Below are positions 1-64,000 of a stretch of DNA of 64,000 bases, piece after piece. The notes under the pieces are model-generated. The model saw only the letters and a program-made list of their open reading frames with translations. It was not told where the DNA came from and did not search any database. Every line of letters starts with the position of its first letter. Within the stretch, counting starts at the first letter, position 1. The stretch covers positions 601,442 through 665,441 of the forward strand of contig JACKFU010000001.1 in the NCBI GenBank assembly GCA_020632295.1, read 5' to 3'. This DNA comes from Candidatus Peribacteria bacterium. Lineage in GTDB: Bacteria > Patescibacteriota > Gracilibacteria > Peribacterales > Peribacteraceae. Both the position numbers and the translations under genes were made by a program.

Positions 1-437
1 TATGCATACTTTGGTGGTTCCTCTAGTGTCTTTAAGAGTGCGTTAAATGATTCTTTCGTAAGCATGTGCACCTCATCGATAATGTATACCTTGGCCCCAG
101 CAACGACGGGGGAGAATTGAATCTTTTCGATTAAATCTCGCACATGGTCGATACCGCGATTACTTGCCGCGTCGATTTCGAGCAGGTCTACGATGCTTCC
201 TTCCTCTACTCCTTTTTCAATTTGGTTCTTTACGCTGTCATCCTCTATGCCTTTGAGCATAAGATGTCTTGCGAGAATACGTGCTACAGATGTTTTTCCT
301 GTACCTCGGCTGCCGGCAAAGAGGTAGGCGTGCCCGAGCTTGTCTTTTTTGAGAGCGTTTTCCAACGTATCGGTAATGTGTTCTTGGCCATAGACATCTG
401 CAAAGAGCTTGGGCCGATATTTGCGGTAGAGAGACAT
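1..437 (-). CDS. dnaX: DNA polymerase III subunit gamma/tau, N-terminal part (runs off window start)
   Basis: Own translation from ATG at 437: MSLYRKYRPKLFADVYGQEHITDTLENALKKDKLGHAYLFAGSRGTGKTSVARILARHL...IDEVHMLTKESFNALLKTLEEPP. Walker A and clamp-loader boxes present. Absent from ORF track because there is no stop in the window. Confidence 0.85.
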   Translation of the reverse strand, partial: MSLYRKYRPKLFADVYGQEHITDTLENALKKDKLGHAYLFAGSRGTGKTSVARILARHLMLKGIEDDSVKNQIEKGVEEGSIVDLLEIDAASNRGIDHVRDLIEKIQFSPVVAGAKVYIIDEVHMLTKESFNALLKTLEEPPKYA

Positions 438-456
438 GGAGAAAAAGTATACAAGA

Positions 457-476
457 GGAAAGTGGAAAGTGGAAAG
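457..476. repeat. GGAAAGT heptamer tandem array (about 3 units) in divergent dnaX/dsbA-like spacer
   Basis: Direct reading: ggaaagtggaaagtggaaag. Confidence 0.9.
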
Positions 477-500
477 ATTCCAGTGTACTCTTGGGTCACT

Positions 501-1082
501 ATGAAAAAACTCCTCCTAACATCCCTCATTGTTTTACCTCTTGCAGCTTGTTCCACAGGTAGCAGCGACACTACACGCCCACCACGTGGCAATGCTAATG
601 CTTCTGTTCTCGTAGAAGAATTTGCTGATATACAGTGCCCAGCATGTCGTAGTGCCCATGAGCAGGTTTCTGCTCCGCTTCTTGAGAAGTATGGCAGTGA
701 TATTCGATTTGAATACAAGCACTTCCCACTACGCTCGATTCATCGCTTTGCACTCGATGCTGCTGAAATGAGCGAATGTGCAGCAGATCAGGGGAAGTTT
801 TGGGAGTTTCTTGATATGGCCTACGAGAACCAGCAAGACTTAAGTCAAGATGCTCTTCTCGAGTGGGTGAGTGCACTGGGTCTCAACACAGAGCAGGCAG
901 AACGATGCTTTAGTAGCCACAGTAAGCGCGGTACAGTTCTTGCAGATTACAAAGAAGGTCGCGATAGAGATGTTGGTGGAACACCAACGTACTTTGTCAA
1001 TGGTGAGCAAGTGCAAACTGGTTTCGATACACTTGGTGCAGCAATCGAGAAGGCGCTTGCAGGATCTGCGATGCCTCTTTAG
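501..1082 (+). CDS. DsbA-family thiol:disulfide oxidoreductase lipoprotein
   Basis: Start taken at MKKLLLTSLIVLPLAAC (lipobox). CPAC thioredoxin-fold motif in VEEFADIQCPACRSAH. The track ORF from 144 is an antisense-of-dnaX extension. Confidence 0.8.
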   Translation: MKKLLLTSLIVLPLAACSTGSSDTTRPPRGNANASVLVEEFADIQCPACRSAHEQVSAPLLEKYGSDIRFEYKHFPLRSIHRFALDAAEMSECAADQGKFWEFLDMAYENQQDLSQDALLEWVSALGLNTEQAERCFSSHSKRGTVLADYKEGRDRDVGGTPTYFVNGEQVQTGFDTLGAAIEKALAGSAMPL

Positions 1083-1657
1083 AACGGTTTGCTGATCTGC
1101 GCAAAACCATAGAGACGTTTTAGCTCTGTATCCCAGAGTGCAACTGTCCTGTAGGTAAATGGATTTTCTACTTCTGGCACAGGGAAGGATTGTGCACCAT
1201 ATGGCACTGTCATTACGCCGATGTCGAGTGCTGTCGTGTCGGGGAATGCACTGTCGCGTGGATCCACTACTGTCGTCAGAAATACGTGGAGTGATGGACC
1301 GGGTACGGTGTTGAAAAATGTAGAAAAATGAACCATGTTTTCTCTGTAGAGCACTTCTCCTTCGACGTATTGCTGCATAGGCACAAAGGTTCCGCGTTGT
1401 CCTTCACCTTGTGCAGCTCGTGCTGCTTTTGCAACCTTGAGCCACGTTTCCTTTGTACTATCTGCTAACGCTTTTACGGTTGTATCTTCCAGAATAGGAT
1501 CGTTGTAAATTTCTAAATTGACCATGGTATCTACCATGCTTTCAGCGTATGTCTCTGCGTAGAGGGGATTACTGAGCAGAGCATCTTGGTCTGGTGTAAA
1601 TTGCTGGGCACTGCAACCGATGAGGAGGATAGGTAGGAGTAGAGAGGTGTTTTTCAT
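1079..1657 (-). CDS. Lipoprotein with DM13-like domain
   Basis: Lipobox LLIGCSAQQ. C-terminal GTFVPM...EVLY...HFSTFFNTVPGPSLHVFLT pattern resembles the DM13 domain. Confidence 0.4.
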   Translation of the reverse strand: MKNTSLLLPILLIGCSAQQFTPDQDALLSNPLYAETYAESMVDTMVNLEIYNDPILEDTTVKALADSTKETWLKVAKAARAAQGEGQRGTFVPMQQYVEGEVLYRENMVHFSTFFNTVPGPSLHVFLTTVVDPRDSAFPDTTALDIGVMTVPYGAQSFPVPEVENPFTYRTVALWDTELKRLYGFAQISKPF

Positions 1658-1676
1658 AGACGGTATTGTAAGGTTA

Positions 1677-3725
1677 TTAGTTTAGGAGAGCTAGATAGTT
1701 TCGCGCAGAAGCAACGGTTTCTCCTTGTGCTTCAAGCGTACGCATGCCGGAGACAATTTGGCGTCGCAAGATGTAGGCAATAGAGCTGTACTGTCCGGCA
1801 GACACTCCTTTGATAATCAGGTTATTCCAGTACCAGTAGCTAAAGTTAAATTTGTTTGCATTCGCACTATCGACAATACGACCTGCTTCAGAGGAGCTTG
1901 TGCAGATATTTTGTGGTCCCCACCCTTCTTCACGGATTGCTGGGCGACCGTGTCCATCAATCAAATTATTTTCCAGTCCATCGCCGTGGCCCATGCCCGG
2001 ACGCATGCGCATTGGCGTTTCGGCTGCTGCACGTTCTCGTACTTTTGAAAGGTCTTGTGGTTGATACCCTCGTTCCAAACCCCATTGTACGTTGTAGAGC
2101 ATAACGCCAACAGTCCAGGCACAGTTTGAGTCGTGCTTGAATGCATGGTCATAGAATGGTTTTACTTCTGTGGGTAGTTGCTTGTATGCACTATCAATTG
2201 TTTCAAGCGCACTCCGTAGTGCGCGTGCCTTATCGGGCGTACTGGATTCTTTTGGTGCGCTGCTTCCAAAGTTCTTGAGGTAGTTTTCCATTGATTCAAG
2301 TTGTGCTTTATCTTGCTCTGTTATTGCCATTGGCCATGCCTCATTAAGTAGATTCCTTACTTCTTGCCAGTTTGCACTATCAAGTTCATGACGAATGCGT
2401 AGCATAAGGCCGTAGGGCAGGGTGCTTTCTATACCGTTGCGGCTTTCCATTTGGAGTCTGTATTCAACTTCAGCAACGTAGCTTTTTCTCTTTTCCCATT
2501 TCATCATTAGAAACAGTTCTACTGGAATGCGATGAAGCCCTTGGGGAGCTTTTTCTTTTGTCATCTGCTCCTCTACCTTATTGAATCGGTACCGTAGTTT
2601 TGCCCATTCTTTAATAAAGTTCTTTACTTCATGGAGCGTTCGTTCACTTTCTCGCATACTTGCTACAAGTTCTCCAACTCTATTAGCACTTATGTAGCCA
2701 GCTGTTGCTGCAGTTCTAATTTCTGCCGTTACTGCATTAGTCCACTCCTCTTTCCCTTTTTGTTTCGCAATAAGTGCATTATCAATACGTTTTACCATGT
2801 CTACTTTCTTGTCATAATGCAGCTCCATAAATTTCGTATCACTTTTAAAGATGCCGATATCCGCAATATCTTTTTGCCATAGTTCATGGAAGTGTGGTTT
2901 TTTTAGTAGCTCATCTCGTTTCCCATGCACTACTTTCCAACGCTCTATGTACGCGGGAAATTCTGCTGTCACAAATGCAACTTTTTTTTTAGGGCTGGTA
3001 CGAGGGTCTTTAAAACGTGCAATCCATCGTTTTTTTGAATCTGCTGTAATATGAACTCCAACAGATGCGCTGAGCAATTTATCAAATTGTTCAAAGAGTG
3101 ATTTTTCCGCTTCAATTAGCGGTAATGTGTTAATGAGTTCAGTTAAGAGATCTTCTCGCTCTTCAATCGATAGTTTTGAAAGAAACATCTTCGTATTCTT
3201 GAGGGTAGAAGCTTTGGTGCGTATTGCATAATTTGGCGATACCTCAAGCGATGCAAATCCTTTAGAGCCAAGCAGTCCTTGTCGCTTACTTGCAAGCGTG
3301 CGTCTACGTTGTAGGTAACTTGGTAGTATTTTTGCCATGGAGGTTAGTTTTTCTTCTGAATCTCGAGAGATGTCTTCCATCCATGTTATCCATTCATCAT
3401 ATGATTGTTTTGAAATAATATTATCCTGTAGAGCAATTGTAAGTTCTGCAACAGCACCGCTCTTTTTTTGTAGCTCAGAATGCAAGAGGGGTACAGCGTG
3501 TTTTTCATAGTTGTTCAGAGCCTCTTTAATAGCCGTGGAATCATGCCGAATACTATCAAGCCAGCTTTGAATTTGACGTACTTCTGCTTGAGAGGAGATA
3601 CGTTCTTGTATAAATATTGTACGAATGAAATCGTTATATTTGGATTGTAGTTGTGCATACATCCCTTCTGTATTTGCTTCTGTTTCTACAGCAAGCCGAG
3701 GAAATGTATCCGTACTCTCTTTCAT
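1677..3725 (-). CDS. Hypothetical 682-aa protein
   Basis: Long uninterrupted ORF, mostly helical-looking. No motif recognised. C-terminal GMGHGDGLENNLIDGHG segment. Confidence 0.6.
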   Translation of the reverse strand: MKESTDTFPRLAVETEANTEGMYAQLQSKYNDFIRTIFIQERISSQAEVRQIQSWLDSIRHDSTAIKEALNNYEKHAVPLLHSELQKKSGAVAELTIALQDNIISKQSYDEWITWMEDISRDSEEKLTSMAKILPSYLQRRRTLASKRQGLLGSKGFASLEVSPNYAIRTKASTLKNTKMFLSKLSIEEREDLLTELINTLPLIEAEKSLFEQFDKLLSASVGVHITADSKKRWIARFKDPRTSPKKKVAFVTAEFPAYIERWKVVHGKRDELLKKPHFHELWQKDIADIGIFKSDTKFMELHYDKKVDMVKRIDNALIAKQKGKEEWTNAVTAEIRTAATAGYISANRVGELVASMRESERTLHEVKNFIKEWAKLRYRFNKVEEQMTKEKAPQGLHRIPVELFLMMKWEKRKSYVAEVEYRLQMESRNGIESTLPYGLMLRIRHELDSANWQEVRNLLNEAWPMAITEQDKAQLESMENYLKNFGSSAPKESSTPDKARALRSALETIDSAYKQLPTEVKPFYDHAFKHDSNCAWTVGVMLYNVQWGLERGYQPQDLSKVRERAAAETPMRMRPGMGHGDGLENNLIDGHGRPAIREEGWGPQNICTSSSEAGRIVDSANANKFNFSYWYWNNLIIKGVSAGQYSSIAYILRRQIVSGMRTLEAQGETVASARNYLALLN

Positions 3726-3797
3726 GCCGACGTATTAAACGAGACTGGGCTGGAAAGAGCAATGGAGATCCGCTATTTTTGTGTTACCATCCTTCTC

Positions 3798-3824
3798 CTA
3801 ACACTCTAATACTCTAACACTCTA
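3798..3824. repeat. CTAAYACT octamer tandem array abutting the dcd start codon
   Basis: ctaacactctaatactctaacactcta followed directly by ATG at 3825. Confidence 0.9.
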
Positions 3825-4451
3825 ATGATTTTATCTGACAAAGACATTCGTAACGCAATCGCTACCGGTCGCGTAAAGGTGGAGTCCACTCAACAGGAAC
3901 TCTTCCAGTATATCCACGCCTCGTCGATGGATTTCCGTCTTGGAAACACGTTTAAGCTCTACGAGCATAGTAAGTTCCCGGTGCTTGACCCTCGTAACCC
4001 GGAGAGCTTTGCCGGTAATATGCGCACGATTACGGTTCCCGATGGTGAGGCGTATGTAGTGCAGCCAGGGGAGTTTGTCCTTGGTGTCACACAGGAGAAA
4101 ATCAGTTTACCCGATGACCTTGTTGCTCGTGTCGAAGGACGCAGCAGTCTTGGGCGTCTTGGTATTATCGTGCACTCTACTGCAGGGTTTGTGGATCCAG
4201 GGTTCTCCGGAACGATTACGCTTGAAATTAGCAACTTAAATCGTCTGCCAGTTGCGCTCTACCCAGGGATGCGTATTTGCCAGATTGCTTTTGAGCAAAT
4301 GAGCTCTGCTGCTGAAATGCCGTACCATAGTAAGCCCTTTAGCAAGTACCAGGGGCAGGTGCTCCCTGAAGAGAGTCGACTTGTTGTTGATCCTGAATTT
4401 GCGCAAACGGCAAAGGATTTGCCGTTAAATCAAGAGGTTCAGGTTGGTTGA
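3825..4451 (+). CDS. dcd: dCTP deaminase
   Basis: MILSDKDIRNAI... N-terminus and GFVDPGFSGTITLEISN motif typical of Dcd. Confidence 0.93.
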   Translation: MILSDKDIRNAIATGRVKVESTQQELFQYIHASSMDFRLGNTFKLYEHSKFPVLDPRNPESFAGNMRTITVPDGEAYVVQPGEFVLGVTQEKISLPDDLVARVEGRSSLGRLGIIVHSTAGFVDPGFSGTITLEISNLNRLPVALYPGMRICQIAFEQMSSAAEMPYHSKPFSKYQGQVLPEESRLVVDPEFAQTAKDLPLNQEVQVG

Positions 4452-4959
4452 ACTTCGTTGTAAACTCTATCTCCTCGAGTGTTATTACTGCACTCAGCAG
4501 TGAGGCTATTACTGTCTGCTGTCTTGTGACGGTTCTAAATTTGGATTTTGTGCTTTCAGCATCTTGCCAGATATTAGTTGCTGTGTGCCCATATTGCTTT
4601 TGAATTTCTGCATACGTCAGTCCATTACCAACACCGATGAGATAATCATGCTCACGTACTGAAACTTGCACTTTTCTCTGATTTGAGAGTGCATCGCGGA
4701 TAGGTGATGGTGCTTTCTTGTCCGCAAACACCTCAGGGGCATATATCAATGTATTCAATGAAATTCCCATACGACTTCCATGAAATATGCTGAGAACATC
4801 ACGCAATTTATTCACAGTCGTTTTCAATTGTATTGCCATTATGTCTGATATTTGTGCGTTATTTAGACCCCAAGCAACATAGGTGAATGCTTCGTATTGG
4901 CGTGGATGCAGCTGCATTGCATGCGCATATTCCTTTGAAGACAGTAAGGGGATCGCCAT
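4339..4959 (-). CDS. Hypothetical protein with two LuxR/GerE-like HTH modules
   Basis: RQYEAFTYVAWGLNNAQISDIMAIQLKTTVNKL and REHDYLIGVGNGLTYAEIQKQYGHTATNI resemble GerE-type HTH. The 3' end overlaps dcd by 113 nt. Confidence 0.45.
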   Translation of the reverse strand: MAIPLLSSKEYAHAMQLHPRQYEAFTYVAWGLNNAQISDIMAIQLKTTVNKLRDVLSIFHGSRMGISLNTLIYAPEVFADKKAPSPIRDALSNQRKVQVSVREHDYLIGVGNGLTYAEIQKQYGHTATNIWQDAESTKSKFRTVTRQQTVIASLLSAVITLEEIEFTTKFNQPEPLDLTANPLPFAQIQDQQQVDSLQGAPAPGTC

Positions 4960-5021
4960 AGGGTGCGCGATGCTATAGAAGCAGTGGCGAATTGTCTAAT
5001 AAAAGCGCTACACTCTTTTTG

Positions 5022-6464
5022 ATGCACCAATCGCGTTTTCATCAGCTATTTCTGACAGTTTTGATTGTTGCCATTGCCATTTCTGGCATTGGCCTCCTCT
5101 CCTATTGCTGGTTTCAGCTTACATCCGGATACCTCCACGGTGATGCGCTGATTTTCCAAACAGTGGGGAGGGGAATGCTGCACGGATACAAACCGTATGT
5201 CGATCTCTTTGAAACCAAGCCACCCGGAGTCTTTTTGCTCCACGCGCTTTCGTGGAAGCTGTTTGGGAGTCAGCTTCTTGTTTCTCTGCTGAGTGTTGCT
5301 TGCCTGCTTGGCATTCCGATTCTCGTGACTGTTCCTGTGGTGCAGGAGCGAAAGGTGCTCATTCTGCTGACTATGCTTTTTGGTCTTACACTTGCATTGT
5401 ACGTTGCCAATCAGGCCGGTGGGGGGCTTGCGGAAAGTTACGGGGCGTTCTTTGGTGTTGCCTTTCTGGGATTGTTGATTTCCGAGAGAATATCAACACT
5501 GAAGCCACTGCTTCTCGGCATACTTCTGCTCCTTGCAGTTGGCTTTAAAGAACCGTTTCTCCTTTCTATTCTTGCAGGCGTAATCGTACTTACAGATAGG
5601 CCAAAAGATCTGGTAACATCTTTTCTTGTTCCTGTTGGCATTACAGTCGTGCTGGGGCTTATTGGCTTATTTGCTTTTTCGCTCTTCGATCCGTTCTTCT
5701 CAATCTACCTTCCACACATGCTTGGGTTTCATGTGCATCAACATGATGGATCGACGTTTGTTCATGCACTTGAAATCTGGAGGACGTTTATCAATATGGG
5801 TGCGTACTCGTGGGGGTTTGCGGGAGCAATTACTGTACTTTGGCTTTTAGCTTTCAGCTTTCAGCTTTCAGCTTTCAGATATGTTGCTGCTTCGTATCTC
5901 ACGCTTCTCGCGATTGCCATTGGCGGAGACTTCTACGGTCATCACTTTGTGTTTGCCGTACCGTTTTACAGCGCACTGTGGTGGAAATTTTTAGGGAGCG
6001 GAAAGTGGGTGTTTGTGCTTATTGCGACAGGCTTGGTGTTTGCCGCACTGACTAGCACGCAGTTTTCGTATAAGAATGCTGCTACGCAATGGAAACAAAA
6101 AGAGGTGAGTATGCGGCAGGCCGCTACTACGATTGATGATGTTATGGATGCGTGTAACTGGGAGAAGTATCTGCAAATTATTCCGCGAGTGGGAGATGCA
6201 TTTGCGTATACCGATCATGTTCCGTACGGGCCAATCTTTCTCCACTATGCACGGTTTATTGGTGCGCGTCGCGAGTATCAAACAGCATTTATTCATGCCC
6301 TGAATGAGGCGAAGCTCATTTTGGTTCTCGACCTTCAGGAGTCTAACCTCTCTGAAGATGCCATTGAGTTTATTGGGGTGCATTTTGATGAGAATCCTCC
6401 TGCGTGTGTAGGAGGAGAATTTAGCCAGCCAGAGCCGTATTCTCTTCTCTTTAGGAAAAATTGA
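5022..6464 (+). CDS. ArnT/PMT-like (GT39/GT83-type) polytopic membrane glycosyltransferase
   Basis: About 12 TM segments. N-terminal loop GDALIFQTVGRGMLHGYKPYVDLFETKPPG is typical of the family. ATG at 5022 preferred over TTG at 4992. Confidence 0.6.
   Translation: MHQSRFHQLFLTVLIVAIAISGIGLLSYCWFQLTSGYLHGDALIFQTVGRGMLHGYKPYVDLFETKPPGVFLLHALSWKLFGSQLLVSLLSVACLLGIPILVTVPVVQERKVLILLTMLFGLTLALYVANQAGGGLAESYGAFFGVAFLGLLISERISTLKPLLLGILLLLAVGFKEPFLLSILAGVIVLTDRPKDLVTSFLVPVGITVVLGLIGLFAFSLFDPFFSIYLPHMLGFHVHQHDGSTFVHALEIWRTFINMGAYSWGFAGAITVLWLLAFSFQLSAFRYVAASYLTLLAIAIGGDFYGHHFVFAVPFYSALWWKFLGSGKWVFVLIATGLVFAALTSTQFSYKNAATQWKQKEVSMRQAATTIDDVMDACNWEKYLQIIPRVGDAFAYTDHVPYGPIFLHYARFIGARREYQTAFIHALNEAKLILVLDLQESNLSEDAIEFIGVHFDENPPACVGGEFSQPEPYSLLFRKN
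5843..5878. repeat. GCTTTYA heptamer tandem array (5 units) inside the glycosyltransferase CDS
   Basis: gcttttagctttcagctttcagctttcagctttcag, encoding LLAFSFQLSAFRY. Confidence 0.9.
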
Positions 6465-6497
6465 CATTAAATAATAAAAGTTTATTATATAAAATAT

Positions 6498-6755
6498 ATG
6501 GCATTGAAAGCACCTCACAATCACAACTCTTCCGGTGGCGAATTGCTCCCCGTTCTTGGTTCTTCCGACCTTCACGATGTTCTTCAAAGAGGCGATACGC
6601 GTGATGAGCGATATGCAATCGCACTAGCGTTGCATACGGGTCACATGGATGATTTTTGTCATAGCATGGAGAACTATAGGAAGCATCATGCAGGACAGTT
6701 AGCCTTTCCAGCAGATAGTGTTCCCTGTGGATCGTGCGCCCTGTATCGTGAGTAG
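6498..6755 (+). CDS. Possible small protein (85 aa), Cys/His-containing C-terminus
   Basis: ORF preceded by TTGACA (6454), 17 nt, then an A/T-rich -10-like box. FCH...CGSC could be a metal site. No family recognised. Confidence 0.3.
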   Translation: MALKAPHNHNSSGGELLPVLGSSDLHDVLQRGDTRDERYAIALALHTGHMDDFCHSMENYRKHHAGQLAFPADSVPCGSCALYRE

Positions 6756-6756
6756 C

Positions 6757-7422
6757 ATGACTATTTCCCCAGATCGCATTCTCTACGAGGACGAGCACCT
6801 CCTAGCCGTGAATAAACTCTCCGGTGAGCTTGTTGTGAAAGGGAAGGGAAAAGTGGGGAAGCTCCCACTCTTTGATTTCCTTAAGAGGGATTACCCTGGC
6901 TTGCATGTCGTGCACCGGTTGGATTTTGAAACGTCTGGTGTGGTTCTCTTTGCAAAACATAAAGAAGCAGAGGCAAAAATATTGATCAACAAATTTGATC
7001 AATGGGAGAAAAAATACGTCACCCTCGTCATGGGTCGTCTCCAGAGGAGACGGGGTGCAATTAGAACGAAACTCCCCGCTCGGAGCAGAGGGATGATTGA
7101 GGCAGAGACACTCTATACGGTTCTCGATCTCTTTGGGAATTCCTCGTACGTTGAATGCACCATTACGACGGGAAGACACCATCAGATTCGACGGCACTTT
7201 GCGAGTATTCATCATCCCCTTGTTCTGGATAAAGAGTATGGGCATGCGAAGTTTAATCAGCTGTTTCGCCAGGAGCTTGGATTTAGTAAGTTCTTCCTCC
7301 ACGCAGCCTCTCTTACATTTCCGCATCCGATGACAGGAAAGATAATCAAAATAGAGGCGCCACTCCCGAAGCCGTTTGCTGCGTGCATCAAGACATTGAA
7401 GTCGCTACAATCAACTCGATGA
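6757..7422 (+). CDS. RluA-family pseudouridine synthase
   Basis: ILYEDEHLLAVNK and catalytic HRLDFETSGVVLFAKH motif. ATG at 6757. Confidence 0.85.
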   Translation: MTISPDRILYEDEHLLAVNKLSGELVVKGKGKVGKLPLFDFLKRDYPGLHVVHRLDFETSGVVLFAKHKEAEAKILINKFDQWEKKYVTLVMGRLQRRRGAIRTKLPARSRGMIEAETLYTVLDLFGNSSYVECTITTGRHHQIRRHFASIHHPLVLDKEYGHAKFNQLFRQELGFSKFFLHAASLTFPHPMTGKIIKIEAPLPKPFAACIKTLKSLQSTR

Positions 7423-8375
7423 AAGTACTGTCTGCAATGCAGCCATCGGGAACGCTCCACCTGGGAAACTATTTTGGTTCTATGGTGCCAAATCGTGAGC
7501 TGCAGGAGCAAAGTGACGCAAGCTACTTCTTTATTGTTGATCTCCACGCTCTTACGACGGTGCACGATCCAGCAGTACTCAGGGCAGCACGCAGAGATGC
7601 TGTTCGTGATTATCTTGCTGCAGGCTTTGACCCAGAGAAGTCCATTATGTTTTTTCAGTCTGCAGTACTGGAGCATAGTGAGCTTATGTGGATTCTCTCA
7701 ACAGTGACGCCGATGGGTCTTTTGGAGCGGGCGGTAAGTTATAAGGACAAGGTGGAAAAGGGGATTGATGCGACGGCAGGACTCTTTACCTACCCTGTGC
7801 TTATGGCAGCAGATATTCTGCTGTATGACGCAGATCTCGTTCCTGTTGGCAAAGACCAGAAGCAGCATCTTGAGATGACACGCGATATTGCCATGAAGTT
7901 TAATAATATCTTCGGTGAAACATTTACGATTCCTGATGTGCAGATTCAGGAGATGGTTGCTGTTGTTCCAGGGACAGACGGTCAGAAAATGAGCAAAAGC
8001 TACGGAAACACCATTCCGCTTTTTGGAGATGAAAAGGCAATAAAAAAGGCAATTATGGGTATCGTGACTGACTCTAAGGATATGAATGACCCGAAAGATC
8101 CCGAAACGTGTGTTATCTATAAGATCCATCAGCTCTTCTTGAGTGTTGATGAAGCAGAGGCGCTTGCTGATGAGTATCGAAGTGGCATTGCGTACGGTGA
8201 TGCCAAAAAGAAGCTCTTTGAGACCTATATGGATTACTTCAAAGACATGAGGGAGAAACATGCATCTATTTCTGATGCGGATATTGATGATGTTATGGAA
8301 AAGGGGGCAGAACAAGCTTCAGCAGTAGCAAAAGCAAAAATGGAGCAAGTAAAACAGGCTGTAGGACTTATTTGA
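7419..8375 (+). CDS. trpS: Tryptophan--tRNA ligase
   Basis: QPSGTLHLGNYFG (HIGH-type) and KMSKS motifs. ATGA overlap with the upstream stop. Confidence 0.95.
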   Translation: MKVLSAMQPSGTLHLGNYFGSMVPNRELQEQSDASYFFIVDLHALTTVHDPAVLRAARRDAVRDYLAAGFDPEKSIMFFQSAVLEHSELMWILSTVTPMGLLERAVSYKDKVEKGIDATAGLFTYPVLMAADILLYDADLVPVGKDQKQHLEMTRDIAMKFNNIFGETFTIPDVQIQEMVAVVPGTDGQKMSKSYGNTIPLFGDEKAIKKAIMGIVTDSKDMNDPKDPETCVIYKIHQLFLSVDEAEALADEYRSGIAYGDAKKKLFETYMDYFKDMREKHASISDADIDDVMEKGAEQASAVAKAKMEQVKQAVGLI

Positions 8376-8425
8376 AATATTTTGCTTTTTTTGCTATAAT
8401 ATACAAGTAAGTTCAAACAAACATT

Positions 8426-9142
8426 ATGCTTAACATTCGAAATGTCCTCGTCGCAGTACTCATTGGTGTCATTGCAGTTCCTACCGCGATGACCGGTCTG
8501 TTTCAGTCGATTGATGACGATGGCATCAACTCAATTACCTCGACAATTGACCTAAGACAAAAGGCGCTCAACGATGCCGGTCGCGTCCGATATCTTCGCA
8601 GGAACTATTGGAGAGCTGTTGATGTGTATAATGAGCTTGTTCGTCTTGGATATGAGAACTTGATTCCTCCTGAAATTAATGAGGTGGATTCTATTGAGTA
8701 CTATCTGGATCCGGAGAATTTTACTGAAGCAGATCTTGATACTGTGCATGCTAGTGCTCCAGAGGAGATTGATGCTGGATATCTTGTTGCTGTCTCTGAG
8801 GCGCAACACGAGTACAACATGCTACCGCCACGTTGGAGGGATTTAATTGATGGATCTGTGGATTCGCAGTTCTGTGCACCTACTCTCAGCAAGTATACTG
8901 TTCAGGGGCAAGAAGATACTGATTTACACGATCTCTGTGTACGCCTACTTGATGAACGATTGGCTGCCATTTCCCCAAATTTATTCCAGCGTAGTGCGTA
9001 TCTTCGTGGGTTTAACCCGGTTGGATATGCTCCGCTTAGAAACCTTCGGAACAGGTTAAAAGTTTTGGAGGAATCGCTTATGTATGAAGATGGAACTTCT
9101 ATCCGTCCAAAAACTCATTCTGGTAACCGTCCACGATTATAA
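8426..9142 (+). CDS. Hypothetical N-terminally anchored protein, paralog A
   Basis: TM VLVAVLIGVIAVPTAMTGLF. Shares VH(A/G)SAPEE and overall layout with the next gene. Confidence 0.6.
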   Translation: MLNIRNVLVAVLIGVIAVPTAMTGLFQSIDDDGINSITSTIDLRQKALNDAGRVRYLRRNYWRAVDVYNELVRLGYENLIPPEINEVDSIEYYLDPENFTEADLDTVHASAPEEIDAGYLVAVSEAQHEYNMLPPRWRDLIDGSVDSQFCAPTLSKYTVQGQEDTDLHDLCVRLLDERLAAISPNLFQRSAYLRGFNPVGYAPLRNLRNRLKVLEESLMYEDGTSIRPKTHSGNRPRL

Positions 9143-9144
9143 TT

Positions 9145-9849
9145 ATGAAACAGCTCCACATCACTCCACACAAAGTTATGATTGCCCTTCTTGTGGGCAT
9201 CATCGCTGTACCGCTTACTTCTACAGCACTCTTTATTCAACAGGATTCTTTGCCAACCATGAATATGGACGCAGAGGATTTGCGTAGTGCTGCACTGCAG
9301 GATCGTTCACGCATTCGTGCACAAACCAGGTTGTACTGGAATGCAATTACACAATTTCAGAAGCTGACCGAGGAGCAGGGCATTGATGTCAAGAAGCCAG
9401 ATTTTAACGATACTTCTACATTTGATGTACACGGCAGTGCACCGGAAGAGGACGCGGTAATTGAGGATGACAAGGAAGTCTCTTCATTAACGACTGATCA
9501 GCTTGAATGGCAGGATCGTTCGCTTCTGCGCAGGTATACCCGTGCTGGTTTTTGCCCAGAGGGCCTGCGGGACTTTTACATTCCTGGCTACTACGAACTT
9601 TGCAATGCCCTTATCGATGATAGTCGTAAACGCATGCAGCCGGTAACTGGACTTCTTAATCACAATGCGTATTTGTACCGTGCTTTACGTAGAGCAGCTC
9701 CTAATACCGATGTCACTGGTTGGAAGCTTCGACAGCGCATGATTGATGAGGCGTACAATGGTGAGCGTCGTGATGGTGGTGCAACACCTGGTCGTCCCGT
9801 TACTTGCACTATGAATCCAGATTGTTTAACACCGAGGTATAGCGATTAG
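9145..9849 (+). CDS. Hypothetical N-terminally anchored protein, paralog B
   Basis: TM VMIALLVGIIAVPLTSTALF. Similar length and motifs to 8426-9142. Confidence 0.6.
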   Translation: MKQLHITPHKVMIALLVGIIAVPLTSTALFIQQDSLPTMNMDAEDLRSAALQDRSRIRAQTRLYWNAITQFQKLTEEQGIDVKKPDFNDTSTFDVHGSAPEEDAVIEDDKEVSSLTTDQLEWQDRSLLRRYTRAGFCPEGLRDFYIPGYYELCNALIDDSRKRMQPVTGLLNHNAYLYRALRRAAPNTDVTGWKLRQRMIDEAYNGERRDGGATPGRPVTCTMNPDCLTPRYSD

Positions 9850-9869
9850 AGTGTTAGAGTGTTAGGTGT
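9846..9869. repeat. TTAGAGTG octamer array (reverse complement of CTAACACT family) abutting the maf start
   Basis: ttagagtgttagagtgttaggtgt followed directly by ATG at 9870. Confidence 0.9.
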
Positions 9870-10454
9870 ATGAGTCAGCATCTTGTATTAGCGTCGGCGA
9901 GTCCTCAGCGGAAGAGGTTGCTTGAAGGACTTGGTCTGACATTTGAGGTGCATCCGAGCACGTACGATGAATCTGCGTATGCAGAGCAAGATCCAGTAAT
10001 GCGCTGCAAGCACTTGGCAGCCTATAAAGCACAAGAGGTAAATGAGCGATTCCCAGATAGCTTTGTCATTGGCTGCGATACACTTGTTGTTGCTCAAGAT
10101 GGTACGTTGCTTGAGAAGGCAGCAACGCCGGAGGAAGCGAGAGCGGCAATAGTACTTCTTTCAGGGAAGTCTTGTGTTGTGCATTCTGGGCTATCTGTGT
10201 TTGATCCTCAACAGAAACACTACGAGGGTATCAGCTCGTCGACCGTATATTTTAAACAGCTGAGTGATGAAGAGATTGCCTGGTGGATCTCGACTGGTCT
10301 CTGGCAAGATCGATCTGGTTCCTTCCAAATTGATGGTCCAGGACAGCTGATGATTGAGCACATCGAAGGAGACTGGAGCTCGATTGTGGGGCTTCCTGTT
10401 TTCTTACTTGGAGAATTGCTTAAGAAGGCAGGATATGAATTACTCTGTTTATAA
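9870..10454 (+). CDS. maf: Maf-family nucleoside triphosphate pyrophosphatase
   Basis: LVLASASPQRKRLLEGLGL N-terminus and overall Maf pattern. Confidence 0.9.
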   Translation: MSQHLVLASASPQRKRLLEGLGLTFEVHPSTYDESAYAEQDPVMRCKHLAAYKAQEVNERFPDSFVIGCDTLVVAQDGTLLEKAATPEEARAAIVLLSGKSCVVHSGLSVFDPQQKHYEGISSSTVYFKQLSDEEIAWWISTGLWQDRSGSFQIDGPGQLMIEHIEGDWSSIVGLPVFLLGELLKKAGYELLCL

Positions 10455-11264
10455 TTCCATCTTTGTTGTCACCCATTCCCAGAGCTCATCGAAGATTGGG
10501 GTAGTTGCTGTTGCACAGCGGTAGCCTGTTCGAGGATTGCCTGGGTCGAGAGGATCGAGCTTCATCTTTCCTCCCGCTTCTTCTACCAACAAAAATCCTG
10601 CTGCAATGTCCCAGAGTCGGATGCCAAGAAAGAAGGCGCCGTCTGTTTTTCCTCTGAGGATCTCGCCAATTTCCTGTGCGGCACATCCTGTATTTTCGAT
10701 GGAGGCACAGTAGGGCATTGTTGCTCTGTAAATACCATCTTCTCCCTGAACAGCACGTCGCATGGTGTTGCAGTTTAAAACTGCATCGGTCATTCCTTTT
10801 GTCTCTCGTAGTTGTACGGGTTCACCATTAAAAAATGAACCAAGTCCTCGCGCTCCGTAAAACTTCTGATTGAGTAGTGGCAGCTCCATGGAACCTGCAA
10901 GCAGCTCACCGTCTTTCTGAACAGCGATAATCGTGCCAAAATTTTCCCGTTTGTGAATGTAGTTGAGCGTTCCATCGAGTGGATCGATGATCCATTCGTA
11001 TGGACTGTTTGGGTCTCCAATATGTTCTGCACCACTTTCCTCAGCAATAAATCGATGGTCAGGAAAATGGTTCTGAATAATGCTAATAATCAGTTTTTGT
11101 GCCTTTCCATCGAGTTCGGTGACGTAGTCTGTTGCGGATTCTTTTGTTGTAATCTCTAGGCTTCCTCCTTGGCAAAATGCCTCATACTCTTTGACGAGTA
11201 ATGCAGATGCTGCCGCTGTCGCTTCTCGACAGACGTCAAGCAGCTGTTTGTTGTCAGGGGACAT
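10449..11264 (-). CDS. Inositol monophosphatase family protein
   Basis: WIIDPLDGTLNY and WDIAAG motifs. ATG at 11264 overlaps the upstream stop by 1 nt (TAATG). Confidence 0.8.
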   Translation of the reverse strand: MSPDNKQLLDVCREATAAASALLVKEYEAFCQGGSLEITTKESATDYVTELDGKAQKLIISIIQNHFPDHRFIAEESGAEHIGDPNSPYEWIIDPLDGTLNYIHKRENFGTIIAVQKDGELLAGSMELPLLNQKFYGARGLGSFFNGEPVQLRETKGMTDAVLNCNTMRRAVQGEDGIYRATMPYCASIENTGCAAQEIGEILRGKTDGAFFLGIRLWDIAAGFLLVEEAGGKMKLDPLDPGNPRTGYRCATATTPIFDELWEWVTTKMEL

Positions 11265-11962
11265 TAGAGTGTCGGTAAACGGTAGTCGTAGAGTTTTCTT
11301 CGAATGCGCTCGTATGCAGGCAGTGCCCATTCTACCCATGCCCAGTACTGTGCGCTATGGTCTGCACGCTTACGGTGCGCAAGCTCGTGAATAATGACAT
11401 ACCGTAGGACATCTGGTGTAACAAAGAGGAGGGCAGCATTGAGCATGATAACGCCCGATGGACTACAGCTACCCCATTGGGAAGAGGCAAACTGGAGTTT
11501 GACTGTGGAAATATGGACGCCAAATGTCTCTGTGTTAATGGTGCGTACCAGCTTTTCGATACGGGAAAGCTCTTGCTTGCAGAGTGTCTTCCATAGGAGC
11601 CTATGCAGCCCCTGACGCCTCATTTTTGGTCCGATAGTTACCGTCCAACCACTCGCTGTACGTTTAATTGTTGTTTTATTCCCGGGTCGCAACGAGAAGC
11701 GGTATTTCTGTCCATTCTGGAGAGTGATAGTCGTGCTTTCTCCACTATCGAGTAGCCTGCCAAAGGGGTGAATGAGCGTCTTTTCCTGCTCCTCAACGAC
11801 TTGCCGCGTCATGCGCTCTAAGAGGTCTGAGATATGCTCTTTCTCTTCATCAGCAGAAAGTCCCTTTGCAAGCCGTATTACGATAGTATCGTCGCGGAAG
11901 ACGGCACGACTGTGCTTGTTTCCAGTACGCTCAACCCGGTGGCGAATGGGGTATTTTTTCAT
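11264..11962 (-). CDS. YgjP/DUF45-like M48-type zinc metallohydrolase
   Basis: C-terminal VIIHELAHRKRADHS (HExxH) in a protein of about 230 aa, typical of the DUF45 family. Confidence 0.7.
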   Translation of the reverse strand: MKKYPIRHRVERTGNKHSRAVFRDDTIVIRLAKGLSADEEKEHISDLLERMTRQVVEEQEKTLIHPFGRLLDSGESTTITLQNGQKYRFSLRPGNKTTIKRTASGWTVTIGPKMRRQGLHRLLWKTLCKQELSRIEKLVRTINTETFGVHISTVKLQFASSQWGSCSPSGVIMLNAALLFVTPDVLRYVIIHELAHRKRADHSAQYWAWVEWALPAYERIRRKLYDYRLPTL

Positions 11963-12007
11963 TGGGACTAATGAGTATACAGATGCGTCAAGCCCACGGC
12001 TTGGAGA

Positions 12008-12034
12008 GGAAAGCGGAAAGCGGAAAGCGGAAAG
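12008..12034. repeat. GGAAAGC heptamer tandem array (about 4 units), intergenic
   Basis: ggaaagcggaaagcggaaagcggaaag. Confidence 0.9.
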
Positions 12035-12074
12035 AGATGGTTGGTATACCTACTATTTGGCTCTAGGAAGCCAT

Positions 12075-13052
12075 CTATTTGTACGAATCACTATTTTCGG
12101 CTTCAGCTTGCTCAATTTCTGTGTTCAATGTCTTCGCCGCGAGAGCCAAATCATTACAGAATTTTACATCGGATTGGACTTGACGGAATCCTGTGATAAG
12201 TTCGTTTTGTTCCTCTTCCTGAAGAAGGGTCTTCAAGACAGCCTCCTGCTCTTCTAGACAGGCGATTGCAGCTTCTATTTTCTCTGTAACAAGAGGGGGA
12301 GGAGGGGTGTTTCCAACACGAATATCATCGAGGCGGACCATCAGGTGGATAACCCACGTTCGTGCTCTATCAACGCGTAGGTGGCTCATAGCTAGGCTTC
12401 TTTGGACATTGTAGGTGATGCCAAGGTTGCGCTTGGCTTCTTCCAAACCTTCTTTACTGTCGTAGACGCCAACATCCATTGCTTGGATCACGGTAGAGAT
12501 GGCATCCATCAGGTTTCCGATGTGGAAGAGAGCAGTCTTCTTTGTCGATTCCACGGGGCCTGCCATTGTTTCTACAAACTGTTTCTCTTTGCGGAGCATC
12601 TCTAAATCCATTGTTAGAGTTGCTCGGAAACAGGTAAAGGTGACAGTGGTTACTGTATCGCGGTTTGCCTTGCGAACATCATCACGGCATGCACGTCTTT
12701 TTTCCGTACGCTTTTGTCGCCGAAGTTGCTGTTGTTCTCGAAACGCAGCAGCCTCTTTACGTGTGTTCATCATAGCAGCCCAGAAGCCCTGGTCACGCGA
12801 TCTACGTTCTTGCCACTTGAGTTGTGTGGCTTGTATTTCGAGGAGTTCTCCGGTGCTAAGGGAGAGGGAAGAGGTCTCAGAAGGTACAGAGGAATCAGAG
12901 GAAAGAGAGGAGCTCGAGGAACTTGAAGAGCTCGAAGATGTTTTCTGTAGCCCTATTGCTGCGAAGGTTTTCATCGGAGCGCAGAGGGTTCCAAGAAGAC
13001 AGAATACGATGAGGAGCCGTGAGAAAGAAGTCACGGGAAGGCAGTGTAGCAT
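12075..13052 (-). CDS. Secreted hypothetical protein with poly-Ser tract
   Basis: Signal-like N-terminus, SSSSSSSSSSSLSSDSS run, helical remainder. Starts 6 nt after the upstream stop. Confidence 0.6.
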   Translation of the reverse strand: MLHCLPVTSFSRLLIVFCLLGTLCAPMKTFAAIGLQKTSSSSSSSSSSSLSSDSSVPSETSSLSLSTGELLEIQATQLKWQERRSRDQGFWAAMMNTRKEAAAFREQQQLRRQKRTEKRRACRDDVRKANRDTVTTVTFTCFRATLTMDLEMLRKEKQFVETMAGPVESTKKTALFHIGNLMDAISTVIQAMDVGVYDSKEGLEEAKRNLGITYNVQRSLAMSHLRVDRARTWVIHLMVRLDDIRVGNTPPPPLVTEKIEAAIACLEEQEAVLKTLLQEEEQNELITGFRQVQSDVKFCNDLALAAKTLNTEIEQAEAENSDSYK

Positions 13053-13058
13053 TTATTA

Positions 13059-13979
13059 CTACGCTTTTGCTACTTTCAGTACATGGCCACTAAGACTTTC
13101 GACAACTGCTTCAAGTTCATCATTGATAATGAGATGATCAAAGAGATCTTTTTGGTCTTCGAAGAATTTTAGGTCCTCCTCTGCATTCTTCAGTCGGTCT
13201 GCAATTTGTTTCTCGGTGTCACGTCCACGTTCACGGAGTCGGTGGAGGAGGGATGAGAGCATTTGACGTTTACTGCTACCTGGAGGAAGGAGCCCAAACG
13301 AGAGGATCGATCGTCGTCCGAGCGTCGACGACAGTCCTTGCAGCAGGCCCATCTCGGTAATGACAATCGGAATCTTTTTCTTCGACCAAATTGCTTCGAT
13401 ATCCTTCTTCCTGTATCCATACCAGCGCTTTTCATCGGACGAGGGGATACTGGTTGATGCTGCTAGTTCATCATTTCTTTTCAGGTTCAAAAACTCTTCA
13501 GTGGTGACATGAATGTATTCATCTTCATCACTGGCTTTAGGAGGACGTGTTGTCAGAATTGGTACGCGCTCAACGTACGAACCAACTTTCGTAGAAAGGA
13601 GAATGGAGACGGTTGTCTTTCCCACGCCCGATGGCCCCGTAAGTGCGAGGAGATAGCCAGGGAATTCCTGCTTTACGTCCTGATGTACCGGTACTTCATA
13701 GGCAATGTCGTAGGATCGCAGGCCATCTGCTGTCACCTGGGAAAGGCGCATGCGGGGGGTGACGTGCATGCCAATGGCTAACGACAATTGACGATTAACA
13801 ATTAACTGACCTGCCACTTTTGTTCCGTCTTCTAGTTCAATGAGACCGATTATTCTTGGTTCACTGGGAAACCCTTCTGGGGGATGATGGACGACGGTCC
13901 ACGAGAGAATGGTACCCTCTTGAAGTTTTTTCTTGAGGTTTGCTTGAGCTCGGTGAATAGATGGAGGAGTACTACGCAT
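13059..13979 (-). CDS. Fusion protein: DUF35-type OB-fold domain plus guanylate-kinase-like P-loop kinase domain
   Basis: N-terminal GTILSWTVVHHPPEGFPSEPRIIGLIELEDGTKVAGQL...IGMHVTPR (DUF35 OB pattern, no Zn ribbon). C-terminal GPSGVGKTT P-loop, TTRPPK..., YGY, LID RLRERGRD. ATG at 13979 overlaps the thiolase stop by 8 nt. Confidence 0.7.
   Translation of the reverse strand: MRSTPPSIHRAQANLKKKLQEGTILSWTVVHHPPEGFPSEPRIIGLIELEDGTKVAGQLIVNRQLSLAIGMHVTPRMRLSQVTADGLRSYDIAYEVPVHQDVKQEFPGYLLALTGPSGVGKTTVSILLSTKVGSYVERVPILTTRPPKASDEDEYIHVTTEEFLNLKRNDELAASTSIPSSDEKRWYGYRKKDIEAIWSKKKIPIVITEMGLLQGLSSTLGRRSILSFGLLPPGSSKRQMLSSLLHRLRERGRDTEKQIADRLKNAEEDLKFFEDQKDLFDHLIINDELEAVVESLSGHVLKVAKA
13788..13808. 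repeat. Degenerate heptamer array TTGACGA/TTAACAA/TTAACTG inside the DUF35 domain CDS
   Basis: Direct reading. Encodes the loop IVNRQLS. Confidence 0.7.
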
Positions 13980-15081
13980 GTTCCAGTATATGAATTCCGC
14001 AAGTGGCAGCAGCACCGCCGAAGTTATGGGTCAGGCCATATGTTTTTTCGCTTGTTTTCAACTGCTTGGCGATGTCAATCATCTGCTTAATGCCGGTTGC
14101 TGCGACCGGGTGTCCGCATGCTTTTAGTCCGCCAGAGGCATTAATTGTGATTTGTGATTCGTGATTTGTATAGAGATTGATCCCTTCACCAGGGAGCGCA
14201 AAGCCCATATCTTCCAGTGAGATGATGGCGGCGATAGAGAAGCAATCATGGAGCTCGATGCAATCAATCTGATCACGCGTAATATCTGCTTCTTGTAGTG
14301 CGGCAACCATCGCATCTTTTGTAGCAGCAAATGATGTCACCGTTTGTCTGTCACAGAGACTCAGTGCATCGGTTGTTAGTTGTGATGCAATGATCTTGAG
14401 AGGGCTCTCGTGCTTTGTTGAGAGAATAACGGCTGCCGCACCGTCACTAATCGGCGAACAATCGAGCATACACAGTGGGTCAGCGACCTTCGGTGATGCA
14501 CTAATTGCCTCCGCGGGGATCTCTTTTCGAAACTGTGCAAAGGGATTTGAGACTGCATTTTTGTGATGCCTCGCACTCACCGCATTGAGCCTCTCTCTCG
14601 TTAGGCCATGCTCAAACATGTAGCGGTTTGTAATGAGTCCGAAGATACCGGGGAAGGTGAGTCCGGATGGACTGTCTTTCTCCGCATCGGCAGCTCCCAT
14701 AAGTGCAGAGGCAATAACGGAGCCGGGTACATCCGTCATTTTTTCTACGCCAACAACGAGGACAGTTTCTGCTTTACCGCTTTCGAGCATTGCACAGGCC
14801 GTGTGCAGTGCAACTGCCCCCGACGCGCATGCTGCTTCTGCGCGAAGTGCTGGCGGCTGGTGAGGCAGCAGACTTGCTGCCATTGCACCGAGGTGTGCTT
14901 GGTCATTTGTTGCTTCGCCAAGCATGTTGGCAACCACGACCATATCAATATCGAGTGCAGTGCATGTTGCGTTTTCTATTGCTGCATCGATCGCTTCTTC
15001 CATTAGGTCACGAATACCTTTGTCCCAGTGCTCACCGAAGCGTGTTTGCCCTGAGCCGGTGAGGTAGATAGAAGTGTTCAA
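13972..15081 (-). CDS. Acetyl-CoA acetyltransferase (archaeal/SCP-x-type thiolase)
   Basis: LTGSGQTRFGEHW, active-site region AACASGA, C-terminal GGLKACGHPVAATG...NFGGAAAT. Apparent TTG start. Confidence 0.85.
   Translation of the reverse strand: MNTSIYLTGSGQTRFGEHWDKGIRDLMEEAIDAAIENATCTALDIDMVVVANMLGEATNDQAHLGAMAASLLPHQPPALRAEAACASGAVALHTACAMLESGKAETVLVVGVEKMTDVPGSVIASALMGAADAEKDSPSGLTFPGIFGLITNRYMFEHGLTRERLNAVSARHHKNAVSNPFAQFRKEIPAEAISASPKVADPLCMLDCSPISDGAAAVILSTKHESPLKIIASQLTTDALSLCDRQTVTSFAATKDAMVAALQEADITRDQIDCIELHDCFSIAAIISLEDMGFALPGEGINLYTNHESQITINASGGLKACGHPVAATGIKQMIDIAKQLKTSEKTYGLTHNFGGAAATCGIHILEHA
14145..14172. repeat. Heptamer array TTGTGAT/TTGTGAT/TCGTGAT/TTGTATA inside the thiolase CDS
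   Basis: Direct reading. Encodes YTNHESQIT. Confidence 0.85.
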
Positions 15082-15104
15082 GTGGAAAGTGGAAAGCGGA
15101 AAGT
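15082..15104. repeat. GTGGAAA/GCGGAAA heptamer array that fills the whole HMGS-thiolase spacer
   Basis: gtggaaagtggaaagcggaaagt lies exactly between the stop at 15105 and the start at 15081. Confidence 0.9.
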
Positions 15105-16130
15105 TTAGTGACTATTAGCTGTGAGAGATTGATATTCAGAATAATTCAGGTAGTGTGTTTCTCTGGTGTCGGGTTCTAACTCTATGCCATCGCGGAGCAT
15201 TGTCATGAGGAAGGCATCGCTTCCTGCACCGGACCCGTAGGAAACAAGAAGAATGGTCTCATCTTTTTTGGCTTTCTGCAGTACGTGAGCAAGTCCGAGA
15301 GGACTACAGGCACTGTAGGTGTTTCCGATGTGCGGAACAATGAATCCATGTTCCATCTGCTCTTTTGAGAATCCAAATTCTTTTGCCATGCGGCTGGGGA
15401 ACTTTCCGTTTGGCATGTGGAAGATGACGTGGTCGATATCTTTTACCTCTATCTTTGTCAGTTCAAGTATCCCGGCTGTGGCTTCACGCACATGGCGGAA
15501 GTAGGCAGGTTCCCCGGTAAAGCGTCCGGCGTGGCTCGGGTGCTTCTCTCCGTTGGCTCTCCAGAAGTCTGGGGTGTCTGTTGTAAAACTTAGGGTTTTT
15601 TCTATGCGGCAGAGTGCGTGCTTTTGCTCGGCAGATCCCATGACAAACGCAGCAGCACCAGCAGCAGCGGTGTACTCGAGTGCATCACCGGGCTTGCTCT
15701 GCGCTGTATCGGCACCAATGGCAAGACCAAAACTAATCTGCTTTGCTCGTACCATGCTGTCAACAATCTGCATGGCAGCTGTTCCTGCTTTACAAGCAAA
15801 CTCTAGGTCTGCTGCATGACAGAAGGGGTCACACTCAAGGGCAGCTGCTACCATGCCGCTTGTTGGTTTTACGGCATAGGGGTGACTTTCGGATCCGACA
15901 AAAACAGCGGAGATCTGGGTTGATTCAATGCTTGCCATCTCTATGGCTTGCTTTCCTGCGGCAAAGGCGAGGGTAAAGGTGTCTTCTCCGGCATCAGGAA
16001 CAGTTTTTTCGTTCACACCAAGGCCGGATTTATACTGAGCAGCGTCCTGTTTCCAGGCGGCAGCAATTTCCTCCACGGTGATCTTGTTGGAGGGCACAGA
16101 CAAACCAAATCCAATAATGGCGGAATTCAT
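15105..16130 (-). CDS. Hydroxymethylglutaryl-CoA synthase (archaeal-type, about 340 aa)
   Basis: IIGFGLSVPSNKITVEEIA, VFVGSESHPYAVKP, ACKAGT. Size and order next to the thiolase fit. Confidence 0.85.
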   Translation of the reverse strand: MNSAIIGFGLSVPSNKITVEEIAAAWKQDAAQYKSGLGVNEKTVPDAGEDTFTLAFAAGKQAIEMASIESTQISAVFVGSESHPYAVKPTSGMVAAALECDPFCHAADLEFACKAGTAAMQIVDSMVRAKQISFGLAIGADTAQSKPGDALEYTAAAGAAAFVMGSAEQKHALCRIEKTLSFTTDTPDFWRANGEKHPSHAGRFTGEPAYFRHVREATAGILELTKIEVKDIDHVIFHMPNGKFPSRMAKEFGFSKEQMEHGFIVPHIGNTYSACSPLGLAHVLQKAKKDETILLVSYGSGAGSDAFLMTMLRDGIELEPDTRETHYLNYSEYQSLTANSH

Positions 16131-16165
16131 GAGGGGCAGTGTAGCAGAAATTTGGCTTTAAAAAG

Positions 16166-17332
16166 CTATCTAGCCATCTTTTTATGACTACTTGCAAGCT
16201 TCTGTGCAGCCTGTGCTGCAAGCAGACTTATCTCTCCAGCAAGGACTGCAGCTCCGATAGATTCTGCAAGTTGTTGAGCAGGTTTTAGGTTTGAGGTGTT
16301 AGGTTTTAGGAGGAGGGCAAGACATTGGTGTTGTGCGGGAAGTTCCGTTCCACCCCCGCGAACACCACAGAGGAGTGCGGGGAGGCGAGTGGTTATTTGT
16401 AATTCGTGATTCGTTATTTGTTCTACGGTTGTGTCGGCGAGCGAGCCTTCCACGGTGTGTGCAGCATCTTGTCCTGTTGCAAGATACAAAGCGGCGATGA
16501 TATTTGCTGCATGTAAATTCGATCCAATTGCTCCGGCGATCTTCGAGCCACGTTTGAGTTTTGCTTCTGCGACCTCAAGCATGGCTTCGGGCGTAGTCTT
16601 TAGTATCTCTGTGCAGGTTTCAGATGTTAGGTGACAGGTAGCAGTGACTTCATACCCGCGACCCTTGTGGTGCGTGCGCTTACTAGGTTTTTTATCACTA
16701 TCAATATTTCCTGCGATGGTAATCAGACGCGCCGATGGCATGTCTGTACAGATTCTGTTGCCAATCTCCTGAGCGGCAATCGTAATCATATTCATGCCCA
16801 TTGCTTCATCGGTATCTGCGTTCAGCGTGAGGAAGAGGTAGTTATCGTCAGTGTCGATGTCGTAACTAAGGATCTTCAAGTGATTACTTGTTGCTTCTCC
16901 CACGGCTTTCCACTCATCTTCATTCTTCTTGATTGAATTAATTAATTGATCAATGTTTTTCTCTGATTTAAAAGCAATTGTTCGACTGATTCCATGATAG
17001 ATTGATGTGAGTTTTATGCCGTCGCCTTCGGAGACTGCTTTGCAGCCGCGGTTCACACTAGCAACAAGTGCCGCCTCTGTCGTTGCGAGAGGTAGGTGGA
17101 GCGTACTTGTTTCGAGTGAGCTGAATGTTGCCTTGAGAGGGCCTGCGTATCCGACAGGAATCGGGACACTTCCGAACATTTGCTCGCAGTTCTTCTCTTC
17201 CGCCTGCCCAATGCGACTTGGCTCCGTGCCAAGCAGAGAGAGGTTTACATTCAAGGTATCTTGAATTTGCATACGCCTGTGTGCGCAGCGTTCGTGAGAG
17301 GAAAGGTTTTCTGGAAGGTTACGAAGATCCAT
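16166..17332 (-). CDS. HMG-CoA reductase, class I-like
   Basis: LPLATTEAALVASVNRGCKA, DEAMGMNM, RGGGTELPAQHQCL motifs. Confidence 0.85.
   Translation of the reverse strand: MDLRNLPENLSSHERCAHRRMQIQDTLNVNLSLLGTEPSRIGQAEEKNCEQMFGSVPIPVGYAGPLKATFSSLETSTLHLPLATTEAALVASVNRGCKAVSEGDGIKLTSIYHGISRTIAFKSEKNIDQLINSIKKNEDEWKAVGEATSNHLKILSYDIDTDDNYLFLTLNADTDEAMGMNMITIAAQEIGNRICTDMPSARLITIAGNIDSDKKPSKRTHHKGRGYEVTATCHLTSETCTEILKTTPEAMLEVAEAKLKRGSKIAGAIGSNLHAANIIAALYLATGQDAAHTVEGSLADTTVEQITNHELQITTRLPALLCGVRGGGTELPAQHQCLALLLKPNTSNLKPAQQLAESIGAAVLAGEISLLAAQAAQKLASSHKKMAR
16281..16308. repeat. Heptamer array GGTTTTA/GGTTTGA/GGTGTTA/GGTTTTA inside the HMGR CDS
   Basis: Direct reading. Encodes LKPNTSNLKP. Confidence 0.8.
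16393..16420. repeat. Heptamer array TTATTTG/TAATTCG/TGATTCG/TTATTTG inside the HMGR CDS
   Basis: Direct reading. Encodes QITNHELQIT. Related to the array at 14145-14172. Confidence 0.8.
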
Positions 17333-18285
17333 TAGACTAAGTGTGCACCTTTTCCCACACTAGCTTCAAACACTTTACATCCTTTCTGCACATTTGCGTA
17401 TGCCCTTACTGTTTCCAGTGCCTCTGCTTCACAAATCACATGGACTGTTGGTCCGGCATCCATGGTATAGAGCAGGGGAAGATGCTGTGTTTTTCTTAGT
17501 GTCTTTAGTTCGTCGACGATGCGATACGTTTCATCACTTAAGTAGTGCAGCGGAGGATCTTGCGTTTGCATGCAATGATGCATATCCAAACAGTCTTCTT
17601 CGGTGACTGCCATCAATTTTTCAAAATCTTTATTGGCAATAGCATCAATGCATTCTTGCTGACGTCGCTCCGTGATGTCTGTAATACGTTTTTTATAGTG
17701 TGGGCTTGTCCATGCAGAGGCGTGTCCTTCTGTTGAGCCTACCTTCTTATGATCCGTATTTGGTGCAATAACAATATCAAACAACTCCCAGTGATCTTGT
17801 GGGGCAATTTGTCTTGCAATAGCCGAGTCTTCGGTATTTTCTAGTGCAACAAACCCTCCAACAATCGAGCGAGCTGCACTACCAGAACCCAGTCGTGCCA
17901 TTTGCGAAATTTGCTCATCGTTTAGTCCGCAATCTGCGAGTGCTGCAATGGCTTTTGCAAGTGCACTGAAGACTGCTGCAGAGGAAGCGAGTCCAATTCC
18001 CGGTGGAATCTGTGAGTCGATTTCTATCGAAATCGTATTTTGTACCTTTGGATGGTATTGCTTGATGAGATCAACGGTTTTTTGAAAACGTTCGATGTCT
18101 TTATCTTTCATCTCTTTATTATTTGATGAGACGGAAAATCGGTCGGATTCCGTTACCGTAATCTCAACGCAGGGTTCGCTGAGTGTCATGCTTAGTGAAT
18201 CTGCAGCGGGGAGACGAAGCTCATTGTTTCTGTTGCCCCAGTATTTAATAAGGGCGATGTTTGGCGTGGAGCAGGCGGTGATCAT
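17332..18285 (-). CDS. Diphosphomevalonate decarboxylase family (could instead be phosphomevalonate decarboxylase)
   Basis: PNIALIKYWGNRNNELRLPAADSLSMTL, GLASSAA GHMP motif. 1-nt TAATG overlap with the HMGR start. Confidence 0.85.
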   Translation of the reverse strand: MITACSTPNIALIKYWGNRNNELRLPAADSLSMTLSEPCVEITVTESDRFSVSSNNKEMKDKDIERFQKTVDLIKQYHPKVQNTISIEIDSQIPPGIGLASSAAVFSALAKAIAALADCGLNDEQISQMARLGSGSAARSIVGGFVALENTEDSAIARQIAPQDHWELFDIVIAPNTDHKKVGSTEGHASAWTSPHYKKRITDITERRQQECIDAIANKDFEKLMAVTEEDCLDMHHCMQTQDPPLHYLSDETYRIVDELKTLRKTQHLPLLYTMDAGPTVHVICEAEALETVRAYANVQKGCKVFEASVGKGAHLV

Positions 18286-19154
18286 GAGATAGAGAGTGTT
18301 AGAGTGTTAGAGTTTTGGGGAGTGAGGGTACTTAGTATCATGCCACATCCGCCAGTGCGTGCCCCTGCACCAATGACTTTTGCTGCGCCGCCTTCTTGTT
18401 CAATTTTTTTGATCAATTCTTTTGCCTCTTCTGTCACAATACCGAGAGAACACTGTGCTTGATGATGGTCACGGATTACTGTTGCAAGGTCTTCGCCACT
18501 CAGCAGTCGATCGGCGCATGATCCTATCGTCTTAAGGGCGTCTTGTAGCTCTTCTTTTCTCTCTGTTATCCACGCGATAAGTTCCGGTGTTTGTTCATGG
18601 GGTGTTCCGGTATCAATCAGGCACGCATCCTTCAGCAGATTTTCAGGCAGATGAATTGGTTCTGGTTCAGACCCTTTCGTAAACTTCATAGGTTGCTTGT
18701 TCCATATCACGGCAAAGTCCAGTCCGCTATGACCTGGGTTAAGTCTATCTTCAATGTGGAGGGCAGGTTCTTTGTAGTGATGATCAAGGAGTACCCCAGT
18801 AATTGCAATATTGAGTGCTGTTGAGCTTCCCATACCTTTACCAAGTGGCAAATGGTTTTCGATAGCGAGTGTGCCACCAGCTACTGACCGTGCTTCTCTA
18901 CAGTGTTTTATAATCTTTTGTGCGTATGTAATCCAGAGAGGATGCGCATCCCATTCAAGTGTAATTTCGTCTGTTGATGTATTTTCTGTGAACCGCGCAA
19001 TAAGCTCTTGGGAGGAGGGAATGGCAATACCCGTGTATCCAAATAACACGGCATATTCGCCGGAGAGGATAATCTTCCCACAGACGTGTGCAGTTCTATC
19101 CGCCAAATCGCCTTGTACGGGAAGAAAATGCATCGACAGATTCCTGCAGCTCAT
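18282..19154 (-). CDS. Mevalonate kinase (GHMP kinase)
   Basis: GKIILSGEYAVLFG and PLGKGMGSSTAL motifs. Alternative start at 19133. ATGA overlap with the downstream decarboxylase. Confidence 0.85.
   Translation of the reverse strand: MSCRNLSMHFLPVQGDLADRTAHVCGKIILSGEYAVLFGYTGIAIPSSQELIARFTENTSTDEITLEWDAHPLWITYAQKIIKHCREARSVAGGTLAIENHLPLGKGMGSSTALNIAITGVLLDHHYKEPALHIEDRLNPGHSGLDFAVIWNKQPMKFTKGSEPEPIHLPENLLKDACLIDTGTPHEQTPELIAWITERKEELQDALKTIGSCADRLLSGEDLATVIRDHHQAQCSLGIVTEEAKELIKKIEQEGGAAKVIGAGARTGGCGMILSTLTPQNSNTLTLSIS
18291..18316. repeat. CTAACACT-family octamer array (read on minus strand) forming the mvk C-terminus, just upstream of the decarboxylase ATG
   Basis: Plus strand agagagtgttagagtgttagagtttt. 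Encodes NSNTLTLSIS. Confidence 0.85.
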
Positions 19155-19764
19155 TTACGCCAAAGTCTGGGAAGAGCATGTCGATAAAATCCCACTCCGC
19201 ATACGCTGCCTGGAAGAGGAAGAAGTTGCTTGTTCGATGTTCACCGGAGGTGCGAATAATCAGATCGATATCGGGAAGCTCAGGGTGGTCGAGATACGGC
19301 GAGATGAAATCTTCAGACTCAGCTTTTAGATGATAGCTTTTAGCTTTTAGAGCAGCCCTTAAGATTTCATCTTTGCCACCGTAGTCCACAGCGAGGTGTA
19401 GAGTAAATCCGTCATAGTCTTTTGTTTCTTCTTCTACTTCCTCAATCAGTTTTGCCAGTGAAGTGGGGATGCGGTCACGCCTTCCAGAATGAATAAATTT
19501 TGTGTTCTTATTGTTAAATCCTTCCCGTTCTTTGGCCAAATACTCCTCAAGCATCTTCATGAGCATTGAGACCTCTTTCTTATCGCGTTTCCAGTTTTCC
19601 GTGGAGAAGCACCAGACGGTGAGTGCATCTACTCTCGGGTCGTTTCTGCACCAGTCGGTTAAGCTCCGAAAATGTTCAATAGCTTCCTTGTGCCCATCCC
19701 ATGGATGGAGACTTCGTTTCTTCGCCCAGCGTCGATTGCCGTCAGGGATGATGGCTACATGCAT
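19096..19764 (-). CDS. uppS: Isoprenyl transferase (undecaprenyl-diphosphate synthase family)
   Basis: HVAIIPDGNRRWAKK and IRTSGEHRTSNFFLFQAAYAEW motifs. Confidence 0.9.
   Translation of the reverse strand: MHVAIIPDGNRRWAKKRSLHPWDGHKEAIEHFRSLTDWCRNDPRVDALTVWCFSTENWKRDKKEVSMLMKMLEEYLAKEREGFNNKNTKFIHSGRRDRIPTSLAKLIEEVEEETKDYDGFTLHLAVDYGGKDEILRAALKAKSYHLKAESEDFISPYLDHPELPDIDLIIRTSGEHRTSNFFLFQAAYAEWDFIDMLFPDFGVNELQESVDAFSSRTRRFGG
19321..19348. repeat. AGCTTTT heptamer array inside the uppS CDS
   Basis: agcttttagatgatagcttttagctttt, encoding KAKSYHLKAES. Confidence 0.8.
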
Positions 19765-20267
19765 AGTGCTAGAGCTTGGTGGAACCAGGGGGCATATTGA
19801 TTTGGATGTTTAGTCATATCTAATTTGAGCGTATCAATTGCAATCCATTTCAGCTCAGCTACTTCGCTTGGGGCGGGGCAAAGTTCTACAGATTCATCGG
19901 CTTCGCCGATCAATATCGTATCGTATTCATACTCTGTACCAGCTCCACTTGGGTCATCTGCTTTATATACGAATGTGTCAACAACAGAAAGAGGGCAGGT
20001 AAATCCACATTCTTCCTGGAGTCTTGCTGCCGCCTCTTCTTCGATTGGTTTTTTCTCTTGCGGGTGACTGCAGCAGGTATTTGCCCAGTAGCCCCCAAAG
20101 AGCTTCTTCTCTGGTGCACGTTTTTGGATGAGGAGCTTTGTTCTATCTGTCGAGAAGATAAAGATAGAGAAGGCTTTGTGGAGTTTGCCCCCATGTGTAT
20201 GTGCGTCCATGATGTCGCAGGTTCCGAGGGTTGTCCCTTTTGGGTCGGTGAGAATGACGGATTTCAT
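19755..20267 (-). CDS. idi: Isopentenyl-diphosphate delta-isomerase, type 1 (Nudix)
   Basis: HKAFSIFIF, WANTCCSHP, EEAAARLQEECG motifs. Confidence 0.85.
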   Translation of the reverse strand: MKSVILTDPKGTTLGTCDIMDAHTHGGKLHKAFSIFIFSTDRTKLLIQKRAPEKKLFGGYWANTCCSHPQEKKPIEEEAAARLQEECGFTCPLSVVDTFVYKADDPSGAGTEYEYDTILIGEADESVELCPAPSEVAELKWIAIDTLKLDMTKHPNQYAPWFHQALALCM

Positions 20268-20309
20268 ACAGAGAGTGTAACAGGGAAATTTGGGAATGAT
20301 AGAAAATTA

Positions 20310-20318
20310 TGCTATAAT
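20310..20318 (+). promoter_or_regulatory. Extended -10 box TGcTATAAT, 7 nt upstream of ATG 20326
   Basis: Direct reading. Implies a leaderless mscS-family transcript. Confidence 0.5.
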
Positions 20319-20325
20319 AGACCTA

Positions 20326-21375
20326 ATGGAGCAAATACAGACCATTCTAAATTTAACCATAGGAGGGAATACTGTCGGCGAATGGGCTGTTGCCGCTTCG
20401 GTCTTTCTTGGCATCTTTATCGCGCTGCAAATGGTGCGAAAGTTTATTATCAGCAGACTGCATACCCTTGCAAAAAAGTCGACTATCAAAATTGATGATG
20501 TGATTGCAGGGTTCTTCAACAGCATGAAGACGCCAATCTTCTTTCTTATTGCATTGTTTGTTGCTGTACGAGGCGTAGAAGTGCCTCAATCTATTCAGTT
20601 AATCTTGAATATTGCTCTTGTTGTTGTCATTGTCGCGCAAGCGGTGCGACTACTTGAAGAGGTGACAGTCATGCTTGTCGAGAAACAGTTTCACAAGAAG
20701 AATTCCCAAGCACCGCTGCCAGGGATTTTTCGTATTGCTATTCGTATTCTCCTTTGGTCTGTCGGCTTTCTCCTTATTCTCAGTAACATCGGTGTCGATA
20801 TTACGTCACTCGTTGCGGGTCTAGGTATTGGAGGTCTTGCCGTCTCACTTGCGCTTCAGAGCATTCTGACGGATATGTTTTCTAGCTTCTCGATCGCGGT
20901 GGATCGCCCATTTGAGGTAGGAGACTTTATTATAGTTGGAGAGCACAAGGGAACAGTAAAACACATTGGTCTCAAGACAACACGTATCGAAGCACTTGAA
21001 GGTGAGGAAATTGTTATCTCCAATACAGAGCTAACGACTGCACGAGTGAGAAACTACAAGAAAATGCATAAACGTCGTATTCAATTTAGTATTGGTGTCA
21101 CGTATGACACGACACCGGAGAAATTGCGTTTGGTGAATGATATTGTAAAGCAGTCCATAGAAGGCATGGAGCATGTTGAATTTGATCGTTCGCACTTTAA
21201 AACATTTGGTGATAGTGCGCTGCTCTTTGAAGTGGTGTACTTCATGCTTATCAGTGACTACGCTGTCTACATGAATGCTCAGCAGGAAATGAATTTAAAG
21301 ATTCATGAAGCATTTACAAAAGAGGGTATAGAAATGGCGTTTCCTACACAGACCATAGTTGTGAAGAAGCAATGA
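20326..21375 (+). CDS. MscS-family mechanosensitive channel
   Basis: FEVGDFIIVGEHKGTVKHIGLKTTRIEALEGEEIVISN beta-domain motif after TM helices. Track start 20290 is TTG and lies inside the promoter. Confidence 0.85.
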   Translation: MEQIQTILNLTIGGNTVGEWAVAASVFLGIFIALQMVRKFIISRLHTLAKKSTIKIDDVIAGFFNSMKTPIFFLIALFVAVRGVEVPQSIQLILNIALVVVIVAQAVRLLEEVTVMLVEKQFHKKNSQAPLPGIFRIAIRILLWSVGFLLILSNIGVDITSLVAGLGIGGLAVSLALQSILTDMFSSFSIAVDRPFEVGDFIIVGEHKGTVKHIGLKTTRIEALEGEEIVISNTELTTARVRNYKKMHKRRIQFSIGVTYDTTPEKLRLVNDIVKQSIEGMEHVEFDRSHFKTFGDSALLFEVVYFMLISDYAVYMNAQQEMNLKIHEAFTKEGIEMAFPTQTIVVKKQ

Positions 21376-21393
21376 GCGCGCTACCATGAGTGC

Positions 21394-21882
21394 ATGCGCA
21401 GAGGATTTACTCTCATCGAACTCATTGTTGTTATCGCTATTATTACCATAATAGCGGCAACAGTTTTCGTTGCGGTTGACCCTGCAAAGCAGCTTCATAA
21501 AGCGCGAAACTCTTCGCGCTGGTCTGATGCCACGTCACTCCTAGAAGGCATAAAGAAGTACCAGTTTGATAACGATGGAATTCTTCCGCCAATTGATAAT
21601 GATGAGCGTACAGTGCAGCTTATTGGCTCAAGTGTTTCTGGCTGCGGTGGTACGTGTGCAGGCTACACCGTAGCAGGTAGCAGTTGTGGGGTGGACCTTG
21701 CTACTGCGTTACGTCCGTATATGAAAGATCTACCGTTCGATCCGCGTAGTGGTTCCCTGACAAATACCCGGTATTACATCAATAAAGATGAGTTTAGCCT
21801 GGTATCTATTGGAGCATGTGATCCAGAAGGGGAGGGCGCAGGAGGCCAGGGAGAGGTTCCAGAGATTGAATTAACACGCTAA
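21394..21882 (+). CDS. Type IV pilin (prepilin-type N-terminal cleavage/methylation domain)
   Basis: MRRG|FTLIELIVVIAIITIIA class III signal. Confidence 0.85.
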   Translation: MRRGFTLIELIVVIAIITIIAATVFVAVDPAKQLHKARNSSRWSDATSLLEGIKKYQFDNDGILPPIDNDERTVQLIGSSVSGCGGTCAGYTVAGSSCGVDLATALRPYMKDLPFDPRSGSLTNTRYYINKDEFSLVSIGACDPEGEGAGGQGEVPEIELTR

Positions 21883-21901
21883 TTAGCCAATAAAGCTACT
21901 A

Positions 21902-21930
21902 TTTACGGCAATCGTGTTTTTTGATATACT
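21902..21930 (+). promoter_or_regulatory. Promoter: TTTACG, 17 nt, TGaTATACT, 6 nt before the pilB ATG
   Basis: Direct reading of tttacggcaatcgtgttttttgatatact atcaag ATG. Confidence 0.5.
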
Positions 21931-21936
21931 ATCAAG

Positions 21937-23631
21937 ATGACTTCAAAAACACCAACACCAACCCTCGATAACGATCTTCTGAGCCTTCTTGTCGAGAGTG
22001 GCGTCATGACCGAAGAAGGTCTGCGCACACTCACAAGTCGTAGTAAGGGTGAGCAGAGTATTTTTGAGCGGCTTCTTCTGAATGAGGGGTACCTCATTGA
22101 TAATCAGTTAGGTCAACTTAAAGCACAGGTGCATGGCTGGCATTTCGTCGATTTGGAAACAATGGACATTGCTGAGCAGGAACTGAGCGCTCTACCGACA
22201 GTAATGCGCGAAGCGCAGGGAGTTGTTCCGTATCGTTATAACAGTGAGCTGCGTATTGCGATGAAGAATCCCGCTGATACGAAGCTTGTGCGCCTTCTTC
22301 GTAAGAAGTTTGGTGCATCGGTATCTATCGCTTATGCAACGGATGCTGATATTTCTGAGGCACTTGCTTCCAATAATGCAGAGTACGCAGAGCATTGTGA
22401 ACTCGTTCTCAAGCGACACTTGGAGGCCAGCAAGCAGCAGAAGACTGATGATAATTCTATCATCGAACTGGTAGATTCATTGCTACTTCATGGTGTTCGT
22501 TCCCGCGCTTCTGATATTCACATAGAGCCACGTCGTGAGGAATCTATTGTGCGTGAGCGTGTTGATGGGGTGCTTGGTACTACGCTTCGATTTGCTCCAT
22601 CTGTACACGATCTCGTTTGTCTTCGCATTAAGGTTCTTGCAAACCTTGCAACAGATGAGCATAGCAAGCCGCAAGATGGCAAACTGCAATACATTACTCC
22701 TGGCGGCAAGCGTGTGGATGTCCGTGTATCTATTTCGCCGATTACGAGTGGCGAAAAAATTGTGATGCGACTTCTTGCCCCAGAAGACCAAGCGCTTTCT
22801 ATGGAGGCAATTGGGTTGCAGCCTGAGGATCTTCATCGTCTTCAGAAGGAGATGGGTCGGTCATGGGGTATGGTTCTTGTCACTGGGCCAACAGGTTCTG
22901 GCAAAACAACTACACTCTATTCTGGCGTACGAAAGTTGAATCAAGACTCAGTGAACATTGCGACTATCGAAGATCCTGTAGAATATGATTTGCCTGGTGT
23001 AAACCAAATTCAGGTAAATGAGAAGGCAGGTATTACGTTTGCCAATGGTCTTCGATCTATTGTCCGTCAGGACCCAAACATTATTCTGGTCGGAGAAATT
23101 CGCGATAGCGAAACAGCGGGCATCGGTGTGAATGCAGCAATGACTGGTCACCTTGTGCTTTCTACACTGCACACAAACGATGCTGCAACGGCACTCCCTC
23201 GTCTTATTGATATGGGCATTGAGCCGTTCCTAATTTCGTCTACGGTCAATGTTATCATCGCACAGCGACTTGTACGCAATACGTGCTCTCGTTGTCGGGA
23301 GAGTAGGGAAGTGTCTGTATCGGAACTGAAAGAGTCTGTTCCTGCAGACCTTCTGAAGAAGTTGGCAAATGGGAAGAAGAAGATTCGTCTCTACGAGGGA
23401 AAGGGATGCAGTGTCTGTGATGGATCTGGCTACCATGGCCGAAGCGGTATTTTTGAACTGCTGATAGTCGATAAGTCTATTCAGGATCTTATTATGAAAA
23501 ATGCAGATGCCGATACGATTAAGCAGGCTGCTGTAAAAAACGGTATGAGAACGATGATAGAAGATGGTATCAGTAAGGTGCTACAAGGAGTAACAACGCT
23601 TGAAGAAGTACTCCGTGTTATTCGCTCATGA
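21937..23631 (+). CDS. pilB: Type IV pilus assembly ATPase (GspE/PilB family)
   Basis: VTGPTGSGKTTTLY Walker A, GEIRD, Cys tetrad CSRC...CSVC, N-terminal GSPII-like domain. Confidence 0.92.
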   Translation: MTSKTPTPTLDNDLLSLLVESGVMTEEGLRTLTSRSKGEQSIFERLLLNEGYLIDNQLGQLKAQVHGWHFVDLETMDIAEQELSALPTVMREAQGVVPYRYNSELRIAMKNPADTKLVRLLRKKFGASVSIAYATDADISEALASNNAEYAEHCELVLKRHLEASKQQKTDDNSIIELVDSLLLHGVRSRASDIHIEPRREESIVRERVDGVLGTTLRFAPSVHDLVCLRIKVLANLATDEHSKPQDGKLQYITPGGKRVDVRVSISPITSGEKIVMRLLAPEDQALSMEAIGLQPEDLHRLQKEMGRSWGMVLVTGPTGSGKTTTLYSGVRKLNQDSVNIATIEDPVEYDLPGVNQIQVNEKAGITFANGLRSIVRQDPNIILVGEIRDSETAGIGVNAAMTGHLVLSTLHTNDAATALPRLIDMGIEPFLISSTVNVIIAQRLVRNTCSRCRESREVSVSELKESVPADLLKKLANGKKKIRLYEGKGCSVCDGSGYHGRSGIFELLIVDKSIQDLIMKNADADTIKQAAVKNGMRTMIEDGISKVLQGVTTLEEVLRVIRS

Positions 23632-24683
23632 AACTGTTTTCCCGGCCAAAGCTCGGCGCAACAGATACGCAGCTCGTTCTTCGGAACTTGTCAGTATCAC
23701 TCAGCGCTGGCGTTCCACTTGCTCGTGCACTTCGGACCTTTGAAAGCGATTCTCCACGATCGAGAAAGCCCTTACTCACGCATCTACGACGTAGTATCGA
23801 ACAGGGGAAGTCTCTTGCTGATGCCATGGAATCTGCACCAAAGCGATTCCCAGCGATTGCTATTAACTTGGTGCGCACGGGTGAAACAAGCGGATCTCTT
23901 CCGAAAAGCCTCGATGCCGTTGCTGCGCACCTAAAGAAGATGATGGAGCTCAAGCGCAAGATTCGCAGTGCGATGATGTACCCAACATTTGTGCTCATTG
24001 CCGTCCTTGGTCTTGGGATCTCTATTGGCACTCTTGTTCTTCCCAAGCTCATTCCTCTCTTTGAAACACTTGATGTAGAACTGCCGTGGACAACGCGAGC
24101 GTTGCTTGCCACTGCGCATTTTCTCGACACCTATGGCTTACTGTTTGCTGGAAGCATCATTCTCTTGCTTATTGGTGTATTTCTGCTGACAAGAACAGAA
24201 TGGTTCAAGCCACACTGGCAACGATTTCTGCTTCATATTCCCTATATTGGAACTGTGCAGAAGCAGGCATCGGTTGCACAGATCGCTGCAAGCCTTGGCA
24301 CGCTCCTCGATAGTGGTATTCCTATTCATAGCGCCATTCCTTCTGCAGCTATGTCGACAGAGAACCGTGTCTTTCGTCAGGCACTGCTTGATACAATTCC
24401 TGTCATTGAATCTGGTCGCCCGTTTGCCGAAGGGCTGAAGCAGGCAGGCAGTACATTCCCACTGATGAGTAGAGCACTCGTGGAAGTAGGCGAGGAGACG
24501 GGGACGCTCACAGAAACACTGCAGTATCTTTCGGAGTATTTTGATGCAGAGGTGGATTACGCCGTGAAGAATTTAACGAATGCACTTGAGCCGATTCTTC
24601 TTATCTTTGTTGGTCTTCTTGTTGGTGGTGTGGTCATGGCGATCATCACACCGATCTACGATGTGACGAGTTCAATACGGTAA
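23628..24683 (+). CDS. pilC: Type IV pilus platform protein (GspF/PilC family)
   Basis: Two T2SSF-like repeats. EVGEETGTL motif. 3 TM. Confidence 0.88.
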   Translation: MKLFSRPKLGATDTQLVLRNLSVSLSAGVPLARALRTFESDSPRSRKPLLTHLRRSIEQGKSLADAMESAPKRFPAIAINLVRTGETSGSLPKSLDAVAAHLKKMMELKRKIRSAMMYPTFVLIAVLGLGISIGTLVLPKLIPLFETLDVELPWTTRALLATAHFLDTYGLLFAGSIILLLIGVFLLTRTEWFKPHWQRFLLHIPYIGTVQKQASVAQIAASLGTLLDSGIPIHSAIPSAAMSTENRVFRQALLDTIPVIESGRPFAEGLKQAGSTFPLMSRALVEVGEETGTLTETLQYLSEYFDAEVDYAVKNLTNALEPILLIFVGLLVGGVVMAIITPIYDVTSSIR

Positions 24684-24694
24684 CATTTTTCGCT

Positions 24695-25159
24695 ATGATG
24701 GAACGCAAGATGCGTTCCCGCCCTGCCTTCACCGCTATTGAACTGATTGTTGTTTTGGCAATTTTTGTTGTTGCCATAGCGATTACGTTGCCCTTTTTAG
24801 GGAAGTTTCAGCAGGAAGAAACACTGACGACGGTCACGCAAGATATCGTGCAAACGCTTCGAAGGGCGCAGAACAAATCGATGAATGGGGAGCGTGGAGT
24901 GGCGTGGGGTGTGGCTCTCCAAGAAGGGGCGTATATTCAGTTTGCTGGACCTTCTTATTCTTCTGGTCGCATTGTACGTCTCGATGAGAAGCACACACTC
25001 CAAAAAACATTTACGTTGTATGGGCCGCCAGAGATTCTCTTTGCGAAGCGTACAGGCTATGTCGGCACTGAGGCAGTGATTACTCTCCAGGGACCTGAGC
25101 GGGGCCTCTCGAACATTACCGTTAATGCTGAAGGTGGTATTTCCTATGAATCACTATGA
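24695..25159 (+). CDS. Pseudopilin / minor pilin
   Basis: RPAFTAIELIVVLAIFVVA prepilin-like N-terminus. Confidence 0.75.
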   Translation: MMERKMRSRPAFTAIELIVVLAIFVVAIAITLPFLGKFQQEETLTTVTQDIVQTLRRAQNKSMNGERGVAWGVALQEGAYIQFAGPSYSSGRIVRLDEKHTLQKTFTLYGPPEILFAKRTGYVGTEAVITLQGPERGLSNITVNAEGGISYESL

Positions 25160-28100
25160 GCATCCTGCAGCGTCGCCATGGGCAAATGCTTCTCGAGGTC
25201 GTGGTGGCCATGGGTATTCTTGTGCTGTTTGTCACGGCATTTATCAGCCTGATTCTCGGGGCGTACGATGGCGGCAGAAAAGCGCGTGAGCGAACAGAAG
25301 CGTCGTACATTGCTTGGGAAGGACTTGAGATGGTGCGCAGTATCGCTCGCGATCGGTTTGACGATATAGCTGAAGGGACATTCGGTGTTTTCGAGCTTGA
25401 TGGTGCTTTTGTCCTTTCTGGCGCCCTAACGATTCATGGGCAGTATGAACGTGAGATGATGCTGTCTCATCCCAAAGAGGACTCCTCAACGTGGATCGCA
25501 GAGTCGACCGTGTCGTGGGGCGGCAGATCACTCACGCTCACGTCTGCATTTACGGACTGGAGGCGCCCACGGTGGCGCTTTGATCTTCTCAATAAAGGAG
25601 ATGAAGGACTTGTGCATGCAACAGAGTCACTTGGTTCGGGTGGCATTGCCTTCCGTGGACAAGGGGATCTTTCGTTGCCGCATGTGTTTTACGAAGAAGG
25701 TCTCTTTGATGGGGTCACCGTTCGTGACCTTGAGGTGGATGCAAATGAAGACCGTCTCTATGTTCTCTCGCAGCTCAATGCACAGGGGCCAGAGTTTGCC
25801 GCGTTCGACCTTTCTAATATCTCTCAGCAAGATTTACCGTACATCGATGGCACGGAGCTGAATGCTGATGGTGTGAAGTTTGTTATGGGAGAGGAGTATG
25901 CGTATGTGCTTACTGCACATGGCGATCGGGATATCATCAAAATTCGCCTCTCCGATTTTGGTACAGCGGCTACCTGGGACATTCTCCGTGCAGCAAAGCC
26001 AATTGATATGGCAATTGATGAGACGCGTGGCAAAGCTTATGTTCTCACCAATCGATTAGAGCAAGGGAAGAGTGTCTCTGCTCTCCCACCGGAGATTGCA
26101 ACTACAGGCTTCTTTGTCGAAGAAGCGTATGCACAGGGGGTGCCAACGTGTAACGGCCAGACAGCAACTATCTACGTTGATGGCAGCAATAATATTGTCT
26201 CCACTGTCGCCAAGGATAACGGCGATCCATACACCGGGACACTAACGGGTAGTAACAGTGCAGACGTGATTGTTGGAACGTCGGGCAATGATATTATCAA
26301 TGCAAAGAATGGTGACGATATTATCTGTGGAGGTGACGGTAACGATACCATTGATGGTGGCAATAACAACGATACGATTTTTGGTGAGGGAGGAGCTGAT
26401 ATCATCACAACAGGCAATGGTGTGAATATCGTGTGTGGTGGCTCAGGAAACGATACGATTACTGGTGGTAACAGTACCGATAGTCTTGCCGGTGGCGATG
26501 GGACAGATACCCTCAACGGTAGTACCGGAACGGATATTTGCCGTGAAGGTGAAGTAAATACAGGGTGCGAAGATACGACGAGTGCTATTGCCACCTGTGG
26601 TGTTTCCGCCTCGGATACTACATCACCGACAATCAGTACACTGTCGCCTGCAGATGATGCAACAGATATCGATGTGACGACAAATCTCGTCATTACTTTT
26701 AACGAGAATGTGAATGTCGAAACGGGAAACATTACGATTTACAAGAGTGACAGCACACAGGTAGAGCAAATTGCTGTGACCTCGGGGCAGGTAACGGGGG
26801 ATGGGACGGCAACAATTACGATTAATCCGTCATCCGACCTTACGGCAGCAACGTCGTACTACGTGCAAATCGACGCAACGGCGTTCGATGACTTAGCTGG
26901 CAACTCCTACGCGGGAATCAGTAATACGACGAGTTGGACGTTTACAACAGCAGCTAGCTGCACGCCAGATCCGCTTCCAACCTGTAACGGGCTGACGGCA
27001 ACGGTGTACGTTGATAACTGTGGCAACATGGTGGGTGGTACTGATGATGGCAATGCATATTCCGGTACGATTAATGGTTCGCAGAGTATTGACGATGTCA
27101 TTGTCGGAACCAGTAGTGTAGATACCATCGATGGTAAGAGTGGCGATGATACAATTTGCGGTGGCAATGGAAACGACGATATTACAGCAGGGTCAGGTAA
27201 TGACACTGTCTTTGGAGAAGGTGGCAACGATACGATTACTGGCGAAGGTGGTGATGACATTATGTGTGGAGGAGAGGGGGATGATGACTTAACCGGAGCA
27301 GGTGGAAACGACCAACTGGATGGTGGACCTGGTACCGATACGATTGATGGAACAGGCCAAACTGATATCTGTCGTAACGGAGAAAGTTACACAAACTGTG
27401 ATGATTTCTCATCAGCGATTACTGCCTGTGGAGTCGCTGCCGATACAACTGCTCCAACCATTAGCACACTCTCTCCGGCAGACGATGCGACTGGCGTAGA
27501 CCCTGCATCGAATCTTGTGATTACCTTCAGTGAAGAGATATCTGTTGAAACCGGAAATATTTCTATTTACAGAACATCCAATGATTCACTCATTGAGGCG
27601 ATTGATGTGACGTCTGGACAAGTGACGGGGGATGGCACAACGAGCATTACCATCAACCCAACATCAGATCTGCTTACCGGTATTGAATACTATATTAAAA
27701 TTGATAGCACTGCATTCGACGACCTAGCTGCCAACAGCTTTGCCGGGATTAGTGATACGACTAGCTGGAGCTTTACGACCTCTGGCTCTCCGCCAGATGA
27801 GACGGCACCAACCGTGAGTTCCTACTCGCCGACGAGTGGTGCTACGGGTGTTTCCGTATCGACAAACCTCGTTCTGACGTTTAGTGAATCTGTCACTATT
27901 GTTTCAGGGAATGTTGCCATCTACGATTCGTCAGATACGCTTGTAGAAGCCATTTCTGTGACTTCAGGGCAGGTGACGGGCAGTGGGACGGATACGATTA
28001 CCATTAATCCAACATCTGATTTATCGCTCTCTACATCGTACTATGTTCTTATTGATGGCACTGCGTTCGATGATCTTGCAGGGAATAGTTACGTTGGTAT

Positions 28101-29484
28101 TGGCAGTACGTCTACATGGACGTTTACGACGACTACCACAAACGACACTACTCCTCCTTCCATCGGTTCACTCTCACCATCTGATGATAGTACCGGTGCT
28201 TCTTACAATACTGATCTAACGATTACGTTCGATGAGGAAGTGACCATTGTCAGTGGGAATATTACTATCTATCAATCTGATGGAACGGTGTACGAAACAA
28301 TTGATGTGACGTCTGCACAGGTCAGTGGCAGTGGCACAACTACTATCACCATTAACCCAGGTACAGACTTTGTTGCAGGTTCAGGGTACTACATTCAGAT
28401 TGATGCAACAGCATTCGATGACCTTGCCGGAAATTCCTTCGCAGGCATTACTAATGCGACAACGTGGAACTTTACAACGGGAGTTACGTCATCCTCATCT
28501 TCATCGTCCTCGAGCTCGTCGAGTGTTCCTTCTGGAAGAACAAAGTTGCCACCTCCAAGTCAAAAACTCTATGTCATTGATATTTCCGGTGAAAATAGTA
28601 GTGATATTGCTGATGCAACGGTGGTGAAAGAAGTAGATATTGGTGCTGCCAGACGCATAGAGATAGCCGGTGGATACGCCTACATTCTTACAGATAATGG
28701 TGGTGCAGAGCTCTCGATTATGAACTTGAGTTCGTACGAGGTGACCAAATGCGATCTTCTGGGAGACCAACTACCAAACGATCTCTTCATAGATGGAACG
28801 ACACTCTACATCTCCAGAAATAGCGGCGTCTTTGAGGAGTTTGTTGGTTATAAGATTAATCCGTCGGATCCCGATAGTTGCGAGTACATCAATGACCATC
28901 AGAATCTTGCAGTGGAGATGGGCAACGACGGGCGTGCCTTTACTGTTCTCTCAGATAGAGAACTTGCGTTTGTTCTTGCAGGATTCGGTCTCAGTGATTT
29001 TCATGTTATTGATCTCAAAAAAGAACAAACCCTACCTCTCTCTCCATTTTCCAATGAAGATGGTCTCTGCGACGTCGCTAGTACGGTTGGGTCCTATGTC
29101 TTTACCGGGTGCAGAGGCGATGGTGGTGTCACCGTGTTTGAAGGGGACACTAATGTATCCGACTACTTCCTCTGGGGAACGTATACCGCTCCACCGTTCT
29201 CGCTTGGAGAGTATGCTTCACAAATTCACAGCCTGAAATGGCAGGTGGAAGGAGACGGGGAAGTGTTGCTGCGTGTTCGTTCGGCAAACTCAGAAGAGGC
29301 ACTGCAGCAGGCGCAGTGGCATGGTCCCGATGGAAAGACGACATCCTTCTTTACTGATGCTTCTGGCCAAAGTCTTTCGCTTGATGAAAGCAGCGAAGGG
29401 ACATTTGTTCAGTGGAAGGCGTACTTTAAGAAAACCGGTAACGATACTCCGATACTTAAAAATGTTATTCTTTCGTTTGAATGA
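25156..29484 (+). CDS. Giant pilin-leader adhesin: minor-pilin-like N-terminus, propeller-like repeats, 2 RTX-like Ca-binding blocks, 4 Ig-like modules
   Basis: RRHG|QMLLEVVVAMGIL (Glu at +5). GGDGNDTIDGGNNNDTIFGEGGADII nonapeptide-like runs. Four copies of (T/P)PTISTLSPADDATG...ITFxE...GNITIY...VTSGQVTGDGT..ITINP...YY.QID..AFDDLAGNS. 12-Ser run. Confidence 0.85.
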   Translation: MSILQRRHGQMLLEVVVAMGILVLFVTAFISLILGAYDGGRKARERTEASYIAWEGLEMVRSIARDRFDDIAEGTFGVFELDGAFVLSGALTIHGQYEREMMLSHPKEDSSTWIAESTVSWGGRSLTLTSAFTDWRRPRWRFDLLNKGDEGLVHATESLGSGGIAFRGQGDLSLPHVFYEEGLFDGVTVRDLEVDANEDRLYVLSQLNAQGPEFAAFDLSNISQQDLPYIDGTELNADGVKFVMGEEYAYVLTAHGDRDIIKIRLSDFGTAATWDILRAAKPIDMAIDETRGKAYVLTNRLEQGKSVSALPPEIATTGFFVEEAYAQGVPTCNGQTATIYVDGSNNIVSTVAKDNGDPYTGTLTGSNSADVIVGTSGNDIINAKNGDDIICGGDGNDTIDGGNNNDTIFGEGGADIITTGNGVNIVCGGSGNDTITGGNSTDSLAGGDGTDTLNGSTGTDICREGEVNTGCEDTTSAIATCGVSASDTTSPTISTLSPADDATDIDVTTNLVITFNENVNVETGNITIYKSDSTQVEQIAVTSGQVTGDGTATITINPSSDLTAATSYYVQIDATAFDDLAGNSYAGISNTTSWTFTTAASCTPDPLPTCNGLTATVYVDNCGNMVGGTDDGNAYSGTINGSQSIDDVIVGTSSVDTIDGKSGDDTICGGNGNDDITAGSGNDTVFGEGGNDTITGEGGDDIMCGGEGDDDLTGAGGNDQLDGGPGTDTIDGTGQTDICRNGESYTNCDDFSSAITACGVAADTTAPTISTLSPADDATGVDPASNLVITFSEEISVETGNISIYRTSNDSLIEAIDVTSGQVTGDGTTSITINPTSDLLTGIEYYIKIDSTAFDDLAANSFAGISDTTSWSFTTSGSPPDETAPTVSSYSPTSGATGVSVSTNLVLTFSESVTIVSGNVAIYDSSDTLVEAISVTSGQVTGSGTDTITINPTSDLSLSTSYYVLIDGTAFDDLAGNSYVGIGSTSTWTFTTTTTNDTTPPSIGSLSPSDDSTGASYNTDLTITFDEEVTIVSGNITIYQSDGTVYETIDVTSAQVSGSGTTTITINPGTDFVAGSGYYIQIDATAFDDLAGNSFAGITNATTWNFTTGVTSSSSSSSSSSSSVPSGRTKLPPPSQKLYVIDISGENSSDIADATVVKEVDIGAARRIEIAGGYAYILTDNGGAELSIMNLSSYEVTKCDLLGDQLPNDLFIDGTTLYISRNSGVFEEFVGYKINPSDPDSCEYINDHQNLAVEMGNDGRAFTVLSDRELAFVLAGFGLSDFHVIDLKKEQTLPLSPFSNEDGLCDVASTVGSYVFTGCRGDGGVTVFEGDTNVSDYFLWGTYTAPPFSLGEYASQIHSLKWQVEGDGEVLLRVRSANSEEALQQAQWHGPDGKTTSFFTDASGQSLSLDESSEGTFVQWKAYFKKTGNDTPILKNVILSFE

Positions 29485-29951
29485 GAACCCTTACTTCAAG
29501 ATACGGCTTTACCCTCTTAGAGCTGATTGTGTACGTGGGCATTACAGCACTCGTGGTTGTCTCGCTGACAAATGTCATGATTACAGTGTTTGAGACACGG
29601 GAGCGGACAGAGGGCGTCAGTGAAGTGCAGCAGACTGGTCGGTTTCTCTTCGATCGTATTCGTGCATCTGCTCTTGCTGCCGCCACATTTGAAGGAACGA
29701 CATCAGATCGTCTTGTTCTTAACATGCCAGAAGGCGTTTTGGGCCCCATTGTTTTTTCAGTGAGTGAGGGTGTTGTCTATACAAGAACTGGGGAGAAGCC
29801 AGCGGAAGCACTTACGTCATCACTGGTGACAGTCGACGCACTCATTTTTACTGTTGTTCATGATACTGTCTTACAAATTGATCTGACTATTTCTGATGCA
29901 AAAGAGGATTCGATGACGTTGCATACATCCCATTCTCTCCGCTTACTATGA
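29481..29951 (+). CDS. Pseudopilin / minor pilin
   Basis: SRYG|FTLLELIVYVGITALVV. Confidence 0.8.
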   Translation: MRTLTSRYGFTLLELIVYVGITALVVVSLTNVMITVFETRERTEGVSEVQQTGRFLFDRIRASALAAATFEGTTSDRLVLNMPEGVLGPIVFSVSEGVVYTRTGEKPAEALTSSLVTVDALIFTVVHDTVLQIDLTISDAKEDSMTLHTSHSLRLL

Positions 29952-30337
29952 TGAAAACGTCCAATAGACCCGGCGCAATGCTCCTCATTACCGTCATGAT
30001 TATGGGTGCAGTTGCACTACTCATTGGTATGAGTTTGGCACTTCGGGGTATTGGGGAAATGGAGATGAGTTTTAGTTCGTCTCAGGCACTCAAAACGCAG
30101 GCCGTGCTCGATGGATGTATGGAGGAAGTGCTTATGCAAGTATGGGGTGATAGTTCCTATCGAGGAGGAACAATTTCCCTTGGAGAAGGGGAGTGCGTTG
30201 TGACGATTATCCCCGAAGATGACATCAAGATCGTTTCCATTCATGCGCATATCGGTAAGTGGGAACAGACGCTACAGGCGCGCGTTGATTCTGAATCAAT
30301 TGGCATGCAACTTCTTGAGTGGCGACAGGGGCAGTAA
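29948..30337 (+). CDS. PilX-like minor pilin (no Glu+5)
   Basis: NRPGAMLLITVMIMGAVALLIG hydrophobic N-terminus. Position in the pilin block. Confidence 0.55.
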   Translation: MMKTSNRPGAMLLITVMIMGAVALLIGMSLALRGIGEMEMSFSSSQALKTQAVLDGCMEEVLMQVWGDSSYRGGTISLGEGECVVTIIPEDDIKIVSIHAHIGKWEQTLQARVDSESIGMQLLEWRQGQ

Positions 30338-30362
30338 ATACTGTATACTCGATGCACCTTCC

Positions 30363-31355
30363 ATGTTTGCTCTTCAGTGTAGTCCGTCGGTCATTCGTGC
30401 TGCTGCTGCAAAGCGCAGTGGCAGTAACCTTGCAGTGCATGCGCGTGCTGAGAAGAAAATTTCAGGCGACATCTTTCAGGCAGGAGGCATTGCGGATACA
30501 GAAAAAGCACTCGAGGCGCTTCAGGAGCTTATGAAGATGCTCAAGATAAAGCGTGGTGCAGTGACACTTTGTGTCTCACCGAGAATGCTTTATACGACGC
30601 TTATTCGTGTTCCCAAAACTCGTCGACAACTCGCTGCCGCTGTTCGCGGAGAGCTGGAGGCAGTGTTGCCGGTGCCCATTGAGACGATGGATGTTCACTT
30701 TACGCAAGTTCGTCATGATGAGCAGGGATTGCGCATTGCCATCACTGCAGTTTCGAAGGATGCATTTGGTACATATCAATCGCTTTTAAAAGATGCAGGG
30801 CTTACCCTCAAGGGTGTGACGACAACAGGTCTTGCACTTGGTAATATGGTGAAAGAGGATTCATTTTTGCTGATTAATGCAGAAGACCCTGAACCGAGTA
30901 TCGTTGTTTTTTATGGTGGGAAACCTGTTGATGAGCATTTGCTTTCCTCGGTAGCAGTCAAGAATGTTCTTTCAGATACAAAAGCACTCCTCGATGAGTA
31001 TGCAGCAGATGGCATGCCCATTCAGCATATCGCTGTGCATGGCACTAAAGAACTGAGCGAGAAGGTTGAGGATGCCTTTACCCCGAAGAAGAGTCCGAAA
31101 GACAAACGAGAGGAAATTGAGCAGGCAACTACTGTGGAACGTCTCCTCCCAAATTTAGCAAAAAGTGATCTTGAATGGGGAGGTGTTATTATTTCTAGCC
31201 TTGGAAGGGGAATTGATATTCGCAAAGGATTTTCCAGAGGTACAATGCTGCAATATGTTCTTATGCTCACGTTTTTTACAGCAGCAGCCTACTTTTTTTG
31301 GATAGTGGGCTCACAGCAGATTCTTGGGATCTGGAGTGATTTGACTAGTCTTTAG
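30363..31355 (+). CDS. PilM-like pilus assembly protein with C-terminal TM (PilN-like) segment
   Basis: ATG at 30363. Actin-like fold pattern is weak. C-terminal [23 protein letters not shown]. Operon context. Confidence 0.5.
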
Positions 31356-31372
31356 TGCTAGGATCTCTTTCC

Positions 31373-32245
31373 ATGGAGAATAGAAACACCTTAGGCGAGC
31401 AGTTTGCCACTATGTTCAAAGGTGGTGTCATTATGGACGTGGTTACCCCAGAGCAAGCTCGTATAGCAGAGCAAGCTGGTGCGTGTGCTGTAATGGCTCT
31501 GGAACGCGTCCCGTCAGATATTCGAAAAGAGGGTGGTGTTGCGCGCATGAGTGACCCAAAGCTTATTAAAGAGATTAAAGCTGCAGTGTCTATTCCTGTC
31601 ATGGCTAAGGTGCGCATTGGTCATACCGCAGAGGCACGTATTCTTCAGGCACTGGAAGTCGACTATATCGACGAAAGTGAGGTGCTGACTCCTGCAGATC
31701 CATTTAGTCATATTGATAAGTCACAGTTCACGATTCCGTTTGTCTGTGGAGCAACGAACCTTGGCGAAGCACTCAGGCGTATTCAGGAAGGTGCTGCGAT
31801 GATTCGTACCAAAGGAGAGGCCGGAACAGGGAATGTCATTGAGGCTGTCCGTCATCTTAAGGAGATTACGCAGCAGATTGTGGATCTTACGACGGTGTCT
31901 CTCTCAGAGAGATCCCTCTTTGCAGAGCGTGAACGTGTAGCACTAGATCTTGTCGATCGCATTGTAGAGCTGAAGCGACTCCCAGTCGTCACCTTTGTTG
32001 CCGGAGGTATAGCAACTCCTGCAGATGCAGCATTGGTGATGGAACTTGGCGCAGAAGGTGTGTTTGTTGGTTCGGGTATCTTCAAGTCCGAGAATCCCGC
32101 TCAGCGTGCAGAAGCTATCGTGAAAGCAACGACGTACTGGCAAGACTCTGCAGTTCTTGCGGAGGTTTCTGAGGGGTTGGGGGAAGCAATGAGTGGAATT
32201 GAGATCGATCAACTTGAAGAGACACTTGCCGAAAGAGGATGGTAA
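31373..32245 (+). CDS. pdxS: Pyridoxal 5'-phosphate synthase lyase subunit
   Basis: [38 protein letters not shown]... near-canonical PdxS. Confidence 0.95.
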
Positions 32246-32790
32246 AAACAGTTGGAGTTTTAGCATTGCAGGGGAACTTTGAAGAGCATGGAGCTGTGCT
32301 TGATATGCTCAATTTGAATAAAATTTTTGTTCGAACTTTAGCAGATCTCCAAGCGGTCGATTGCCTTATCCTTCCTGGTGGTGAGAGCACGGTTATGATG
32401 AAGTTGCTCACAGAGTCGGGACTCGATGAGCAGATTAAGCAGCGTGTACTATCTGGTATGCCAGTTCTTGGTACGTGTGCTGGTGCTGTTCTTCTTTCGG
32501 ACACTCATCTGAATCTGCTTGATATCTCTGTCGATCGCAATGCGTACGGTTCGCAAGTTCATAGTTTCATAAAAGCCATTCATATTGGTGATGACGTTAT
32601 TGATGTTTCGTTTATCCGTGCACCGATCATCACGAGAGTTGGACCATCAGTTACTGTGCTTGCATCACATCAGCATCATCCTGTAGCTGTTCAGCAACAT
32701 CATATTCTTGCGAGCACCTTTCATACAGAGCTAACCGGAGATACCATTCTCCACACGCTGCTTGCTCATGTGCGTTTGAATAAGGTTTGA
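32239..32790 (+). CDS. pdxT: Pyridoxal 5'-phosphate synthase glutaminase subunit
   Basis: [18 protein letters not shown] catalytic Cys, FHTE motifs. Confidence 0.93.
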
Positions 32791-32862
32791 GTTCATCAAA
32801 ACTAGAATTTGTGGCAAATCTATTGCACAGTGTATTCCTAGTTTGACATTCCACCCCTTCTT

Positions 32863-35800
32863 ATGAATGCAGCACGTCGATTGTTTATTTCCGTTGCGGT
32901 CGGGTCATCGTTTCTTATGCCCACTTCATCTTTTGCTCAAATATCTGTTGGTAGTATCGATTCATTCTTTGATATCTATCAGGATATTTCTCTACCAAAG
33001 GCGCCTGCTACACAATTTGATCATCCAGATTGTATAACTTGTGATGACATTGTGGACGCTATTATGGATACACAAGCAACATTGCAGCATCTCGGGGCAG
33101 AGGCAGATAAACTGCTTGCTCAGCATACAGTGTATCAGGGATTGATTCAGACGATGCAAGCAAGTCTTGCTTTGCTCGAGGCAGACCTCACTCGTATTCA
33201 GAGTGAAGATTTTGTTCGTGATGAAACCACCGGTGAAACTGAAACAGCGCGAAATCAGGCTGCTCGCAAAGCGTATAGAAATGATACCTATCAGCAATGG
33301 AAGGCTGGAGACATTAGTAGTGAAGAGAAGATGCAGCGCGATAGTCACAGCTACGAAATGACAGAGTCAGAGCTTGCAAAGTGGTATAAGAATGCCAAGG
33401 CCGATACAGAGAGTGAAATCAAGACGATGAAAGAACAAATCGAGTCTATGCAGGGGACTATTGATGATATTCTTGATGATCTTGAAGATGTTCTTGATGA
33501 CATAGAGGCAGGCGACGCAACGCTCTCTCAGCTCTTAGATGCCCTCGAGGACTGTTGGAAGATGTGCATTGATGGGCCAGTGTCCCTCAATGACTTAGAG
33601 ATTATGCCAGAGCCACTTCCGCCACTGCACGATGGCCCGTTTGGCAAAATACAGGATTGGATATTTGGCATACCAGACATTGCGTTAGTACCACCTTCAG
33701 ATCCATTCAATGTTGATTCATTCTTCGATATCTTTGTGGATATTCCACTACCGGAAGCTACCTGTCCCTTCTGCGACCCTTTGCGCAACCAAATTGCTGC
33801 AATGCAAAAAGATGCTACTGCATTGCAAACACGCCTTACTGCTATGAAAGCAGATCTTACGCAGGCTAATAGAGGTCTTGCACAAGCGGAGCGAGAGCTT
33901 GCAACAGCACAGCAAGCGTGGGATCGCATGAATTCCGATGACTTTGTAACAAACCATTCTACTGGAGTTACGGAGACCGCTCGCGATCAGGCGGCACGCA
34001 GAGAGTTCCGTAGAAATTCACACGATTACTCTCAAACGGGTTCAGACCTTACAGAGGCAGAACTTAATCGTTGGGCACAGAAGGCAGAAGCACGTCTTCA
34101 AGCGGAGCTTGCTGCTGCTAAGAAAATGGTCAATGCAGCACGAACCAAAACGAAGGGAATTCAGGATGCAATGCAGAATATTGCAGATCAACTGGCAGCA
34201 TCTCAGAAAGCATTGAGTGCACGTATGGAGTCACTTGCTCAATGCGAAGCATCGTGTAAAAACATGGATGAGCTTAATCGCACCCTCGAGGATGTATCTG
34301 TCCTCACTCCACCAACGTCATTTGAGCCAAGTGGTTACTTCTGCAGTATTCCAGTTATCCGTAGCGTGACCTGCGGCGAAGATGACAATGAGGGCTGGAT
34401 GTGCAATACATTTAATTTGTTCTGTCCAGAAGAGGAATTTTTCATTGATGATGCACTTGCCTGTATTACCGGTGCTTCATCCTCACTGTGTGATAGCATA
34501 GGAACAGAACCCCAGTTCTTTATTGAAGGTGCACTCGGCACGGAGTTTCCGCTGATTATTAGTGGTATGGACGGTGATATCAATGCGCTTCAGCATTGTC
34601 TTTCCAATGGCCCAGAAGATTGTACTGGTCTTGATTTCGGTCTCCCTGGAGAAGATATTCTCTTTGGAAACGATTTTCTTAATGCAGATCCTGGTGACTT
34701 TCACCTTGGTGTTCATGGGCCAAATGATGATGGTTTTTTACTCGGCGATCCCATTGATTCTGATCTTATCAATGTAGGAGGCGGTAGCAATGACATTCTC
34801 TTTGGTGGGCCAGTAGCCCTCTCTGATGACCTTATTGGCCCGGGCGATGACAGTATTCTTGGTGGCCCTCCGAGCGTCGATATTCTTGGTGACCCACCAC
34901 CACAGTCTGAACCAAGTGTGGCAAATGATCCTCGTGCACGTCAGGTTGCGCAAGCAGCTGTAGATGCATACTTACAGAGGAATCCTCTGCAACCTTGCGA
35001 GAAGCTGGTCGTGTCAGTCTCGCGTGTTCGTATCGGAAAACGGGTTCGGTATACGGTCAAAATTACCCGTGATCGAGATGAGGCACTCTGTCCTAAACAG
35101 TGCACGAAAGATGGTGGCTTTGAAAACATGGCAGCTTGCCAATCTGCTTGTCCAGATCCTTCACGTTGTGGATACGATGGTGGTACCTGTTGGCTCTGCA
35201 ACAGAGGAGACGAGAGCTCCTGCCAAAAGGATAATGGTTTTAACAGTATGGAAGCATGTCGTGCAGGTTGTAACAACCCAGAGTCCTGTGGTTATGATGG
35301 TAGTCTGTGTTACGTTTGTGGTCTGTATGATGATGACGATAGGGATCTTTGTAAGGATGTTGAGTGTGATGATGGCGATGAATGTACAGAGGATGCATGC
35401 AATCCAGATACAGGGGAGTGTACTAATACTCCTATTGATGGATGTGGTGATCCAGAGTGTGGAAATGGTGTAGTAGAAGCTGGAGAGGAGTGTGAATCGA
35501 ACGTTGATTGCAAGTTTGATCAACAGTGCAATCCAGAGTCATGCGCATGTGAGCGTATGGAGATTATTTCCAATGCTAAGTGTCCAGACCTTTCCTACGC
35601 TACGCAAAATGAATGCAGACAGGCATGTAGTGGCTCTTGTCAGTACAAACAGTATGAAGATATTTGGTGCTTCTTCTGCTACTCAGAAGATTTGTGGGGT
35701 GGCTCATCAAGTTCCAAGCGGTCGGTTGATGAACAATGTGACAGTCCAATGAAGAAGAAAGCAGATTGTGAGCGTAGTTGTGATGGCAAGTGTCACAAGT

Positions 35801-36291
35801 CCTATACAACGATTAGCGGTCTTGAATGTTACGAGTGTCAGGAGGTACAACCAGTGTGTGGAGATGGGACATTTATTGACGAGTGTCCAAGTTCGTGTAG
35901 CAGCGGATGCGATGTTGCTAGTTCTCAAAATGGGGTTACCTGTTATCAGTGCGCCCAGAGTTGTGAGGATGTTTGTTCGCAGAATGGTTATCATACTGAA
36001 GACTATGATCATAGCAGCGCTATTCTCTCAGAGCTGAATGGCTACAGCTGTGTTTCTGGTGCAAATATCAGCATTCAGACTGCGACAATTGGTAGTTGTC
36101 ATTGTATTGGTGAGTACAGTTTGTCTGTAAACCAAACACCTCCAGTGTGTACAGGTACGCCATGTGGTGATGTCACTTGTAATAGTTCAGCATCATGTAC
36201 CGATGGAGATACAACAATTACTGTGAACTGTAGCTGGGGAGGCTGGGAGAAAATAGGTAAAGAGCAGTTCCGCCCGAAGGTCGGCAACTAA
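32863..36291 (+). CDS. Secreted 1142-aa protein: duplicated coiled-coil module, Gly/Asp/Pro-rich linker, C-terminal Cys-rich region of about 400 aa
   Basis: Signal MNAARRLFISVAVGSSFLMPTSSFAQ. Two modules start with (I/V)DSFFDI(Y/F).DI.LP. CGNGVVEAGEECE resembles the Myxococcus-type Cys-rich repeat. Paired units C.KD(G/N)GF(E/N)(N/S)M.AC...C..P..CGYDG..C..C. Confidence 0.8.
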   Translation: MNAARRLFISVAVGSSFLMPTSSFAQISVGSIDSFFDIYQDISLPKAPATQFDHPDCITCDDIVDAIMDTQATLQHLGAEADKLLAQHTVYQGLIQTMQASLALLEADLTRIQSEDFVRDETTGETETARNQAARKAYRNDTYQQWKAGDISSEEKMQRDSHSYEMTESELAKWYKNAKADTESEIKTMKEQIESMQGTIDDILDDLEDVLDDIEAGDATLSQLLDALEDCWKMCIDGPVSLNDLEIMPEPLPPLHDGPFGKIQDWIFGIPDIALVPPSDPFNVDSFFDIFVDIPLPEATCPFCDPLRNQIAAMQKDATALQTRLTAMKADLTQANRGLAQAERELATAQQAWDRMNSDDFVTNHSTGVTETARDQAARREFRRNSHDYSQTGSDLTEAELNRWAQKAEARLQAELAAAKKMVNAARTKTKGIQDAMQNIADQLAASQKALSARMESLAQCEASCKNMDELNRTLEDVSVLTPPTSFEPSGYFCSIPVIRSVTCGEDDNEGWMCNTFNLFCPEEEFFIDDALACITGASSSLCDSIGTEPQFFIEGALGTEFPLIISGMDGDINALQHCLSNGPEDCTGLDFGLPGEDILFGNDFLNADPGDFHLGVHGPNDDGFLLGDPIDSDLINVGGGSNDILFGGPVALSDDLIGPGDDSILGGPPSVDILGDPPPQSEPSVANDPRARQVAQAAVDAYLQRNPLQPCEKLVVSVSRVRIGKRVRYTVKITRDRDEALCPKQCTKDGGFENMAACQSACPDPSRCGYDGGTCWLCNRGDESSCQKDNGFNSMEACRAGCNNPESCGYDGSLCYVCGLYDDDDRDLCKDVECDDGDECTEDACNPDTGECTNTPIDGCGDPECGNGVVEAGEECESNVDCKFDQQCNPESCACERMEIISNAKCPDLSYATQNECRQACSGSCQYKQYEDIWCFFCYSEDLWGGSSSSKRSVDEQCDSPMKKKADCERSCDGKCHKSYTTISGLECYECQEVQPVCGDGTFIDECPSSCSSGCDVASSQNGVTCYQCAQSCEDVCSQNGYHTEDYDHSSAILSELNGYSCVSGANISIQTATIGSCHCIGEYSLSVNQTPPVCTGTPCGDVTCNSSASCTDGDTTITVNCSWGGWEKIGKEQFRPKVGN

Positions 36292-36298
36292 GCAATAC

Positions 36299-36330
36299 TA
36301 AAAAAAGGCCCCGCATGCGGGGCCTTTTTC
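36299..36330. terminator. Bidirectional Rho-independent terminator
   Basis: A-run, then perfect palindrome ggccccgcatgcggggcc, then T-run, between convergent genes. Confidence 0.85.
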
Positions 36331-36337
36331 AAACTAC

Positions 36338-36478
36338 TTATTTCTTGCGCTTTGCCGGCTTCTTCTTTGCAACTGCCTTCTTTACTGTCTTTTTCTTGGC
36401 AGCCTTTTTTGCTGGAGCTTTCTTCACTGTCTTTTTCTTAGCTGGAGCTTTCTTGGCAGCCTTCTTTTTTACTGGCAT
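36338..36478 (-). CDS. Lys/Ala-rich histone H1-like basic protein (46 aa)
   Basis: MPVKKKAAKKAPAKKKTVKKAPAKKAAKKKTVKKAVAKKKPAKRKK. Internal ATG at 36478 preferred. Confidence 0.6.
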   Translation of the reverse strand: MPVKKKAAKKAPAKKKTVKKAPAKKAAKKKTVKKAVAKKKPAKRKK

Positions 36479-36589
36479 GACATGAGTGGGGAAGGAATAA
36501 GATGAGCAAATTATCGTCAGAAATTTTTTGTACACAAGAGGCAATAGAAAAATCCTCTTGCCCGAGGAATAAAAAGAGTTCAGATCGTT

Positions 36590-37885
36590 CTATTTTTTTG
36601 TGCCAAAAATAACACATGCCGTAAGGTCACCGGTGACATTTACTGCTGTCCGACACATATCAAGCAAACGATCGACGCCAAGAATAAGCCCATGTGCACC
36701 TGTTGGAATGCCGAGGTTGCTTGCGACGGTCATGAGAATAGCGACCCCTACACCTGGTGTTCCGGGTGATCCAATGGAGGAAGCAATAAGTGTAATAACA
36801 ATAAGAACCATTTGTGCAAGAGTGAGTGCCATACCTGCACTTTGCGCCATAAAGATAATCGCAATGGATTGATAAATCGCCGTACCATCCATATTGATGG
36901 TTGTCCCAAGGGGAATAATGACTTCACTAATCGATGGATCGATACCGAGATTCTCCTCTGCAGTTTTAATGGAGACAGGCATGACAGCAGCGGAGCTCGA
37001 TGTAGAGAATGCGAGTAGCTGTACTCCAGTGACGCTGGAAGCAAATTCCAATGGTCGTCGCTTGGTAAACATCATGATGAGGAGGTGGTACATCATCATA
37101 ACAAGCATGAGTCCTAATAAGACCGTCAGAATGTACATGCTCATGCCAAGGAGTACAGAAAGACCTGTCTCAGCTGCCATACGTGCAGTGAGTCCAAAGA
37201 CAGCAAGTGGGGCGAGATGCATAGCCCACTTTACGATGGTCATAAAGATATTGAGCAGGTCATCAATAATACTCAGGAGATGTTTTATAGTGCGAGTTGG
37301 CTGCATAGCAAACGCTAGTCCGAGGAGGAGAGAGAAGACAACCGTTCCAAACATTTCACCATCAATAGCAGAAGACAGTGGGTTTTCTGGTAAAATATTT
37401 ATAAACGTTTCTGGAAGCCTTCCGACAATGTTTCCTTTTGCTATTACATTGAGCGCTCCAGTATGAGGAATCACAGATTGTTCAATGTGTACATAGGATC
37501 CCGGGTGAAGCACACTCGCAAGGCCTATTCCAATAATGCAAGAAAGCGCTGTAGTACACAGAAGATAGATAAGGAACCGAGGACCAATGTTTTTGAGTTG
37601 TTTGAGGTTGGCACCTCCAAGACCGCGAATAATTGAGAAGAAAACCAGAGGAATCAGTACCATTTTTATCAGTCGTAAAAAGAGTTCACCAGGGAGTGCG
37701 AGCCACTCGGCAAGTATTTTTGATAGCTGAGGATCTATGAGTTTTAGGTCTGGACCAAGCGCAATACCAATAGCAGTACCACATGCCATACCTACGAGTA
37801 CCTGTAGCCAAAGTCTTCCATGTATATGCCGCTCAAGCGTGTGGGCAAGAGCGCCGATGGATCGTTTTCCATCTACGAAAAGCAT
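36590..37885 (-). CDS. Dicarboxylate/amino acid:cation symporter (SDF/DAACS family)
   Basis: IPLGTTINMDGTAIYQ hallmark motif. Polytopic, 431 aa. Confidence 0.85.
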   Translation of the reverse strand: MLFVDGKRSIGALAHTLERHIHGRLWLQVLVGMACGTAIGIALGPDLKLIDPQLSKILAEWLALPGELFLRLIKMVLIPLVFFSIIRGLGGANLKQLKNIGPRFLIYLLCTTALSCIIGIGLASVLHPGSYVHIEQSVIPHTGALNVIAKGNIVGRLPETFINILPENPLSSAIDGEMFGTVVFSLLLGLAFAMQPTRTIKHLLSIIDDLLNIFMTIVKWAMHLAPLAVFGLTARMAAETGLSVLLGMSMYILTVLLGLMLVMMMYHLLIMMFTKRRPLEFASSVTGVQLLAFSTSSSAAVMPVSIKTAEENLGIDPSISEVIIPLGTTINMDGTAIYQSIAIIFMAQSAGMALTLAQMVLIVITLIASSIGSPGTPGVGVAILMTVASNLGIPTGAHGLILGVDRLLDMCRTAVNVTGDLTACVIFGTKK

Positions 37886-38446
37886 CTAAAAAAGCAGCTT
37901 GTACACAAGCTGGGTGATGAAATCAAAATCCGGACCATAGACAAGCATCGCTCCGAGTGCTCCTGTAAGGCCTAGTGTTAAAAATCCGAGTGCGGCAAGC
38001 ATTGGGGCAAGTACACTACCGAGGATGCGTTCAGCAATTCTTCGTGCGATTGCAACGGGCTTTGCAAGTTTTTCGTGCGGAGATCCAAGCAGTGCTGTGT
38101 GGGTCTCCAGCCAATAGAGTACGTAGCATGCTGCAAGAATTGCGTAGATCCATGTTGTGACAACTCCCATTAATGAATGTACCTCAAGAATGCGACGTAG
38201 CTCTCCAACGCCGTGAAATTGGTGTTCGGCACCTTCTCCTGTTGAGAGGCTCATAAATGCACCAATCGCTCCTGTTATTACTAAGACTGCCCGCACTGTT
38301 ACCCAGTGTGAGTTTTTGGTAAACACTTTTATCACTTCAAGTAGACTGTAGAGAGTAAGCAGTGCTATTGGAAAGTGTACAAAGAGGGGATGTAGATCCA
38401 TAGGCAGCAGTATACCATTTTCTGTAGATGAGTGATATATTTTCAT
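37886..38446 (-). CDS. DUF2231-like membrane protein
   Basis: [13 protein letters not shown]-terminal motif. 4-5 TM. Confidence 0.5.
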
Positions 38447-38467
38447 TATTCTCTTCCCTTCTTGCTT

Positions 38468-38836
38468 ATGTTTAAAGAATTTAAAGAATTTGCCATGCGT
38501 GGCAATGTTGTAGATATGGCAGTTGGTATTATTATCGGTGCTGCATTTGGTAAAATTGTTTCTTCGTTAGTACAGGATATTATCCTGCCTATTATTGGGT
38601 CATTTGGACGATTTGACTTTACTGCACTACATCTTACGATTGGCGAATCAGTTATTGCTTATGGCAACTTCATTCAAACGGTTGTTGATTTTCTCATTGT
38701 TGCATTTTCCATTTTTATTGTCGTTCGTCAGATGAATCGCCTTAAGAAGCGTGAAGAAGCCCCAAAGAAAGCAGCGCCACCACGGCAGGAAGTTTTGCTT
38801 GAAGAAATTCGTGATCTTCTCAAAAAGAAGAAGTAG
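38468..38836 (+). CDS. mscL: Large-conductance mechanosensitive channel
   Basis: [35 protein letters not shown] canonical MscL N-terminus. Confidence 0.93.
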
Positions 38837-39164
38837 TGCCAGTTAGAATGGTGGCAGCAAGTGCTGTAGCCAGAAGTATTCCCAACCACAGTGCACTCCA
38901 GAGAAGAACAGCGATAGATCGTCGCGCGTTTTTCTCAAAGAGGAGAATAAGAGGATACCCAAGCATCGTACTTCCACAGATGAGAGCGGAGAAGACAAAG
39001 GTTGTTAAGAATAATGCCATTCCGACAAATGGGTTTGGAAATGGCTTTTCGCCCATGGTACTTACCATCGTCTGGATGACAGTCACAAAACAAAGAATGT
39101 AGGTAACAAGTGCGAGTACTTGCCCCAGCGCTATTTTCCAAGGGGGGACCGTTTGGAGTGTCAT
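38820..39164 (-). CDS. Hypothetical membrane protein
   Basis: Three or four hydrophobic helices. 4-nt overlap with the upstream gene. Confidence 0.5.
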
Positions 39165-39466
39165 ACCTGGTTAGAGTGAAAGAGTTCAGTTCCGTTTTGC
39201 GATGAAATTGATGTGGTGTCATAGCACGTAAACCATGTGCTATCGGTTGGAATCTCTGTCATGTTCTTCTCTGCATTTTTCGCAGAGTCTTTCGAATCCC
39301 ATTGAACAATATCCACATAGTCCCCGTTTTCTAATTTGTTAATTTGCCAAGACACAAACCCTGGTTGGTTTTGCATCCAAGATGTCAGTATTTCTCGTGC
39401 TGCCTCTCGTAATGTTTCCTCTGTAATGCCACTGGCCAGCTTATACTGGATAATGTCTGTGTACAT
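39161..39466 (-). CDS. Small ABM/Dabb-like protein
   Basis: About 100 aa. Pattern GFVSWQ...DIVQWDSKDSA resembles the antibiotic-biosynthesis-monooxygenase fold. Confidence 0.35.
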   Translation of the reverse strand: MYTDIIQYKLASGITEETLREAAREILTSWMQNQPGFVSWQINKLENGDYVDIVQWDSKDSAKNAEKNMTEIPTDSTWFTCYDTTSISSQNGTELFHSNQV

Positions 39467-39504
39467 GCGTACAGTGTATTGTTTCTTGCGGTAATTTCAA
39501 TGGT

Positions 39505-39576
39505 GTACTTCGTGGAGCGGGTGGCTGAATGGTATTACAATTTTAGCAATATCTACCTAGGAGTTTGTGTCCATGA
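39505..39576. repeat. Junction repeat J1 (att-arm-like). Contains the core ggagcgggtggctgaatgKtattacaa and a relic gene 3' end.
   Basis: Aligns with 40367-40435 and 42083-42163. The relic reads LMDTNS* versus VMDKNS* of the gene at 42144. Confidence 0.8.
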
Positions 39577-39587
39577 GAGAACTCTTC

Positions 39588-40091
39588 TTACAACGGCAGT
39601 GGAACTTCAATTCTCATATCTGTTGTTTTTTCTGTTACTTGTTTTTCGCTTAAATTATTGAGCCACATTCTTTTAGGAGTGGCTTTGAAAACTCTTTTTA
39701 CAGCATTTCCCACATGGTCAATTAATTCGTACGTCCTATTGTTACTATGAAAATGTTGTAATGCTTCTGATGCCATTTGCTCATCGTCAATCTGCTCGGC
39801 GCTTGCTTGAACATAGACTCCTCGACGATGGTTGTCTCCCCTTTGTCTTTTTGAGTCAAAGATGGTTATAAATGCCCTACGGTTATTTCTAATGTTTTGT
39901 GAATGTTGAGCTTCAACCCATGAAATCCAATAAAAATTGTAGTCTTCATCATGAAATGCTGTAACTGGGCTGCCCCACGGCTCTCCATCGGCATCAGCAG
40001 TTGATATTGTTACGTACTCAAGCCCATCAATTATCTCTTTTGCTCTTGATTGCAGTTTACTAGACATCATTTGAATTATACTTAATGTCAC
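39588..40091 (-). CDS. Pyridoxamine 5'-phosphate oxidase-fold (general stress protein 26-like) protein
   Basis: YVTISTADADGEPWGSPV...FYWISW...RRAFITIF pattern. Confidence 0.65.
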   Translation of the reverse strand: MTLSIIQMMSSKLQSRAKEIIDGLEYVTISTADADGEPWGSPVTAFHDEDYNFYWISWVEAQHSQNIRNNRRAFITIFDSKRQRGDNHRRGVYVQASAEQIDDEQMASEALQHFHSNNRTYELIDHVGNAVKRVFKATPKRMWLNNLSEKQVTEKTTDMRIEVPLPL

Positions 40092-40118
40092 TCAGGTGTC
40101 AATGATGCGCTTGCAAAT

Positions 40119-40351
40119 AAAAGCCGCAGTAGTAGATCTCGTGCTGCGCACTCGATCACTACACGGCACTCAGTACTGCTTATGCCAGTTATTCGATTCT
40201 AGAGGGCTGTGCCACGAAGTCTGCGAGCGCAGCGGAATACTAAGAAAAGCCGCAGTAGTAGATCTCGTGCTGCGCACTCGATCACTACACGGCACTCAGT
40301 ACTGCTTATGCTAGTTATTCGATTCTAGAGGGCTGTGCCACGAAGTCTGCG
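40119..40351. repeat. Two direct copies of a 107-bp unit (period 126 bp, 1 mismatch)
   Basis: 40119-40225 versus 40245-40351, differing only at gccagtt/gctagtt. Confidence 0.9.
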
Positions 40352-40366
40352 TGGCGAAGCGAAGCA

Positions 40367-40435
40367 GTACTTCGTGGAGCGGGTGGCTGAATGTTATTAC
40401 AACTGTAGCAGCACCTGACTAGTAGTCTATGGGTA
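40367..40435. repeat. Junction repeat J2
   Basis: gtacttcgtggagcgggtggctgaatgttattacaactgtag... Confidence 0.8.
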
Positions 40436-40456
40436 AAGGAGATCTTGATGCAGGAA

Positions 40457-41665
40457 TCATTTTTTTTCGGTACTCCGCCTATTGCGAATCTTTTCTTGTT
40501 CCCACTCTGGCAACTGCTCAATCATTTGTAGGAATAACTGACTTTTCTCTTCTTTGCTAGCTGCATTTAGATAACGAAGAAAGTCATCTGTATCTTTACT
40601 ATCTGCTCTACAGGATGCGTAGAGTCTGAGAGCACCAGGTTCCAGCAAACGTTCGATTTCACGCAAATGTAGCATTTCACCAGAAAAGTACCCTTTCTTT
40701 ATCTTGTTCCAAACATCTTGTTTTGGAACATTTCGGGTGAGTGCAATTTTTTCAATAAGAGCGTCTAATAGTTGAATATCTTTTTCATAAGATGGAGGTA
40801 AGAGTTTTTCAGCAGACTCTGTTATATGCAGATCAGTGTCCCACTCTTCTTCATTAAATGTCTCAACGCATTCCTGTAATAGTTGTGTTGCATTTTTCAT
40901 GTCATGCAATAACTCGTTGGTCATTTTTTCTGTAACAGCCTCATTTAAACTTTCAAATAATTTCTGCTTGGGATCAGGTCTATGCAGAGAGTATCCAATG
41001 CGAGTACCTAGCCATGTTTCACACATGGTGTCGGCGAATTGTTGATTCGTATGTGATGCAACATGCAATGCTTCGTGAAGAAGAACTCTTCGTTGTATTT
41101 CCCTGTATATACGATCAATTTTTTTTGGGGTCTCTTCTATAACCATTTCATAGTAGCCATCACGATCCTTGTGCTTCTCCTCCAAGATGTGATCAACGTA
41201 CTCTGCAAAAAATTCATCTTCGCTACCTTCAGGGCAAGTGCCATGCAATTCTTCTGCTTCGTCCCATGCTTCTTCGGATAGTGCGTCGTCACTTGTATCG
41301 GGGTCTTCACTGCCGCTTGATAACCTCTCAAGTGCAGATTCTGCATTCCCTATAATTGCACTATGCAAAAAGTTGAAGTCGTCACGCTCATCTTTTACAT
41401 CGATAAGGTGTCTATCATCCAAATATGCGATGCCTACAGATTTCGGAAATTCTGCCCACTTCTTCTCATACTCGTATGTTGAAAGAAGGTGAACTTGATC
41501 CTCTTGAATGCAAGCTGGTACAGCCACACCAAGAGAAGTACATTCCTGTTGGAGGAGTGTATTTATCACTTGTAGATTTTCAGAGAGATCCCAGGATGCT
41601 TCCGCTACTTCATTCCTTGCATCGTTTGGCATCTCATCTGGTGTTTGACTTTCATTGATATTCAT
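40457..41665 (-). CDS. Hypothetical 402-aa protein with HExxH (HEALH) zincin-like signature
   Basis: RRVLLHEALHVASH followed about 40 aa later by LNEAVTE. Acidic N-terminal half. Confidence 0.55.
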   Translation of the reverse strand: MNINESQTPDEMPNDARNEVAEASWDLSENLQVINTLLQQECTSLGVAVPACIQEDQVHLLSTYEYEKKWAEFPKSVGIAYLDDRHLIDVKDERDDFNFLHSAIIGNAESALERLSSGSEDPDTSDDALSEEAWDEAEELHGTCPEGSEDEFFAEYVDHILEEKHKDRDGYYEMVIEETPKKIDRIYREIQRRVLLHEALHVASHTNQQFADTMCETWLGTRIGYSLHRPDPKQKLFESLNEAVTEKMTNELLHDMKNATQLLQECVETFNEEEWDTDLHITESAEKLLPPSYEKDIQLLDALIEKIALTRNVPKQDVWNKIKKGYFSGEMLHLREIERLLEPGALRLYASCRADSKDTDDFLRYLNAASKEEKSQLFLQMIEQLPEWEQEKIRNRRSTEKK

Positions 41666-41728
41666 CAGTATATTATATCATTTTATTTGTTATTTGTCAT
41701 GGAGCTCCTTAGTGGAGCTTATTCGGAA

Positions 41729-41959
41729 CTAGTTTAATTCTGAAGCGAGACTTGTATCTATAAGTTCGATCAGTTTGCGTCGAGTTGCATCTGGTTTGTA
41801 GATCTCTTCAGAACCAAGAAATTCATTTAACTTGCTTTCCATTTGAGGATTAAGTATCTGACTCAATCGAAACGTAATCTCTGCAACAGGACCGACATCA
41901 AATTCCCCCAGTTGAAGGAGTCTTTTTTTGAAAGCCAATAGTTGTCCTTTCTCTGGCAT
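41729..41959 (-). CDS. Hypothetical 76-aa protein
   Basis: ORF with its own TGaTATAAT box 7 nt upstream. Confidence 0.45.
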   Translation of the reverse strand: MPEKGQLLAFKKRLLQLGEFDVGPVAEITFRLSQILNPQMESKLNEFLGSEEIYKPDATRRKLIELIDTSLASELN

Positions 41960-42082
41960 TAATGATATTATATCATTATCTTATAATATTTGCAAACAGC
42001 AAATTTCCATTTGCTGACCCCTCGTTTTTTGAATCATCAGGAACTCGTGATAGGAGGTTGATTCCATGATAATTAGACTTGA

Positions 42083-42163
42083 CAACCTGCTACGCAGGTT
42101 GGAGCGGGTGGCTGAATGTTATTACAACTGTAGTGTCGTCTAACTAGGAGTTCTTGTCCATGA
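42083..42163. repeat. Junction repeat J3. Includes a 27-nt exact copy (42083-42109) of the tRNA-Gly 3' end plus flank.
   Basis: caacctgctacgcaggttggagcgggt is identical at 42083-42109 and 42644-42670. Confidence 0.9.
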
Positions 42164-42512
42164 CCTTTTGATATTTTTCTCTTAATTTCCAAACCAAATT
42201 TCTAGAAGGAGAGTCCACACCTAAATCAGACACCATACGATATAACTTATCGAGCCTGTCTGTAACTTTGCTAACTTCTAAATCTTTCTTAATCCTTTCC
42301 GTTACAGAATTCAATGCAATAACACTCATTGCTTGTTGTACTGATCCGTACATGATCGTCCATGGGCACGTTTCTATATATCCAGGACGTGCAGTGATTG
42401 GCGCTCTATTGTTAGATGCTAACTCTTCATTGATTGAGTGTAGAAAATCCTCAGCTTCTTGGACTTTGCCCCACCAATAATCCCACCATAAATCATTTGA
42501 TTCAGATTCCAT
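42144..42512 (-). CDS. Hypothetical 122-aa protein (Trp-rich N-terminus)
   Basis: ORF preceded by TTGACA, 17 nt, then an AATAAT-like box close to the ATG. Confidence 0.5.
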   Translation of the reverse strand: MESESNDLWWDYWWGKVQEAEDFLHSINEELASNNRAPITARPGYIETCPWTIMYGSVQQAMSVIALNSVTERIKKDLEVSKVTDRLDKLYRMVSDLGVDSPSRNLVWKLREKYQKVMDKNS

Positions 42513-42660
42513 AAGTTTATTATTTAACTATTTCTTTGGCTTGTCAATGGATCTCCCTACTCGAGCCTATGCGGAACTATCAAAATTCTCTTTCGTAAGC
42601 TCCAATGCAAACCTGCGCTCGCCTGCGGGCGAGCTTCGGTCTGCAACCTGCTACGCAGGT

Positions 42661-42735
42661 TGGAGCGGGTAACGGGAATCGAACCCGTATGTTCAGCTTG
42701 GAAGGCTGACGTACTAGCCATTGTACTATACCCGC
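42661..42735 (-). tRNA. tRNA-Gly (anticodon UCC)
   Basis: Hand-folded cloverleaf: acceptor GCGGGTA/TACCCGC, anticodon loop CTTCCAA, T-arm ACGGG-TTCGATT-CCCGT, encoded CCA. Confidence 0.9.
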
Positions 42736-42783
42736 GAATACAGATAGTGTTGCAACACCCAGAGAGCATACTAAGACTTCTGC

Positions 42784-43041
42784 CTATTGTGAAGCCTTTG
42801 CGATGAGTTTTCGGAGTTTCTCATCAGAGGGTTTTACGAAGGGATTACAGGAGAGAATACGCTTGATGGTCATCAAGGAGCCAATAGCTGCTCCACGTTC
42901 AGCAATCACCTTCTTTCCATACTCACTGCAGGTTGGTTCGTGACGGCAGAAGCCGTATGGATGCAGTCCCTTCAGTGGACCATGGTCTGGGGAGAGGGTT
43001 TTTTGGTACAGCTCGATCAGAAAAATGAGGAGATTGCGCAT
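42784..43041 (-). CDS. yidD: Membrane protein insertion efficiency factor
   Basis: LIELYQKTLSP...CRHEPTCSEYGKKVI...KRILSCNPF. Internal ATG at 43041 avoids a 5' overlap with the divergent gene. Confidence 0.85.
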   Translation of the reverse strand: MRNLLIFLIELYQKTLSPDHGPLKGLHPYGFCRHEPTCSEYGKKVIAERGAAIGSLMTIKRILSCNPFVKPSDEKLRKLIAKASQ

Positions 43042-43069
43042 GTAGTGAGGAATCGGTACTCTAGTATAC

Positions 43070-43318
43070 ATGAACGATATCATACTGTATTTACATGTTA
43101 CGGTTGGAGTGCTCCTGATAGTGGTACTCTATCATATTCTCTTTGTGGTTGTTGATTTACGAAAGATCATGCGACGTGTTCAGTTGATTACCAAGGAAAT
43201 AGAAGGTCTCGTGATGAAACCGATTACTGTTGCCGATCAGATCCTTGAAGGTGTTTTATCCCTTCTTGAGGATCAGCAGAAGAAGACATCAAAAAAATCC
43301 TCTAAAAAAAAGCGCTAG
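43070..43318 (+). CDS. Small N-terminally anchored protein with Lys/Ser-rich tail
   Basis: One TM then a helical segment. Confidence 0.5.
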   Translation: MNDIILYLHVTVGVLLIVVLYHILFVVVDLRKIMRRVQLITKEIEGLVMKPITVADQILEGVLSLLEDQQKKTSKKSSKKKR

Positions 43319-43319
43319 T

Positions 43320-43607
43320 ATGGCTACAGAAAAGAAGCCACCGCTGGAAGACGATCTTGCCTCTATCATTCACATGCTGAATGACAATGTTCAGTACCTA
43401 GCAAGTCTTCAGGAGACAGCGCGATTTCTCTGGGTCGCATTCTTGCGAGGTATTATGTACGGTCTTGGCATTATTGTTGCGTTTGCCATTGTTGTCCCCA
43501 TTATTCTTTGGTTACTAAGCACAATTAACTGGATTCCGTTTATTGGCGATATCGTCACAGAAATAATCACCCGCATTGAGGCGACTCGCACTGGTGCAGG
43601 ATTTTAG
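43320..43607 (+). CDS. Small membrane protein
   Basis: ATG at 43320 (MATEKKPP...). Two TM. Confidence 0.5.
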   Translation: MATEKKPPLEDDLASIIHMLNDNVQYLASLQETARFLWVAFLRGIMYGLGIIVAFAIVVPIILWLLSTINWIPFIGDIVTEIITRIEATRTGAGF

Positions 43608-44098
43608 AGAGATTGCCTATCAATAAAGACTCGAATAAAGATGCGCTTGAGCACATCCACGGATGCTTCCATTAGCTCACTGAGAAGACTATTAAGTCGG
43701 CGGATTTTACCATAGAGTTCGTTAAGCTGGTGGGCACTTCCCGGCTTACTGGCACGATATGCCTTGCGTCGTACCTGTTTTCTGAGCACTTTAATTTCTT
43801 TTTGGATATAGCTGCTTAAATCACTTCGCATCACTGCAAGTTCTGGCAAGTTGGCGATTGCCTGTGCGCGTGCAGACTGCGTATTATCATCTCCTTGGCT
43901 ACTACTACCTACTGCACCAGATCCAGAAGATCCCATGTCTCCAGATCGATCTTCCCCCATGCGCTCAGACACCTTGTCCATTAAAGAAATAGTATCCAGT
44001 AGCCCCTGGAACTTTTCGGGTTGCGTGACAACCAGATGTGCTGTTTCCGGCGAGTCGTTTGTTTCTGCCTGTTTATCGGGGGATGATCCGCTCGGCAT
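43604..44098 (-). CDS. Hypothetical protein
   Basis: Long ORF. Disordered Ser/Gly-rich centre and helical C-terminus. Confidence 0.45.
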   Translation of the reverse strand: MPSGSSPDKQAETNDSPETAHLVVTQPEKFQGLLDTISLMDKVSERMGEDRSGDMGSSGSGAVGSSSQGDDNTQSARAQAIANLPELAVMRSDLSSYIQKEIKVLRKQVRRKAYRASKPGSAHQLNELYGKIRRLNSLLSELMEASVDVLKRIFIRVFIDRQSL

Positions 44099-44175
44099 AC
44101 GGTTCTATTATCTCATGAAATGGCTTATAATGCAAGGTTTGCGACGTTTGCAAGGTCTGCTATGTTGCCCTTGAT

Positions 44176-44511
44176 ATGCATGAACGTACTATTTTTCATA
44201 AGATTGTTTCCGGCGATATTCCTTGTGAGGCTGTCTACGAGACAGATGATGTTCTAGGATTTAAAGACATCCATCCCAAGGCGCCAACTCATATACTCTT
44301 CATTGCCAAGCGTGAGGAGGATTTTGTAGCATCTATCAACGATCTCACCGAAGAGACAGCACATGTACCAGGACTCCTTATTCGGGCAGCGCAAGACTTT
44401 GCGAACCAGAAGGGGATGAGCGGATACCAGCTGAAGTTCCATGTGGGTAAAGACGGTGGGCAGGAAGTGTTTTACCTGCATTTGCATCTTCTGAGTCAAC
44501 AGAAAGTTTAG
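44176..44511 (+). CDS. HIT-family (histidine triad) protein
   Basis: IFHKIVSGDIPCE and HLHLHLL triad. Confidence 0.88.
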   Translation: MHERTIFHKIVSGDIPCEAVYETDDVLGFKDIHPKAPTHILFIAKREEDFVASINDLTEETAHVPGLLIRAAQDFANQKGMSGYQLKFHVGKDGGQEVFYLHLHLLSQQKV

Positions 44512-45872
44512 GCACTGAAACCTGCAGCTTCCGCTTCTTTCTCGTCTTTGAAGTACACGCGATTCTCTTCTTTAATTTTCTGTCCTGCAGCAGAGTCGAC
44601 TGTGTAGTACTTCTTTCCGGTCTTACTGGCTACAAAAGCAGCATCTGGCGCATCGCCGATGTCCATGCTCAATTGTTCAGCTTTTTTCGCCTCGGACTCT
44701 TCGGACTCTTCAGAATCTTTCTTCTTTGCTTCCTCTTCAGCTTGCTCCCTCTTAATGCGCTCAAGTGTCTCCTTATCAATTGGGAGTAGTGCCTTTACTG
44801 AGAGGCCGATACGACGTTCATCCACATCAATGTTAATGACCTGTGCATCAACTTTTTGGCCAATCTTTAGCACTTCCGAAGCATCTTCTACCTTGTGATG
44901 AGAAAGTTCTGTAAGGTGCACAAGTCCATTGATGTCTTTCTCCAGCTTTAGGAAAGCACCGTAGTCTGCGAAGCGTACAACAGATCCTTGTACTTTTTTA
45001 CCAACAGGGTAGCGCTCGGCAATTTCTTCCCATGGGTCTTTGGTCAGTTGCTTGATGGAAAGGCTGAGCTTGTCTCCATCCAGACCAATAATTTTTACGC
45101 GAACCTTATCGCCAACCTGTGCATGTTCACTAGGGTTTTTTACGTGTCCCCATGCAATTTCAGAGATATGAACAAGCCCCTCAAGACCATCGAAGGCAAC
45201 GAAAATTCCAAACTTTACAATGCCAGTGACCATACCATCTTTTTCGTCTCCAATGTGAAGGGATTCGAGTGACTTCGAACGCTCCTCAGCCATTGCCTCT
45301 CGCTCGGAAACGACAATTTTGCCAGCTTCTTCATCCATCGTAATAATTTTTACAGTGAACGTATGACCAATGTACTTAGAGAGGCGGTGGATAATTTCAC
45401 TACTATCTGCATTGTTGACACGTGGGTAGTGGACCGGAGCCAACTGGGAAACTGGTAGGAAGGTTCGAATACCATCAATGTTTGCCAGGAGACCTCCTTT
45501 ATTTGCTTCCTGTGCGATGAATTTCATTGTTCCCTCGCTATCAATAAGTTCATGGAACTTGTCCCATGCCTTTTGCTGGCTTGCCATACGGAGGCTCAGG
45601 ACTACCATTCCTTCATCGTTCTCCTCTTCGAGGACGAGAGCCATGACTTCATCACCTACCTTTAGGTCTTTGAATGTGTTAAATGAATCGCGTAACTCAC
45701 GCCCAGAGACAATACCTACAGCAACACCATCAATATCAATGAGCAGTTTGTTTTTACCTCGGAATACAACCTTTCCCTCAACGGTTTCGCCGGGGCGAAC
45801 ACGTAAAGGAGTAGGAGCATCTTGGAGGAGCTTCTCCATAAGTTCGTTTTTCTGTACAGTTGCTTGAGCCAT
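44508..45872 (-). CDS. rpsA: 30S ribosomal protein S1 with acidic linker and extra C-terminal module
   Basis: Four S1/OB repeats (GxV....FG.FV....GL.H.SE pattern). ATG at 45872 (MAQATVQKNE). Confidence 0.88.
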   Translation of the reverse strand: MAQATVQKNELMEKLLQDAPTPLRVRPGETVEGKVVFRGKNKLLIDIDGVAVGIVSGRELRDSFNTFKDLKVGDEVMALVLEEENDEGMVVLSLRMASQQKAWDKFHELIDSEGTMKFIAQEANKGGLLANIDGIRTFLPVSQLAPVHYPRVNNADSSEIIHRLSKYIGHTFTVKIITMDEEAGKIVVSEREAMAEERSKSLESLHIGDEKDGMVTGIVKFGIFVAFDGLEGLVHISEIAWGHVKNPSEHAQVGDKVRVKIIGLDGDKLSLSIKQLTKDPWEEIAERYPVGKKVQGSVVRFADYGAFLKLEKDINGLVHLTELSHHKVEDASEVLKIGQKVDAQVINIDVDERRIGLSVKALLPIDKETLERIKREQAEEEAKKKDSEESEESEAKKAEQLSMDIGDAPDAAFVASKTGKKYYTVDSAAGQKIKEENRVYFKDEKEAEAAGFSA

Positions 45873-46007
45873 AGGAAATGAGAGGTGCAAGTGGGAGGAG
45901 TAAATGGGGGGTAGTGTTTGGTCGCCCTTGCACGAGCAACGCACCAAATACCGGCCCATTTTGCGTAAAGAGGCGTACGGAGTCAACGAAATGACACAGA
46001 TTCTTGT

Positions 46008-46739
46008 TTACAGGTATGCAGCACTCGTATTGAGGTCTGAGTGTGGTAGTTTTTGCTCCTGGCTGGTTTTTGGGTTGTAAATTTGGTAGTAGAGCTCAAT
46101 CAGCTCCATTGTGGTTAACCTTTGTGTGCGCAGGCCAACATTATGTAAGCCGGTTTCTACCAGGTTCACACGTTCTTTAAGCTTACTTGCTTTTTCAGCA
46201 AAGTACTTGCGACGGTTGCTTACCTTGCCTGAAGAATCATCAATGCCTATCCATGAAAAGAACTGCGAAAGAGTTGTTTTCTTTTCTTCGGCATCATCAA
46301 GTGGTACAACCACAAGGAAGCGTTTTTGCATGATGTCTGCCACTTCAACGATCTTTTCCATGAAGGTGGCGTAGGCGAGTGTTTGCTCTTTGAGCAGCGT
46401 GTTTGGTTGCTTGTTTGCCATTTCATGAATTTGAGCGATATACGGATCAATATTGACTTTGGTTGAGCGGACAACAATCTGAAGAGGGAATACGAGTGTA
46501 TTTATAAATGATTCATATCCTGCGATAATGCCCTGTTGTTCTGTTTCACTCTTGAGGTTGAAATTCAATGCCTCCACCTCAAGTACAGCGCGAAGACCAC
46601 CTTTCTTGAGGATAACAGTGTCATTCCGAATTTCTGAAATGGGCACGAATCTCTGCGTTGCCGCCTTTGCGTTTTTGTTTCGCTTGCGCACGGTGTCCTT
46701 TGGATTCTTAGGCATGAGATGGGGCAGGGGAGATATCAT
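46008..46739 (-). CDS. VirB4/TrsE N-terminal-domain-like protein without ATPase domain
   Basis: FVPISEIRNDTVILKKGGLRAVLEVEALNFNLKSETEQQGIIAGYESFINTLVFPLQIVVRS resembles N-termini of Gram-positive/CPR VirB4 homologues. No Walker motifs. Probable start at 46715. Confidence 0.4.
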   Translation of the reverse strand: MISPLPHLMPKNPKDTVRKRNKNAKAATQRFVPISEIRNDTVILKKGGLRAVLEVEALNFNLKSETEQQGIIAGYESFINTLVFPLQIVVRSTKVNIDPYIAQIHEMANKQPNTLLKEQTLAYATFMEKIVEVADIMQKRFLVVVPLDDAEEKKTTLSQFFSWIGIDDSSGKVSNRRKYFAEKASKLKERVNLVETGLHNVGLRTQRLTTMELIELYYQIYNPKTSQEQKLPHSDLNTSAAYL

Positions 46740-47217
46740 CTATTGGTTTCTTGCGTTTGTTTACCTGAATACGGTCTTGCTGCACTGGTTCCGGAGGCCC
46801 TTGGTCGAGTACACGACTCAGTTCTTCAATCTGGGATTCTTGCTGCTTCTTTTCTGAGTGTGTACTCGGTTCTTTTTTTGATGGTGTGGACGTAATGATA
46901 TTGATATAGATTCCTTTATGCGGCATCCATACACGTCGAGCGGGCTTATCGATACGCTCTAGAAAGAGAAGAACCATGCGCAACAGGCTGATTCCATTGA
47001 TTTTGACGAATGCAAACAGTGCTCCGATGAGTGTTGGCGTCCATGCTATTGCTGTATGAATACCTGATGCCATGCCGTTCGATCGCATGATCGCCCACAG
47101 GGCGTAGCTGACACCAGAAGAGATCATGATGATCATAATCTGTTTTAGTGTGACCGGGCCGATAATACGGTCCTCTATATAGACGTTTTGTGGGATTTTG
47201 ACAGGGTCAATAGTCAT
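46708..47217 (-). CDS. PrgI-family (VirB3-like) membrane protein
   Basis: KIPQNVYIEDRIIGPVTLKQIMIIMISSGVSYALW matches the PrgI-family N-terminal pattern. Confidence 0.55.
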   Translation of the reverse strand: MTIDPVKIPQNVYIEDRIIGPVTLKQIMIIMISSGVSYALWAIMRSNGMASGIHTAIAWTPTLIGALFAFVKINGISLLRMVLLFLERIDKPARRVWMPHKGIYINIITSTPSKKEPSTHSEKKQQESQIEELSRVLDQGPPEPVQQDRIQVNKRKKPIDDISPAPSHA

Positions 47218-47223
47218 CAGATT

Positions 47224-47232
47224 ATTATAGCA
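47224..47232 (-). promoter_or_regulatory. Extended -10 TGcTATAAT, 6 nt upstream of ATG 47217
   Basis: Reverse complement of attatagca. Confidence 0.5.
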
Positions 47233-47283
47233 TGAACATGCGTTTTCTTCGAGGTTAGGAGAGTTGATTTATTTTAATAATTG

Positions 47284-49935
47284 TTAGCTAATAGCTTCAT
47301 TGATTTCTTCCATTTTTGGCTCTTTCTTAGCTTTTGTTTGGTCTCCATGAAGGAAATCGAAGCGATCTTTTCCTTTTGCTACGATACGAATCGTATCACC
47401 CTCCTCAAAGATCCCCTTAAGGATATGTTCTGCTATCTCATCCTCAATACGTTCCTGAATAACGCGTCGGACGGGCCTTGCTCCATATTCTGGGTCAAAA
47501 CCAAGCTCTCCAAGGAGATGAACTGCTTTTTGGTCAACCTCAATGGAGAAGCCTTTGTTTTTGAGGCGAGCTTCAAGATTGTCGAGGTGAATTTTTACAA
47601 TTTTGCGAATGGAGTGCTGATCGAGAGCATTGAAAACAATGATGTGATCAATACGGTTGATAAACTCCGGACGAAGGTTTGCCTTGAGTTCCTTAATAAC
47701 CTCTTTTCGTTTCTCTTCGTATGCTTTTTCCTCGGCAGTTGCTTCTTCTTCGAGCTTGAATCCAATTTTTGCTGCCTGCTTGGTGAGTTTTGCTGCACCA
47801 ATGTTACTTGTCATAACAATGATAGTATTTCTGAAGTCGACCTGTTTTCCCTGTGCATCGGTGAGCACACCATCTTCGAGAATTTGCAGGAGGATGTTGA
47901 AGAATTCAGGGTGCGCTTTTTCAATTTCATCAAACAGCACTACAGAGTACGGCTTGCGACGTACAGCTTCTGTTAGCTGTCCACCTTCTTCGTATCCGAC
48001 AAATCCTGCTGTTGCGCCAATGAGACGAGAGACATTGTGTCTCTCCATGAACTCGGACATATCAATCTTAATGAGTGCATCTTCGCGACTAAACACTTCA
48101 CTTGCTATTGTACGAACAAGTTCTGTCTTACCGACACCTGTTGGCCCTAGGAAGAGGAATGAGCCGATTGGCCTACGCTGATCTCCAATACCAATACGAC
48201 TTCTGCGAATGGCACGCGCTACTTTTTTGATTGCATCCTCCTGTCCAACGACATGTTTGCGCATTGTCATCTCCAGATTTTGGAGCCTCTTCTTATCGGA
48301 TTTAAGCAGCTTGGTCACCGGAATACCCGTCATACGACCAATAACATGTGCGATGTCATCTTCGTCAATTTTAAGAGGAGAACGACGGTCTCCGTCAGAA
48401 GCCGCACGCATCTCTTGAATCTTTTCCTGTAAGATTTGCTGTTCCTGTTTTAGCTTAAGTGCAGTGTGGTACTTTTGTTCTTTTACAGCTGTTTGCTGCT
48501 TCATGATAAGCTTTTCTAATTTATCTTCTGTCTTCTTGAGTTCTGGATTTACGTCCATTTCCTGCAGACTACGACCTGCAGAGGCTTCATCTAGGACATC
48601 AATTGCTTTGTCTGGCAGGAACCGATCTGCAATGTAGCGCTTACTGAGTGTTACCGCAGCTTCAAGTGCTTCATCACTGATTTCCAGGTTATGGAATTCT
48701 TCGAAGCTCTTACGAATACCTTGAAGAATGATAATGGAATCTTCGACCGTTGGTTCGTTCACTGTGATCGATTGGAAACGTCGTTCTAAGGCGCGATCTT
48801 TTTCGATCGTGCGGTACTCATCGAGTGTGGTGGCACCAATGACTTGGATGGAACCACGACTGAGAGCTGGCTTCAAAATATTTGCCGCATCAAGTGAGCC
48901 TTCAGCACTGCCGGCGCCAACAACGGTATGAATTTCATCGATGAAGAGGATAATTTCGTTTTCACTCTGCAGTGCCTCTTTGATGATGTCGTCGAAACGC
49001 TGCTCGAACTCACCACGGTATTTGGTACCGGCAATAAGTGACCCCATGTTGAGGACAAGTACGCGTTTATTTTTCAGTGGCGTTGGTACGTTCCCCTCAG
49101 CAATCCGTACTGCAAGACCTTCAACGATTGCGGTCTTTCCTACACCTGGCTCACCAATGAGCACAGGGTTGTTCTTTGTTTTACGGTTGAGAATATGGAC
49201 AACACGCTCAATCTCTTCATCTCGTCCGATAATTGGGTCAATCTTTTTGTCCTTTGCGAGCGCAATGAGGTCGTCGGTGAAGTAATCGAGGACAGGTGTT
49301 TTACTTTTGCCGTCACTCTTTTGTTTGCGAAGCCCTTCGGGGTCTGCATTTGCCCCTGGTGCCATGCCACTTTGCATGCCAACAATTGCGCCTTGAAGTC
49401 CTTGGAAGAACGATTCAAGCGATTGTTCCATATTCCTGCTTTGTGACTTAAACTGCGAAATCTGCCCAAACATCTCTTCGACGTGTGCTTTGAGATCTTC
49501 GGGCTCTACTTGCATCTGCTCAAGCAGTATTGTTGCGGCATTTTTTCCGGTCGATACAAGTGAGTGAAGCAAGTGTTCCGTTCCCACGTTAGCATGACGG
49601 AACTTGTGTGCGGTAATAACACTTTGTTCAATTACGTTATGAAGGTATGTGGAGAGACCGTGCTTAATGTGTTTTCCTTCAATGCTCGGCGTCTTCATCG
49701 ATTTCAGCAGTATGCGCACGTTTTCCTGTGTAACTCCTGCGCCGGTAAAGATAGAAAACCCAAGGGATTTTGGAATTGAGAGGAGTCCCAGGAGCAAGTG
49801 CTCTGTTCCTATGTAGTTACTCTTCATGTTCTTTGCTTCTTGCTCTGCAATTTGTAGTGCAAGTTTAGCGTTGGGAGTAAAACGATCGAAGGGGTGCATA
49901 GGAGGAGTGGAAAGAGGAGAGAGGAAAGTTTCCAA
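47284..49935 (-). CDS. clpC: ATP-dependent Clp ATPase, ClpC-like
   Basis: Two Clp_N repeats, two AAA+ modules ([20 protein letters not shown]), short UVR-like middle domain, IGF loop. Confidence 0.9.
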
Positions 49936-50073
49936 GTGTGAACCCTGTCATTATCAGTCTACTTGTTGGAGTGATAAATGTCGATGAAGGTTCCAAACAT
50001 TTTATCAAAAAATCTCTCTTCTGTGCAGTGACAAGATGGTGTTAATTATCGTTTTGTATTGATTTGAATACTA

Positions 50074-50406
50074 TCATTTACATTTTTGCATCACCGCTTC
50101 AATTTGCTTATACACTTGATAGCATTCTGCAACTGCAGTTAAGAGCGCTGTTTTATCTGGTTCTTTTGGATATTCATTTGCAAAACTTGCGTTGAGTAGA
50201 AGCCAGCTTCTATTGCTTCCCATTTGTTTCCCAAGTTCATACGCAGCGGTAAGAGTCGTCACGTTCTGTATAGATTGCAACAATTGCCTTAGCGACTGCT
50301 GCGTTTCTTGTATCACTGCAAGTTTTTCCTGAGTCTCGGCAGAGTATTGAGGAACATCTTCTCTCTCCCTAAAGATACGAGGGCTTTTATAAGGATTTGT
50401 CTTCAT
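50074..50406 (-). CDS. Hypothetical 110-aa helical protein
   Basis: ORF with 4-nt overlap to the upstream receiver-domain gene. Confidence 0.45.
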   Translation of the reverse strand: MKTNPYKSPRIFREREDVPQYSAETQEKLAVIQETQQSLRQLLQSIQNVTTLTAAYELGKQMGSNRSWLLLNASFANEYPKEPDKTALLTAVAECYQVYKQIEAVMQKCK

Positions 50407-50786
50407 TGTTTCGTATTCAAATATGTATTCCAGTATGGTAATTCATCACCTTTGCTTGTTACATCAATCACTATACCCGATTGAGCAAGTTGGACACGTA
50501 CTGCGAGCATATTATCTTGTACATGATGGCTGCAGAGGCAAATTTTTTCCAATTGCTCCAGTACTTCCTTTCTTTGCGCCAGTAGCGCAAGGAGAGTCTC
50601 AGGTCCATTCATTGGCATATCTGTGTCGAGACGCAGCGCTGTAATGGATGTTGTATTCGTTAGCATTCTTGTCACCTCGCTACCGTCTGTTGCTGTAGAG
50701 ACAGTCGCACCAATGCCTACAAGCTGATCTGCTAATATACGTAGCTGTGTGAGGTTATCGTCGACAACAAGAATATGTTTTTCCAT
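50403..50786 (-). CDS. Stand-alone response-regulator receiver (REC)-like protein
   Basis: MEKHILVVDDN...LDTDMPMNG pattern. ATG at 50786. Confidence 0.6.
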   Translation of the reverse strand: MEKHILVVDDNLTQLRILADQLVGIGATVSTATDGSEVTRMLTNTTSITALRLDTDMPMNGPETLLALLAQRKEVLEQLEKICLCSHHVQDNMLAVRVQLAQSGIVIDVTSKGDELPYWNTYLNTKQ

Positions 50787-50820
50787 AGCGGAGGATCTTA
50801 TGGTGCTTGGCAACCTGTGG

Positions 50821-52068
50821 TCAAGATTTCTTTCCACTAGTTCTCCAGTCTTCTAGGAAGATAGAAATCAGTGTTGTTGTTGGTACTGCAAGCATAACAC
50901 CAAGTACGGGGTGAATCGTATCGGGGAAGCTGACACCGACAAGCATAGCAAAGAGAATAGCGATAGGAGAGAGGCCGACAGCACGCTTCATAATAAGCGG
51001 AACAAGGAGGTTGTTCTCGCACCATTGAATAATGTAGTACACACCAGCAACAACGAGCCCCATGACAAAACCTCCTTGGGTAAACGCAATGAGGACAGAA
51101 GGAACAGCGGCAATGAATGGACCAACTGCAGGAATAAACTCACAGATACCCGCAAGCACGGCAAGGGTTAGCGCATAGGGCATACGCAGGATAAGTAGAG
51201 CGATGAGAGTTAAGGTAAAGATGGCAAGCATCAGTAGAAGCTCCCCACGAGCCCATTGACCGATTTTGGTATGCATCGCTTCAAACTTGTTATCAAGGTA
51301 GTTGCGGTAGGAGCTTGGGAAAAAGCTGCGCATCCAACTGAGGATTCCCTCTTTTTCTATTTGCATAAAAAACGCAAGAACCATGACGACAAGCATGCTC
51401 ACAAAAAAGCTTACAAGTCCTGTTGCCAATCTTCCTGCGAATCGCACACTTCCTTGTGCTGCCGTAGAAAGGCTTTGGCCAAACTGTGTGAGCGCATCTG
51501 CAAACTGATTAATGTTCATTGTTTGTAGCGTTGATTTTGCAAGCCCTGTCATTCGTAGATTCACTTCGTCTTTTACAAATGGGAGGTTGATATGAGGATT
51601 ACCAAGGAATAGGTCTACCTCGCTTGAGATAATATCGGCAATTCCCTTAATTTGATCTGCGATAATAGGAATAAACGATAGTAGAAGGAATAGCAGAATG
51701 AAAATAGCAAAGAAGTAGTGCACCAAAATAGCAAGTCCTCGTGGAATGCCGTGCTGCTCCATTTTTTCAACACTTGGGTCGATAACTGCTGCAACAAACA
51801 TTGCAAGTAGCAGCAGAAGAATCTTGTGCCGGAGCTGGTAAAGAGCCAGTGCACCTAAGATGATAGCCAAAATACTAAACGCTCCACGGACAATGCTTTG
51901 CACGGAGATGTGCATTACCACCTCATCTAATTTTTTTGATTCAGGCATGCGCACTGTTTTTTTCTTGCTCTCTTGCTCGATTGGCATATTTCGCTGCAGG
52001 AGTCGCTGTGCTTTTTTGCCAATGACACGAATAGAGGTGAATGGGTTCTGGTCTTTTTTCTTCGGCAT
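50821..52068 (-). CDS. AI-2E family transporter (PerM/UPF0118)
   Basis: LAVLAGICEFIPAVGPFIAAVPSVLIAF motif. Polytopic. Confidence 0.75.
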   Translation of the reverse strand: MPKKKDQNPFTSIRVIGKKAQRLLQRNMPIEQESKKKTVRMPESKKLDEVVMHISVQSIVRGAFSILAIILGALALYQLRHKILLLLLAMFVAAVIDPSVEKMEQHGIPRGLAILVHYFFAIFILLFLLLSFIPIIADQIKGIADIISSEVDLFLGNPHINLPFVKDEVNLRMTGLAKSTLQTMNINQFADALTQFGQSLSTAAQGSVRFAGRLATGLVSFFVSMLVVMVLAFFMQIEKEGILSWMRSFFPSSYRNYLDNKFEAMHTKIGQWARGELLLMLAIFTLTLIALLILRMPYALTLAVLAGICEFIPAVGPFIAAVPSVLIAFTQGGFVMGLVVAGVYYIIQWCENNLLVPLIMKRAVGLSPIAILFAMLVGVSFPDTIHPVLGVMLAVPTTTLISIFLEDWRTSGKKS

Positions 52069-52080
52069 AGAAGAGGTGGG

Positions 52081-52437
52081 TTAACCGGTAATGGCTGAAA
52101 TAATAAAGTCCATGATGAAAAATGATGTTGCTGCCATAATAAAGCCAATAATAGCCCAGGTCAGCCTATTTTTACCAGCTTCGCTACTTCCTCCGGGAAG
52201 ACTCCCTGTAACAATTTCGTAGCCTGCAAACATAATCATGAGTATGCAAATGCCGGCAGCAAACCCAAAAACAAATTGAATCAGATGTGCAAGAAATGCT
52301 GGAAGACACTGTCCGGCGTTAATAGTTCCTTCTGCAAAATCGCACCCCATATTTTTGAGTGCAGGCGTAATAATAGATGGAGTTTGTGCATATGCTGTTG
52401 CCACAAGGAGATGTGTGAATTGCCACATGGTGCCCAT
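52081..52437 (-). CDS. T4SS-pilin-like (TrbC/VirB2-type) small membrane protein
   Basis: Signal ending AYAQ, Cys pair, TM, short Gly/Ser loop with basic residues, then a second TM. Confidence 0.5.
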   Translation of the reverse strand: MGTMWQFTHLLVATAYAQTPSIITPALKNMGCDFAEGTINAGQCLPAFLAHLIQFVFGFAAGICILMIMFAGYEIVTGSLPGGSSEAGKNRLTWAIIGFIMAATSFFIMDFIISAITG

Positions 52438-52505
52438 ATTTTGCCATGAAAAAAGACTTCAATGCTTGTTTCTGGCTTTACACAGGGAAATGGTTATATT
52501 GTTAT

Positions 52506-53474
52506 ATGGTTATGCCATTTTCTTGGAGTACCTGTCCTCGGCCCATTGTTGCCCTCGCGCCTATGGCAGGCGTTACCGACGCGTCGTATCGTCAACTTAT
52601 TAAACGCGTTGCGCCAGAGACGATTGTATATACAGAGTTTTTGAGTACGGATGCAATTCACTACGGTGCAAAGCGAACCATGAAAGAGCTAGAATTTGAT
52701 GCGCAAAAGGAGCACCCATTTATCGTTCAAGTCTTTGGAAAAGAACCTGAACATTTTCTTTCTGCCGCAAAAGTTATTGAGCAGATGGGTGCAGACGGTA
52801 TTGATATCAACATGGGATGCCCTGCCGCAAAAGTGGTATCTAGTTGTCATGGATCTGCACTCATAAAAAATGCAGACCTTGCGAAGCGTCTTGTTGAAGC
52901 AACAAAAAAGGAGGTCAGTATTCCGGTAAGTGTTAAAACGCGACTTGGATGGGATACCTGTGGAACACTCATTGAATTTTGCAAAGGCCTTGTTGATGCT
53001 GGTGCTGATGCACTTGCTATTCATGGACGTACATATGCAGAAAAGTTTTCTGGCGAAGCCGATTGGGAACCGATCTATCAACTTAAAGAAGAGGTAAGCG
53101 TTCCAGTAATTGGCAATGGAGATATTTGCAGCGCTCAGGATGCTCTTGAAAAGATTGGGAACCTTGATGGTGTTATGGTGGGGAGAGGTACTTTCGGGAA
53201 CCCTTGGCTCATGAAAGATATTGTTGAAGCCCTCTCAGCAAGAGGAGCGATGATAATTCCGACAAAAGATCGAATGACATTTGAAGAGAAAATTCCATTC
53301 ATCATTGAGCATTGCCGCCTTGCGGTAGAGGTAAAAGGAGAGAAGAGGGGAATGCTTGAAATGCGCAGGCACCTTGCTAGTTACATTAAAGGCATTGATG
53401 GAGCAAAAGACCTCCGATCCAAACTCGTTCGTGTTGAGTCTGTTGCGGAGGTCGAGCGTATACTCTGTGCTTAG
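52506..53474 (+). CDS. tRNA-dihydrouridine synthase
   Basis: IVALAPMAGVTDASYRQL, DINMGCP, HGRT motifs. Track start 52446 lies only 8 nt from the divergent start, so the in-frame ATG at 52506 behind a TATATT box is preferred. Confidence 0.88.
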   Translation: MVMPFSWSTCPRPIVALAPMAGVTDASYRQLIKRVAPETIVYTEFLSTDAIHYGAKRTMKELEFDAQKEHPFIVQVFGKEPEHFLSAAKVIEQMGADGIDINMGCPAAKVVSSCHGSALIKNADLAKRLVEATKKEVSIPVSVKTRLGWDTCGTLIEFCKGLVDAGADALAIHGRTYAEKFSGEADWEPIYQLKEEVSVPVIGNGDICSAQDALEKIGNLDGVMVGRGTFGNPWLMKDIVEALSARGAMIIPTKDRMTFEEKIPFIIEHCRLAVEVKGEKRGMLEMRRHLASYIKGIDGAKDLRSKLVRVESVAEVERILCA

Positions 53475-54148
53475 AGAGCAATCTTTACACCTGGTCCCAT
53501 ACTTGGGCTCACGGAGATACTTTTAATGTACTCACCCTTGATGCCTGAAGGTTTCGCATCTTTGATAGCGGTGAGGATAGTTTCCAAGTTCTCTTGTAGC
53601 TTCTTGCTACCAAACGACATTTTTCCAAACGCTGCATGGATAATACCTTGCTTGTCCATTTTACACTCAATTCGTCCTTTCTTCAGCTCGTCAATTGTTT
53701 TCGCAATATCTGTTGTTACTGTTCCTGCTTTAGGGTTTGGCATTAGGCCGCGTTGACCTAGAATTTTTGCCACTTTACCAAGATCTTTCATAACGGTTGG
53801 TGTAGCGATAGCGACATCGAAATCAATTTTCTCTTGTTCAACGTCAGGAAGAAGTGTCGAAATACCAGCGATATCTGCACCAGCTTTCTTAGCGGCATCA
53901 GCTTCTCCATCTGCAACGAATGCAGCGATACGCACTTTCTTTCCTGTCCCATGTGGCAATGCAATTGTTGTACGAACAAGCTGGTCTGCCTGGGTAGTGT
54001 CGGCACTAATGTTGATGTGCACCTCGGCAGTGGCATCAAAGGTAACGGTACTAAGACTCGGAAGGAGCTCGGTCGCTTCTGATACAGAATAGAATTTGCC
54101 CTCTTCTACAAGAGCGGCTTTTTCCTTATATTTTTTACCTCTTGGCAT
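53471..54148 (-). CDS. rplA: 50S ribosomal protein L1
   Basis: MPRGKKYKEKAALVEE... and GTVTTDIAKTIDELKKGRIE motifs. ATG at 54148. Confidence 0.93.
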   Translation of the reverse strand: MPRGKKYKEKAALVEEGKFYSVSEATELLPSLSTVTFDATAEVHINISADTTQADQLVRTTIALPHGTGKKVRIAAFVADGEADAAKKAGADIAGISTLLPDVEQEKIDFDVAIATPTVMKDLGKVAKILGQRGLMPNPKAGTVTTDIAKTIDELKKGRIECKMDKQGIIHAAFGKMSFGSKKLQENLETILTAIKDAKPSGIKGEYIKSISVSPSMGPGVKIAL

Positions 54149-54258
54149 GGTTATAGGGGGAATGTGGTGCAAATGTCCCAAGCGAACGTCGAGGGACTCC
54201 CACAAGTAAAACAGGGCATATCTTTGCCTGTAGCGTACGTGTAGGCAAGAAAAAACTC

Positions 54259-54885
54259 CTACTTCTTTCGACGCGTTGCCTTTCGTTTCTTTGGCTTAAG
54301 GGCTGCAGATTTTGCTGGAGTAGCAGGTACATGGAGTGTTTTTAGAATTTCCCATTCATGTGCTCCGCGAGTACACCAACTGAGCAGCAGTCCATAGAGC
54401 AGGAGGACAAATGGTGTTACCCACCAGCCATCTTGGAAGGATGCAAGGACTATACTGAGAAAAATGGAGATGGCACTGAGTATAGCCATCAAATTGCCGA
54501 TAACTTTGAGTGTTGTCATGTATACAGCCTCAACAACTGCCTTAGAGGCGCTGTCGAGCTTACGCACTTCTTGGTCTTGCATAAGAAAGAGAAGTCCTCC
54601 GCACGCAAACACAAGGAGCAGTGCAATATATGTTCGACCTGTGTACGGAACTCCTGCAAAAACAGAAAAAATCGTTGGTAGTGCACCTATAGTCATTAGG
54701 AGAACACTGACAGCATGCATGAGATATGTGTAAATTGCTTCACCAACACTCTTTGGCTTTGCGCCGGGAACGGACATGCTTGCCAGAAATAAGACTGTCA
54801 GAAAGAAGAGCGTAGCAAGTGGGAGCACGAGTCCGTAGAAGGAGCCGATGAATCCAAAAATTGTAGAGAGGGGATTTTCAACCAT
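54259..54885 (-). CDS. Hypothetical polytopic membrane protein with basic tail, inserted between rplK and rplA
   Basis: 6 TM. C-terminal KPKKRKATRRKK. ATG at 54885. Confidence 0.5.
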   Translation of the reverse strand: MVENPLSTIFGFIGSFYGLVLPLATLFFLTVLFLASMSVPGAKPKSVGEAIYTYLMHAVSVLLMTIGALPTIFSVFAGVPYTGRTYIALLLVFACGGLLFLMQDQEVRKLDSASKAVVEAVYMTTLKVIGNLMAILSAISIFLSIVLASFQDGWWVTPFVLLLYGLLLSWCTRGAHEWEILKTLHVPATPAKSAALKPKKRKATRRKK

Positions 54886-54978
54886 GGTTTTCGAAAAGGA
54901 AGGATGAAAACAGCATACACAAAACACATTCACGAATACTATTGCAAAAAGTACGTTCAGTGATGCAATTTTACTTTA

Positions 54979-55401
54979 CTATTCAATGGTGACTCCCATG
55001 CTGCGGGCTGTTCCTTCGATGATGTTCATTGCCATCTCAATAGAATTTGCGTTGAGGTCTGGCATTTTTGCTTCAGCAATCTCTTTCACTTGTGCCTTTG
55101 TCAGCGTGCCTACCTTATTCTTGTTTGGTTCACCGCTTCCCTTCTTAATCTTTGCTTTTTCGATAATCATCTGTGCAGCTGGTGGCTGTTTCATTTCGAA
55201 GGTAAAGCTGCGGTCGTCGTATACTTTAATGACAACGGGAATCACCTGACCCTGCTTATCCTTCGTCTGTTCGTTAAACTGTGTACAAAATGCATTGATA
55301 TCAATACCAGCCTGTCCAAGGACAGGACCGAGTGGTGGTGCAGGGTTTGCCTGCCCTCCACGCGCTTGAGCTTTGATAATCTTTTTGACTTGTTTTGCCA
55401 T
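54979..55401 (-). CDS. rplK: 50S ribosomal protein L11
   Basis: [35 protein letters not shown] canonical L11. Confidence 0.95.
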
Positions 55402-55444
55402 AGCGAAGCGCAGTCTATGGACTTGGGATTTGAGAGTCAAACGA

Positions 55445-56065
55445 TTACTTCGTTAAATCTTCGATGAGATTGAAAATTTCATCGCTAGCGCCTTCTGCAA
55501 CGTGAAATTCATATAATCGCTCTCGAACGCGGACGAAGACGACTCGTTCAGGAAGAAGGCCAGGATCGTAAAAGGTAAGGAGGTTTCGTGTGGGATGGTT
55601 TTCTCTGCGCTGTGTTTCGTCTAATAAATCTTTTACTTCTGGTGTAAATGCGCTGTGCAACGCTTCTTTGAGTACGACATAATGCTTCTTCACTTGTGGT
55701 GAACTTACCCACGCAATACTACCAGCCCGGTCACCATGGAGCAGCAACGCCTTGCTGGTGACGGTGTCTCCACCACCGGTAACAACTCGATCAAGAATAA
55801 TCTGCTCGCTCGTTTCCGTAATAGAGAAGCCTTGCATGCCGAGTGTTTTTTCGACATTCGGTCCTTCGAATTTGCGCACTCCTCCTTCGGGAATTGTTGA
55901 TGGTGGTTCGACGGGGTTTGTTCGATCGATGACAGGTTCCGATACCTCATCAGCTTGCGCCATCATTTGGTATCCTGGGCTTCCTTCGAGCACGATGATA
56001 TCAGAAGCTCCCAGCAGCAGCATGGTGGCAAGAACTCCGATAGTCAGCTGTAACTTTTTTGCCAT
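55445..56065 (-). CDS. Hypothetical N-terminally anchored protein
   Basis: [20 protein letters not shown] anchor. ATG at 56065. Confidence 0.5.
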
Positions 56066-56124
56066 GACGACGCAATTGTACATGGTGGTGCCTGGAAACA
56101 AAAACTCTGGTACCATACATTCCC

Positions 56125-57174
56125 ATGGCCATAACAAGAACACAGCGCAAGGAACCTATCGTTGAACCCAGCAAGACGTCTGCACGAGATAGCGATACGT
56201 TCGATAGTACACTGCGTCCGAAGAAGCTTTCTGAGTACGTAGGACAATCAACTATTAAGGAGCACCTCATTGTGCATATTGCTGCCGCAAAGAAACGTGA
56301 TGAACCTCTGGGGCATGCCATTCTTCATGGCCCCCCAGGTCTTGGTAAGACAACACTTGCCTATATCATTGCGAGAGAGATGGGTTCGCAAATGCGCTCT
56401 ACCTCTGGACCGGCAATTGAAAAGCCTGGTGATCTTGCATCACTTCTTACTAACCTTGAGCAGGGAGATGTACTCTTCATCGATGAAATTCATCGTATGC
56501 GACCAGTAATAGAAGAGGTTCTTTACAGTGCTATGGAAGATTTCGCCCTCGATCTCGTTATTGGCAAAGGCCCAACTGCTCGCAGTATGCGTCTCGACCT
56601 AAAACCGTTTACATTGATTGGCGCTACGACGAAGATTGGGTCGGTCAGTGCACCGCTTCGCGATCGATTCAGTCATAACTTTAAACTCAACTTTTACGAT
56701 GATATCGAGATGGAGCAGATTGTTGAGCGCACAGCATCGATCTTGGATGTTCACATGGAAGAGGGCGCTGCACATCTTGTAGCGCGGTCCTGCAGGTCAA
56801 CGCCACGTATCGCTAACCGTCTTGTTCGTAGTGTGCGAGACTTTGCGCAGGTCAGTGATGAGGAGCGGATTTCTCAAAACCGGGTAAAAGATACTCTTAT
56901 GAAGTTGGGTGTTGATGATAAGGGTCTCGATGCAACTGACAGAGAAATTCTTCGCACTATTATTGAAAAGTTTGGCGGGGGGCCGGTTGGGCTTTCCACA
57001 CTTGCTGCTGCAACAGCAGAAGAGGCGGATACCCTTGAAGATGTGTATGAACCGTTTCTTATGCAGTGCGGGTATCTGCAACGCACACCGAAAGGCCGAA
57101 CAGTTACACGACTTGCATACGACATTCTAGGGATTACCCTATCTGAGGATGCTCAGCGCAATCTTTTTGCGTAA
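56125..57174 (+). CDS. ruvB: Holliday junction branch migration helicase
   Basis: LRPKKLSEYVGQ, GPPGLGKTTLA, DEIHR, RTPRIANRLVR. Confidence 0.95.
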   Translation: MAITRTQRKEPIVEPSKTSARDSDTFDSTLRPKKLSEYVGQSTIKEHLIVHIAAAKKRDEPLGHAILHGPPGLGKTTLAYIIAREMGSQMRSTSGPAIEKPGDLASLLTNLEQGDVLFIDEIHRMRPVIEEVLYSAMEDFALDLVIGKGPTARSMRLDLKPFTLIGATTKIGSVSAPLRDRFSHNFKLNFYDDIEMEQIVERTASILDVHMEEGAAHLVARSCRSTPRIANRLVRSVRDFAQVSDEERISQNRVKDTLMKLGVDDKGLDATDREILRTIIEKFGGGPVGLSTLAAATAEEADTLEDVYEPFLMQCGYLQRTPKGRTVTRLAYDILGITLSEDAQRNLFA

Positions 57175-57177
57175 ACT

Positions 57178-57624
57178 ATGGATATGCAACCACAAACTCT
57201 CGGCATCATTATCGGTGGACTTATACCAGGGGTACTGTTTGGTTTTTCTAATGTGATTGTGAAGTATGCAACATCAAAAGGAATTGCGTTACCTCTCTAT
57301 CTTATTGTTACCGGACTTGCCGTTGTTCTTGTTGGTGTTGTGCTTCTGTTTATCGTTCCGGAGAGACATGTTTCTGTGCAGGGTGGTATTGCAGGGTTTG
57401 TAGGGGGAGCTATTTGGGCAAGTGGTATGTCGCTTATCGTGTTTGCACTCGAAAGGTATTCGGCATCTATTAGTGTGCTTACACCTTTGTTTAACTTGAA
57501 TACTCTTGTTGCAGTTGTTCTGGGTCTGTGGATTTTTTCCGAGTGGAAAACAGTCAGCATTTCTCAACTTTTCCTTGGTGCAGTTTGTATAGCTGTCGGT
57601 GGGACGCTCGTTGCTAGAGCATAA
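57178..57624 (+). CDS. Small DMT/EamA-like 5-TM transporter
   Basis: Single EamA-like half-domain, size about 148 aa. Adjacent to a glycosyltransferase. Confidence 0.45.
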   Translation: MDMQPQTLGIIIGGLIPGVLFGFSNVIVKYATSKGIALPLYLIVTGLAVVLVGVVLLFIVPERHVSVQGGIAGFVGGAIWASGMSLIVFALERYSASISVLTPLFNLNTLVAVVLGLWIFSEWKTVSISQLFLGAVCIAVGGTLVARA

Positions 57625-58741
57625 GGTTTGATACAGCTTGCTTCATCTGTATCTCAAACTTCTCTCTTGAAAATTGTTGAGCTTGTGCTTTGCACAATTC
57701 AGCATCAAATGCTGATGCATTGAATATTTGCAAAACATCTGCGAGTGACTGCGGTGTCTGCTCATCAAAGAACAGTCCCGTCTTTCCTTCGACGATGGTT
57801 TCGAGTGGTCCTCCGGCCCGGAAGCTGATTACTGGTGTGCCACATGCCATTGCTTCGAGCGGTGCGATGCCGAAGTCTTCGATACCGGGGAAGAGGAGAG
57901 CGGAGGCGTTTGTGTAGAGTTCTTTGAGACTTTCTTGCTCTTGATATCCAAGAAAGGTGATTTGCGATGCGTGATTCGTGCGTTGCTCTAGACGTTTTCT
58001 GTCAGGTCCTTCGCCTACTATCTTCAGGGGAGCGTTGATCTTGTTGCATGCGTCTATGGCGATATCAATTTGTTTGTAGGGAACGAGTGTAGAAACAATC
58101 AGGAAGTATCTTTCCGCTTTCCGCTTTCCACTTTCCACTTTTTTTAGCCAGAAATCATCTATTGGCGGGTAAATGACATCACTCTCTCGTCGCCAGTAGA
58201 GCTCTATTCTTCGTTGAACATCGTTCGATGCAGCGATAAGTTTGTCAGCACGCCCAGCACATTCGGCATCCCACGCGCGAAGTTTGTGAAATGTTTTTTG
58301 GAGATAGCGTTGCTTGAGAGGTCCGAATAGCCCGTGCCGTGCGTGTTTTTGCACATCGAATGTTCTGTCCCAGAGATACCTGGCAGGTGCATTAATGTAC
58401 GAGAGGTGCTTTGGTTTACCATTGGTAATGATGTTGTGGGTGAATGCAGAGGAGGTACTAATCACCACATCATATTCGTTAAAATTCCACTGTTCTACAG
58501 CTGAGGGAAACCGTGATAGGTGTATGTGGTGATTAAGCGGAAAGCGGAAAGCGGAAAGCGGAAAGCGTGGTTGGAGTGTGCTTGTACGCACTCTCTCCCT
58601 TGGAAACCAGTCGCCAAGCTTCTTCTCGTTGTAGAGAAGTGTATAGATGGGGGCTTCGGGATAGAGGTCTGCAAGGATCTTTGCAACCCGCTCGGCGCCA
58701 CCGCGCATGGTCAGCAGTTCGTGGACAAGGGCTATTTTCAT
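57614..58741 (-). CDS. GT4-family (GT-B) glycosyltransferase
   Basis: MKIALVHELLTMRGGAERV N-terminus and EDFGIAPLEAMACGTPVI (EX7E). ATG at 58741. Confidence 0.85.
   Translation of the reverse strand: MKIALVHELLTMRGGAERVAKILADLYPEAPIYTLLYNEKKLGDWFPRERVRTSTLQPRFPLSAFRFPLNHHIHLSRFPSAVEQWNFNEYDVVISTSSAFTHNIITNGKPKHLSYINAPARYLWDRTFDVQKHARHGLFGPLKQRYLQKTFHKLRAWDAECAGRADKLIAASNDVQRRIELYWRRESDVIYPPIDDFWLKKVESGKRKAERYFLIVSTLVPYKQIDIAIDACNKINAPLKIVGEGPDRKRLEQRTNHASQITFLGYQEQESLKELYTNASALLFPGIEDFGIAPLEAMACGTPVISFRAGGPLETIVEGKTGLFFDEQTPQSLADVLQIFNASAFDAELCKAQAQQFSREKFEIQMKQAVSNLML
58110..58137. repeat. CTTTCCR heptamer array (4 units) inside the GT4 CDS
   Basis: ctttccgctttccgctttccactttcca, encoding VESGKRKAE. 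Confidence 0.9.
58537..58567. repeat. GCGGAAA heptamer array (4 units) inside the GT4 CDS, inverted relative to 58110-58137
   Basis: gcggaaagcggaaagcggaaagcggaaagcg, encoding RFPLSAFRFPL. Confidence 0.9.
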
Positions 58742-58748
58742 TGAAAAT

Positions 58749-58769
58749 AGCTTATAGCTTTTAGCTTTT
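58749..58769. repeat. AGCTTWT heptamer array (3 units), 8 nt upstream of the GT4 start
   Basis: agcttatagcttttagctttt. Confidence 0.85.
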
Positions 58770-58903
58770 TCTGTACATTTTTGCTCATTTCTGTACACTT
58801 CTGCCGTTTTCTGGGTCGGTAGCTTCCGCCTTCGCGCTTCGCGGCTACGGCGGACAGGGCAAGTACCTGCCTTCAATGATCTTTTTCTTCACTATTGTAT
58901 TCT

Positions 58904-58978
58904 GGGTCGGTAGCTCAGTGGTAGAGCAGTAGGCTTTTAACCTATTGGCCGTGGGTTCGATCCCCACCCGACCCACCA
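58904..58978 (+). tRNA. tRNA-Lys (anticodon UUU)
   Basis: Hand-folded: GGGTCGG/CCGACCC acceptor, loop CTTTTAA, T-arm GTGGG-TTCGATC-CCCAC, encoded CCA. Confidence 0.9.
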
Positions 58979-59086
58979 ATCAGAAAAATGGCTTTGGCTA
59001 AGAAAGAAGTTATAGAGTTTTCTACGGGAATTGATTGTAATCGATACTGCCTGATAGTATCCTAGTGCACTTTTCACAATCTAAAT

Positions 59087-59494
59087 ATGACACAGGAAGT
59101 ATTCACAGAGGAGGTATGTAGCCAAATGACTCTAGTAGAAAAAGTACGAGCAATGCACAGAATTCGTAATGAAAAACTAGAAGTAAGTAAGGAAGTGGCA
59201 TTAGCACTTACAGAAGGTATTTCTAGCTTAGAACAGCTGAATGCTCTATTGGATGAAGCTAAAATTCCTCGTTACGATGGAATGGATGTTCGGTTGGGTG
59301 TAAGACTTGTGAATCTGGCGTTGTTAGAGCAAGCCCATAACCTATTAGGTACAAGAATTCAGTTAATGGATTCTAAGCAAACAGTAACAACAGCAGATGT
59401 TATTGACTATGTAACCGATGCAAACTATCAGACTATTGACCTATCAAATCGTATTGATGAGATTCCATTTGCTGAAGAATATCCGCCTGAGTAG
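59087..59494 (+). CDS. Hypothetical 135-aa protein
   Basis: ORF in an A/T-richer stretch just downstream of tRNA-Lys. Confidence 0.45.
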   Translation: MTQEVFTEEVCSQMTLVEKVRAMHRIRNEKLEVSKEVALALTEGISSLEQLNALLDEAKIPRYDGMDVRLGVRLVNLALLEQAHNLLGTRIQLMDSKQTVTTADVIDYVTDANYQTIDLSNRIDEIPFAEEYPPE

Positions 59495-59671
59495 AGAGTG
59501 TTGGTTGCTGAAATAACTTTCTGGTTAGACGAAAATTGTTAGCATTACACGCCTTGTATGCTACTGGAGCTTCAGAAGCATACCGACCCACCATTGACAT
59601 ACATTCATAACAGTATATAGTATACATGTTCCAATTTCTGTCTCGGTCCTTAACAAGTAAAGGGTAATACG

Positions 59672-60037
59672 ATGAAGCGACACAAGAGTAGTATATTCTT
59701 AGTAGTACTGTCGTTGATCCAAGGGTCTTTGATTTTCTTCGTCTTTCCAACAATGATAGTGGAAAGTCCTCTGGTGTTCCTTGGGTTGCTGGCGAGTATC
59801 GCGTGCATGCTGCTTGGTGGTTTTGCCTTGTACAAGGCAGAAAATCACTTGGCAATCGAGCGGTACCAGCAAGACAGGGTTCTTGCGCACAGGACCTCCG
59901 AGCACCGAGAGGCACATCAGGAGGTTGCAAACAATCATCGCTTCTTGAGAACTTGGGGCGGTGCGATATGCATCGCTTTAGCAATTGGAGCATTTGTGAT
60001 ATTTACGGTAACAACATTTCTTGCAATGTTGTCATAA
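59672..60037 (+). CDS. Hypothetical 3-TM membrane protein
   Basis: Preceded by TTGACA, 16 nt, TATAGT. Followed by a terminator at 60049-60083. Confidence 0.55.
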   Translation: MKRHKSSIFLVVLSLIQGSLIFFVFPTMIVESPLVFLGLLASIACMLLGGFALYKAENHLAIERYQQDRVLAHRTSEHREAHQEVANNHRFLRTWGGAICIALAIGAFVIFTVTTFLAMLS

Positions 60038-60048
60038 GTATTACAGCA

Positions 60049-60083
60049 CCTGCGTTTACATCTTCTGTGAACGCGGGTTTTTT
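60049..60083 (+). terminator. Rho-independent terminator
   Basis: cctgcgtt / aacgcggg stem (one G-U pair) followed by TTTTTT. Confidence 0.65.
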
Positions 60084-60693
60084 ATAGCAGTTCTTCCACT
60101 CCTTCTACTATCAAGCTAATAGCAAAGAGTGTGAGGAGGATACCGGAGAATTTAAAGAAGATTCCCAGAGGGAACCACTTCAGCATGCCACGGAAGAGGA
60201 GCCATGCCATACCAATAGCAATAACAATGCCAGCGATAGCACCGATGTTTTGTGTGAGTGATTGCGATTGAAAGAATGCAGCCTGGAGAAAGATAACGGT
60301 TTCGAGTCCTTCTCGGAGCACCGATGTATACACAAGCAAAAATAGACTAAGTAGTGCGCCTGTCTCTAGGTGAAATGCCATCTTTTGTTCGATGGCGGCA
60401 TGCATCTGCTTTCCGTTTCGCGCAAGCCAGGTTACCATCCAAAGGATGAGCCCTGCTGCAATCAGCATCATCACTCCTTCGTATAGCTCTTCTGCTTCTC
60501 CTTCAAACGATGCACCGATATGGAGTATCCATGCAGCGATTGAGAGTGATGTCAGTATGCCTGCGCCTACACCTGCCCAGATGACAGGGTTATGCTCTCT
60601 GTTTTGTGTACGGTTGAGAAACGCGAGCATAATTCCGACAATGAGTGATGCCTCGAAAGTTTCTCGGAGAGTAATGAGGAGTGAAGTTCCCAT
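60082..60693 (-). CDS. FTR1/EfeU-family iron permease
   Basis: RETFEASLIV and REGLETVIFL (REXXE) motifs. Confidence 0.8.
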   Translation of the reverse strand: MGTSLLITLRETFEASLIVGIMLAFLNRTQNREHNPVIWAGVGAGILTSLSIAAWILHIGASFEGEAEELYEGVMMLIAAGLILWMVTWLARNGKQMHAAIEQKMAFHLETGALLSLFLLVYTSVLREGLETVIFLQAAFFQSQSLTQNIGAIAGIVIAIGMAWLLFRGMLKWFPLGIFFKFSGILLTLFAISLIVEGVEELL

Positions 60694-60774
60694 AATGCGT
60701 CAATGCAGGAAGCGCGAAGAGCGGACAATAGACGTTGAAGGCATTGTAGCAACATTGCTGTATGATGCAATTAT

Positions 60775-61554
60775 ATGATTGATTCTCACTGTCATCTTGC
60801 CGATCGTAAATTTGCAGCAGACCTTTCGGGTGTTATTTCACAGGCAAACGCTGCTGGGGTTACCCATATGGTGACGATTGCTGACGATGTGTCTGAGGCG
60901 GAAAAATGTCGACAGCTTGCTGAGAAATATGATCAATTATTTTATACAGTTGGAGTACATCCACACGCAGCTAAAGAGTGGAACGTGGAACATGGAAAGA
61001 GCAAAGTTTTGGAATGTGCTCAGGATAAGAAGATGGTTGCGGTCGGAGAGATTGGCTTGGACTATCATTATATGAACAGCCCGAAAGACGATCAGATCCG
61101 AGCGTTTTATGATCAAATTGTGATCGCGCAGGAACTCAATTTTCCTATTGTCGTACATAACCGCGAATCGTTTGAAGACCTCCTCTCGATCATTGATGAA
61201 CTGAAACCTACAGCAATGGTATTGCACTGTTGCACAGAAGAATGGGCGAATGCGAAGAAGCTTATTGAACTCGGGTATCTTCTTGGGTTTACAGGTATTG
61301 CAACGTATCCCAAATCAGTGGCAATTCGAGAAGTCATCAAGCAGTGTCCACTCAAGCAGATGATGATTGAAACAGATGCACCCTATCTTGCCCCAGAAGG
61401 AAGGCGAGGGGAGCGATGCGAGCCTGCAATGGTTACGGAGGTGGCAAAATGTATTGCAGATATCAAGGGGGTATCGCTGCAAGAGGTTGATAGAATAACC
61501 ACGAAGAATACGATGGACTTTTACCGCCTTTCTCCTGATATACTTGCCTTGTGA
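60775..61554 (+). CDS. tatD: TatD-family metal-dependent hydrolase
   Basis: MIDSHCHL, GEIGLDYHY, ETDAPYL motifs. Confidence 0.9.
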   Translation: MIDSHCHLADRKFAADLSGVISQANAAGVTHMVTIADDVSEAEKCRQLAEKYDQLFYTVGVHPHAAKEWNVEHGKSKVLECAQDKKMVAVGEIGLDYHYMNSPKDDQIRAFYDQIVIAQELNFPIVVHNRESFEDLLSIIDELKPTAMVLHCCTEEWANAKKLIELGYLLGFTGIATYPKSVAIREVIKQCPLKQMMIETDAPYLAPEGRRGERCEPAMVTEVAKCIADIKGVSLQEVDRITTKNTMDFYRLSPDILAL

Positions 61555-62945
61555 CCATGGATACTCAAGCGCTTCTGGCGGATCTCTCTCATCAAGATCG
61601 GTCTACGCTTTTATCCGTGATTACGTTTTCACGTACGCATCTTTCTGGGCTTCAGCGCCGCAGTGGGGAAAGCTATGCAGAGCATGGGGTTGAAGTCGCT
61701 TGCGTTCTTAAGGAATCTCAACCAGATATATCACTCCTGTGCGTTGCCGTATTGCATGATGTATTGGTGCACCCGGATGGCAAAGATCTTTTGTCCTTTG
61801 CGCCAATTTCCGATCATGAAAAAATGCTTGTGCGACATATGCACGCACTCCGTCGTTTGCATATTAATGAGAATACCGATGATTTAGATACCGTTATGGA
61901 TGCGTTTATGGAGCAGCCGGTTTTGCTCCCATTGCGTATGGCACACCGTGTAAATGACGTTCGTCATATTGCTCGATTTACATCGCCACTCTGCAAGGAA
62001 ATTGCGAAAGAGTCATTGCATATGTATGCAGCAATTGCTGGTCGACTTGGTATGCAGCGTTGGCGTGTGGAATTAGAAGACGGGAGTTTTCCTCTGCTGC
62101 AGCCGGGTATTGCAGCAAAACTCAGTCGTCAGTTTGAGGCAACGAAGGTAGCAGATAATCTTTGCCTTCAGCATACCAAGCAATTTCTTGAATCAATGCT
62201 ACAACAACATGGTATCAATGCAGTCGTTGACGTGCGTATTAAGGGACACTACTCCACGTACAGAAAAATGATTATCAAACATCGCTCCTTTGAAGATCTT
62301 ACCGACCGTCTTGCCCTTCGCATTGTTGTAGAAAAAACCGAGGATTGTTATCTGGCACTTGGGGTTGTTCATGCGGCTATGCATCCAATTCCTGGTAAGT
62401 TAAAAGATTACATTGGCGCACCTAAGGAAAACGGTTACCAATCCATTCATACGGTTGTCTATCCTCTCCCCGGAGTGACAGAGCAACCTATGGAGCTTCA
62501 GATTCGTACGCAGAGTATGCATCAAGACTGTGAGTATGGTCCTGCTGCACATGCAGATTATAAGCAAACGGTGTATGCACTTGGTCGAAAGGCTTCTCGT
62601 GTAAACCTATTTCGCAATTTAGAACAGTTGCGGGAAGAGGCGACTACGCCGCAGCAATTTGAAGAGGCGCTTCGTATGTACTTTCGAGAAGATCACATTG
62701 CTGTGTTTGATGCCGATAACAATATTTATCACATTAAAACTCCGGCAACTGCGATGGATTTTGCGCGCCATGCGTACCCAAAGAAATACAGACGTATGCG
62801 GGATGTAAGGATTAACGGCCGCAAGCAACCATCTGAGATACCTCTTCAGGATGGTGACACGGTTGATATCGTATTTGGGAGATCAAATGGAGCGGATGAC
62901 GGGATTCGAACCCGCGACCTTCGCCATGGCAAGGCGACGCTCTAG
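61551..62945 (+). CDS. Small RelA/SpoT-family (p)ppGpp synthetase/hydrolase (HD + synthetase + TGS)
   Basis: LHDVL HD region, RIKGHYSTYRKM...DRLALRIVV...YQSIHTVV synthetase motifs, TGS-like C-terminus. The last 58 nt are antisense to a tRNA. Confidence 0.85.
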   Translation: MTMDTQALLADLSHQDRSTLLSVITFSRTHLSGLQRRSGESYAEHGVEVACVLKESQPDISLLCVAVLHDVLVHPDGKDLLSFAPISDHEKMLVRHMHALRRLHINENTDDLDTVMDAFMEQPVLLPLRMAHRVNDVRHIARFTSPLCKEIAKESLHMYAAIAGRLGMQRWRVELEDGSFPLLQPGIAAKLSRQFEATKVADNLCLQHTKQFLESMLQQHGINAVVDVRIKGHYSTYRKMIIKHRSFEDLTDRLALRIVVEKTEDCYLALGVVHAAMHPIPGKLKDYIGAPKENGYQSIHTVVYPLPGVTEQPMELQIRTQSMHQDCEYGPAAHADYKQTVYALGRKASRVNLFRNLEQLREEATTPQQFEEALRMYFREDHIAVFDADNNIYHIKTPATAMDFARHAYPKKYRRMRDVRINGRKQPSEIPLQDGDTVDIVFGRSNGADDGIRTRDLRHGKATL

Positions 62946-62964
62946 CCAACTGAGCTACATCCGC
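62888..62964 (-). tRNA. tRNA-Gly (anticodon GCC)
   Basis: Hand-folded: GCGGATG/CATCCGC acceptor, loop TTGCCAT, T-arm GCGGG-TTCGAAT-CCCGT, encoded CCA. Confidence 0.9.
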
Positions 62965-63084
62965 ATAGCGGGGGCATGCTACGGGTTTACCACGCGTATC
63001 GCAAGCACGTGACGACTAGACTTGCAATTTTTTTATAAATGTTACACGGCAATACACTTGAGGATCGCCTAGAACAGCGATATT

Positions 63085-63093
63085 TGTTATAAT
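63085..63093 (+). promoter_or_regulatory. Extended -10 TGtTATAAT, 7 nt upstream of GTG 63101
   Basis: Direct reading. Confidence 0.45.
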
Positions 63094-63100
63094 TCTTACT

Positions 63101-63553
63101 GTGAGTCTACAGAAACACCCGTTGACACTATCGGCGCTTGCTGTAGTCCTCTTTGTAGGACTTACCTTTGGTGGAGAGTCAGTGTTTGCAGCGGGGCCAC
63201 AGCCCAGTGCTCAACCAGCGACCGTACAAGATTGTCAGACTGGCAATAATCTCAAGCGTGGATGCATTCCTCTTATACAACCACTTGGTTCTATCAATGT
63301 ACTGACAGTGCAACCAGGCGCACGAACCTTTATTGATTACTTCAATGACGCTGCAGGTTTATTGTTAACTGTTGCCATTGGCTTTTGTGTGCTGTGGATC
63401 TTAATTGGTAGCTATTTTATAATGGTATCTGGGAGCGATGGCGGGAAACGCTCTACCGGAAAATCGATTATTACGTGGGCACTTATTGGTTTGATTATTG
63501 TGACCTTCGCAGGGTTTTTCTTGCGAACGCTCAATAGCGTTTTCTTTGTGTAA
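63101..63553 (+). CDS. T4SS-pilin-like small membrane protein
   Basis: Signal peptide, Cys pair (QDCQTGNNLKRGC), TM, loop SGSDGGKRSTGK, second TM. Confidence 0.5.
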   Translation: MSLQKHPLTLSALAVVLFVGLTFGGESVFAAGPQPSAQPATVQDCQTGNNLKRGCIPLIQPLGSINVLTVQPGARTFIDYFNDAAGLLLTVAIGFCVLWILIGSYFIMVSGSDGGKRSTGKSIITWALIGLIIVTFAGFFLRTLNSVFFV

Positions 63554-64000
63554 TGATGCATTTCTTTCACTCTCTTACCAGCATTTTAACACCTGTTGCT
63601 TTCGCACAAGGCCCTTGTGTTGGCATCACCTGTGGTGCTGGCGGCAACCCCCTTCCACTGTTTATTTCGGTAGCTGCTGCTGTAGTGCTCGAGATAGCGT
63701 CTGGCCTTGCGGTTGTTTCTGTTGTTGTTGGTGGGGCAATGCTTGTATTGAACTTTGGAAACGAATCTCGTGCAGAGAGAGGGCGCAAGGGGATTTTCTA
63801 CGGACTCGTTGCCTTTGCGGTTGCTCTGAGCTCTCAGGCAATTATTTCGTTTGCTGTTTCCAAAGCAAATCTTGTTGAGGCTGATGCGCCACATATCAGC
63901 ATTATGAACGTAACTGTTAGTGCGATGCTTGCGGTCTTTAATGTTGTTTTTGCTCTTATGATGCTTTTCTTCGGCTTTAAACTTGTTTTAGCTCGTGGTC
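63554..64000 (+). CDS. T4SS-pilin-like N-terminus followed by further TM segments (partial, runs off window end)
   Basis: Own translation: MMHFFHSLTSILTPVAFAQGPCVGITCGAGG...VVGGAMLVLNFGNESRAERGRKGIFYGLVAFAV... No stop before 64000, so it is absent from the track. Confidence 0.55.

Follow-up and report, generated by a model that had tools for sequence, protein, structure and literature searches.

The locus analysed here raises the question of which enzyme supplies the kinase step missing from the mevalonate pathway of Peribacteria, and whether a gene that ends the pathway's operon may encode it. The authors of the Candidatus Peribacter riflensis genome called the pathway 'near-complete', the sole link not found being the conversion of mevalonate-5-P to mevalonate-5-PP (PMC4736985); for this gap, described in 2016, no identification of the kinase was found in the searchable literature. 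In the window (the whole stretch of DNA analysed, 64 kb), the pathway genes are arranged as follows:

19755..20267, minus strand: type 1 IPP isomerase (IDI; NF002995 136.2 bits and TIGR02150 106.5 bits, both above cut-off)
19096..19764, minus strand: cis-prenyltransferase (UPPS; PF01255 E 2e-66; TIGR00055 206.9 bits)
18282..19154, minus strand: mevalonate-kinase-like (MVK-like) GHMP kinase (TIGR00549 E 2.4e-21, under cut-off)
17332..18285, minus strand: MDD-family decarboxylase with PMD-type substrate residues (best PDB match 6n0x; residue motifs)
16166..17332, minus strand: HMG-CoA reductase (HMGR), class I (PF00368 E 7e-91)
15105..16130, minus strand: HMG-CoA synthase (HMGS), archaeal-type (NF003274 428 bits and TIGR00748 385 bits, both above cut-off)
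13972..15081, minus strand: acetoacetyl-CoA thiolase, archaeal-type (NF004720 371.6 bits; NF053570 AcCoTHIOL_METTL 331.8 bits)
13059..13979, minus strand: fusion gene for a 306-aa OB(DUF35)-linker-guanylate kinase (Gmk)-fold kinase (open reading frame and translation; Pfam PF01796 and PF00625)

The presence of an OB/Gmk-fold fusion gene in the mevalonate operon is confirmed, and it is the last gene of this operon in Peregrinibacteria (class Peribacteria), a lineage of the candidate phyla radiation (CPR). A scan of genome contigs with a single fusion protein yielded 7 close loci, and the order IDI-UPPS-MVK-decarboxylase-HMGR-HMGS-thiolase-fusion recurs in every locus long enough (L002, L003, L005, L006, L022, L023, L025, L026 and L028; the operon of L006 is partial, its contig starting at MVK). 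The initial annotation had described an operon with one mevalonate kinase, one decarboxylase and no second kinase, and within the 64-kb window this description holds: besides the decarboxylase, the MVK-like protein at 18282..19154 is the sole GHMP kinase, no third GHMP protein is present in the window or in the relatives' operons, and the rest of the window holds no further homologue of Gmk, of GHMP kinases or of amino-acid kinases, the last being absent from every fetched locus as well.

The fusion gene starts with an ATG at 13979 and stops at 13059-13061 on the minus strand. Its ATG is embedded in the stop of the thiolase gene (cATGcgTAG), and the 8-nt overlap that had been noted initially is found at 13972-13979. 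All motifs quoted at that stage recur in the translation, namely GTILSWTVVHHPPEGF... and IGMHVTPR, GPSGVGKTT (aa 115-123), TTRPPKASDEDEYIHV (aa 143-158), YGY (aa 187-189) and RLRERGRD (aa 247-254). The protein is divided as follows:

13920..13979, minus strand: N-terminal 20 aa with a predicted helix at aa 5-18, in place of the usual DUF35 Zn ribbon (AF2 secondary structure; no Cys)
13695..13919, minus strand: DUF35-type OB-fold domain, aa 21-95 (PF01796; phmmer; five beta strands predicted by AF2)
13656..13694, minus strand: flexible linker, aa 96-108 (aa 99-103 are the sole segment with pLDDT <50 in AF2)
13062..13655, minus strand: Gmk-fold P-loop kinase domain of a distinct subfamily, aa 109-306 (PF00625; Foldseek; subfamily HMM)
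13614..13637, minus strand: P-loop GPSGVGKT, aa 115-122 (invariant in 87/87 fused and 8/8 stand-alone sequences)
13515..13553, minus strand: acceptor-phosphate motif TTRPPKASDEDEY, with R145, K148 and Y155 (residue alignment to Gmk)
13407..13451, minus strand: remodelled NMP-binding insert SIPSSDEKRWYGYRK, with P179, S180, E183, R185, Y187 and Y189 (a cluster of subfamily-specific invariant residues)
13194..13241, minus strand: lid segment RLRERGRDTEKQIADR, with R247, R249, R251 and R262 (matching Gmk R133, R137 and R148; invariant, fused and stand-alone)

The N-terminal domain is matched by the Pfam model OB_ChsH2_C (DUF35 OB, PF01796) over aa 21-77 (E 9.4e-13, 48.3 bits against a cut-off of 27.1), and a phmmer search returns 6esq_E, the DUF35 subunit of the archaeal thiolase/HMGCS complex (E 7.7e-5), as well as the ChsH2 DUF35 protein 6ok1_B. 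The DUF35 Zn ribbon (PF12172) has no Pfam match in the fusion protein, the four-Cys rubredoxin-like ribbon is absent, and the number of cysteines in the 306 aa is 0; R10 of the N-terminal segment is invariant (87 sequences). The proposal of a DUF35-type OB-fold devoid of Zn-ribbon cysteines is thereby upheld, and the profile search, on whose outcome the initial annotation had staked the domain, gave a significant match. As expected of a DUF35 scaffold, the gene stands directly after archaeal-type HMGS and thiolase genes, and a thiolase/HMGS pair lies upstream of the fusion in 18 of 19 fused loci (L001-L007, L018, L019 and L022-L029; L004 begins at a contig end). By homology, the OB domain, having lost its Zn ribbon, would dock on the thiolase/HMGS pair whose genes directly precede its own, in the manner of DUF35 in the archaeal complex (2018 study, cited in PMC12960953). 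The fusion protein shares with archaeal DUF35 the OB-fold and the gene position but differs from it in bearing a short helix in place of the ribbon and a 200-aa C-terminal kinase domain.

The fold of the C-terminal ~200 aa, initially read as a P-loop NMP-kinase, is borne out both by Pfam Guanylate_kin (PF00625; aa 111-297, E 1.8e-12, 47.8 bits against a cut-off of 25.2) and by a Foldseek search of the AF2 model (TM ~0.88 to Gmk), in which the top 50 matches are all guanylate kinases (TMt 0.87-0.89, identity 23-25%). The fold is thus that of Gmk and not the amino-acid-kinase fold that characterises isopentenyl-phosphate kinase (IPK; Dellas 2013, Table 2). The Gmk equivalog model TIGR03263 gives 76.2 bits against a cut-off of 160.45, the PhnN model TIGR02322 matches weakly over the P-loop half (29.7 bits against 156), and Pfam finds neither the animal-type phosphomevalonate kinase (PMK) domain PF04275, at E up to 0.01, nor a GHMP domain in the fusion protein. 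Catalytic residues are preserved throughout: human Gmk R41 and Y53 correspond to the invariant R145 and Y155, R44 to K148 and Y81 to the retained Y187, and GPSGVGKT, R145, Y155, Y187, R247, R251 and R262 are all invariant. The nucleobase pocket is altered. At the positions of human Gmk S37, E72 and T83, which we take, from yeast and mouse Gmk-GMP structures, to be the guanine-contact residues, the fusion has I141, A174 and Y189. The S37 column is I, L or M across the subfamily (I141 itself in 87/87), the E72 column A, T or S, and the T83 column Tyr in 95/95 subfamily sequences; canonical Gmks carry S/T (39/42), E (39/42) and T/S (32/42) in these columns, respectively. I141 forms with P140 a subfamily-specific pair just before TTRPPKASDEDEY, a motif two residues shorter than T-[ST]-R-x2-[KR]-x2-[DE]-x2-G-x2-Y and without its Gly: 86/87 family members have a gap where human GUK1 has G50. 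The erosion of the Gmk signature noted initially is genuine. Subfamily-specific invariant residues are concentrated in the NMP-binding subdomain; among them are R185 and R222, with R223 nearly invariant, and these three could bind a carboxylate, i.e., that of mevalonate-5-phosphate, PMK activity being compatible with the kinase sequence.

Compared with Gmk (EC 2.7.4.8; PF00625, TIGR03263), the domain has the same fold, P-loop, TTR motif, two acceptor-phosphate tyrosines, lid arginines (R133/R137/R148) and C-terminal D/N motif, and presumably the same chemistry, namely transfer of the ATP gamma-phosphate onto a phosphate monoester. It differs, at 23-35% identity, by the two-residue deletion and the missing Gly, by the exchange of the guanine-binding Ser/Glu/Thr for Ile/Ala/Tyr, by a four-residue insert bearing an invariant P-S-x2-E-x-R not found in Gmk, and by its fusion to an OB domain or proximity to UPPS. 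In the alignments and the model, the kinase domain keeps the ATP site, lid arginines and acceptor-phosphate residues, with the guanine residues exchanged for hydrophobic or aromatic ones. The term 'degenerate', applied to the kinase at the outset, fits the altered guanine pocket but is misleading for the catalytic apparatus, which is invariant.

More than 170 fused full-length homologues with the same architecture were found, all from Peregrinibacteria (for the top 120 homologues, the fusion was recognised from Pfam domains or from protein length). In 87/87 close homologues the P-loop, TTR, Tyr and the three lid arginines are invariant, and the catalytic motifs are intact in 172/181 fused members. 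Subfamily HMM scores are bimodal, with members at 160 bits or above and canonical Gmks at or below about 100 bits, and in a search of 1.84 billion proteins a score gap separates the two. As judged from these scores and the predicted structure, the kinase domain belongs to a separate subfamily, paralogous to the housekeeping Gmk. Two proteins with intermediate scores of about 100 bits (P0146 and P0150) were left uncounted, as one comes from a contig of 1 kb and an MDD-like gene is found 7 kb away from the other, and a putative Peribacteria canonical gmk (L058, from the same sample as L028) was set aside, as its mreBCD neighbourhood looks cyanobacterial. In one fusion clade (P0123-P0125, P0129 and P0130) the P-loop Lys, TTR or lid arginines are lost. 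This clade remains behind HMGS-thiolase, so the domain also has a non-catalytic role there; a compensating kinase gene was looked for near P0129 and P0130, whose contigs carry HMGS-thiolase-fusion only.

The subfamily also includes stand-alone kinases, which form its basal branches in a rough NJ tree. They lie at most 700 bp from UPPS in 6/9 contexts (L011 reads IDI-UPPS-kinase), and some stand beside IDI or UPPS without mevalonate genes in up to 20 kb, whereas UPPS or any mevalonate gene was found at 0/38 canonical Gmk loci. The position of these members beside UPPS and IDI suggests a role in IPP supply that would predate the fusion, such that the kinase may have served this supply before it was joined to the scaffold. 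Genes of the histidine-phosphatase family are paired with stand-alone kinases next to UPPS and IDI.

The complete and collinear genome of Ca. P. riflensis permits the kinase complement to be surveyed. The same operon ends there in a 312-aa fusion after the thiolase (gene 643, KO score 103.7), and a separate canonical gmk is present as gene 213 (200 aa, KO score 157.7); the fusion is not the housekeeping Gmk, since that function has its own gene in this collinear relative. Nor is the fusion a chance event, as it is found in more than 170 sequence clusters, always at the same operon position. The prosaic alternative raised in the initial annotation, a housekeeping Gmk fused by chance, is rejected on the conserved fusion and operon position, the separate gmk of the relative and the loss of the GMP base contacts. 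The search proposed with it for a separate gmk, PMK or IPK, run on the relative's gene table, revealed the separate gmk and no PMK (K00938/K13273) or IPK (K06981), the latter being the best KO for no P. riflensis gene. The opposite outcome, a canonical PMK or IPK elsewhere and a fusion that is the sole Gmk with its GMP contacts kept, thus agrees neither with the relative's genome nor with the lost contacts. A 437-aa P. riflensis protein (gene 544) has a sub-threshold match to argB, an amino-acid kinase, and could be a divergent IPK.

The type of decarboxylase bears on which step is missing. The best PDB match of the window decarboxylase is the characterised phosphomevalonate decarboxylase (PMD) of Anaerolinea (A. 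thermophila), 6n0x (193.7 bits, with classical diphosphomevalonate decarboxylases, MDDs, reaching 141.7 at most), a structure bound to MVA5P (PMC9254496). Its motifs YWGN, ELRLP and GSTEGH match PMD, while classical MDDs have YWGK, (Y/L)IIP and S-R-x-G-M, and it has N16, R22 and G-S-T-x-G-H in common with 6n0x. The positions of S. epidermidis MDD Lys21 and Ile27, which discriminate MDD from MPD (Dellas 2013, Table 4), and Ser192/Arg193 are occupied by Asn, Arg and Ser-Thr, identical to 6n0x and as in an MPD. Between the deposited sequences of 6n0x and the engineered 6n0z, the only differences are N to K and H to M, and each brings in the residue that classical MDDs carry. PMD-type residues are present in all nine Peribacteria operon decarboxylases examined, an assignment based on a few signature residues and on similarity to one characterised enzyme. 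The family models read differently, the decarboxylase passing TIGR01240 (MDD; 222.9 against a cut-off of 171) and scoring 133.7 bits against a cut-off of 475 with the NCBIfam haloarchaeal PMD model. With a PMD-type decarboxylase in all nine operons, the missing step is most likely the conversion of isopentenyl phosphate (IP) to isopentenyl diphosphate (IPP), not the PMK step. The suggestion that the fusion is the missing PMK or IPK is therefore supported and narrowed, the IPK half gaining from the decarboxylase residues and the PMK half becoming less likely.

Taken together, these data allow a model to be constructed in which the OB-scaffold/Gmk-fold fusion would be the kinase missing from the pathway. 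The kinase, joined to the OB scaffold domain by a flexible tether, would use ATP to extend the phosphate group of an isoprenoid-pathway monophosphate, most probably turning isopentenyl phosphate into isopentenyl diphosphate, and the completed route would run from MVK through phosphomevalonate decarboxylase to an IP kinase in hosts devoid of both an amino-acid-kinase-fold IPK and a GHMP phosphomevalonate kinase. We hold the chances of this assignment to be about even, the substrate being deduced from pathway logic and gene context; as a candidate for the missing isoprenoid kinase step the fusion kinase is the best one and, from its sequence, a plausible non-homologous isopentenyl-phosphate kinase. 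One point counted against the proposal is that the last pathway enzyme would be tethered to the first two for no evident reason.

An alternative scenario, which we regard as unlikely, would retain the decarboxylase as a classical MDD and make the fusion a non-homologous PMK that converts mevalonate-5-P to mevalonate-5-PP. This is the very gap named by the P. riflensis authors (PMC4736985), the TIGR01240 score favours it, and the invariant R185 and R222 could bind the carboxylate. Chemistry from phosphate to diphosphate also suits the NMP-kinase fold, which is the fold of animal PMK. However, in the nine operons the decarboxylase has Asn in place of the beta-phosphate-binding Lys, replaces Ile27 with Arg and carries GST-x-GH where classical MDDs have S-R-x-G-M, PF04275 finds no match, and a PMK would have no substrate at those stand-alone loci where mevalonate genes are lacking. 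Very unlikely, in our estimate, is a kinase for a longer prenyl monophosphate, e.g., farnesyl or geranyl phosphate, which would prime UPPS with an allylic substrate in a salvage route. UPPS is the most constant neighbour of the stand-alone kinases, one of which adjoins a Lycopene_cyc-domain gene, the remodelled acceptor pocket is hydrophobic, no trans-prenyl diphosphate synthase occurs in the window or in most operons, and the P. riflensis table holds no farnesyl or geranyl diphosphate synthase KO. However, the operon of L022 carries a trans-prenyltransferase, C5 chemistry is favoured both by the arrangement at L011 and by the type of the decarboxylase, which is that of PMD, and the step from IP to IPP in the fused operons would be left unfilled.

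It is also conceivable, though quite unlikely, that the Gmk-like domain serves the thiolase/HMGS complex chiefly in a structural or regulatory capacity, much like the inactive GK domains of MAGUKs. It might, for example, stand in for the missing Zn ribbon or act as a sensor of a nucleotide or an isoprenoid phosphate, and the missing kinase would then lie elsewhere, e.g., in the amino-acid-kinase-like gene 544 of P. riflensis. A Ser-to-Pro mutation at the hinge converts Gmk into a protein-binding module, and the invariant P140 lies at this hinge Ser or beside it; the best PDB sequence match is the S37P mutant 9jae, with 4f4j also matched. The clade with destroyed catalytic motifs is retained after HMGS-thiolase, and the motif GRRSILSFGLLPPGKSKR is conserved even in these fusions. 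However, the invariant P-loop, TTR, Tyr and lid arginines of the close homologues, with intact motifs in nearly all fused members, indicate selection for catalysis, stand-alone members with intact sites have no thiolase or HMGS nearby, and K06981 is assigned to no P. riflensis gene. MAGUK GK domains, moreover, have lost the P-loop and catalysis, whereas P-loop and lid are intact in the fusion of the window and in about 95% of related proteins; what the two kinds share is the recruitment of a Gmk fold into a scaffold protein, a Pro at the hinge Ser or beside it and, in a minority fusion clade, lost catalytic residues, and they differ again in that the fusion is bacterial and lies in a metabolic operon. 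The least probable reading, in our view, is that of a second nucleotide-monophosphate kinase (for GMP, dGMP or another NMP), fused by happenstance and serving nucleotide pools with no isoprenoid role. Guanylate kinases are the closest families by sequence and structure, homologues are annotated 'guanylate kinase' at JGI, and guaA lies 3-5 kb downstream of the kinase at some stand-alone loci. However, all three guanine-contact positions are replaced, the score falls far under the Gmk equivalog cut-off, the complete genome of the relative contains a canonical gmk as well, and the strict association with isoprenoid genes stands against its lack at the canonical Gmk loci.

With IPK (amino-acid-kinase fold, K06981), known from archaea and Chloroflexi, the proposed IP kinase would share the reaction and the position after MVK and phosphomevalonate decarboxylase and before IDI, but its P-loop NMP-kinase fold is unrelated, and the likeness lies in predicted function alone. 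IPK genes of the CPR are reported to be syntenic with IDI (PMC6107057), as the stand-alone subfamily kinases adjoin IDI or UPPS. Animal-type PMK (PF04275) and the ribose-1,5-bisphosphokinase PhnN (TIGR02322) provide precedents for NMP-kinase or Gmk-like folds that phosphorylate a non-nucleotide phosphate monoester to a diphosphate, although the fusion kinase belongs to another subfamily in another gene context. No report was found in the searchable literature of a Gmk-fold IPK or PMK, nor of an OB/Gmk fusion. A bolder version of the model, offered tentatively and with somewhat less than even confidence, would see here a third, independently evolved isoprenoid-monophosphate kinase, a Gmk-fold IPK tethered to the thiolase/HMGS scaffold such that the first and last pathway enzymes are held in one assembly, with the stand-alone relatives and their histidine-phosphatase genes marking an unrecognised CPR route for making or salvaging IPP.

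If the model is true, several hundred database entries now labelled 'guanylate kinase' or 'OB-fold domain-containing protein' would be corrected, and engineered isopentenol-utilisation pathways would gain a small, soluble and unrelated IP kinase. For the biology of these bacteria, it would amount to a new non-orthologous gene displacement in a central pathway and to a further variant of the mevalonate route, MVK to PMD to a P-loop IP kinase, with a bearing on reconstructions of early isoprenoid biosynthesis, which draw on CPR gene content.

The mevalonate operon ends on the minus strand in a fusion of a DUF35 OB-fold domain to a kinase domain of guanylate-kinase (Gmk) fold, the ATG of which is nested in the stop that closes the thiolase gene upstream (cATGcgTAG), the 8-nt overlap of the initial annotation being read again in the sequence. 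Seven genes precede it, listed here from the operon start with the fusion, its domains and the ORF directly 3' of it:

Operon gene 1, minus strand: type 1 IPP isomerase (IDI)
Operon gene 2, minus strand: cis-prenyltransferase (UPPS)
Operon gene 3, minus strand: MVK-like GHMP kinase
Operon gene 4, minus strand: MDD-family decarboxylase
Operon gene 5, minus strand: class I HMG-CoA reductase (HMGR)
Operon gene 6, minus strand: archaeal-type HMG-CoA synthase (HMGS)
Operon gene 7, minus strand: archaeal-type thiolase
13059..13979, minus strand: fusion ORF, 306 aa
Fusion aa 21-77: DUF35 OB-fold domain (Pfam PF01796, E 9.4e-13)
Fusion aa 111-297: guanylate-kinase domain (Pfam PF00625, E 1.8e-12)
12075..13052, minus strand: conserved neighbour ORF, 325 aa

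Both Pfam matches exceed the curated cut-offs, and every motif quoted in the initial annotation is present in the 306-aa translation. The proposed DUF35 OB-fold without Zn-ribbon cysteines is borne out by the significant PF01796 match, by the lack of any Pfam Zn-ribbon match and by the complete absence of cysteine from the protein. In phmmer searches against PDB sequences, the fusion matches guanylate kinases (E about 1e-10) and its N-terminal part matches 6esq_E (E 7.7e-5), which is the DUF35 subunit in the thiolase/HMG-CoA synthase complex from Methanothermococcus. In an AlphaFold2 prediction from 87 homologues (mean pLDDT 85.6), a helix precedes an OB domain of five strands, which a disordered linker (aa 99-103) joins to a Gmk fold; the guanylate-kinase-like fold claimed earlier is upheld by PF00625 and by Foldseek, in which all 50 best PDB matches are guanylate kinases (TM up to 0.89, identity 23-25%). 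By fold and ancestry, the fusion belongs to the guanylate-kinase superfamily and the DUF35 OB family, although canonical DUF35 proteins carry the Zn ribbon that it lacks. Conservation is higher in the kinase domain than in the OB domain (mean frequency of the top residue 0.71 vs 0.60).

Homologues numbered 487 in a search of 5.8 billion proteins; of the 120 best, which extend down to 55% identity, nearly all contain both domains, and those of named source among them are almost all Candidatus Peregrinibacteria or Peribacteraceae. The order IDI-UPPS-MVK-decarboxylase-HMGR-HMGS-thiolase-fusion recurs, across genome and metagenome collections, in every fetched locus long enough to show it (L002, L003, L005, L006, L022, L023, L025, L026 and L028; L006 is partial, its contig beginning at MVK), and neither an amino-acid-kinase gene nor a third GHMP kinase occurs in any of these loci. 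Within its lineage the fusion is conserved and no accident. The earlier description of an operon with mevalonate kinase and decarboxylase and no second kinase agrees with the seven-gene content, as no further Gmk, GHMP or amino-acid-kinase homologue was found in the rest of the 64-kb window. The MVK-like ORF scores 76.5 against TIGR00549, well under the cut-off of 163, and from its first ATG overlaps the UPPS end by 59 nt (19096..19154); its real start may be a downstream Met (MHFLP...). The 325-aa neighbour ORF, with a signal-peptide-like N-terminus and a poly-Ser tract, has no match in Pfam or NCBIfam; homologues lie directly after the fusion in L002, L023, L025 and L026 and at a distance of a few kb in L003, L027 and L028.

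The kinase domain is, judged by sequence, a subfamily of its own and a paralogue of the housekeeping Gmk. Scores of a kinase-domain HMM are bimodal (subfamily at least 160 bits, canonical Gmk at most about 100 bits), of 1.84 billion representatives searched exhaustively with HMMER only 20 match at E up to 1e-30, canonical Gmks coming next at 50-65 bits, and the NCBIfam Gmk equivalog model, with its cut-off at 160 bits, gives the fusion 76. In an alignment of 87 fused, 8 stand-alone and 42 canonical Gmk sequences, the subfamily retains invariantly the P-loop, T-T-R, Y155, Y187-G and the lid arginines R247, R251 and R262 (human GUK1 R133, R137 and R148), with a conservative change to Lys in the GUK1 R44 column. 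GUK1 S37, E72 and T83, which we take from yeast and mouse structures to be the guanine-base-reading positions, are conserved in 39/42, 39/42 and 32/42 canonical Gmks; the subfamily there has Ile (invariant in fusions), Ala/Thr/Ser and Tyr (95/95). Its other specific invariant residues (P140, D151, E154, P179, S180, E183, R185, W198, E209, L212, L213 and R222) concentrate in the NMP-binding subdomain. This pattern fits a putative active phosphotransferase binding a phosphate monoester other than GMP.

Roughly 30 genes of the window (TatD, ruvB, rplK, rplA, dusB, clpC, rpsA, HIT and the operon) are collinear with their counterparts in the complete genome of Ca. Peribacter riflensis, the operon of which also ends in a 312-aa protein (gene 643) whose sole annotation is the gmk KO (score 103.7). 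According to the gene table (supplement of PMC4736985), a distinct gmk lies elsewhere (gene 213, 200 aa, score 157.7), and KOs for phosphomevalonate kinase (PMK; K00938, K13273) and isopentenyl phosphate kinase (IPK; K06981) are absent. Because this relative has a gmk apart from the fusion and no PMK or IPK KO, we reject the "dull alternative" of a chance fusion of the housekeeping Gmk; neither result that the initial annotation would take as a refutation is seen in the window and this genome. The authors of that genome reported genes to mevalonate-5-P and onward from mevalonate-5-PP in a "near-complete" pathway (PMC4736985). The collinear stretch corresponds to genes 612-643 and is interrupted, from the operon to the HIT/S1 genes, by about 23 kb (20290..43600: MscS, pilus cluster, PdxS/PdxT, SDF transporter, MscL and a PNPOx-like gene), where P. 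riflensis has five other genes only. Further features are:

21394..31355: pilin/T2SS-type IV pilus cluster
25156..29484, plus strand: 1442-aa protein inside the pilus cluster, four Big_5 Ig-like domains and RTX repeats
31355..32790: PdxS/PdxT
32863..36291, plus strand: 1142-aa protein, Dictyostelium-type Cys-rich repeat
61551..62945, plus strand: RelA/SpoT homologue, 464 aa (HD_4, RelA_SpoT and TGS), in a small-genome bacterium

The 1442-aa and 1142-aa proteins recall large extracellular proteins described for Peribacteria.

The operon decarboxylase bears on which step is missing. It is closest to PDB 6n0x (193.7 bits, versus at most 141.7 for classical diphosphomevalonate decarboxylases, MDDs), the Anaerolinea thermophila phosphomevalonate decarboxylase (PMD or MPD) bound to mevalonate-5-phosphate (PMC9254496). 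Both have YWGN and G-S-T-x-G-H, whereas classical MDDs have YWGK and S-R-x-G-M, and both have Arg at the S. epidermidis Ile27 position; Lys21, Ile27 and Ser192 are among the positions separating MDD from MPD (Dellas et al., 2013, PMC3857490 Table 4). By the deposited sequences, engineered 6n0z differs from 6n0x by exactly N to K and H to M. PMD-type residues occur in 9/9 retrieved Peribacteria operon decarboxylases. If the enzyme acts on mevalonate-5-phosphate, its product would be isopentenyl phosphate, so that the missing enzyme would be an IPK rather than a PMK; of the PMK or IPK role first proposed for the fusion, the IPK part is strengthened and the PMK part less favoured.

Stand-alone members of the subfamily (about 200 aa) were examined for gene context in eight cases. 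UPPS lies within 700 bp in 6/9 distinct contexts, including an IDI-UPPS-kinase order (L011) and a divergent UPPS/kinase pair (L068); thiolase is never the upstream gene, and no mevalonate-pathway genes were seen in up to 20 kb. Among control canonical Gmk loci, UPPS or any mevalonate gene occurs in 0/38. Because a rough NJ tree places the subfamily as one clade on a long branch, with stand-alone basal branches, the kinase is suggested to have worked with IDI and UPPS before fusing to the scaffold, a history more in keeping with a reaction in IPP supply than with PMK. A histidine-phosphatase-family gene often overlaps the kinase start, sometimes by about 13 nt (pairs in L008, L012, L013, L014/L015 and L070/L071, in clusters with UPPS, WecG/TagA-like, UDP-GlcNAc 2-epimerase and Wzy_C genes); this His_Phos_1 partner might be a phosphotransferase of a prenol salvage route, or a pyrophosphatase. 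Three stand-alone proteins (P0126, P0270 and P0326) named "Candidatus Kentrum sp." (Gammaproteobacteria) in UniRef/nr may stem from mis-binned contigs, being Peregrinibacteria-like and adjoining a pilin/T2SS-F pair.

PMK activity on mevalonate-5-phosphate is possible, since its carboxylate would also be suited by the arginines that are invariant in the remodelled pocket. Action on longer prenyl phosphates is likewise possible. L022 encodes a 280-aa trans-prenyl diphosphate synthase with DDxxD motifs (1455..2297, minus strand), opposite in strand between UPPS and MVK; neither the window nor any other Peribacteria locus has a homologue, and the P. riflensis table lists no farnesyl/geranyl diphosphate synthase KO. 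Alternatively, the step could be filled by P. riflensis gene 544 (437 aa) as a possible divergent amino-acid-kinase-fold IPK with a just sub-threshold argB (amino-acid-kinase) KO match; its host is said to lack most amino-acid biosynthesis.

A dead, MAGUK-like scaffold is suggested by an invariant Pro at or beside the hinge Ser, as Ser-to-Pro makes Gmk a MAGUK-like binder, and by a long-branched fusion clade (P0123, P0124, P0125, P0129 and P0130; loci L018 and L019) that has lost the P-loop Lys, the TTR Arg or lid arginines. There the P-loop is ruined (GVGTST, GVGRNS, GVGRTT), TTR has become TTA/TTS/TTQ and the lid arginines are lost; the GRRSILSFGLLPPG motif and the place after HMGS-thiolase are kept, and the remaining mevalonate genes are not adjacent. 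However, the window protein and about 95% of relatives have kept the catalytic apparatus whole, which argues against this reading here. Because the damaged clade is still encoded after HMGS-thiolase, the Gmk-like domain must contribute structurally as well.

The fusion differs from a functional Gmk in equivalog score, signature and guanine contacts and, in P. riflensis, in not being the only one in the genome, and it matches neither animal PMK (PF04275) nor GHMP PMK nor the amino-acid-kinase IPK family. Databases name its homologues "guanylate kinase" or "OB-fold domain-containing protein", and full-text literature searches turned up no account of the fusion and no IPK or PMK with a Gmk fold. 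The fusion most likely works like an IPK and is predicted to be a non-homologous replacement in a known pathway.

Follow-up and report, generated by a model that had tools for sequence, protein, structure and literature searches.

STRR-like heptanucleotide tandem repeats of the GGAAAGY/CTTTCCR type in the spacers and protein loops of a Peribacteria genome, including the HMG-CoA synthase-thiolase junction

The stretch of Candidatus Peribacteria DNA analysed here (64,000 nt; the window) carries tandem repeats of the heptamer GGAAAGY, or CTTTCCR on the opposite strand, at five loci, and at one of them the repeat makes up the entire spacer between the genes for HMG-CoA synthase (HMGS) and acetoacetyl-CoA thiolase. 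These arrays are probably STRR-like dispersed heptanucleotide repeats, which are made and kept uniform by slippage and persist where they are harmless; the thiolase spacer would then represent a tolerated insertion and not a dedicated translation element.

A search for GGAAAGYGGAAAG with at most one mismatch returned 13 two-unit matches in the window, every one of them within the five loci (457-476, 12008-12034, 15084-15103 and 58539-58565 on the plus strand, 58110-58136 on the minus strand). Only 0.14 matches are expected, and none of 100 shuffles reached 13. The five tandem loci reported in an earlier note on this sequence are thus confirmed, and within the window the motif count clearly exceeds the shuffled expectation. 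TRF delimits the arrays as 453-476, 12008-12034, 15080-15104, 58110-58141 and 58535-58567, with 3.4-4.7 copies, 88-100% matches and a period of 7, in agreement with the description in that note of a dispersed, STRR-like and microsatellite-like tandem heptamer family. Lone GGAAAGY units outside the arrays show no enrichment (18 versus 16.6 expected); because singletons occur at chance level, the signal lies in the tandem arrangement and not in the GGAAAGY word. Period 7 accounts for eight short tandem arrays in the window, compared with none to two for the periods 5, 6 and 8-12. Four arrays (12008, 15082, 58110, 58535) are 100% identical in contigs from six SRA runs and in one GenBank MAG, and this identity across contigs indicates that four of the five are not assembly artefacts. 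GCA_020429195.1 represents the same species as the window. No unit-number variants were seen at the arrays covered by the same-species contigs (six SRA runs, one MAG), which as identical consensus assemblies provide a weak test. Around the five arrays a search for a larger mobile element or conserved flanks revealed nothing beyond partial units, and neither a target duplication nor an associated gene was found at the arrays. The known RNA families detected in the window at gathering threshold are three tRNAs only, none of them near an array.

Intergenic DNA makes up 4.4% of the annotated part of the window, where 5 of the 13 short-period (7-, 8- and 14-nt) arrays are fully intergenic; three of the five GGAAAGY arrays are intergenic and two are located within coding sequences. 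The first intergenic array (453-476, plus strand, GGAAAGT, 3.4 copies) lies in the 63-nt divergent spacer between a dnaX-like clamp-loader gene, which starts with the ATG 437-435 on the minus strand, and a plus-strand gene for a DsbA-like lipoprotein (ATG 501); seen from dnaX the unit is CTTTCCA, and 19 nt separate the array from the dnaX ATG. The second (12005-12034, plus strand, GGAAAGC, 3.9-4.3 copies with 100% matches) is found in a 112-nt spacer between two minus-strand genes, reads CTTTCCG in gene sense and is followed, after 45 nt, by the ATG (11962) of a gene for a YgjP-like metallopeptidase. The third is the array of the HMGS-thiolase spacer (15080-15104, minus strand, 3.6 units), which consists of A, CTTTCCG, CTTTCCA, CTTTCCA and CTT in succession. 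The two arrays within coding sequence share a single gene for a GT4 glycosyltransferase (57614-58741, minus strand), a position that the earlier note had missed. GGAAAGC in 4.7 copies with 100% matches (58535-58567, plus strand) corresponds to CGCTTTC in GT4 sense and encodes RFPLSAFRFPL in variable loop 1, whereas GGAAAGY in 4.6 copies (58110-58141, minus strand), which is inverted relative to the former at a distance of about 400 nt, encodes (V)ESGKRKAE in variable loop 2.

Related arrays built from other heptamers, likewise missed previously, are present at 5843-5878, 14143-14166, 19321-19350, 58747-58769 and 60978-60997. GCTTTCA (5.1 copies, 5843-5878, plus strand), whose reverse complement TGAAAGC is one base off GGAAAGC, lies within the coding sequence of a 490-aa membrane protein (4992-6464) and encodes LLAFSFQLSAFR; GTGGAAC (2.9 copies, 60978-60997, plus strand), with one mismatch to the family unit, is located within the TatD coding sequence, 203 nt from its start; and AATCACR (3.4 copies in gene sense, 14143-14166, minus strand), a separate heptamer family, encodes NHESQIT in a length-variable loop of the thiolase. 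A degenerate CTTTCC-type leader, ACTTTCCTCTCTCCTCTTTCCACTCCTCCT (49900-49929, minus strand), stands directly 5' of the clpB ATG (49899), and its orthologue in the relative L213 is a CTTTCCx array that ends 0 nt from the clpB start. Repeats of the octamer CTAACACT and of the heptamer AAAAGCT likewise adjoin start codons.

The array at the HMGS-thiolase junction is part of a minus-strand mevalonate operon that comprises genes for a GHMP-family kinase (presumed to be mevalonate kinase), diphosphomevalonate decarboxylase, HMG-CoA reductase (HMGR), HMGS, thiolase and a DUF35-OB/guanylate-kinase fusion. The HMGS gene (15105-16130, minus strand; PF08541; an orthologue is labelled 'hydroxymethylglutaryl-CoA synthase' in a source) ends with a TAA at 15107-15105. 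A TTG at 15081-15079 opens the thiolase gene (13972-15081, minus strand), whose relatives with 66-80% identity carry the names Candidatus Peribacter, Peribacteria or Peregrinibacteria. The 23 nt between the two genes, ACTTTCCGCTTTCCACTTTCCAC on the minus strand, are heptamer repeat throughout, so that the array indeed fills the complete gap, as had been noted earlier; according to TRF the 7-nt periodicity extends two bases further, into the TT of the thiolase TTG.

In three relatives the HMGS stop overlaps the thiolase start as TAATG (L006, …CATTAATG; L007, …CACTAATG; L217, …CATTAATG), while the junction has a 4-nt gap in L005 and a 15-nt gap with no repeat in L216. The junction of the window reads CACTAA, ACTTTCCGCTTTCCACTTTCCACT, TGAAC, i.e. 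a TAATG split by a 24-nt heptamer block, and alignment to L005, L006 and L007 reveals an insertion of 24-27 nt relative to the TAATG junction. The alignment thus shows that a 24-nt block (ACTTTCC, GCTTTCC, ACTTTCC and ACT) entered an ancestral overlapping TAATG, separating HMGS and thiolase by 23 nt and changing the ATG into a TTG. Since the A of the split TAATG stays with the stop codon and a T comes to stand before TG, the split accounts for the thiolase TTG, the sole TTG start among approximately 45 genes; relatives have ATG at the homologous position. The N-terminus of the thiolase, MNTSIYLTGSGQTRF, is conserved with its orthologues, and therefore the TTG must be used as start. Because the array removed the ATG, it misleads gene callers at this locus, which is of practical relevance: three of four automatic annotations start the thiolase 26 codons too late. 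A frameshift fusion of HMGS and thiolase via the array was considered and rejected, as the HMGS TAA precedes the array and a TAA and a TAG are located just upstream in the thiolase frame.

Two further relatives carry other heptamers at this junction. In L215, the closest relative found (HMGS 86% identical; none closer was present among 5.8 billion proteins), AACTAAK in 4.6 copies runs across the stop and a 23-nt gap. In L016 about nine CTCTAAG/CCCTAAA/CCCTACC units are found, and the conserved N-terminus is not preceded by a canonical start codon. In L215 and L016 the junction was colonised by other heptamers, independently of the window. The earlier note had named a motif at chance frequency, or invariant arrays that are absent from the orthologous spacers of close relatives (random drift), as grounds against its interpretation. 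This applies by half: the array is absent at the junctions of L005, L006, L007, L216 and L217, yet the motif greatly exceeds chance and the junctions of L215 and L016 are colonised.

The position of this array directly before a start codon raises the question of a role in translation, which had been suggested in the earlier note. CTTTCCR might be selected as an unstructured, pyrimidine-rich standby or S1 site that replaces the Shine-Dalgarno (SD) sequence or tunes the thiolase:HMGS ratio. Relative to the gene that follows, the clpB leader and each of the three intergenic arrays have the CTTTCC orientation, at a distance of 0-45 nt from the start codon (0 nt for thiolase, in addition to the 19 nt for dnaX and 45 nt for the YgjP-like gene), and a CTTTCC unit is also found 20 nt before the HMGR start of L007 and 0 nt before the clpB start of L213. 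The repeats of CTAACACT and AAAAGCT at start codons would be in line with such a role, for which the TAACTGA repeats provide a direct precedent: MacGregor proposed it for these repeats, which end at 1 nt from start codons that have no ribosome binding site. However, with 4.4% intergenic DNA nearly any intergenic array adjoins a downstream start. The CTTTCC orientation is shared by all unambiguous leader arrays of the family, four independent cases (YgjP-like, thiolase, clpB together with its L213 orthologue, and L007 HMGR; one-sided p ~0.06), which hints at selection on orientation, n being small; purifying selection against G-rich leaders fits this orientation at least as well as a positive role.

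With respect to the SD sequence, an SD-like tetramer (GGAG, GAGG, AGGA, GGGG or AAGG) is present at -20 to -4 in 3 of 43 called genes, and no SD was found upstream of the thiolase, dnaX and YgjP-like genes. As nearly all genes of the window lack an SD, its absence is not special to the thiolase spacer. In many genes a TATAAT/TATACT-like box lies at a distance of 7-12 nt from the ATG, suggesting that their mRNAs are leaderless, and ATGA/TAATG stop/start overlaps are common in the window. The thiolase spacer is G-poor and predicted to be unstructured (MFE -0.1 kcal/mol for -26 to +30), and the thiolase start region (-30 to +30, MFE -0.1 kcal/mol) ranks as the 4th least structured of 45, with mean MFE values of -6.8 for start regions versus -11.1 for internal sequence. 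G-poor tandem repeats precede five of the eight least structured start regions among these 45. Yet dinucleotide shuffles of the spacer are equally unstructured (z = 1.05-1.55), and since the shuffles fold no better, the contribution of the array is limited to its composition, which is poor in G and non-pairing. Thus, the absence of an SD, the G-poverty and the lack of structure noted earlier for this spacer all hold, but they do not make it distinctive, given the 3 of 43 genes with an SD-like tetramer and the equal behaviour of the shuffles.

Several other observations argue against a dedicated leader. Two of the five arrays and many of those in relatives are located within coding loops, in either orientation, and arrays in such positions cannot be translation-initiation elements. 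At the junction itself the array is absent in five close relatives, of which L006, L007 and L217 use the overlapping TAATG; the insertion swapped an ATG for the weaker TTG; and a TTAGAGTG repeat before maf is G-rich in sense. Taken together, we regard selection of the arrays as initiation leaders as unlikely. On the preferred reading of the spacer as a tolerated insertion, thiolase would be translated without an SD as every other gene here is, probably by ribosomes that finish HMGS at its UAA and re-initiate 23 nt further on. The G-poor, non-self-pairing repeat would keep the thiolase start region free of RNA structure, and the orientation of the array would be the one that is harmless to initiation.

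A role in transcription is conceivable at a single locus. The 453-476 array provides a -35-like TTTCCA (475-470) located 18 nt upstream of a TATACT (451-446), and the dnaX ATG follows 8 nt past this -10 box. In addition, three units span 21 bp and thereby two helical turns, which would suit a site for a transcription factor or nucleoid protein. As a general explanation, arrays acting as such binding sites or as promoter hexamers are nevertheless very improbable: no promoter-like match exists at 12008 or 15082, the distance to the start varies between 0 and 45 nt, arrays occur within coding regions as well, orthologous units differ between species, and no candidate binding protein was identified. 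A terminator or promoter function was rejected for the arrays, a -35/-10 pair being plausible at dnaX only.

The arrays within genes are best illustrated by GT4, as most GT4 orthologues carry translated heptamers in three variable loops. In loop 1, CGCTTTC (4.7 copies) in the window corresponds to TTTCCAC (3.9 copies) in L214, GTCAGTG (3.9 copies) in L213 and CCCTACG (4.7 copies) in L212; in loop 2, GGAAAGY (4.6 copies) in the window corresponds to AAAGCAG (4.3 copies) in L213 and CCTACGC (8.4 copies) in L212, and L214 has none. These loop arrays are mostly 100% uniform internally. Two near-perfect in-frame arrays in a gene for a glycosyltransferase, with a unit that is not a multiple of three, could be taken for a phase-variation switch, in which gain or loss of a 7-nt unit shifts the frame and turns a surface-glycan enzyme on or off; phase variation through a heptanucleotide is on record at the hmw loci of Haemophilus influenzae. 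We consider such a switch in GT4 highly improbable, as the arrays, at 3-5 units, are short, equivalent arrays reside in housekeeping enzymes (thiolase and TatD; MVD, MVK and UppS in L215), and the GT4 arrays have the same in-frame length in all same-species assemblies.

The housekeeping genes document the same turnover of units. At the same position in TatD, GTGGAAC (2.9 copies) in the window is matched by TTGGAAA (3.1 copies) in L213; a loop of UppS contains AAAAGCT versus AAAGTGG; the thiolase loop has AATCACR in the window versus CTATCCA (4.6 copies) in L005, and an HMGR loop of L005 carries the octamer ACGAACCA. The loop arrays represent indels of +3 to +6 aa in variable protein loops. L215 arrays are also located within MVD, MVK and UppS, and the array-free relative L216 retains a decayed remnant in its MVD loop. 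Arrays that are perfect within a genome and 1-2 bases apart between species bear the mark of mutation with subsequent homogenisation, brought about by expansion and contraction. The unit-number variability envisaged in the earlier note is therefore seen between siblings, whose orthologous arrays differ in number and sequence, but not among the identical consensus assemblies of the same species.

We propose that replication slippage or unequal exchange would create the arrays and hold them uniform, with a 7-nt period being strongly favoured in these lineages. A mutated unit would sweep through its array, and such sweeps would lead to perfect orthologous arrays that differ by 1-2 bases per unit across species. 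Arrays would survive only at sites of low harm, that is in the approximately 4% of intergenic DNA and in protein surface loops, and within loops the total length remains a multiple of three. An over-representation of heptamers, with slippage related to the polymerase footprint as a hypothesis, has been put forward before (Rehm 2015, PMC4692102, citing Mrazek 2007). Slippage alone does not explain the presence of one 7-mer at five unlinked loci, nor does it explain CTTTCCA at non-orthologous sites in L215.

The family is not specific to this genome, as had been supposed. The unit is common to the related Peribacteria L007, L214 and L215, and at least 120 unrelated metagenome contigs carry three tandem GGAAAGY units, often as inverted pairs, in a mixed set with GC contents of 29-71%. 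Relatives differ strongly in array content. Period-7 arrays reach densities of 19-76 per 100 kb in the window, L005, L007-L009, L012, L013, L016 and L212-L215, whereas there are none in L006, L010, L011 (8-nt arrays only), L014, L015, L216 and L217; no link between array density and GC content was detected among the relatives. Such array-rich and array-free sibling lineages imply a lineage-specific factor.

This factor could be a mechanism of active propagation, restricted to certain lineages, that copies the current heptamer of a genome to new or existing sites, for example by template switching in break repair, ectopic conversion or RNA-templated synthesis, and the arrays would then constitute a minimal form of mobile DNA. 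Two arrays of one genome have an identical unit in 7.5% of pairs, compared with 0.9% for arrays of different genomes and 0.1% for random heptamers. Sharing within a genome is thus 8.5 times more frequent than between genomes, but between-genome sharing itself is 9 times the random rate, and convergence on preferred units could recur. In L212, CCCTACG occupies both GT4 loops and the clpB start, sites at which CTTTCCR-type units are found in the window, and CTTTCCA is common to the window and L215 at different sites; in contrast, L213 and L214 share few units, and some orthologous units are only 1-2 bases apart, as explained by mutation and slippage. In the TAATG relatives no seed copy of the multi-unit block at the thiolase junction is visible, which would favour copying from elsewhere, as would the bimodal array density among sibling lineages. 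However, the L215 junction array seems to grow from the native …AACTAA 3' end of HMGS, pointing to an origin in situ, and the arrays are without conserved flanks, target duplication or an associated gene. Active propagation is thus improbable in comparison with slippage under low-harm constraint, which we continue to prefer.

In bacteria, tandem repeats with a 7-nt unit have been on record since STRR elements were described, and their origin, spread and function are unsettled. The GGAAAGY arrays are the same kind of element as STRR and not members of the named cyanobacterial families, since the host belongs to Candidatus Peribacteria and GGAAAGY is not known as a unit of the cyanobacterial STRR1-3. 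STRR heptanucleotides occur in heterocystous cyanobacteria (Calothrix/Nostoc; cited in Rehm 2015, PMC4692102) and have in common with our arrays the 7-nt unit, the short tandem arrays, several families per genome, a dispersed location and the absence of a known function. STRR are mostly non-coding; of the five arrays here three are intergenic, and a large share of the arrays discussed resides in frame within conserved protein-coding genes; the Peribacteria (CPR) host, the other unit sequences and the shorter arrays (3-5 units) are further differences.

In marine Beggiatoaceae, cyanobacteria and Bacteroidetes, direct repeats of TAACTGA are present in 2-6 copies, and most of them point towards a start codon without SD and end a few nt before it; in some cases they overlap the stop codon of the preceding gene, a minority is located within ORFs, the frequency of singletons is unrelated to that of arrays, and post-transcriptional roles of the S1/Csp/CsrA type were proposed (MacGregor 2015, PMC4679880). 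Copy number, starts without SD, the presence of some arrays within ORFs and singletons unrelated to arrays are features shared with the GGAAAGY case. In contrast to TAACTGA, only one of the three intergenic arrays here adjoins a start, and the absence of SD sequences is genome-wide and not tied to the repeats. The forward TAACTGA unit has stops in all three frames, whereas CTTTCCR has no stop codon in any of the six reading frames, and its arrays can therefore sit within genes in both orientations. The stop-free unit was considered as the cause of the success of CTTTCCR and dismissed, since this is a weak filter only: 50% of all heptamers are stop-free too.

The GGGAATC/GGGGAYT heptamers of Xanthomonas and Nostoc (Rehm et al. 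2015, PMC4692102) are similar in their intergenic over-representation, in the variation of length and sequence at the same positions between close relatives, and in the occurrence of inverted pairs. They are G-rich and form G-quadruplexes; GGAAAGY has GG runs only and would not be expected to do so, and the idea of a G-quadruplex was rejected on these sequence grounds. A location in coding loops, as found for GGAAAGY arrays, is not reported for GGGAATC/GGGGAYT. No report of heptamer repeats of this sort in CPR bacteria was found in the literature searched.

The heptanucleotide tracts at the hmw loci of Haemophilus influenzae are much longer than the arrays of the window. They share the 7-nt tandem unit, are located upstream of a gene, change copy number by slippage and are described as variable in copy number within populations, whereas here arrays have 3-5 units and no variation was seen among consensus assemblies. 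Repeat units within Borg genes are reportedly multiples of 3 nt; the arrays described here differ in having a 7-nt unit, a peptide period of 7 aa (21 nt) and a bacterial chromosome as host. Like Borg tandem repeats (Schoelmerich 2023, PMC9879509), they are perfect, fast-evolving and lineage-specific, occur in both intergenic and genic locations and add repeated peptides to conserved proteins.

The GGAAAGY arrays are thus the same kind of element as the known heptamers, in a new phylum. What they add to the known systems is the in-frame residence in loops of conserved enzymes, the recurrent colonisation of a junction and the on/off distribution among siblings. The very compact CPR genome makes such repeats easy to place on gene maps, and the syntenic siblings, with one junction colonised by three units, species-specific perfect loop arrays and array-rich as well as array-free sisters, represent a natural experiment for what drives 7-nt repeats. 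In some Peribacteria a sequence-copying process might even overwrite arrays with the current unit of the genome at unlinked sites, including the loops of essential enzymes, an idea that we judge to be improbable. If it were true, heptamer arrays would be the smallest known self-propagating DNA, and the process would explain both the on/off distribution among siblings and the origin of STRR-type repeats in general.

Of the four assemblies in which the thiolase gene was compared (window 13972-15081, and the loci L001, L003 and L004), automatic gene calls began the gene at an internal ATG in three, because the heptamer array in the spacer behind the HMG-CoA synthase (HMGS) gene removed the ancestral ATG. 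The miscalled protein comprises 343 instead of 369 amino acids and thus lacks 26 conserved residues. In L016, a locus from a Peribacteria metagenome-assembled genome, the HMGS stop codon lies within a run of about nine heptamers (5928-6003), and no ATG, GTG or TTG was found ahead of the conserved thiolase N-terminus (ISIVGTGQTRF…); the earliest in-frame canonical start is located 22 codons downstream. This thiolase either uses a non-canonical start or reflects an assembly error.

Start codons are also adjoined by a second repeat family in the window, whose unit is an octamer, CTAACACT or the complementary AGAGTGTT, present in 2.6 to 3.5 copies at three sites. The arrays at 3798-3825 and, in inverted orientation, at 9846-9869 directly adjoin the start codons of dcd and maf, respectively (gap of 0 nt), and the third (18293-18313) is situated 7 nt from the start codon of the diphosphomevalonate decarboxylase gene and doubles as coding DNA for the C-terminal tail of the upstream kinase (…NSNTLTLSIS). 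Hexamers resembling -10 elements (AACACT/AATACT) are present within the octamer units. Other repeats in the window include an ATTTTCC array of 3.7 copies (38688-38715; 77% matches, with indels), which clusters with the CTTTCC heptamer family at no more than one mismatch, and a 126-nt unit repeated 1.8 times with 99% identity (40119-40351) in a 365-nt intergenic gap, a region without any Rfam match. In the surrounding 40-44 kb of the window, spacers are unusually long and the GC skew reverses locally.

Tandem arrays are often paired in adjacent inverted form, with n copies of the unit followed by n copies of its complement, as in the compared loci L005 (739-802 and 9768-9850), L008 (2880-2941), L009 (1436-1545), L012 (5804-5879) and L013 (2558-2645) and at many metagenome loci (e.g. 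L103, L127, L179). Such pairs would yield hairpins made of repeats, and several of them occupy the spacer that precedes the thiolase gene. The two arrays within the GT4 glycosyltransferase gene (58110-58141 and 58535-58567) are mutual reverse complements about 400 nt apart, and could base-pair with each other in the transcript or bring about an inversion of the segment between them; in L212, both loops carry an identical unit in direct orientation. Among sibling lineages at similar divergence (L006, L010 and L014 are further cases cited), heptamer arrays are all-or-none: L215 has 13, L216 has none across the 21-kb syntenic locus, and their presence showed no link to GC content across siblings. 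L011 contains 8-nt arrays only.

The mevalonate operon ends with a gene (13059-14015, minus strand) in which a DUF35-type OB fold (PF01796) is joined to a P-loop domain resembling guanylate kinase (PF00625), and this fusion is kept in L001, L002, L016 and L215-L217. In archaea, the DUF35-type OB fold serves as the scaffold for complexes of thiolase and HMGS. A gene of its own for phosphomevalonate kinase is not apparent in the window's operon, which makes the guanylate-kinase-like domain a candidate for this step.

Among about 43 called genes scanned (window 6498-25159 and 46708-64000), only three showed a Shine-Dalgarno-like tetramer (GGAG, GAGG, AGGA, GGGG or AAGG) at -20 to -4, and start regions are depleted in G. 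Shine-Dalgarno sequences appear not to be used by this genome. Many of these genes possess a TATAAT/TATACT box 7-12 nt 5' of the ATG, which suggests that leaderless mRNAs are widespread.

Follow-up and report, generated by a model that had tools for sequence, protein, structure and literature searches.

A predicted 1442-residue modular type IV minor pilin from Candidatus Peribacteria with an RTX/Big_5 array nested in its propeller head

The window, i.e., the whole stretch of DNA analysed here, comprises 64,000 nt of Candidatus Peribacteria bacterium (GCA_020632295.1, contig JACKFU010000001.1, positions 601,442–665,441, forward strand). Its source bacterium belongs to the ultrasmall CPR, Peribacteria. 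On the forward strand, the open reading frame at 25156–29484 yields a stop-free translation of 1442 aa, with a size of 150 kDa. The gene sits in a type IV pilus operon together with a major pilin, PilB, PilC, the other members of a set of four minor pilins and PilM (Table 1), where the 330-aa length of the PilM-like protein is that of the gene call on Logan contig L029. It is translationally coupled to the flanking minor-pilin genes on both sides: one ATGA overlap joins the stop of the GspH/ComGD-like pilin gene (25159) to its start (25156), and another joins its own stop (29484) to the start of the GspJ/PilW-position pilin gene (29481). The 129-aa pilin that follows gave no match in the HMM search, and from its position and its missing Glu5 we infer that it belongs to the GspK/PilX class and is a candidate capping subunit. 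Elsewhere, the genome encodes a prepilin peptidase (PF01478 at G000:C1:280271-280570) and four T2SSE ATPases of the PilB/PilT type. At the ortholog locus of G016, a prepilin peptidase gene adjoins.

Table 1. Pilus operon genes and features of the 1442-aa protein, in window positions. A slash in a motif marks the predicted cleavage site.
Feature	Positions	Strand	Evidence
Major pilin gene, 162 aa, G/FTLIE	21394..21882	+	Pfam N_methyl E 1e-7; GspG/IV_pilin_GFxxxE matches
PilB-type assembly ATPase, 564 aa	21937..23631	+	Pfam T2SSE E 2e-124, MshEN
PilC/GspF platform protein, 351 aa	23628..24683	+	Pfam T2SSF E 1e-50, two stretches
Minor pilin, GspH/ComGD-like, A/FTAIE	24695..25159	+	N_methyl E 2e-4; weak ComGE, GspH, ComGD matches
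1442-aa modular minor pilin (predicted), whole gene including stop	25156..29484	+	Translation; same sequence in Logan contig L029
Residues 1-9, MSILQRRHG: class III leader peptide with its predicted cut behind Gly9	25156..25182	+	Sequence; alignment
Pilin module, GspI/PilV class (matches below curated cut-offs), residues 10-138	25183..25569	+	AF2 model; recurrent family HMM matches
Beta/helix segment, pilin-propeller junction, residues 139-175	25570..25680	+	Short strands 153-183 in ortholog model
Propeller N-terminal part, residues 176-296	25681..26043	+	Aligns to ortholog residues 193-314
840-residue insertion, residues 297-1136	26044..28563	+	Pairwise BLAST to insert-less ortholog
Module 1: Cys-containing cap, RTX beta-roll, Big_5	26143..26976	+	Pfam HemolysinCabind, Big_5; motif positions
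Module 1 RTX, residues 365-454	26248-26517	+	Pfam HemolysinCabind; motif positions
Module 1 Big_5 Ig domain, residues 487-598	26614-26949	+	Pfam Big_5
Module 2, 61% identical in protein sequence to its duplicate, module 1	26977..27807	+	Repeat comparison; motif positions
Module 2 RTX, residues 641-731	27076-27348	+	Motif positions
Module 2 Big_5, residues 763-875	27442-27780	+	Pfam Big_5
Big_5 Ig domain 3, residues 881-992	27796..28131	+	Pfam Big_5
Big_5 Ig domain 4, residues 997-1108	28144..28479	+	Pfam Big_5
12-Ser linker, residues 1112-1123, mixed codons	28489..28524	+	Sequence
Propeller C-terminal part, residues 1137-1330	28564..29145	+	Aligns to ortholog residues 323-512; weak LVIVD match
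C-terminal beta domain, residues 1331-1442, motif W-x-G-P-D-G	29146..29481	+	Conserved in alignment
Minor pilin, GspJ/PilW-position, 156 aa, G/FTLLE	29481..29951	+	N_methyl E 3e-4; weak GspI, GspJ, HpsC matches
Minor pilin, GspK/PilX-position, 129 aa, G/AMLLI, without Glu at +5	29948..30337	+	Sequence
PilM-like protein, C-terminal membrane segment, 330 aa	30363..31355	+	TIGR01175 pilM E 7e-16, PilM_2

The leader MSILQRRHG is followed directly by QMLLEVVVAMGILVLFVTAFISLIL, which places Gly at −1 and Glu at +5 of the predicted cleavage site (QMLLE), as in the G/x4-E prepilin signature claimed by the first-pass annotation. When this site was aligned across 30 homologous N-terminal modules, G9 and E14 proved invariant, and 134 of 161 family proteins carry the G-x4-E motif together with a hydrophobic stretch. 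For residues 1–140, AF2 predicted with a pLDDT of 93.9 a 59-residue helix (8–66) and a six-strand beta-sheet (strands 74–133). The pseudopilin-like first domain, initially put at about 130 aa, measures about 135 aa. A Foldseek search of this model against the PDB returned nothing below E 0.09; the best pilin fold match was EpsI (2ret_C) at a non-significant E of 0.21, with a TM score of 0.57 on the target. A PDB profile search by sequence likewise gave no significant match for the pilin module. The N-terminal methylation models Pfam N_methyl (PF07963) and TIGR02532 left the 1442-aa protein unmatched at E≤0.1 or E≤1, and they matched 8 of 47 and 7 of 30 relatives, respectively. Its +1 residue is Gln instead of Phe.

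Matches to the core minor pilin class, for which we used the curated models TIGR02523, TIGR01707 and NF041013, recurred below every cut-off. The 140-aa module scored 21.8 bits for PilV (cut-off 52.2), 19.5 for ComGE (cut-off 49) and 16.6 for GspI (cut-off 44.35), and the PilV match to the 1442-aa protein, at E 2e-4 to 4e-3, lies well below the curated cut-off. Among the 30 relatives, the module matched PilV in 17, ComGE in 17, XpsI in 11 and GspI in 5. The protein hence resembles GspI, PilV and ComGE in these sub-threshold matches and in having EpsI as its best, non-significant pilin fold match. It also occupies the second slot of an H-I-J-K-like gene series that ends in a pilin without Glu5, comparable to the GspI-GspJ-GspK tip complex of type II secretion. 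In contrast, GspI, PilV and ComGE are bare pilins of 100–140 aa, and the similarity to them stays under every curated cut-off. Of the 151 genomes from the phylum, 116 have the module, either as a bare pilin of 140–240 aa or as part of a fusion protein. The conserved class III motif, the predicted lollipop fold, the I-slot in the operon and the genomic prepilin peptidase together support a genuine pilin-type protein, in line with the earlier wording that it is covalently a pilin.

Propeller and blade assignment rest on the model of a 30–32% identical ortholog. This model (pLDDT 91, pTM 0.80) features 28 strands, i.e., 7 x 4, and in Foldseek it matched seven-bladed propellers (YncE, E 9e-13). 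As propellers dominated the whole-ortholog search, it was uninformative on the other two domains. Transferred from the ortholog model, residues 176–296 of the 1442-aa protein correspond to the closing strand, blades 1 and 2 and strands 1 and 2 of blade 3, and residues 1137–1330 to strands 3 and 4 of that blade and to blades 4–7. The propeller-like YVL(S/T) strands noticed initially could be located as RLYVLSQ, YAYVLTA and KAYVLTN. Pfam LVIVD (PF08309) matched the 1442-aa protein weakly (E 0.018; 14.8 bits, with the cut-off at 20.2); it passes in 31 of 47 homologs and in the paralog of the same genome. By the ortholog model, the protein carries a predicted seven-bladed LVIVD-type propeller and a C-terminal beta domain; the second propeller half and the beta-rich C-terminus described in the first pass are both present. 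An alignment of 20 sequences has R, W, G and Q as invariant residues in the C-terminal beta domain. The domain is found in none of 40 family proteins of 400–560 aa and in most longer ones, and a PDB profile search by sequence gave no significant match. The short segment of residues 139–175 possibly belongs to this domain.

A repeat-less ortholog of 622 aa matches residues 4–296 (E 5e-47) and 1137–1441 (E 4e-36) and has 8 residues at the position of the 840-residue array. Since it aligns to both flanks, we regard the RTX/Big_5 array as an insertion into blade 3, and the nesting of the repeats between two propeller halves was hence read correctly from the start. BLAST and the ortholog model place the insertion site in the hairpin between the second and third strands of the blade. 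The insertion was mapped by pairwise BLAST, since in two global MAFFT alignments the orthologs without insert had their C-terminal half spread across the repeat region. A rigid-domain array tethered at both ends within one hairpin is geometrically awkward.

Inside the insertion, the two RTX-like blocks, four SbsA/Big-like Ig modules and run of exactly 12 Ser listed by the first-pass annotation were all recovered (Table 1). HemolysinCabind (PF00353) matched with E 2.3e-31 in six stretches, with 6 strict GGxGxD motifs and about nine nonapeptides per block, and Big_5 (PF13205) matched with E 1.1e-66 in four stretches, above the gathering score. From its RTX motifs, the protein may be calcium-dependent. 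Between the internal repeats, identity is 57–70% in protein sequence and about 66% in DNA sequence, and because of this divergence Tandem Repeats Finder reported no repeats in the gene. The RTX/Big_5 module has no other occurrence in this genome. When a donor of the module was sought, over 5,000 large but unrelated proteins of the cell surface came up, with P0015 as the sole close match.

P0015, on a JGI contig, shares the nested design, the insertion site and the operon order and contains eight Big_5 modules; L019, on an ENA scaffold, shares design and insertion site and contains five, compared with four in the 1442-aa protein. Among relatives in general the heads differ widely, with one or two propellers and other inserts. 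The same-genus reference genomes have no ortholog of the 1442-aa protein, which is therefore not essential to the lineage.

We consider it likely that the protein is a modular type IV minor pilin at the pilus tip, whose propeller head and looped-out array contact a ligand. It is probably a pilus-tip binding head of an already catalogued kind, both its adhesion and its incorporation into the pilus being deduced from the features above. The protein would insert into the membrane via its N-terminal helix, and the prepilin peptidase would then cut it behind Gly9. The processed protein would join the three neighbouring minor pilins in a priming complex, which would finally be located at the pilus tip. 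Because Glu+5 is kept, while the neighbouring 129-aa pilin is without it, the protein is more likely a member of a four-pilin tip complex, in the GspI/PilV position, than its very last subunit. At the tip, the ligand would be touched by the propeller head and by the RTX/Ig array, looped out and stiffened by calcium. The presumed lifestyle of CPR/Patescibacteria is attachment to other microbes, with type IV pili as the best-supported attachment organ, and for this reason the ligand would most likely lie on a host cell surface. The number of Ig modules (4, 5 and 8 in the three lineages) would set the size of the loop or its reach.

In such a design, one chain would do the work of PilV and PilY1, which are two proteins in Gram-negative type IVa pili. 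Like PilY1/PilC, the 1442-aa protein would combine a seven-bladed propeller tied to a minor-pilin tip complex with putative calcium-binding elements, and its role may be analogous. PilY1, in contrast, is a non-pilin that docks non-covalently and has a PF05567 propeller, in which an EF-hand-like loop forms the calcium site, whereas the 1442-aa protein has RTX repeats. The initial description as PilY1-like but covalently a pilin is thus a fair one of the design, because both proteins carry a propeller. Membership in the PilY1 family was rejected, as PF05567 was unmatched at E≤0.1 and a pilin N-terminus is present.

Alternatively, the protein might stay anchored in the membrane without ever being polymerised and display propeller and RTX/Ig array on the cell surface. 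Its pilin-like N-terminus would then be a mere signal-anchor, or the protein a subunit of the pilus base or of a short pseudopilus. The large size (150 kDa, including the 840-aa insert) and the missing match to the N_methyl HMM point in this direction, as does the finding that the propeller pilin PilX2 of TM7x is dispensable for filament extrusion (PMC11623550). However, incorporation is known for larger modular pilins (PMC8179133), the pilin module is also found as a bare pilin, and the gene occupies a fixed, translationally coupled slot among minor pilins. Moreover, Gly-1 and Glu+5 are conserved across hundreds of diverged relatives. Glu5 of type IV pilins is important for subunit packing in filaments. 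We hence regard a non-polymerised surface protein as rather unlikely.

Somewhat less probable still is a main role in assembly rather than adhesion, in which the subunit in the GspI/PilV position nucleates the priming complex. Propeller and insert would then be accessory, for example, as envelope-spanning spacers or PilY1-like anti-retraction plugs. Such a role agrees with the module being present in exactly one copy in each of the genome's two pilus clusters, with its I-class HMM matches and with precedents for GspI-GspJ nucleation and PilY1 priming in T2SS and T4aP. Nucleation by GspI-GspJ is established for T2SS, and in T4aP priming by PilY1 was reportedly described by Treuner-Lange in 2020. 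However, the bare pilin occurs in many genomes, and the added domains are therefore dispensable for the core role; heads that vary so widely would also be expected from ligand recognition rather than from a task in assembly, which should be conserved. A function in assembly is compatible with the tip-adhesin explanation preferred here.

The nested domains recall the split Ig-like domains of giant, calcium-dependent RTX repeat adhesins of the AhLap, FrhA and MpIBP type. There, the binding head lies inside a stalk Ig domain, whereas here a stalk-type RTX/Ig array lies inside a propeller head. One may speculate, as an improbable reading, that the array is more than a passive spacer and represents an inverted split domain. 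It would be a calcium-stiffened RTX/Ig tentacle, fixed at both of its ends to one hairpin of the propeller and variable in length (4, 5 or 8 Ig modules), which lies on the ligand face and determines the host range or the reach. Most boldly, the propeller halves would close in cis or pair in trans and form a calcium-gated clasp linking pili or cells. An RTX toxin or T1SS adhesin was rejected from the lacking C-terminal signal and the pilus-gene context. Unlike in T1SS RTX proteins, the RTX blocks are internal (365–731 of 1442), with Ig domains and one half of the propeller on their C-terminal side; neither a type I secretion signal nor type I secretion genes were found for the protein, whose neighbours are pilus genes.

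An independent Logan assembly, from run SRR14234114, agrees with the window without a single difference over 17,695 nt, a span in which the gene lies complete and intact. In a Logan contig of SRR14493007, three frame-breaking deletions, G5 to G4 at 26796 and 27627 and (CT)4 to (CT)3 at 29036, split the gene into four ORFs; elsewhere this contig is colinear, and its 5,793 nt of alignment contain 0 mismatches. An assembly chimera, a possibility already raised by the first-pass annotation, was hence rejected, and given the repeats, which are too dissimilar for collapse or mis-joining, the identity over 17.7 kb in SRR14234114 and the open nested architecture kept in two diverged lineages, we find it hardly credible that the long ORF is a chimera or a pseudogene repaired by polishing, despite the four ORFs in SRR14493007.

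Modular pilins are known from Streptococcus sanguinis, where PilB joins a pilin to vWA and PilC joins one to a lectin (PMC8179133). Raynaud et al. (2021) also catalogued the architecture of prepilin IPR012902 with LVIVD IPR013211 in CPR, e.g., Falkowbacteria (PMC8179133). As in these modular pilins, the 1442-aa protein consists of a small N-terminal pilin module with grafted domains and is encoded among minor pilins. It shares its predicted LVIVD-type propeller cargo and the CPR host with the catalogued pilin-LVIVD fusions, but differs from them by the nested 840-residue RTX/Big_5 array and the conserved C-terminal beta domain. With 1442 aa, it greatly exceeds the 860-aa extreme in that survey (PMC8179133). 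In Nanosynbacter lyticus TM7x (Saccharibacteria), the minor pilin PilX2 contains a seven-bladed propeller and is required for host binding (PMC11623550; published PMC12206443). Like PilX2, the 1442-aa protein would be a type IV minor pilin of CPR with a C-terminal seven-bladed propeller, and both are the biggest pilins of their loci and candidate episymbiotic tip adhesins. PilX2 is described with RCC1-type repeats and no predicted PilD signal peptide (PMC11623550); by this description it is unlike the 1442-aa protein with its predicted LVIVD-type propeller, canonical G/E5, RTX/Ig insertions and C-terminal beta domain.

With pilin-LVIVD fusions catalogued (PMC8179133) and host binding shown for PilX2 (PMC11623550), the protein is a variant of a known design. 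Its pilin-propeller plan is not new, and only the nested topology, a stalk inside the head, is unusual. The I-slot minor pilin with grafted heads apparently is a general CPR means of mounting a binding module on the pilus. The case presented here illustrates to what extent a pilin scaffold can be loaded, up to 150 kDa and with domains within domains. Furthermore, the three related lineages, which differ only in the number of Ig modules, provide a natural series on the function of the array. The protein opens no new class of systems; its value lies in offering structural and binding work a well-delimited case that is documented by comparison.

The 1442-aa protein opens with the prepilin signature read in the first-pass annotation: the leader MSILQRRHG, then QMLLEVVVAMGIL, is present in the translated ORF, and an alignment of 30 homologous N-termini showed Gly9 and Glu14 to be invariant. 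G-x4-E followed by a hydrophobic stretch occurs in 134 of 161 collected family proteins (+1 residue Gln in 59, Phe in 36); the remainder are mostly N-terminally truncated calls or carry Ala or Ser at −1. The pilin-like first domain proposed there fits the AlphaFold2 model, which predicted for residues 1-140 (pLDDT 93.9) a helix at 8-66 and then six strands, consistent with the lollipop architecture of pilins. Foldseek of this model against the PDB returned nothing significant, the best pilin match being Vibrio EpsI (GspI; E 0.21, TM 0.57 on target), and Pfam N_methyl found no match in the 1442-aa protein. NCBIfam matches among the 30 modules (PilV 17/30, ComGE 17/30, XpsI 11/30, GspI 5/30) all stayed under the curated cut-offs. 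A module profile detected exactly two copies in the genome, one in each pilus cluster, and, in a phylum-wide sample of 151 genomes, matched in 116, where the module is either a bare pilin of 140-240 aa or fused to larger C-terminal parts. From motif conservation, predicted fold, context and bare versions, rather than from a curated family match, we assign residues 1-138 to the GspI/PilV class as a minor pilin module.

The gene lies within a compact type IV pilus operon (see table), and ATGA overlaps join it to its upstream and downstream neighbors, so that it is translationally coupled to both. For the PilM-like gene, the longest ORF would add 30219-30362 and thereby run into the last 119 nt of the pilin gene before it; a start at 30363 (330 aa), as called on the identical Logan contig, is more plausible. 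The genome (1.18 Mb, two contigs) encodes a prepilin peptidase and four PilB/PilT-type ATPases, and the nearest named homolog is from 'Candidatus Peregrinibacteria'. A second type IV pilus cluster has its own PilB, PilC and major pilin. It encodes a 479-aa paralog that has a clearly recognised LVIVD propeller (Pfam E 7e-10) and in whose leader Gly is followed by FLLVD, Asp replacing Glu at +5. The H-position minor pilin of that cluster (355 aa) contains a His/Asp-rich, possibly metal-binding stretch, DDHDSGDSDDDDDHGHDDDDDHGHGGHGHHDHHDDDDD. In two relatives, CheA, CheW, CheB, CheY-like, CheX and MCP-like genes flank the orthologous operon, a hint that in Peribacteria the pilus may be under Pil-Chp-like sensory control. 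The window also encodes, just downstream of pdxS/pdxT, a secreted, very Cys-rich protein of 1142 aa with a Dicty_CTDC repeat match (E 5e-8).

Coordinates of the features (window positions unless stated otherwise)
Feature	Position	Remark
Major pilin	21394-21882	operon gene 1
PilB	21937-23631	operon gene 2
PilC	23628-24683	operon gene 3
Minor pilin	24695-25159	operon gene 4; 154 aa
Large pilin gene	25156-29484 (+)	operon gene 5; 1442 open codons, 4,329 nt
Minor pilin	29481-29951	operon gene 6; 156 aa
Pilin-like protein	29948-30337	operon gene 7; 129 aa, no Glu at +5
PilM-like protein	30363-31355	operon gene 8
Cys-rich protein	32863-36291	
RTX blocks	residues 365-454, 641-731	large protein
Big_5 domains	residues 487-598, 763-875, 881-992, 997-1108	large protein
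Ser run	residues 1112-1123	large protein
Helix	residues 5-63	P0002 model
Beta-sheet	up to residue 148	P0002 model
Some short strands	residues 153-183	P0002 model
28 strands, interpreted as seven blades of four	residues 193-512	P0002 model
C-terminal beta domain	residues 520-621	P0002 model
Deletion, G5 to G4	26796	L018
Deletion, G5 to G4	27627	L018; position homologous to 26796
Deletion, (CT)4 to (CT)3	29036	L018; the only (CT)4
Second pilus cluster	G000:C1:262000-278000 (L016)	genes L016 5372-12970 (-)
Chemotaxis-type flanking set	L015 (G021:C17) 10000-16000; L017 (JGI contig) 1-3900	

The remaining parts of the first-pass domain inventory were recovered as well, namely the YVL(S/T) strands, a second set of propeller strands, a beta-rich C-terminus, two RTX blocks, four Ig modules, which are Big_5 domains, and a run of exactly 12 Ser with mixed codons. 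In the RTX blocks the GGxGxD motif occurs six times in strict form, and each block has about nine nonapeptides; Pfam matched Big_5 (E 1e-66) and HemolysinCabind (E 2e-31). Orthologs from related genomes have 997 aa (G021) or, without the insert, 622 aa (P0002 from G016, at the matching operon position). The AlphaFold2 model of P0002 (47 homologs; pLDDT 91, pTM 0.80) retrieved seven-bladed propellers in Foldseek, e.g., YncE (E 9e-13), and also WD40 proteins, and LVIVD repeats were found in 31 of 47 relatives. In BLASTP, residues 4-296 and 1137-1441 aligned with P0002 1-314 (32% identity, E 5e-47) and 323-621 (30%, E 4e-36), leaving 840 residues in the large protein versus eight in P0002; the repeats are thus indeed nested between two propeller halves. 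The insertion point falls between strands 311-316 (RAYVGR) and 324-328 (FYVLN) of the P0002 model, by repeat register the second and third of blade 3. By WD40 convention, B-C hairpins of this type are on the side that usually binds the ligand, and by this analogy the insertion may emerge there. The C-terminal domain, with its W-x-G-P-D-G motif, had no PDB or Pfam match and was present in 0 of 40 family proteins of 400-560 aa. This domain (29146-29481) and the short beta/helix segment that follows the pilin module (25570-25680) may together form one propeller-interrupted beta-sandwich; if so, the architecture would be doubly nested, with the RTX/Ig array inside the propeller and the propeller inside the sandwich.

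Such a design could be an artefact, and in the form of an assembly chimera we reject this reading. Positions 13937-31631 of the window (17,695 nt), which contain the complete 4,329-nt gene, recur without any difference in the Logan assembly of SRR14234114. P0015, an 1878-aa relative on a JGI metagenome contig, shares the operon order and 61% identity over the first 330 residues; its insertion site and linker sequence are the same, and it carries two RTX blocks and eight Big_5 domains. A relative on an ENA scaffold (54% identical) shares the nested design with five Big_5 domains. Repeat collapse or mis-joining is ruled out because the internal repeats are too diverged (57-70% identity as protein, about 66% as DNA). 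L018, a Logan contig of SRR14493007, matched 5,793 nt with no substitutions and three deletions, all within simple tracts, each of which breaks the frame, splitting the gene into four ORFs. These would be either a frameshifted subpopulation or a systematic sequencing error; the latter is suggested by the identical context, ACGGGGGATGG, of the two G-runs in the two duplicated modules.

Modular pilins, including the pilin-LVIVD architecture, are already well described: more than 1,200 proteins in 264 architectures are known, among them a Falkowbacteria pilin with 12 LVIVD (IPR013211) motifs (Raynaud et al. 2021, PMC8179133). The unusual feature here is that the nesting is inverted, the head enclosing domains of the stalk type, combined with a natural series of four, five and eight Ig modules. 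With the first 330 residues, a representative search gave 998 related sequence clusters; their lengths group near 480, 620 and 950 aa, and a few reach about 2,000 aa. Among the 47 aligned relatives, only the large protein and P0015 have Big_5 and RTX domains, and no RTX/Big_5 module was found elsewhere in the genome. The same-genus reference genomes G001-G007 yielded no ortholog; within this genus, the pilus locus of the window seems to be either accessory or fast-evolving. These genomes have only cluster-2-type pilin genes (25-29% identity), and their H-like pilin module is located in ORFs of 817-1020 aa. The suggested analogy to PilY1/PilC stands for the propeller head but not for PilY1 family membership, which is rejected for want of a PF05567 match. 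A type I-secreted RTX adhesin was likewise rejected as the identity of the protein.

The pilin-type N-terminus, fixed operon slot, propeller head and nested RTX/Ig array are observed, and the number of Ig modules varies among lineages. The protein and its H-, J- and K-like neighbors would form a priming complex that ends up at the pilus tip. GspK and PilX also lack Glu5, and the 129-aa pilin would cap this complex. The protein would then present its propeller, together with the looped-out, calcium-stiffened array, to a ligand. Rival readings are a non-polymerised surface anchor, in which the pilin module would hold the protein at the surface outside a filament, and a role mainly in assembly priming. 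In TM7x, a cultivated CPR bacterium, the propeller-bearing minor pilin PilX2 is needed for normal host binding, not for filament extrusion (PMC11623550). By analogy, host-cell attachment is the most likely function of the 1442-aa protein, and we consider it fairly probable that it presents propeller and array for this purpose as a tip-complex minor pilin.
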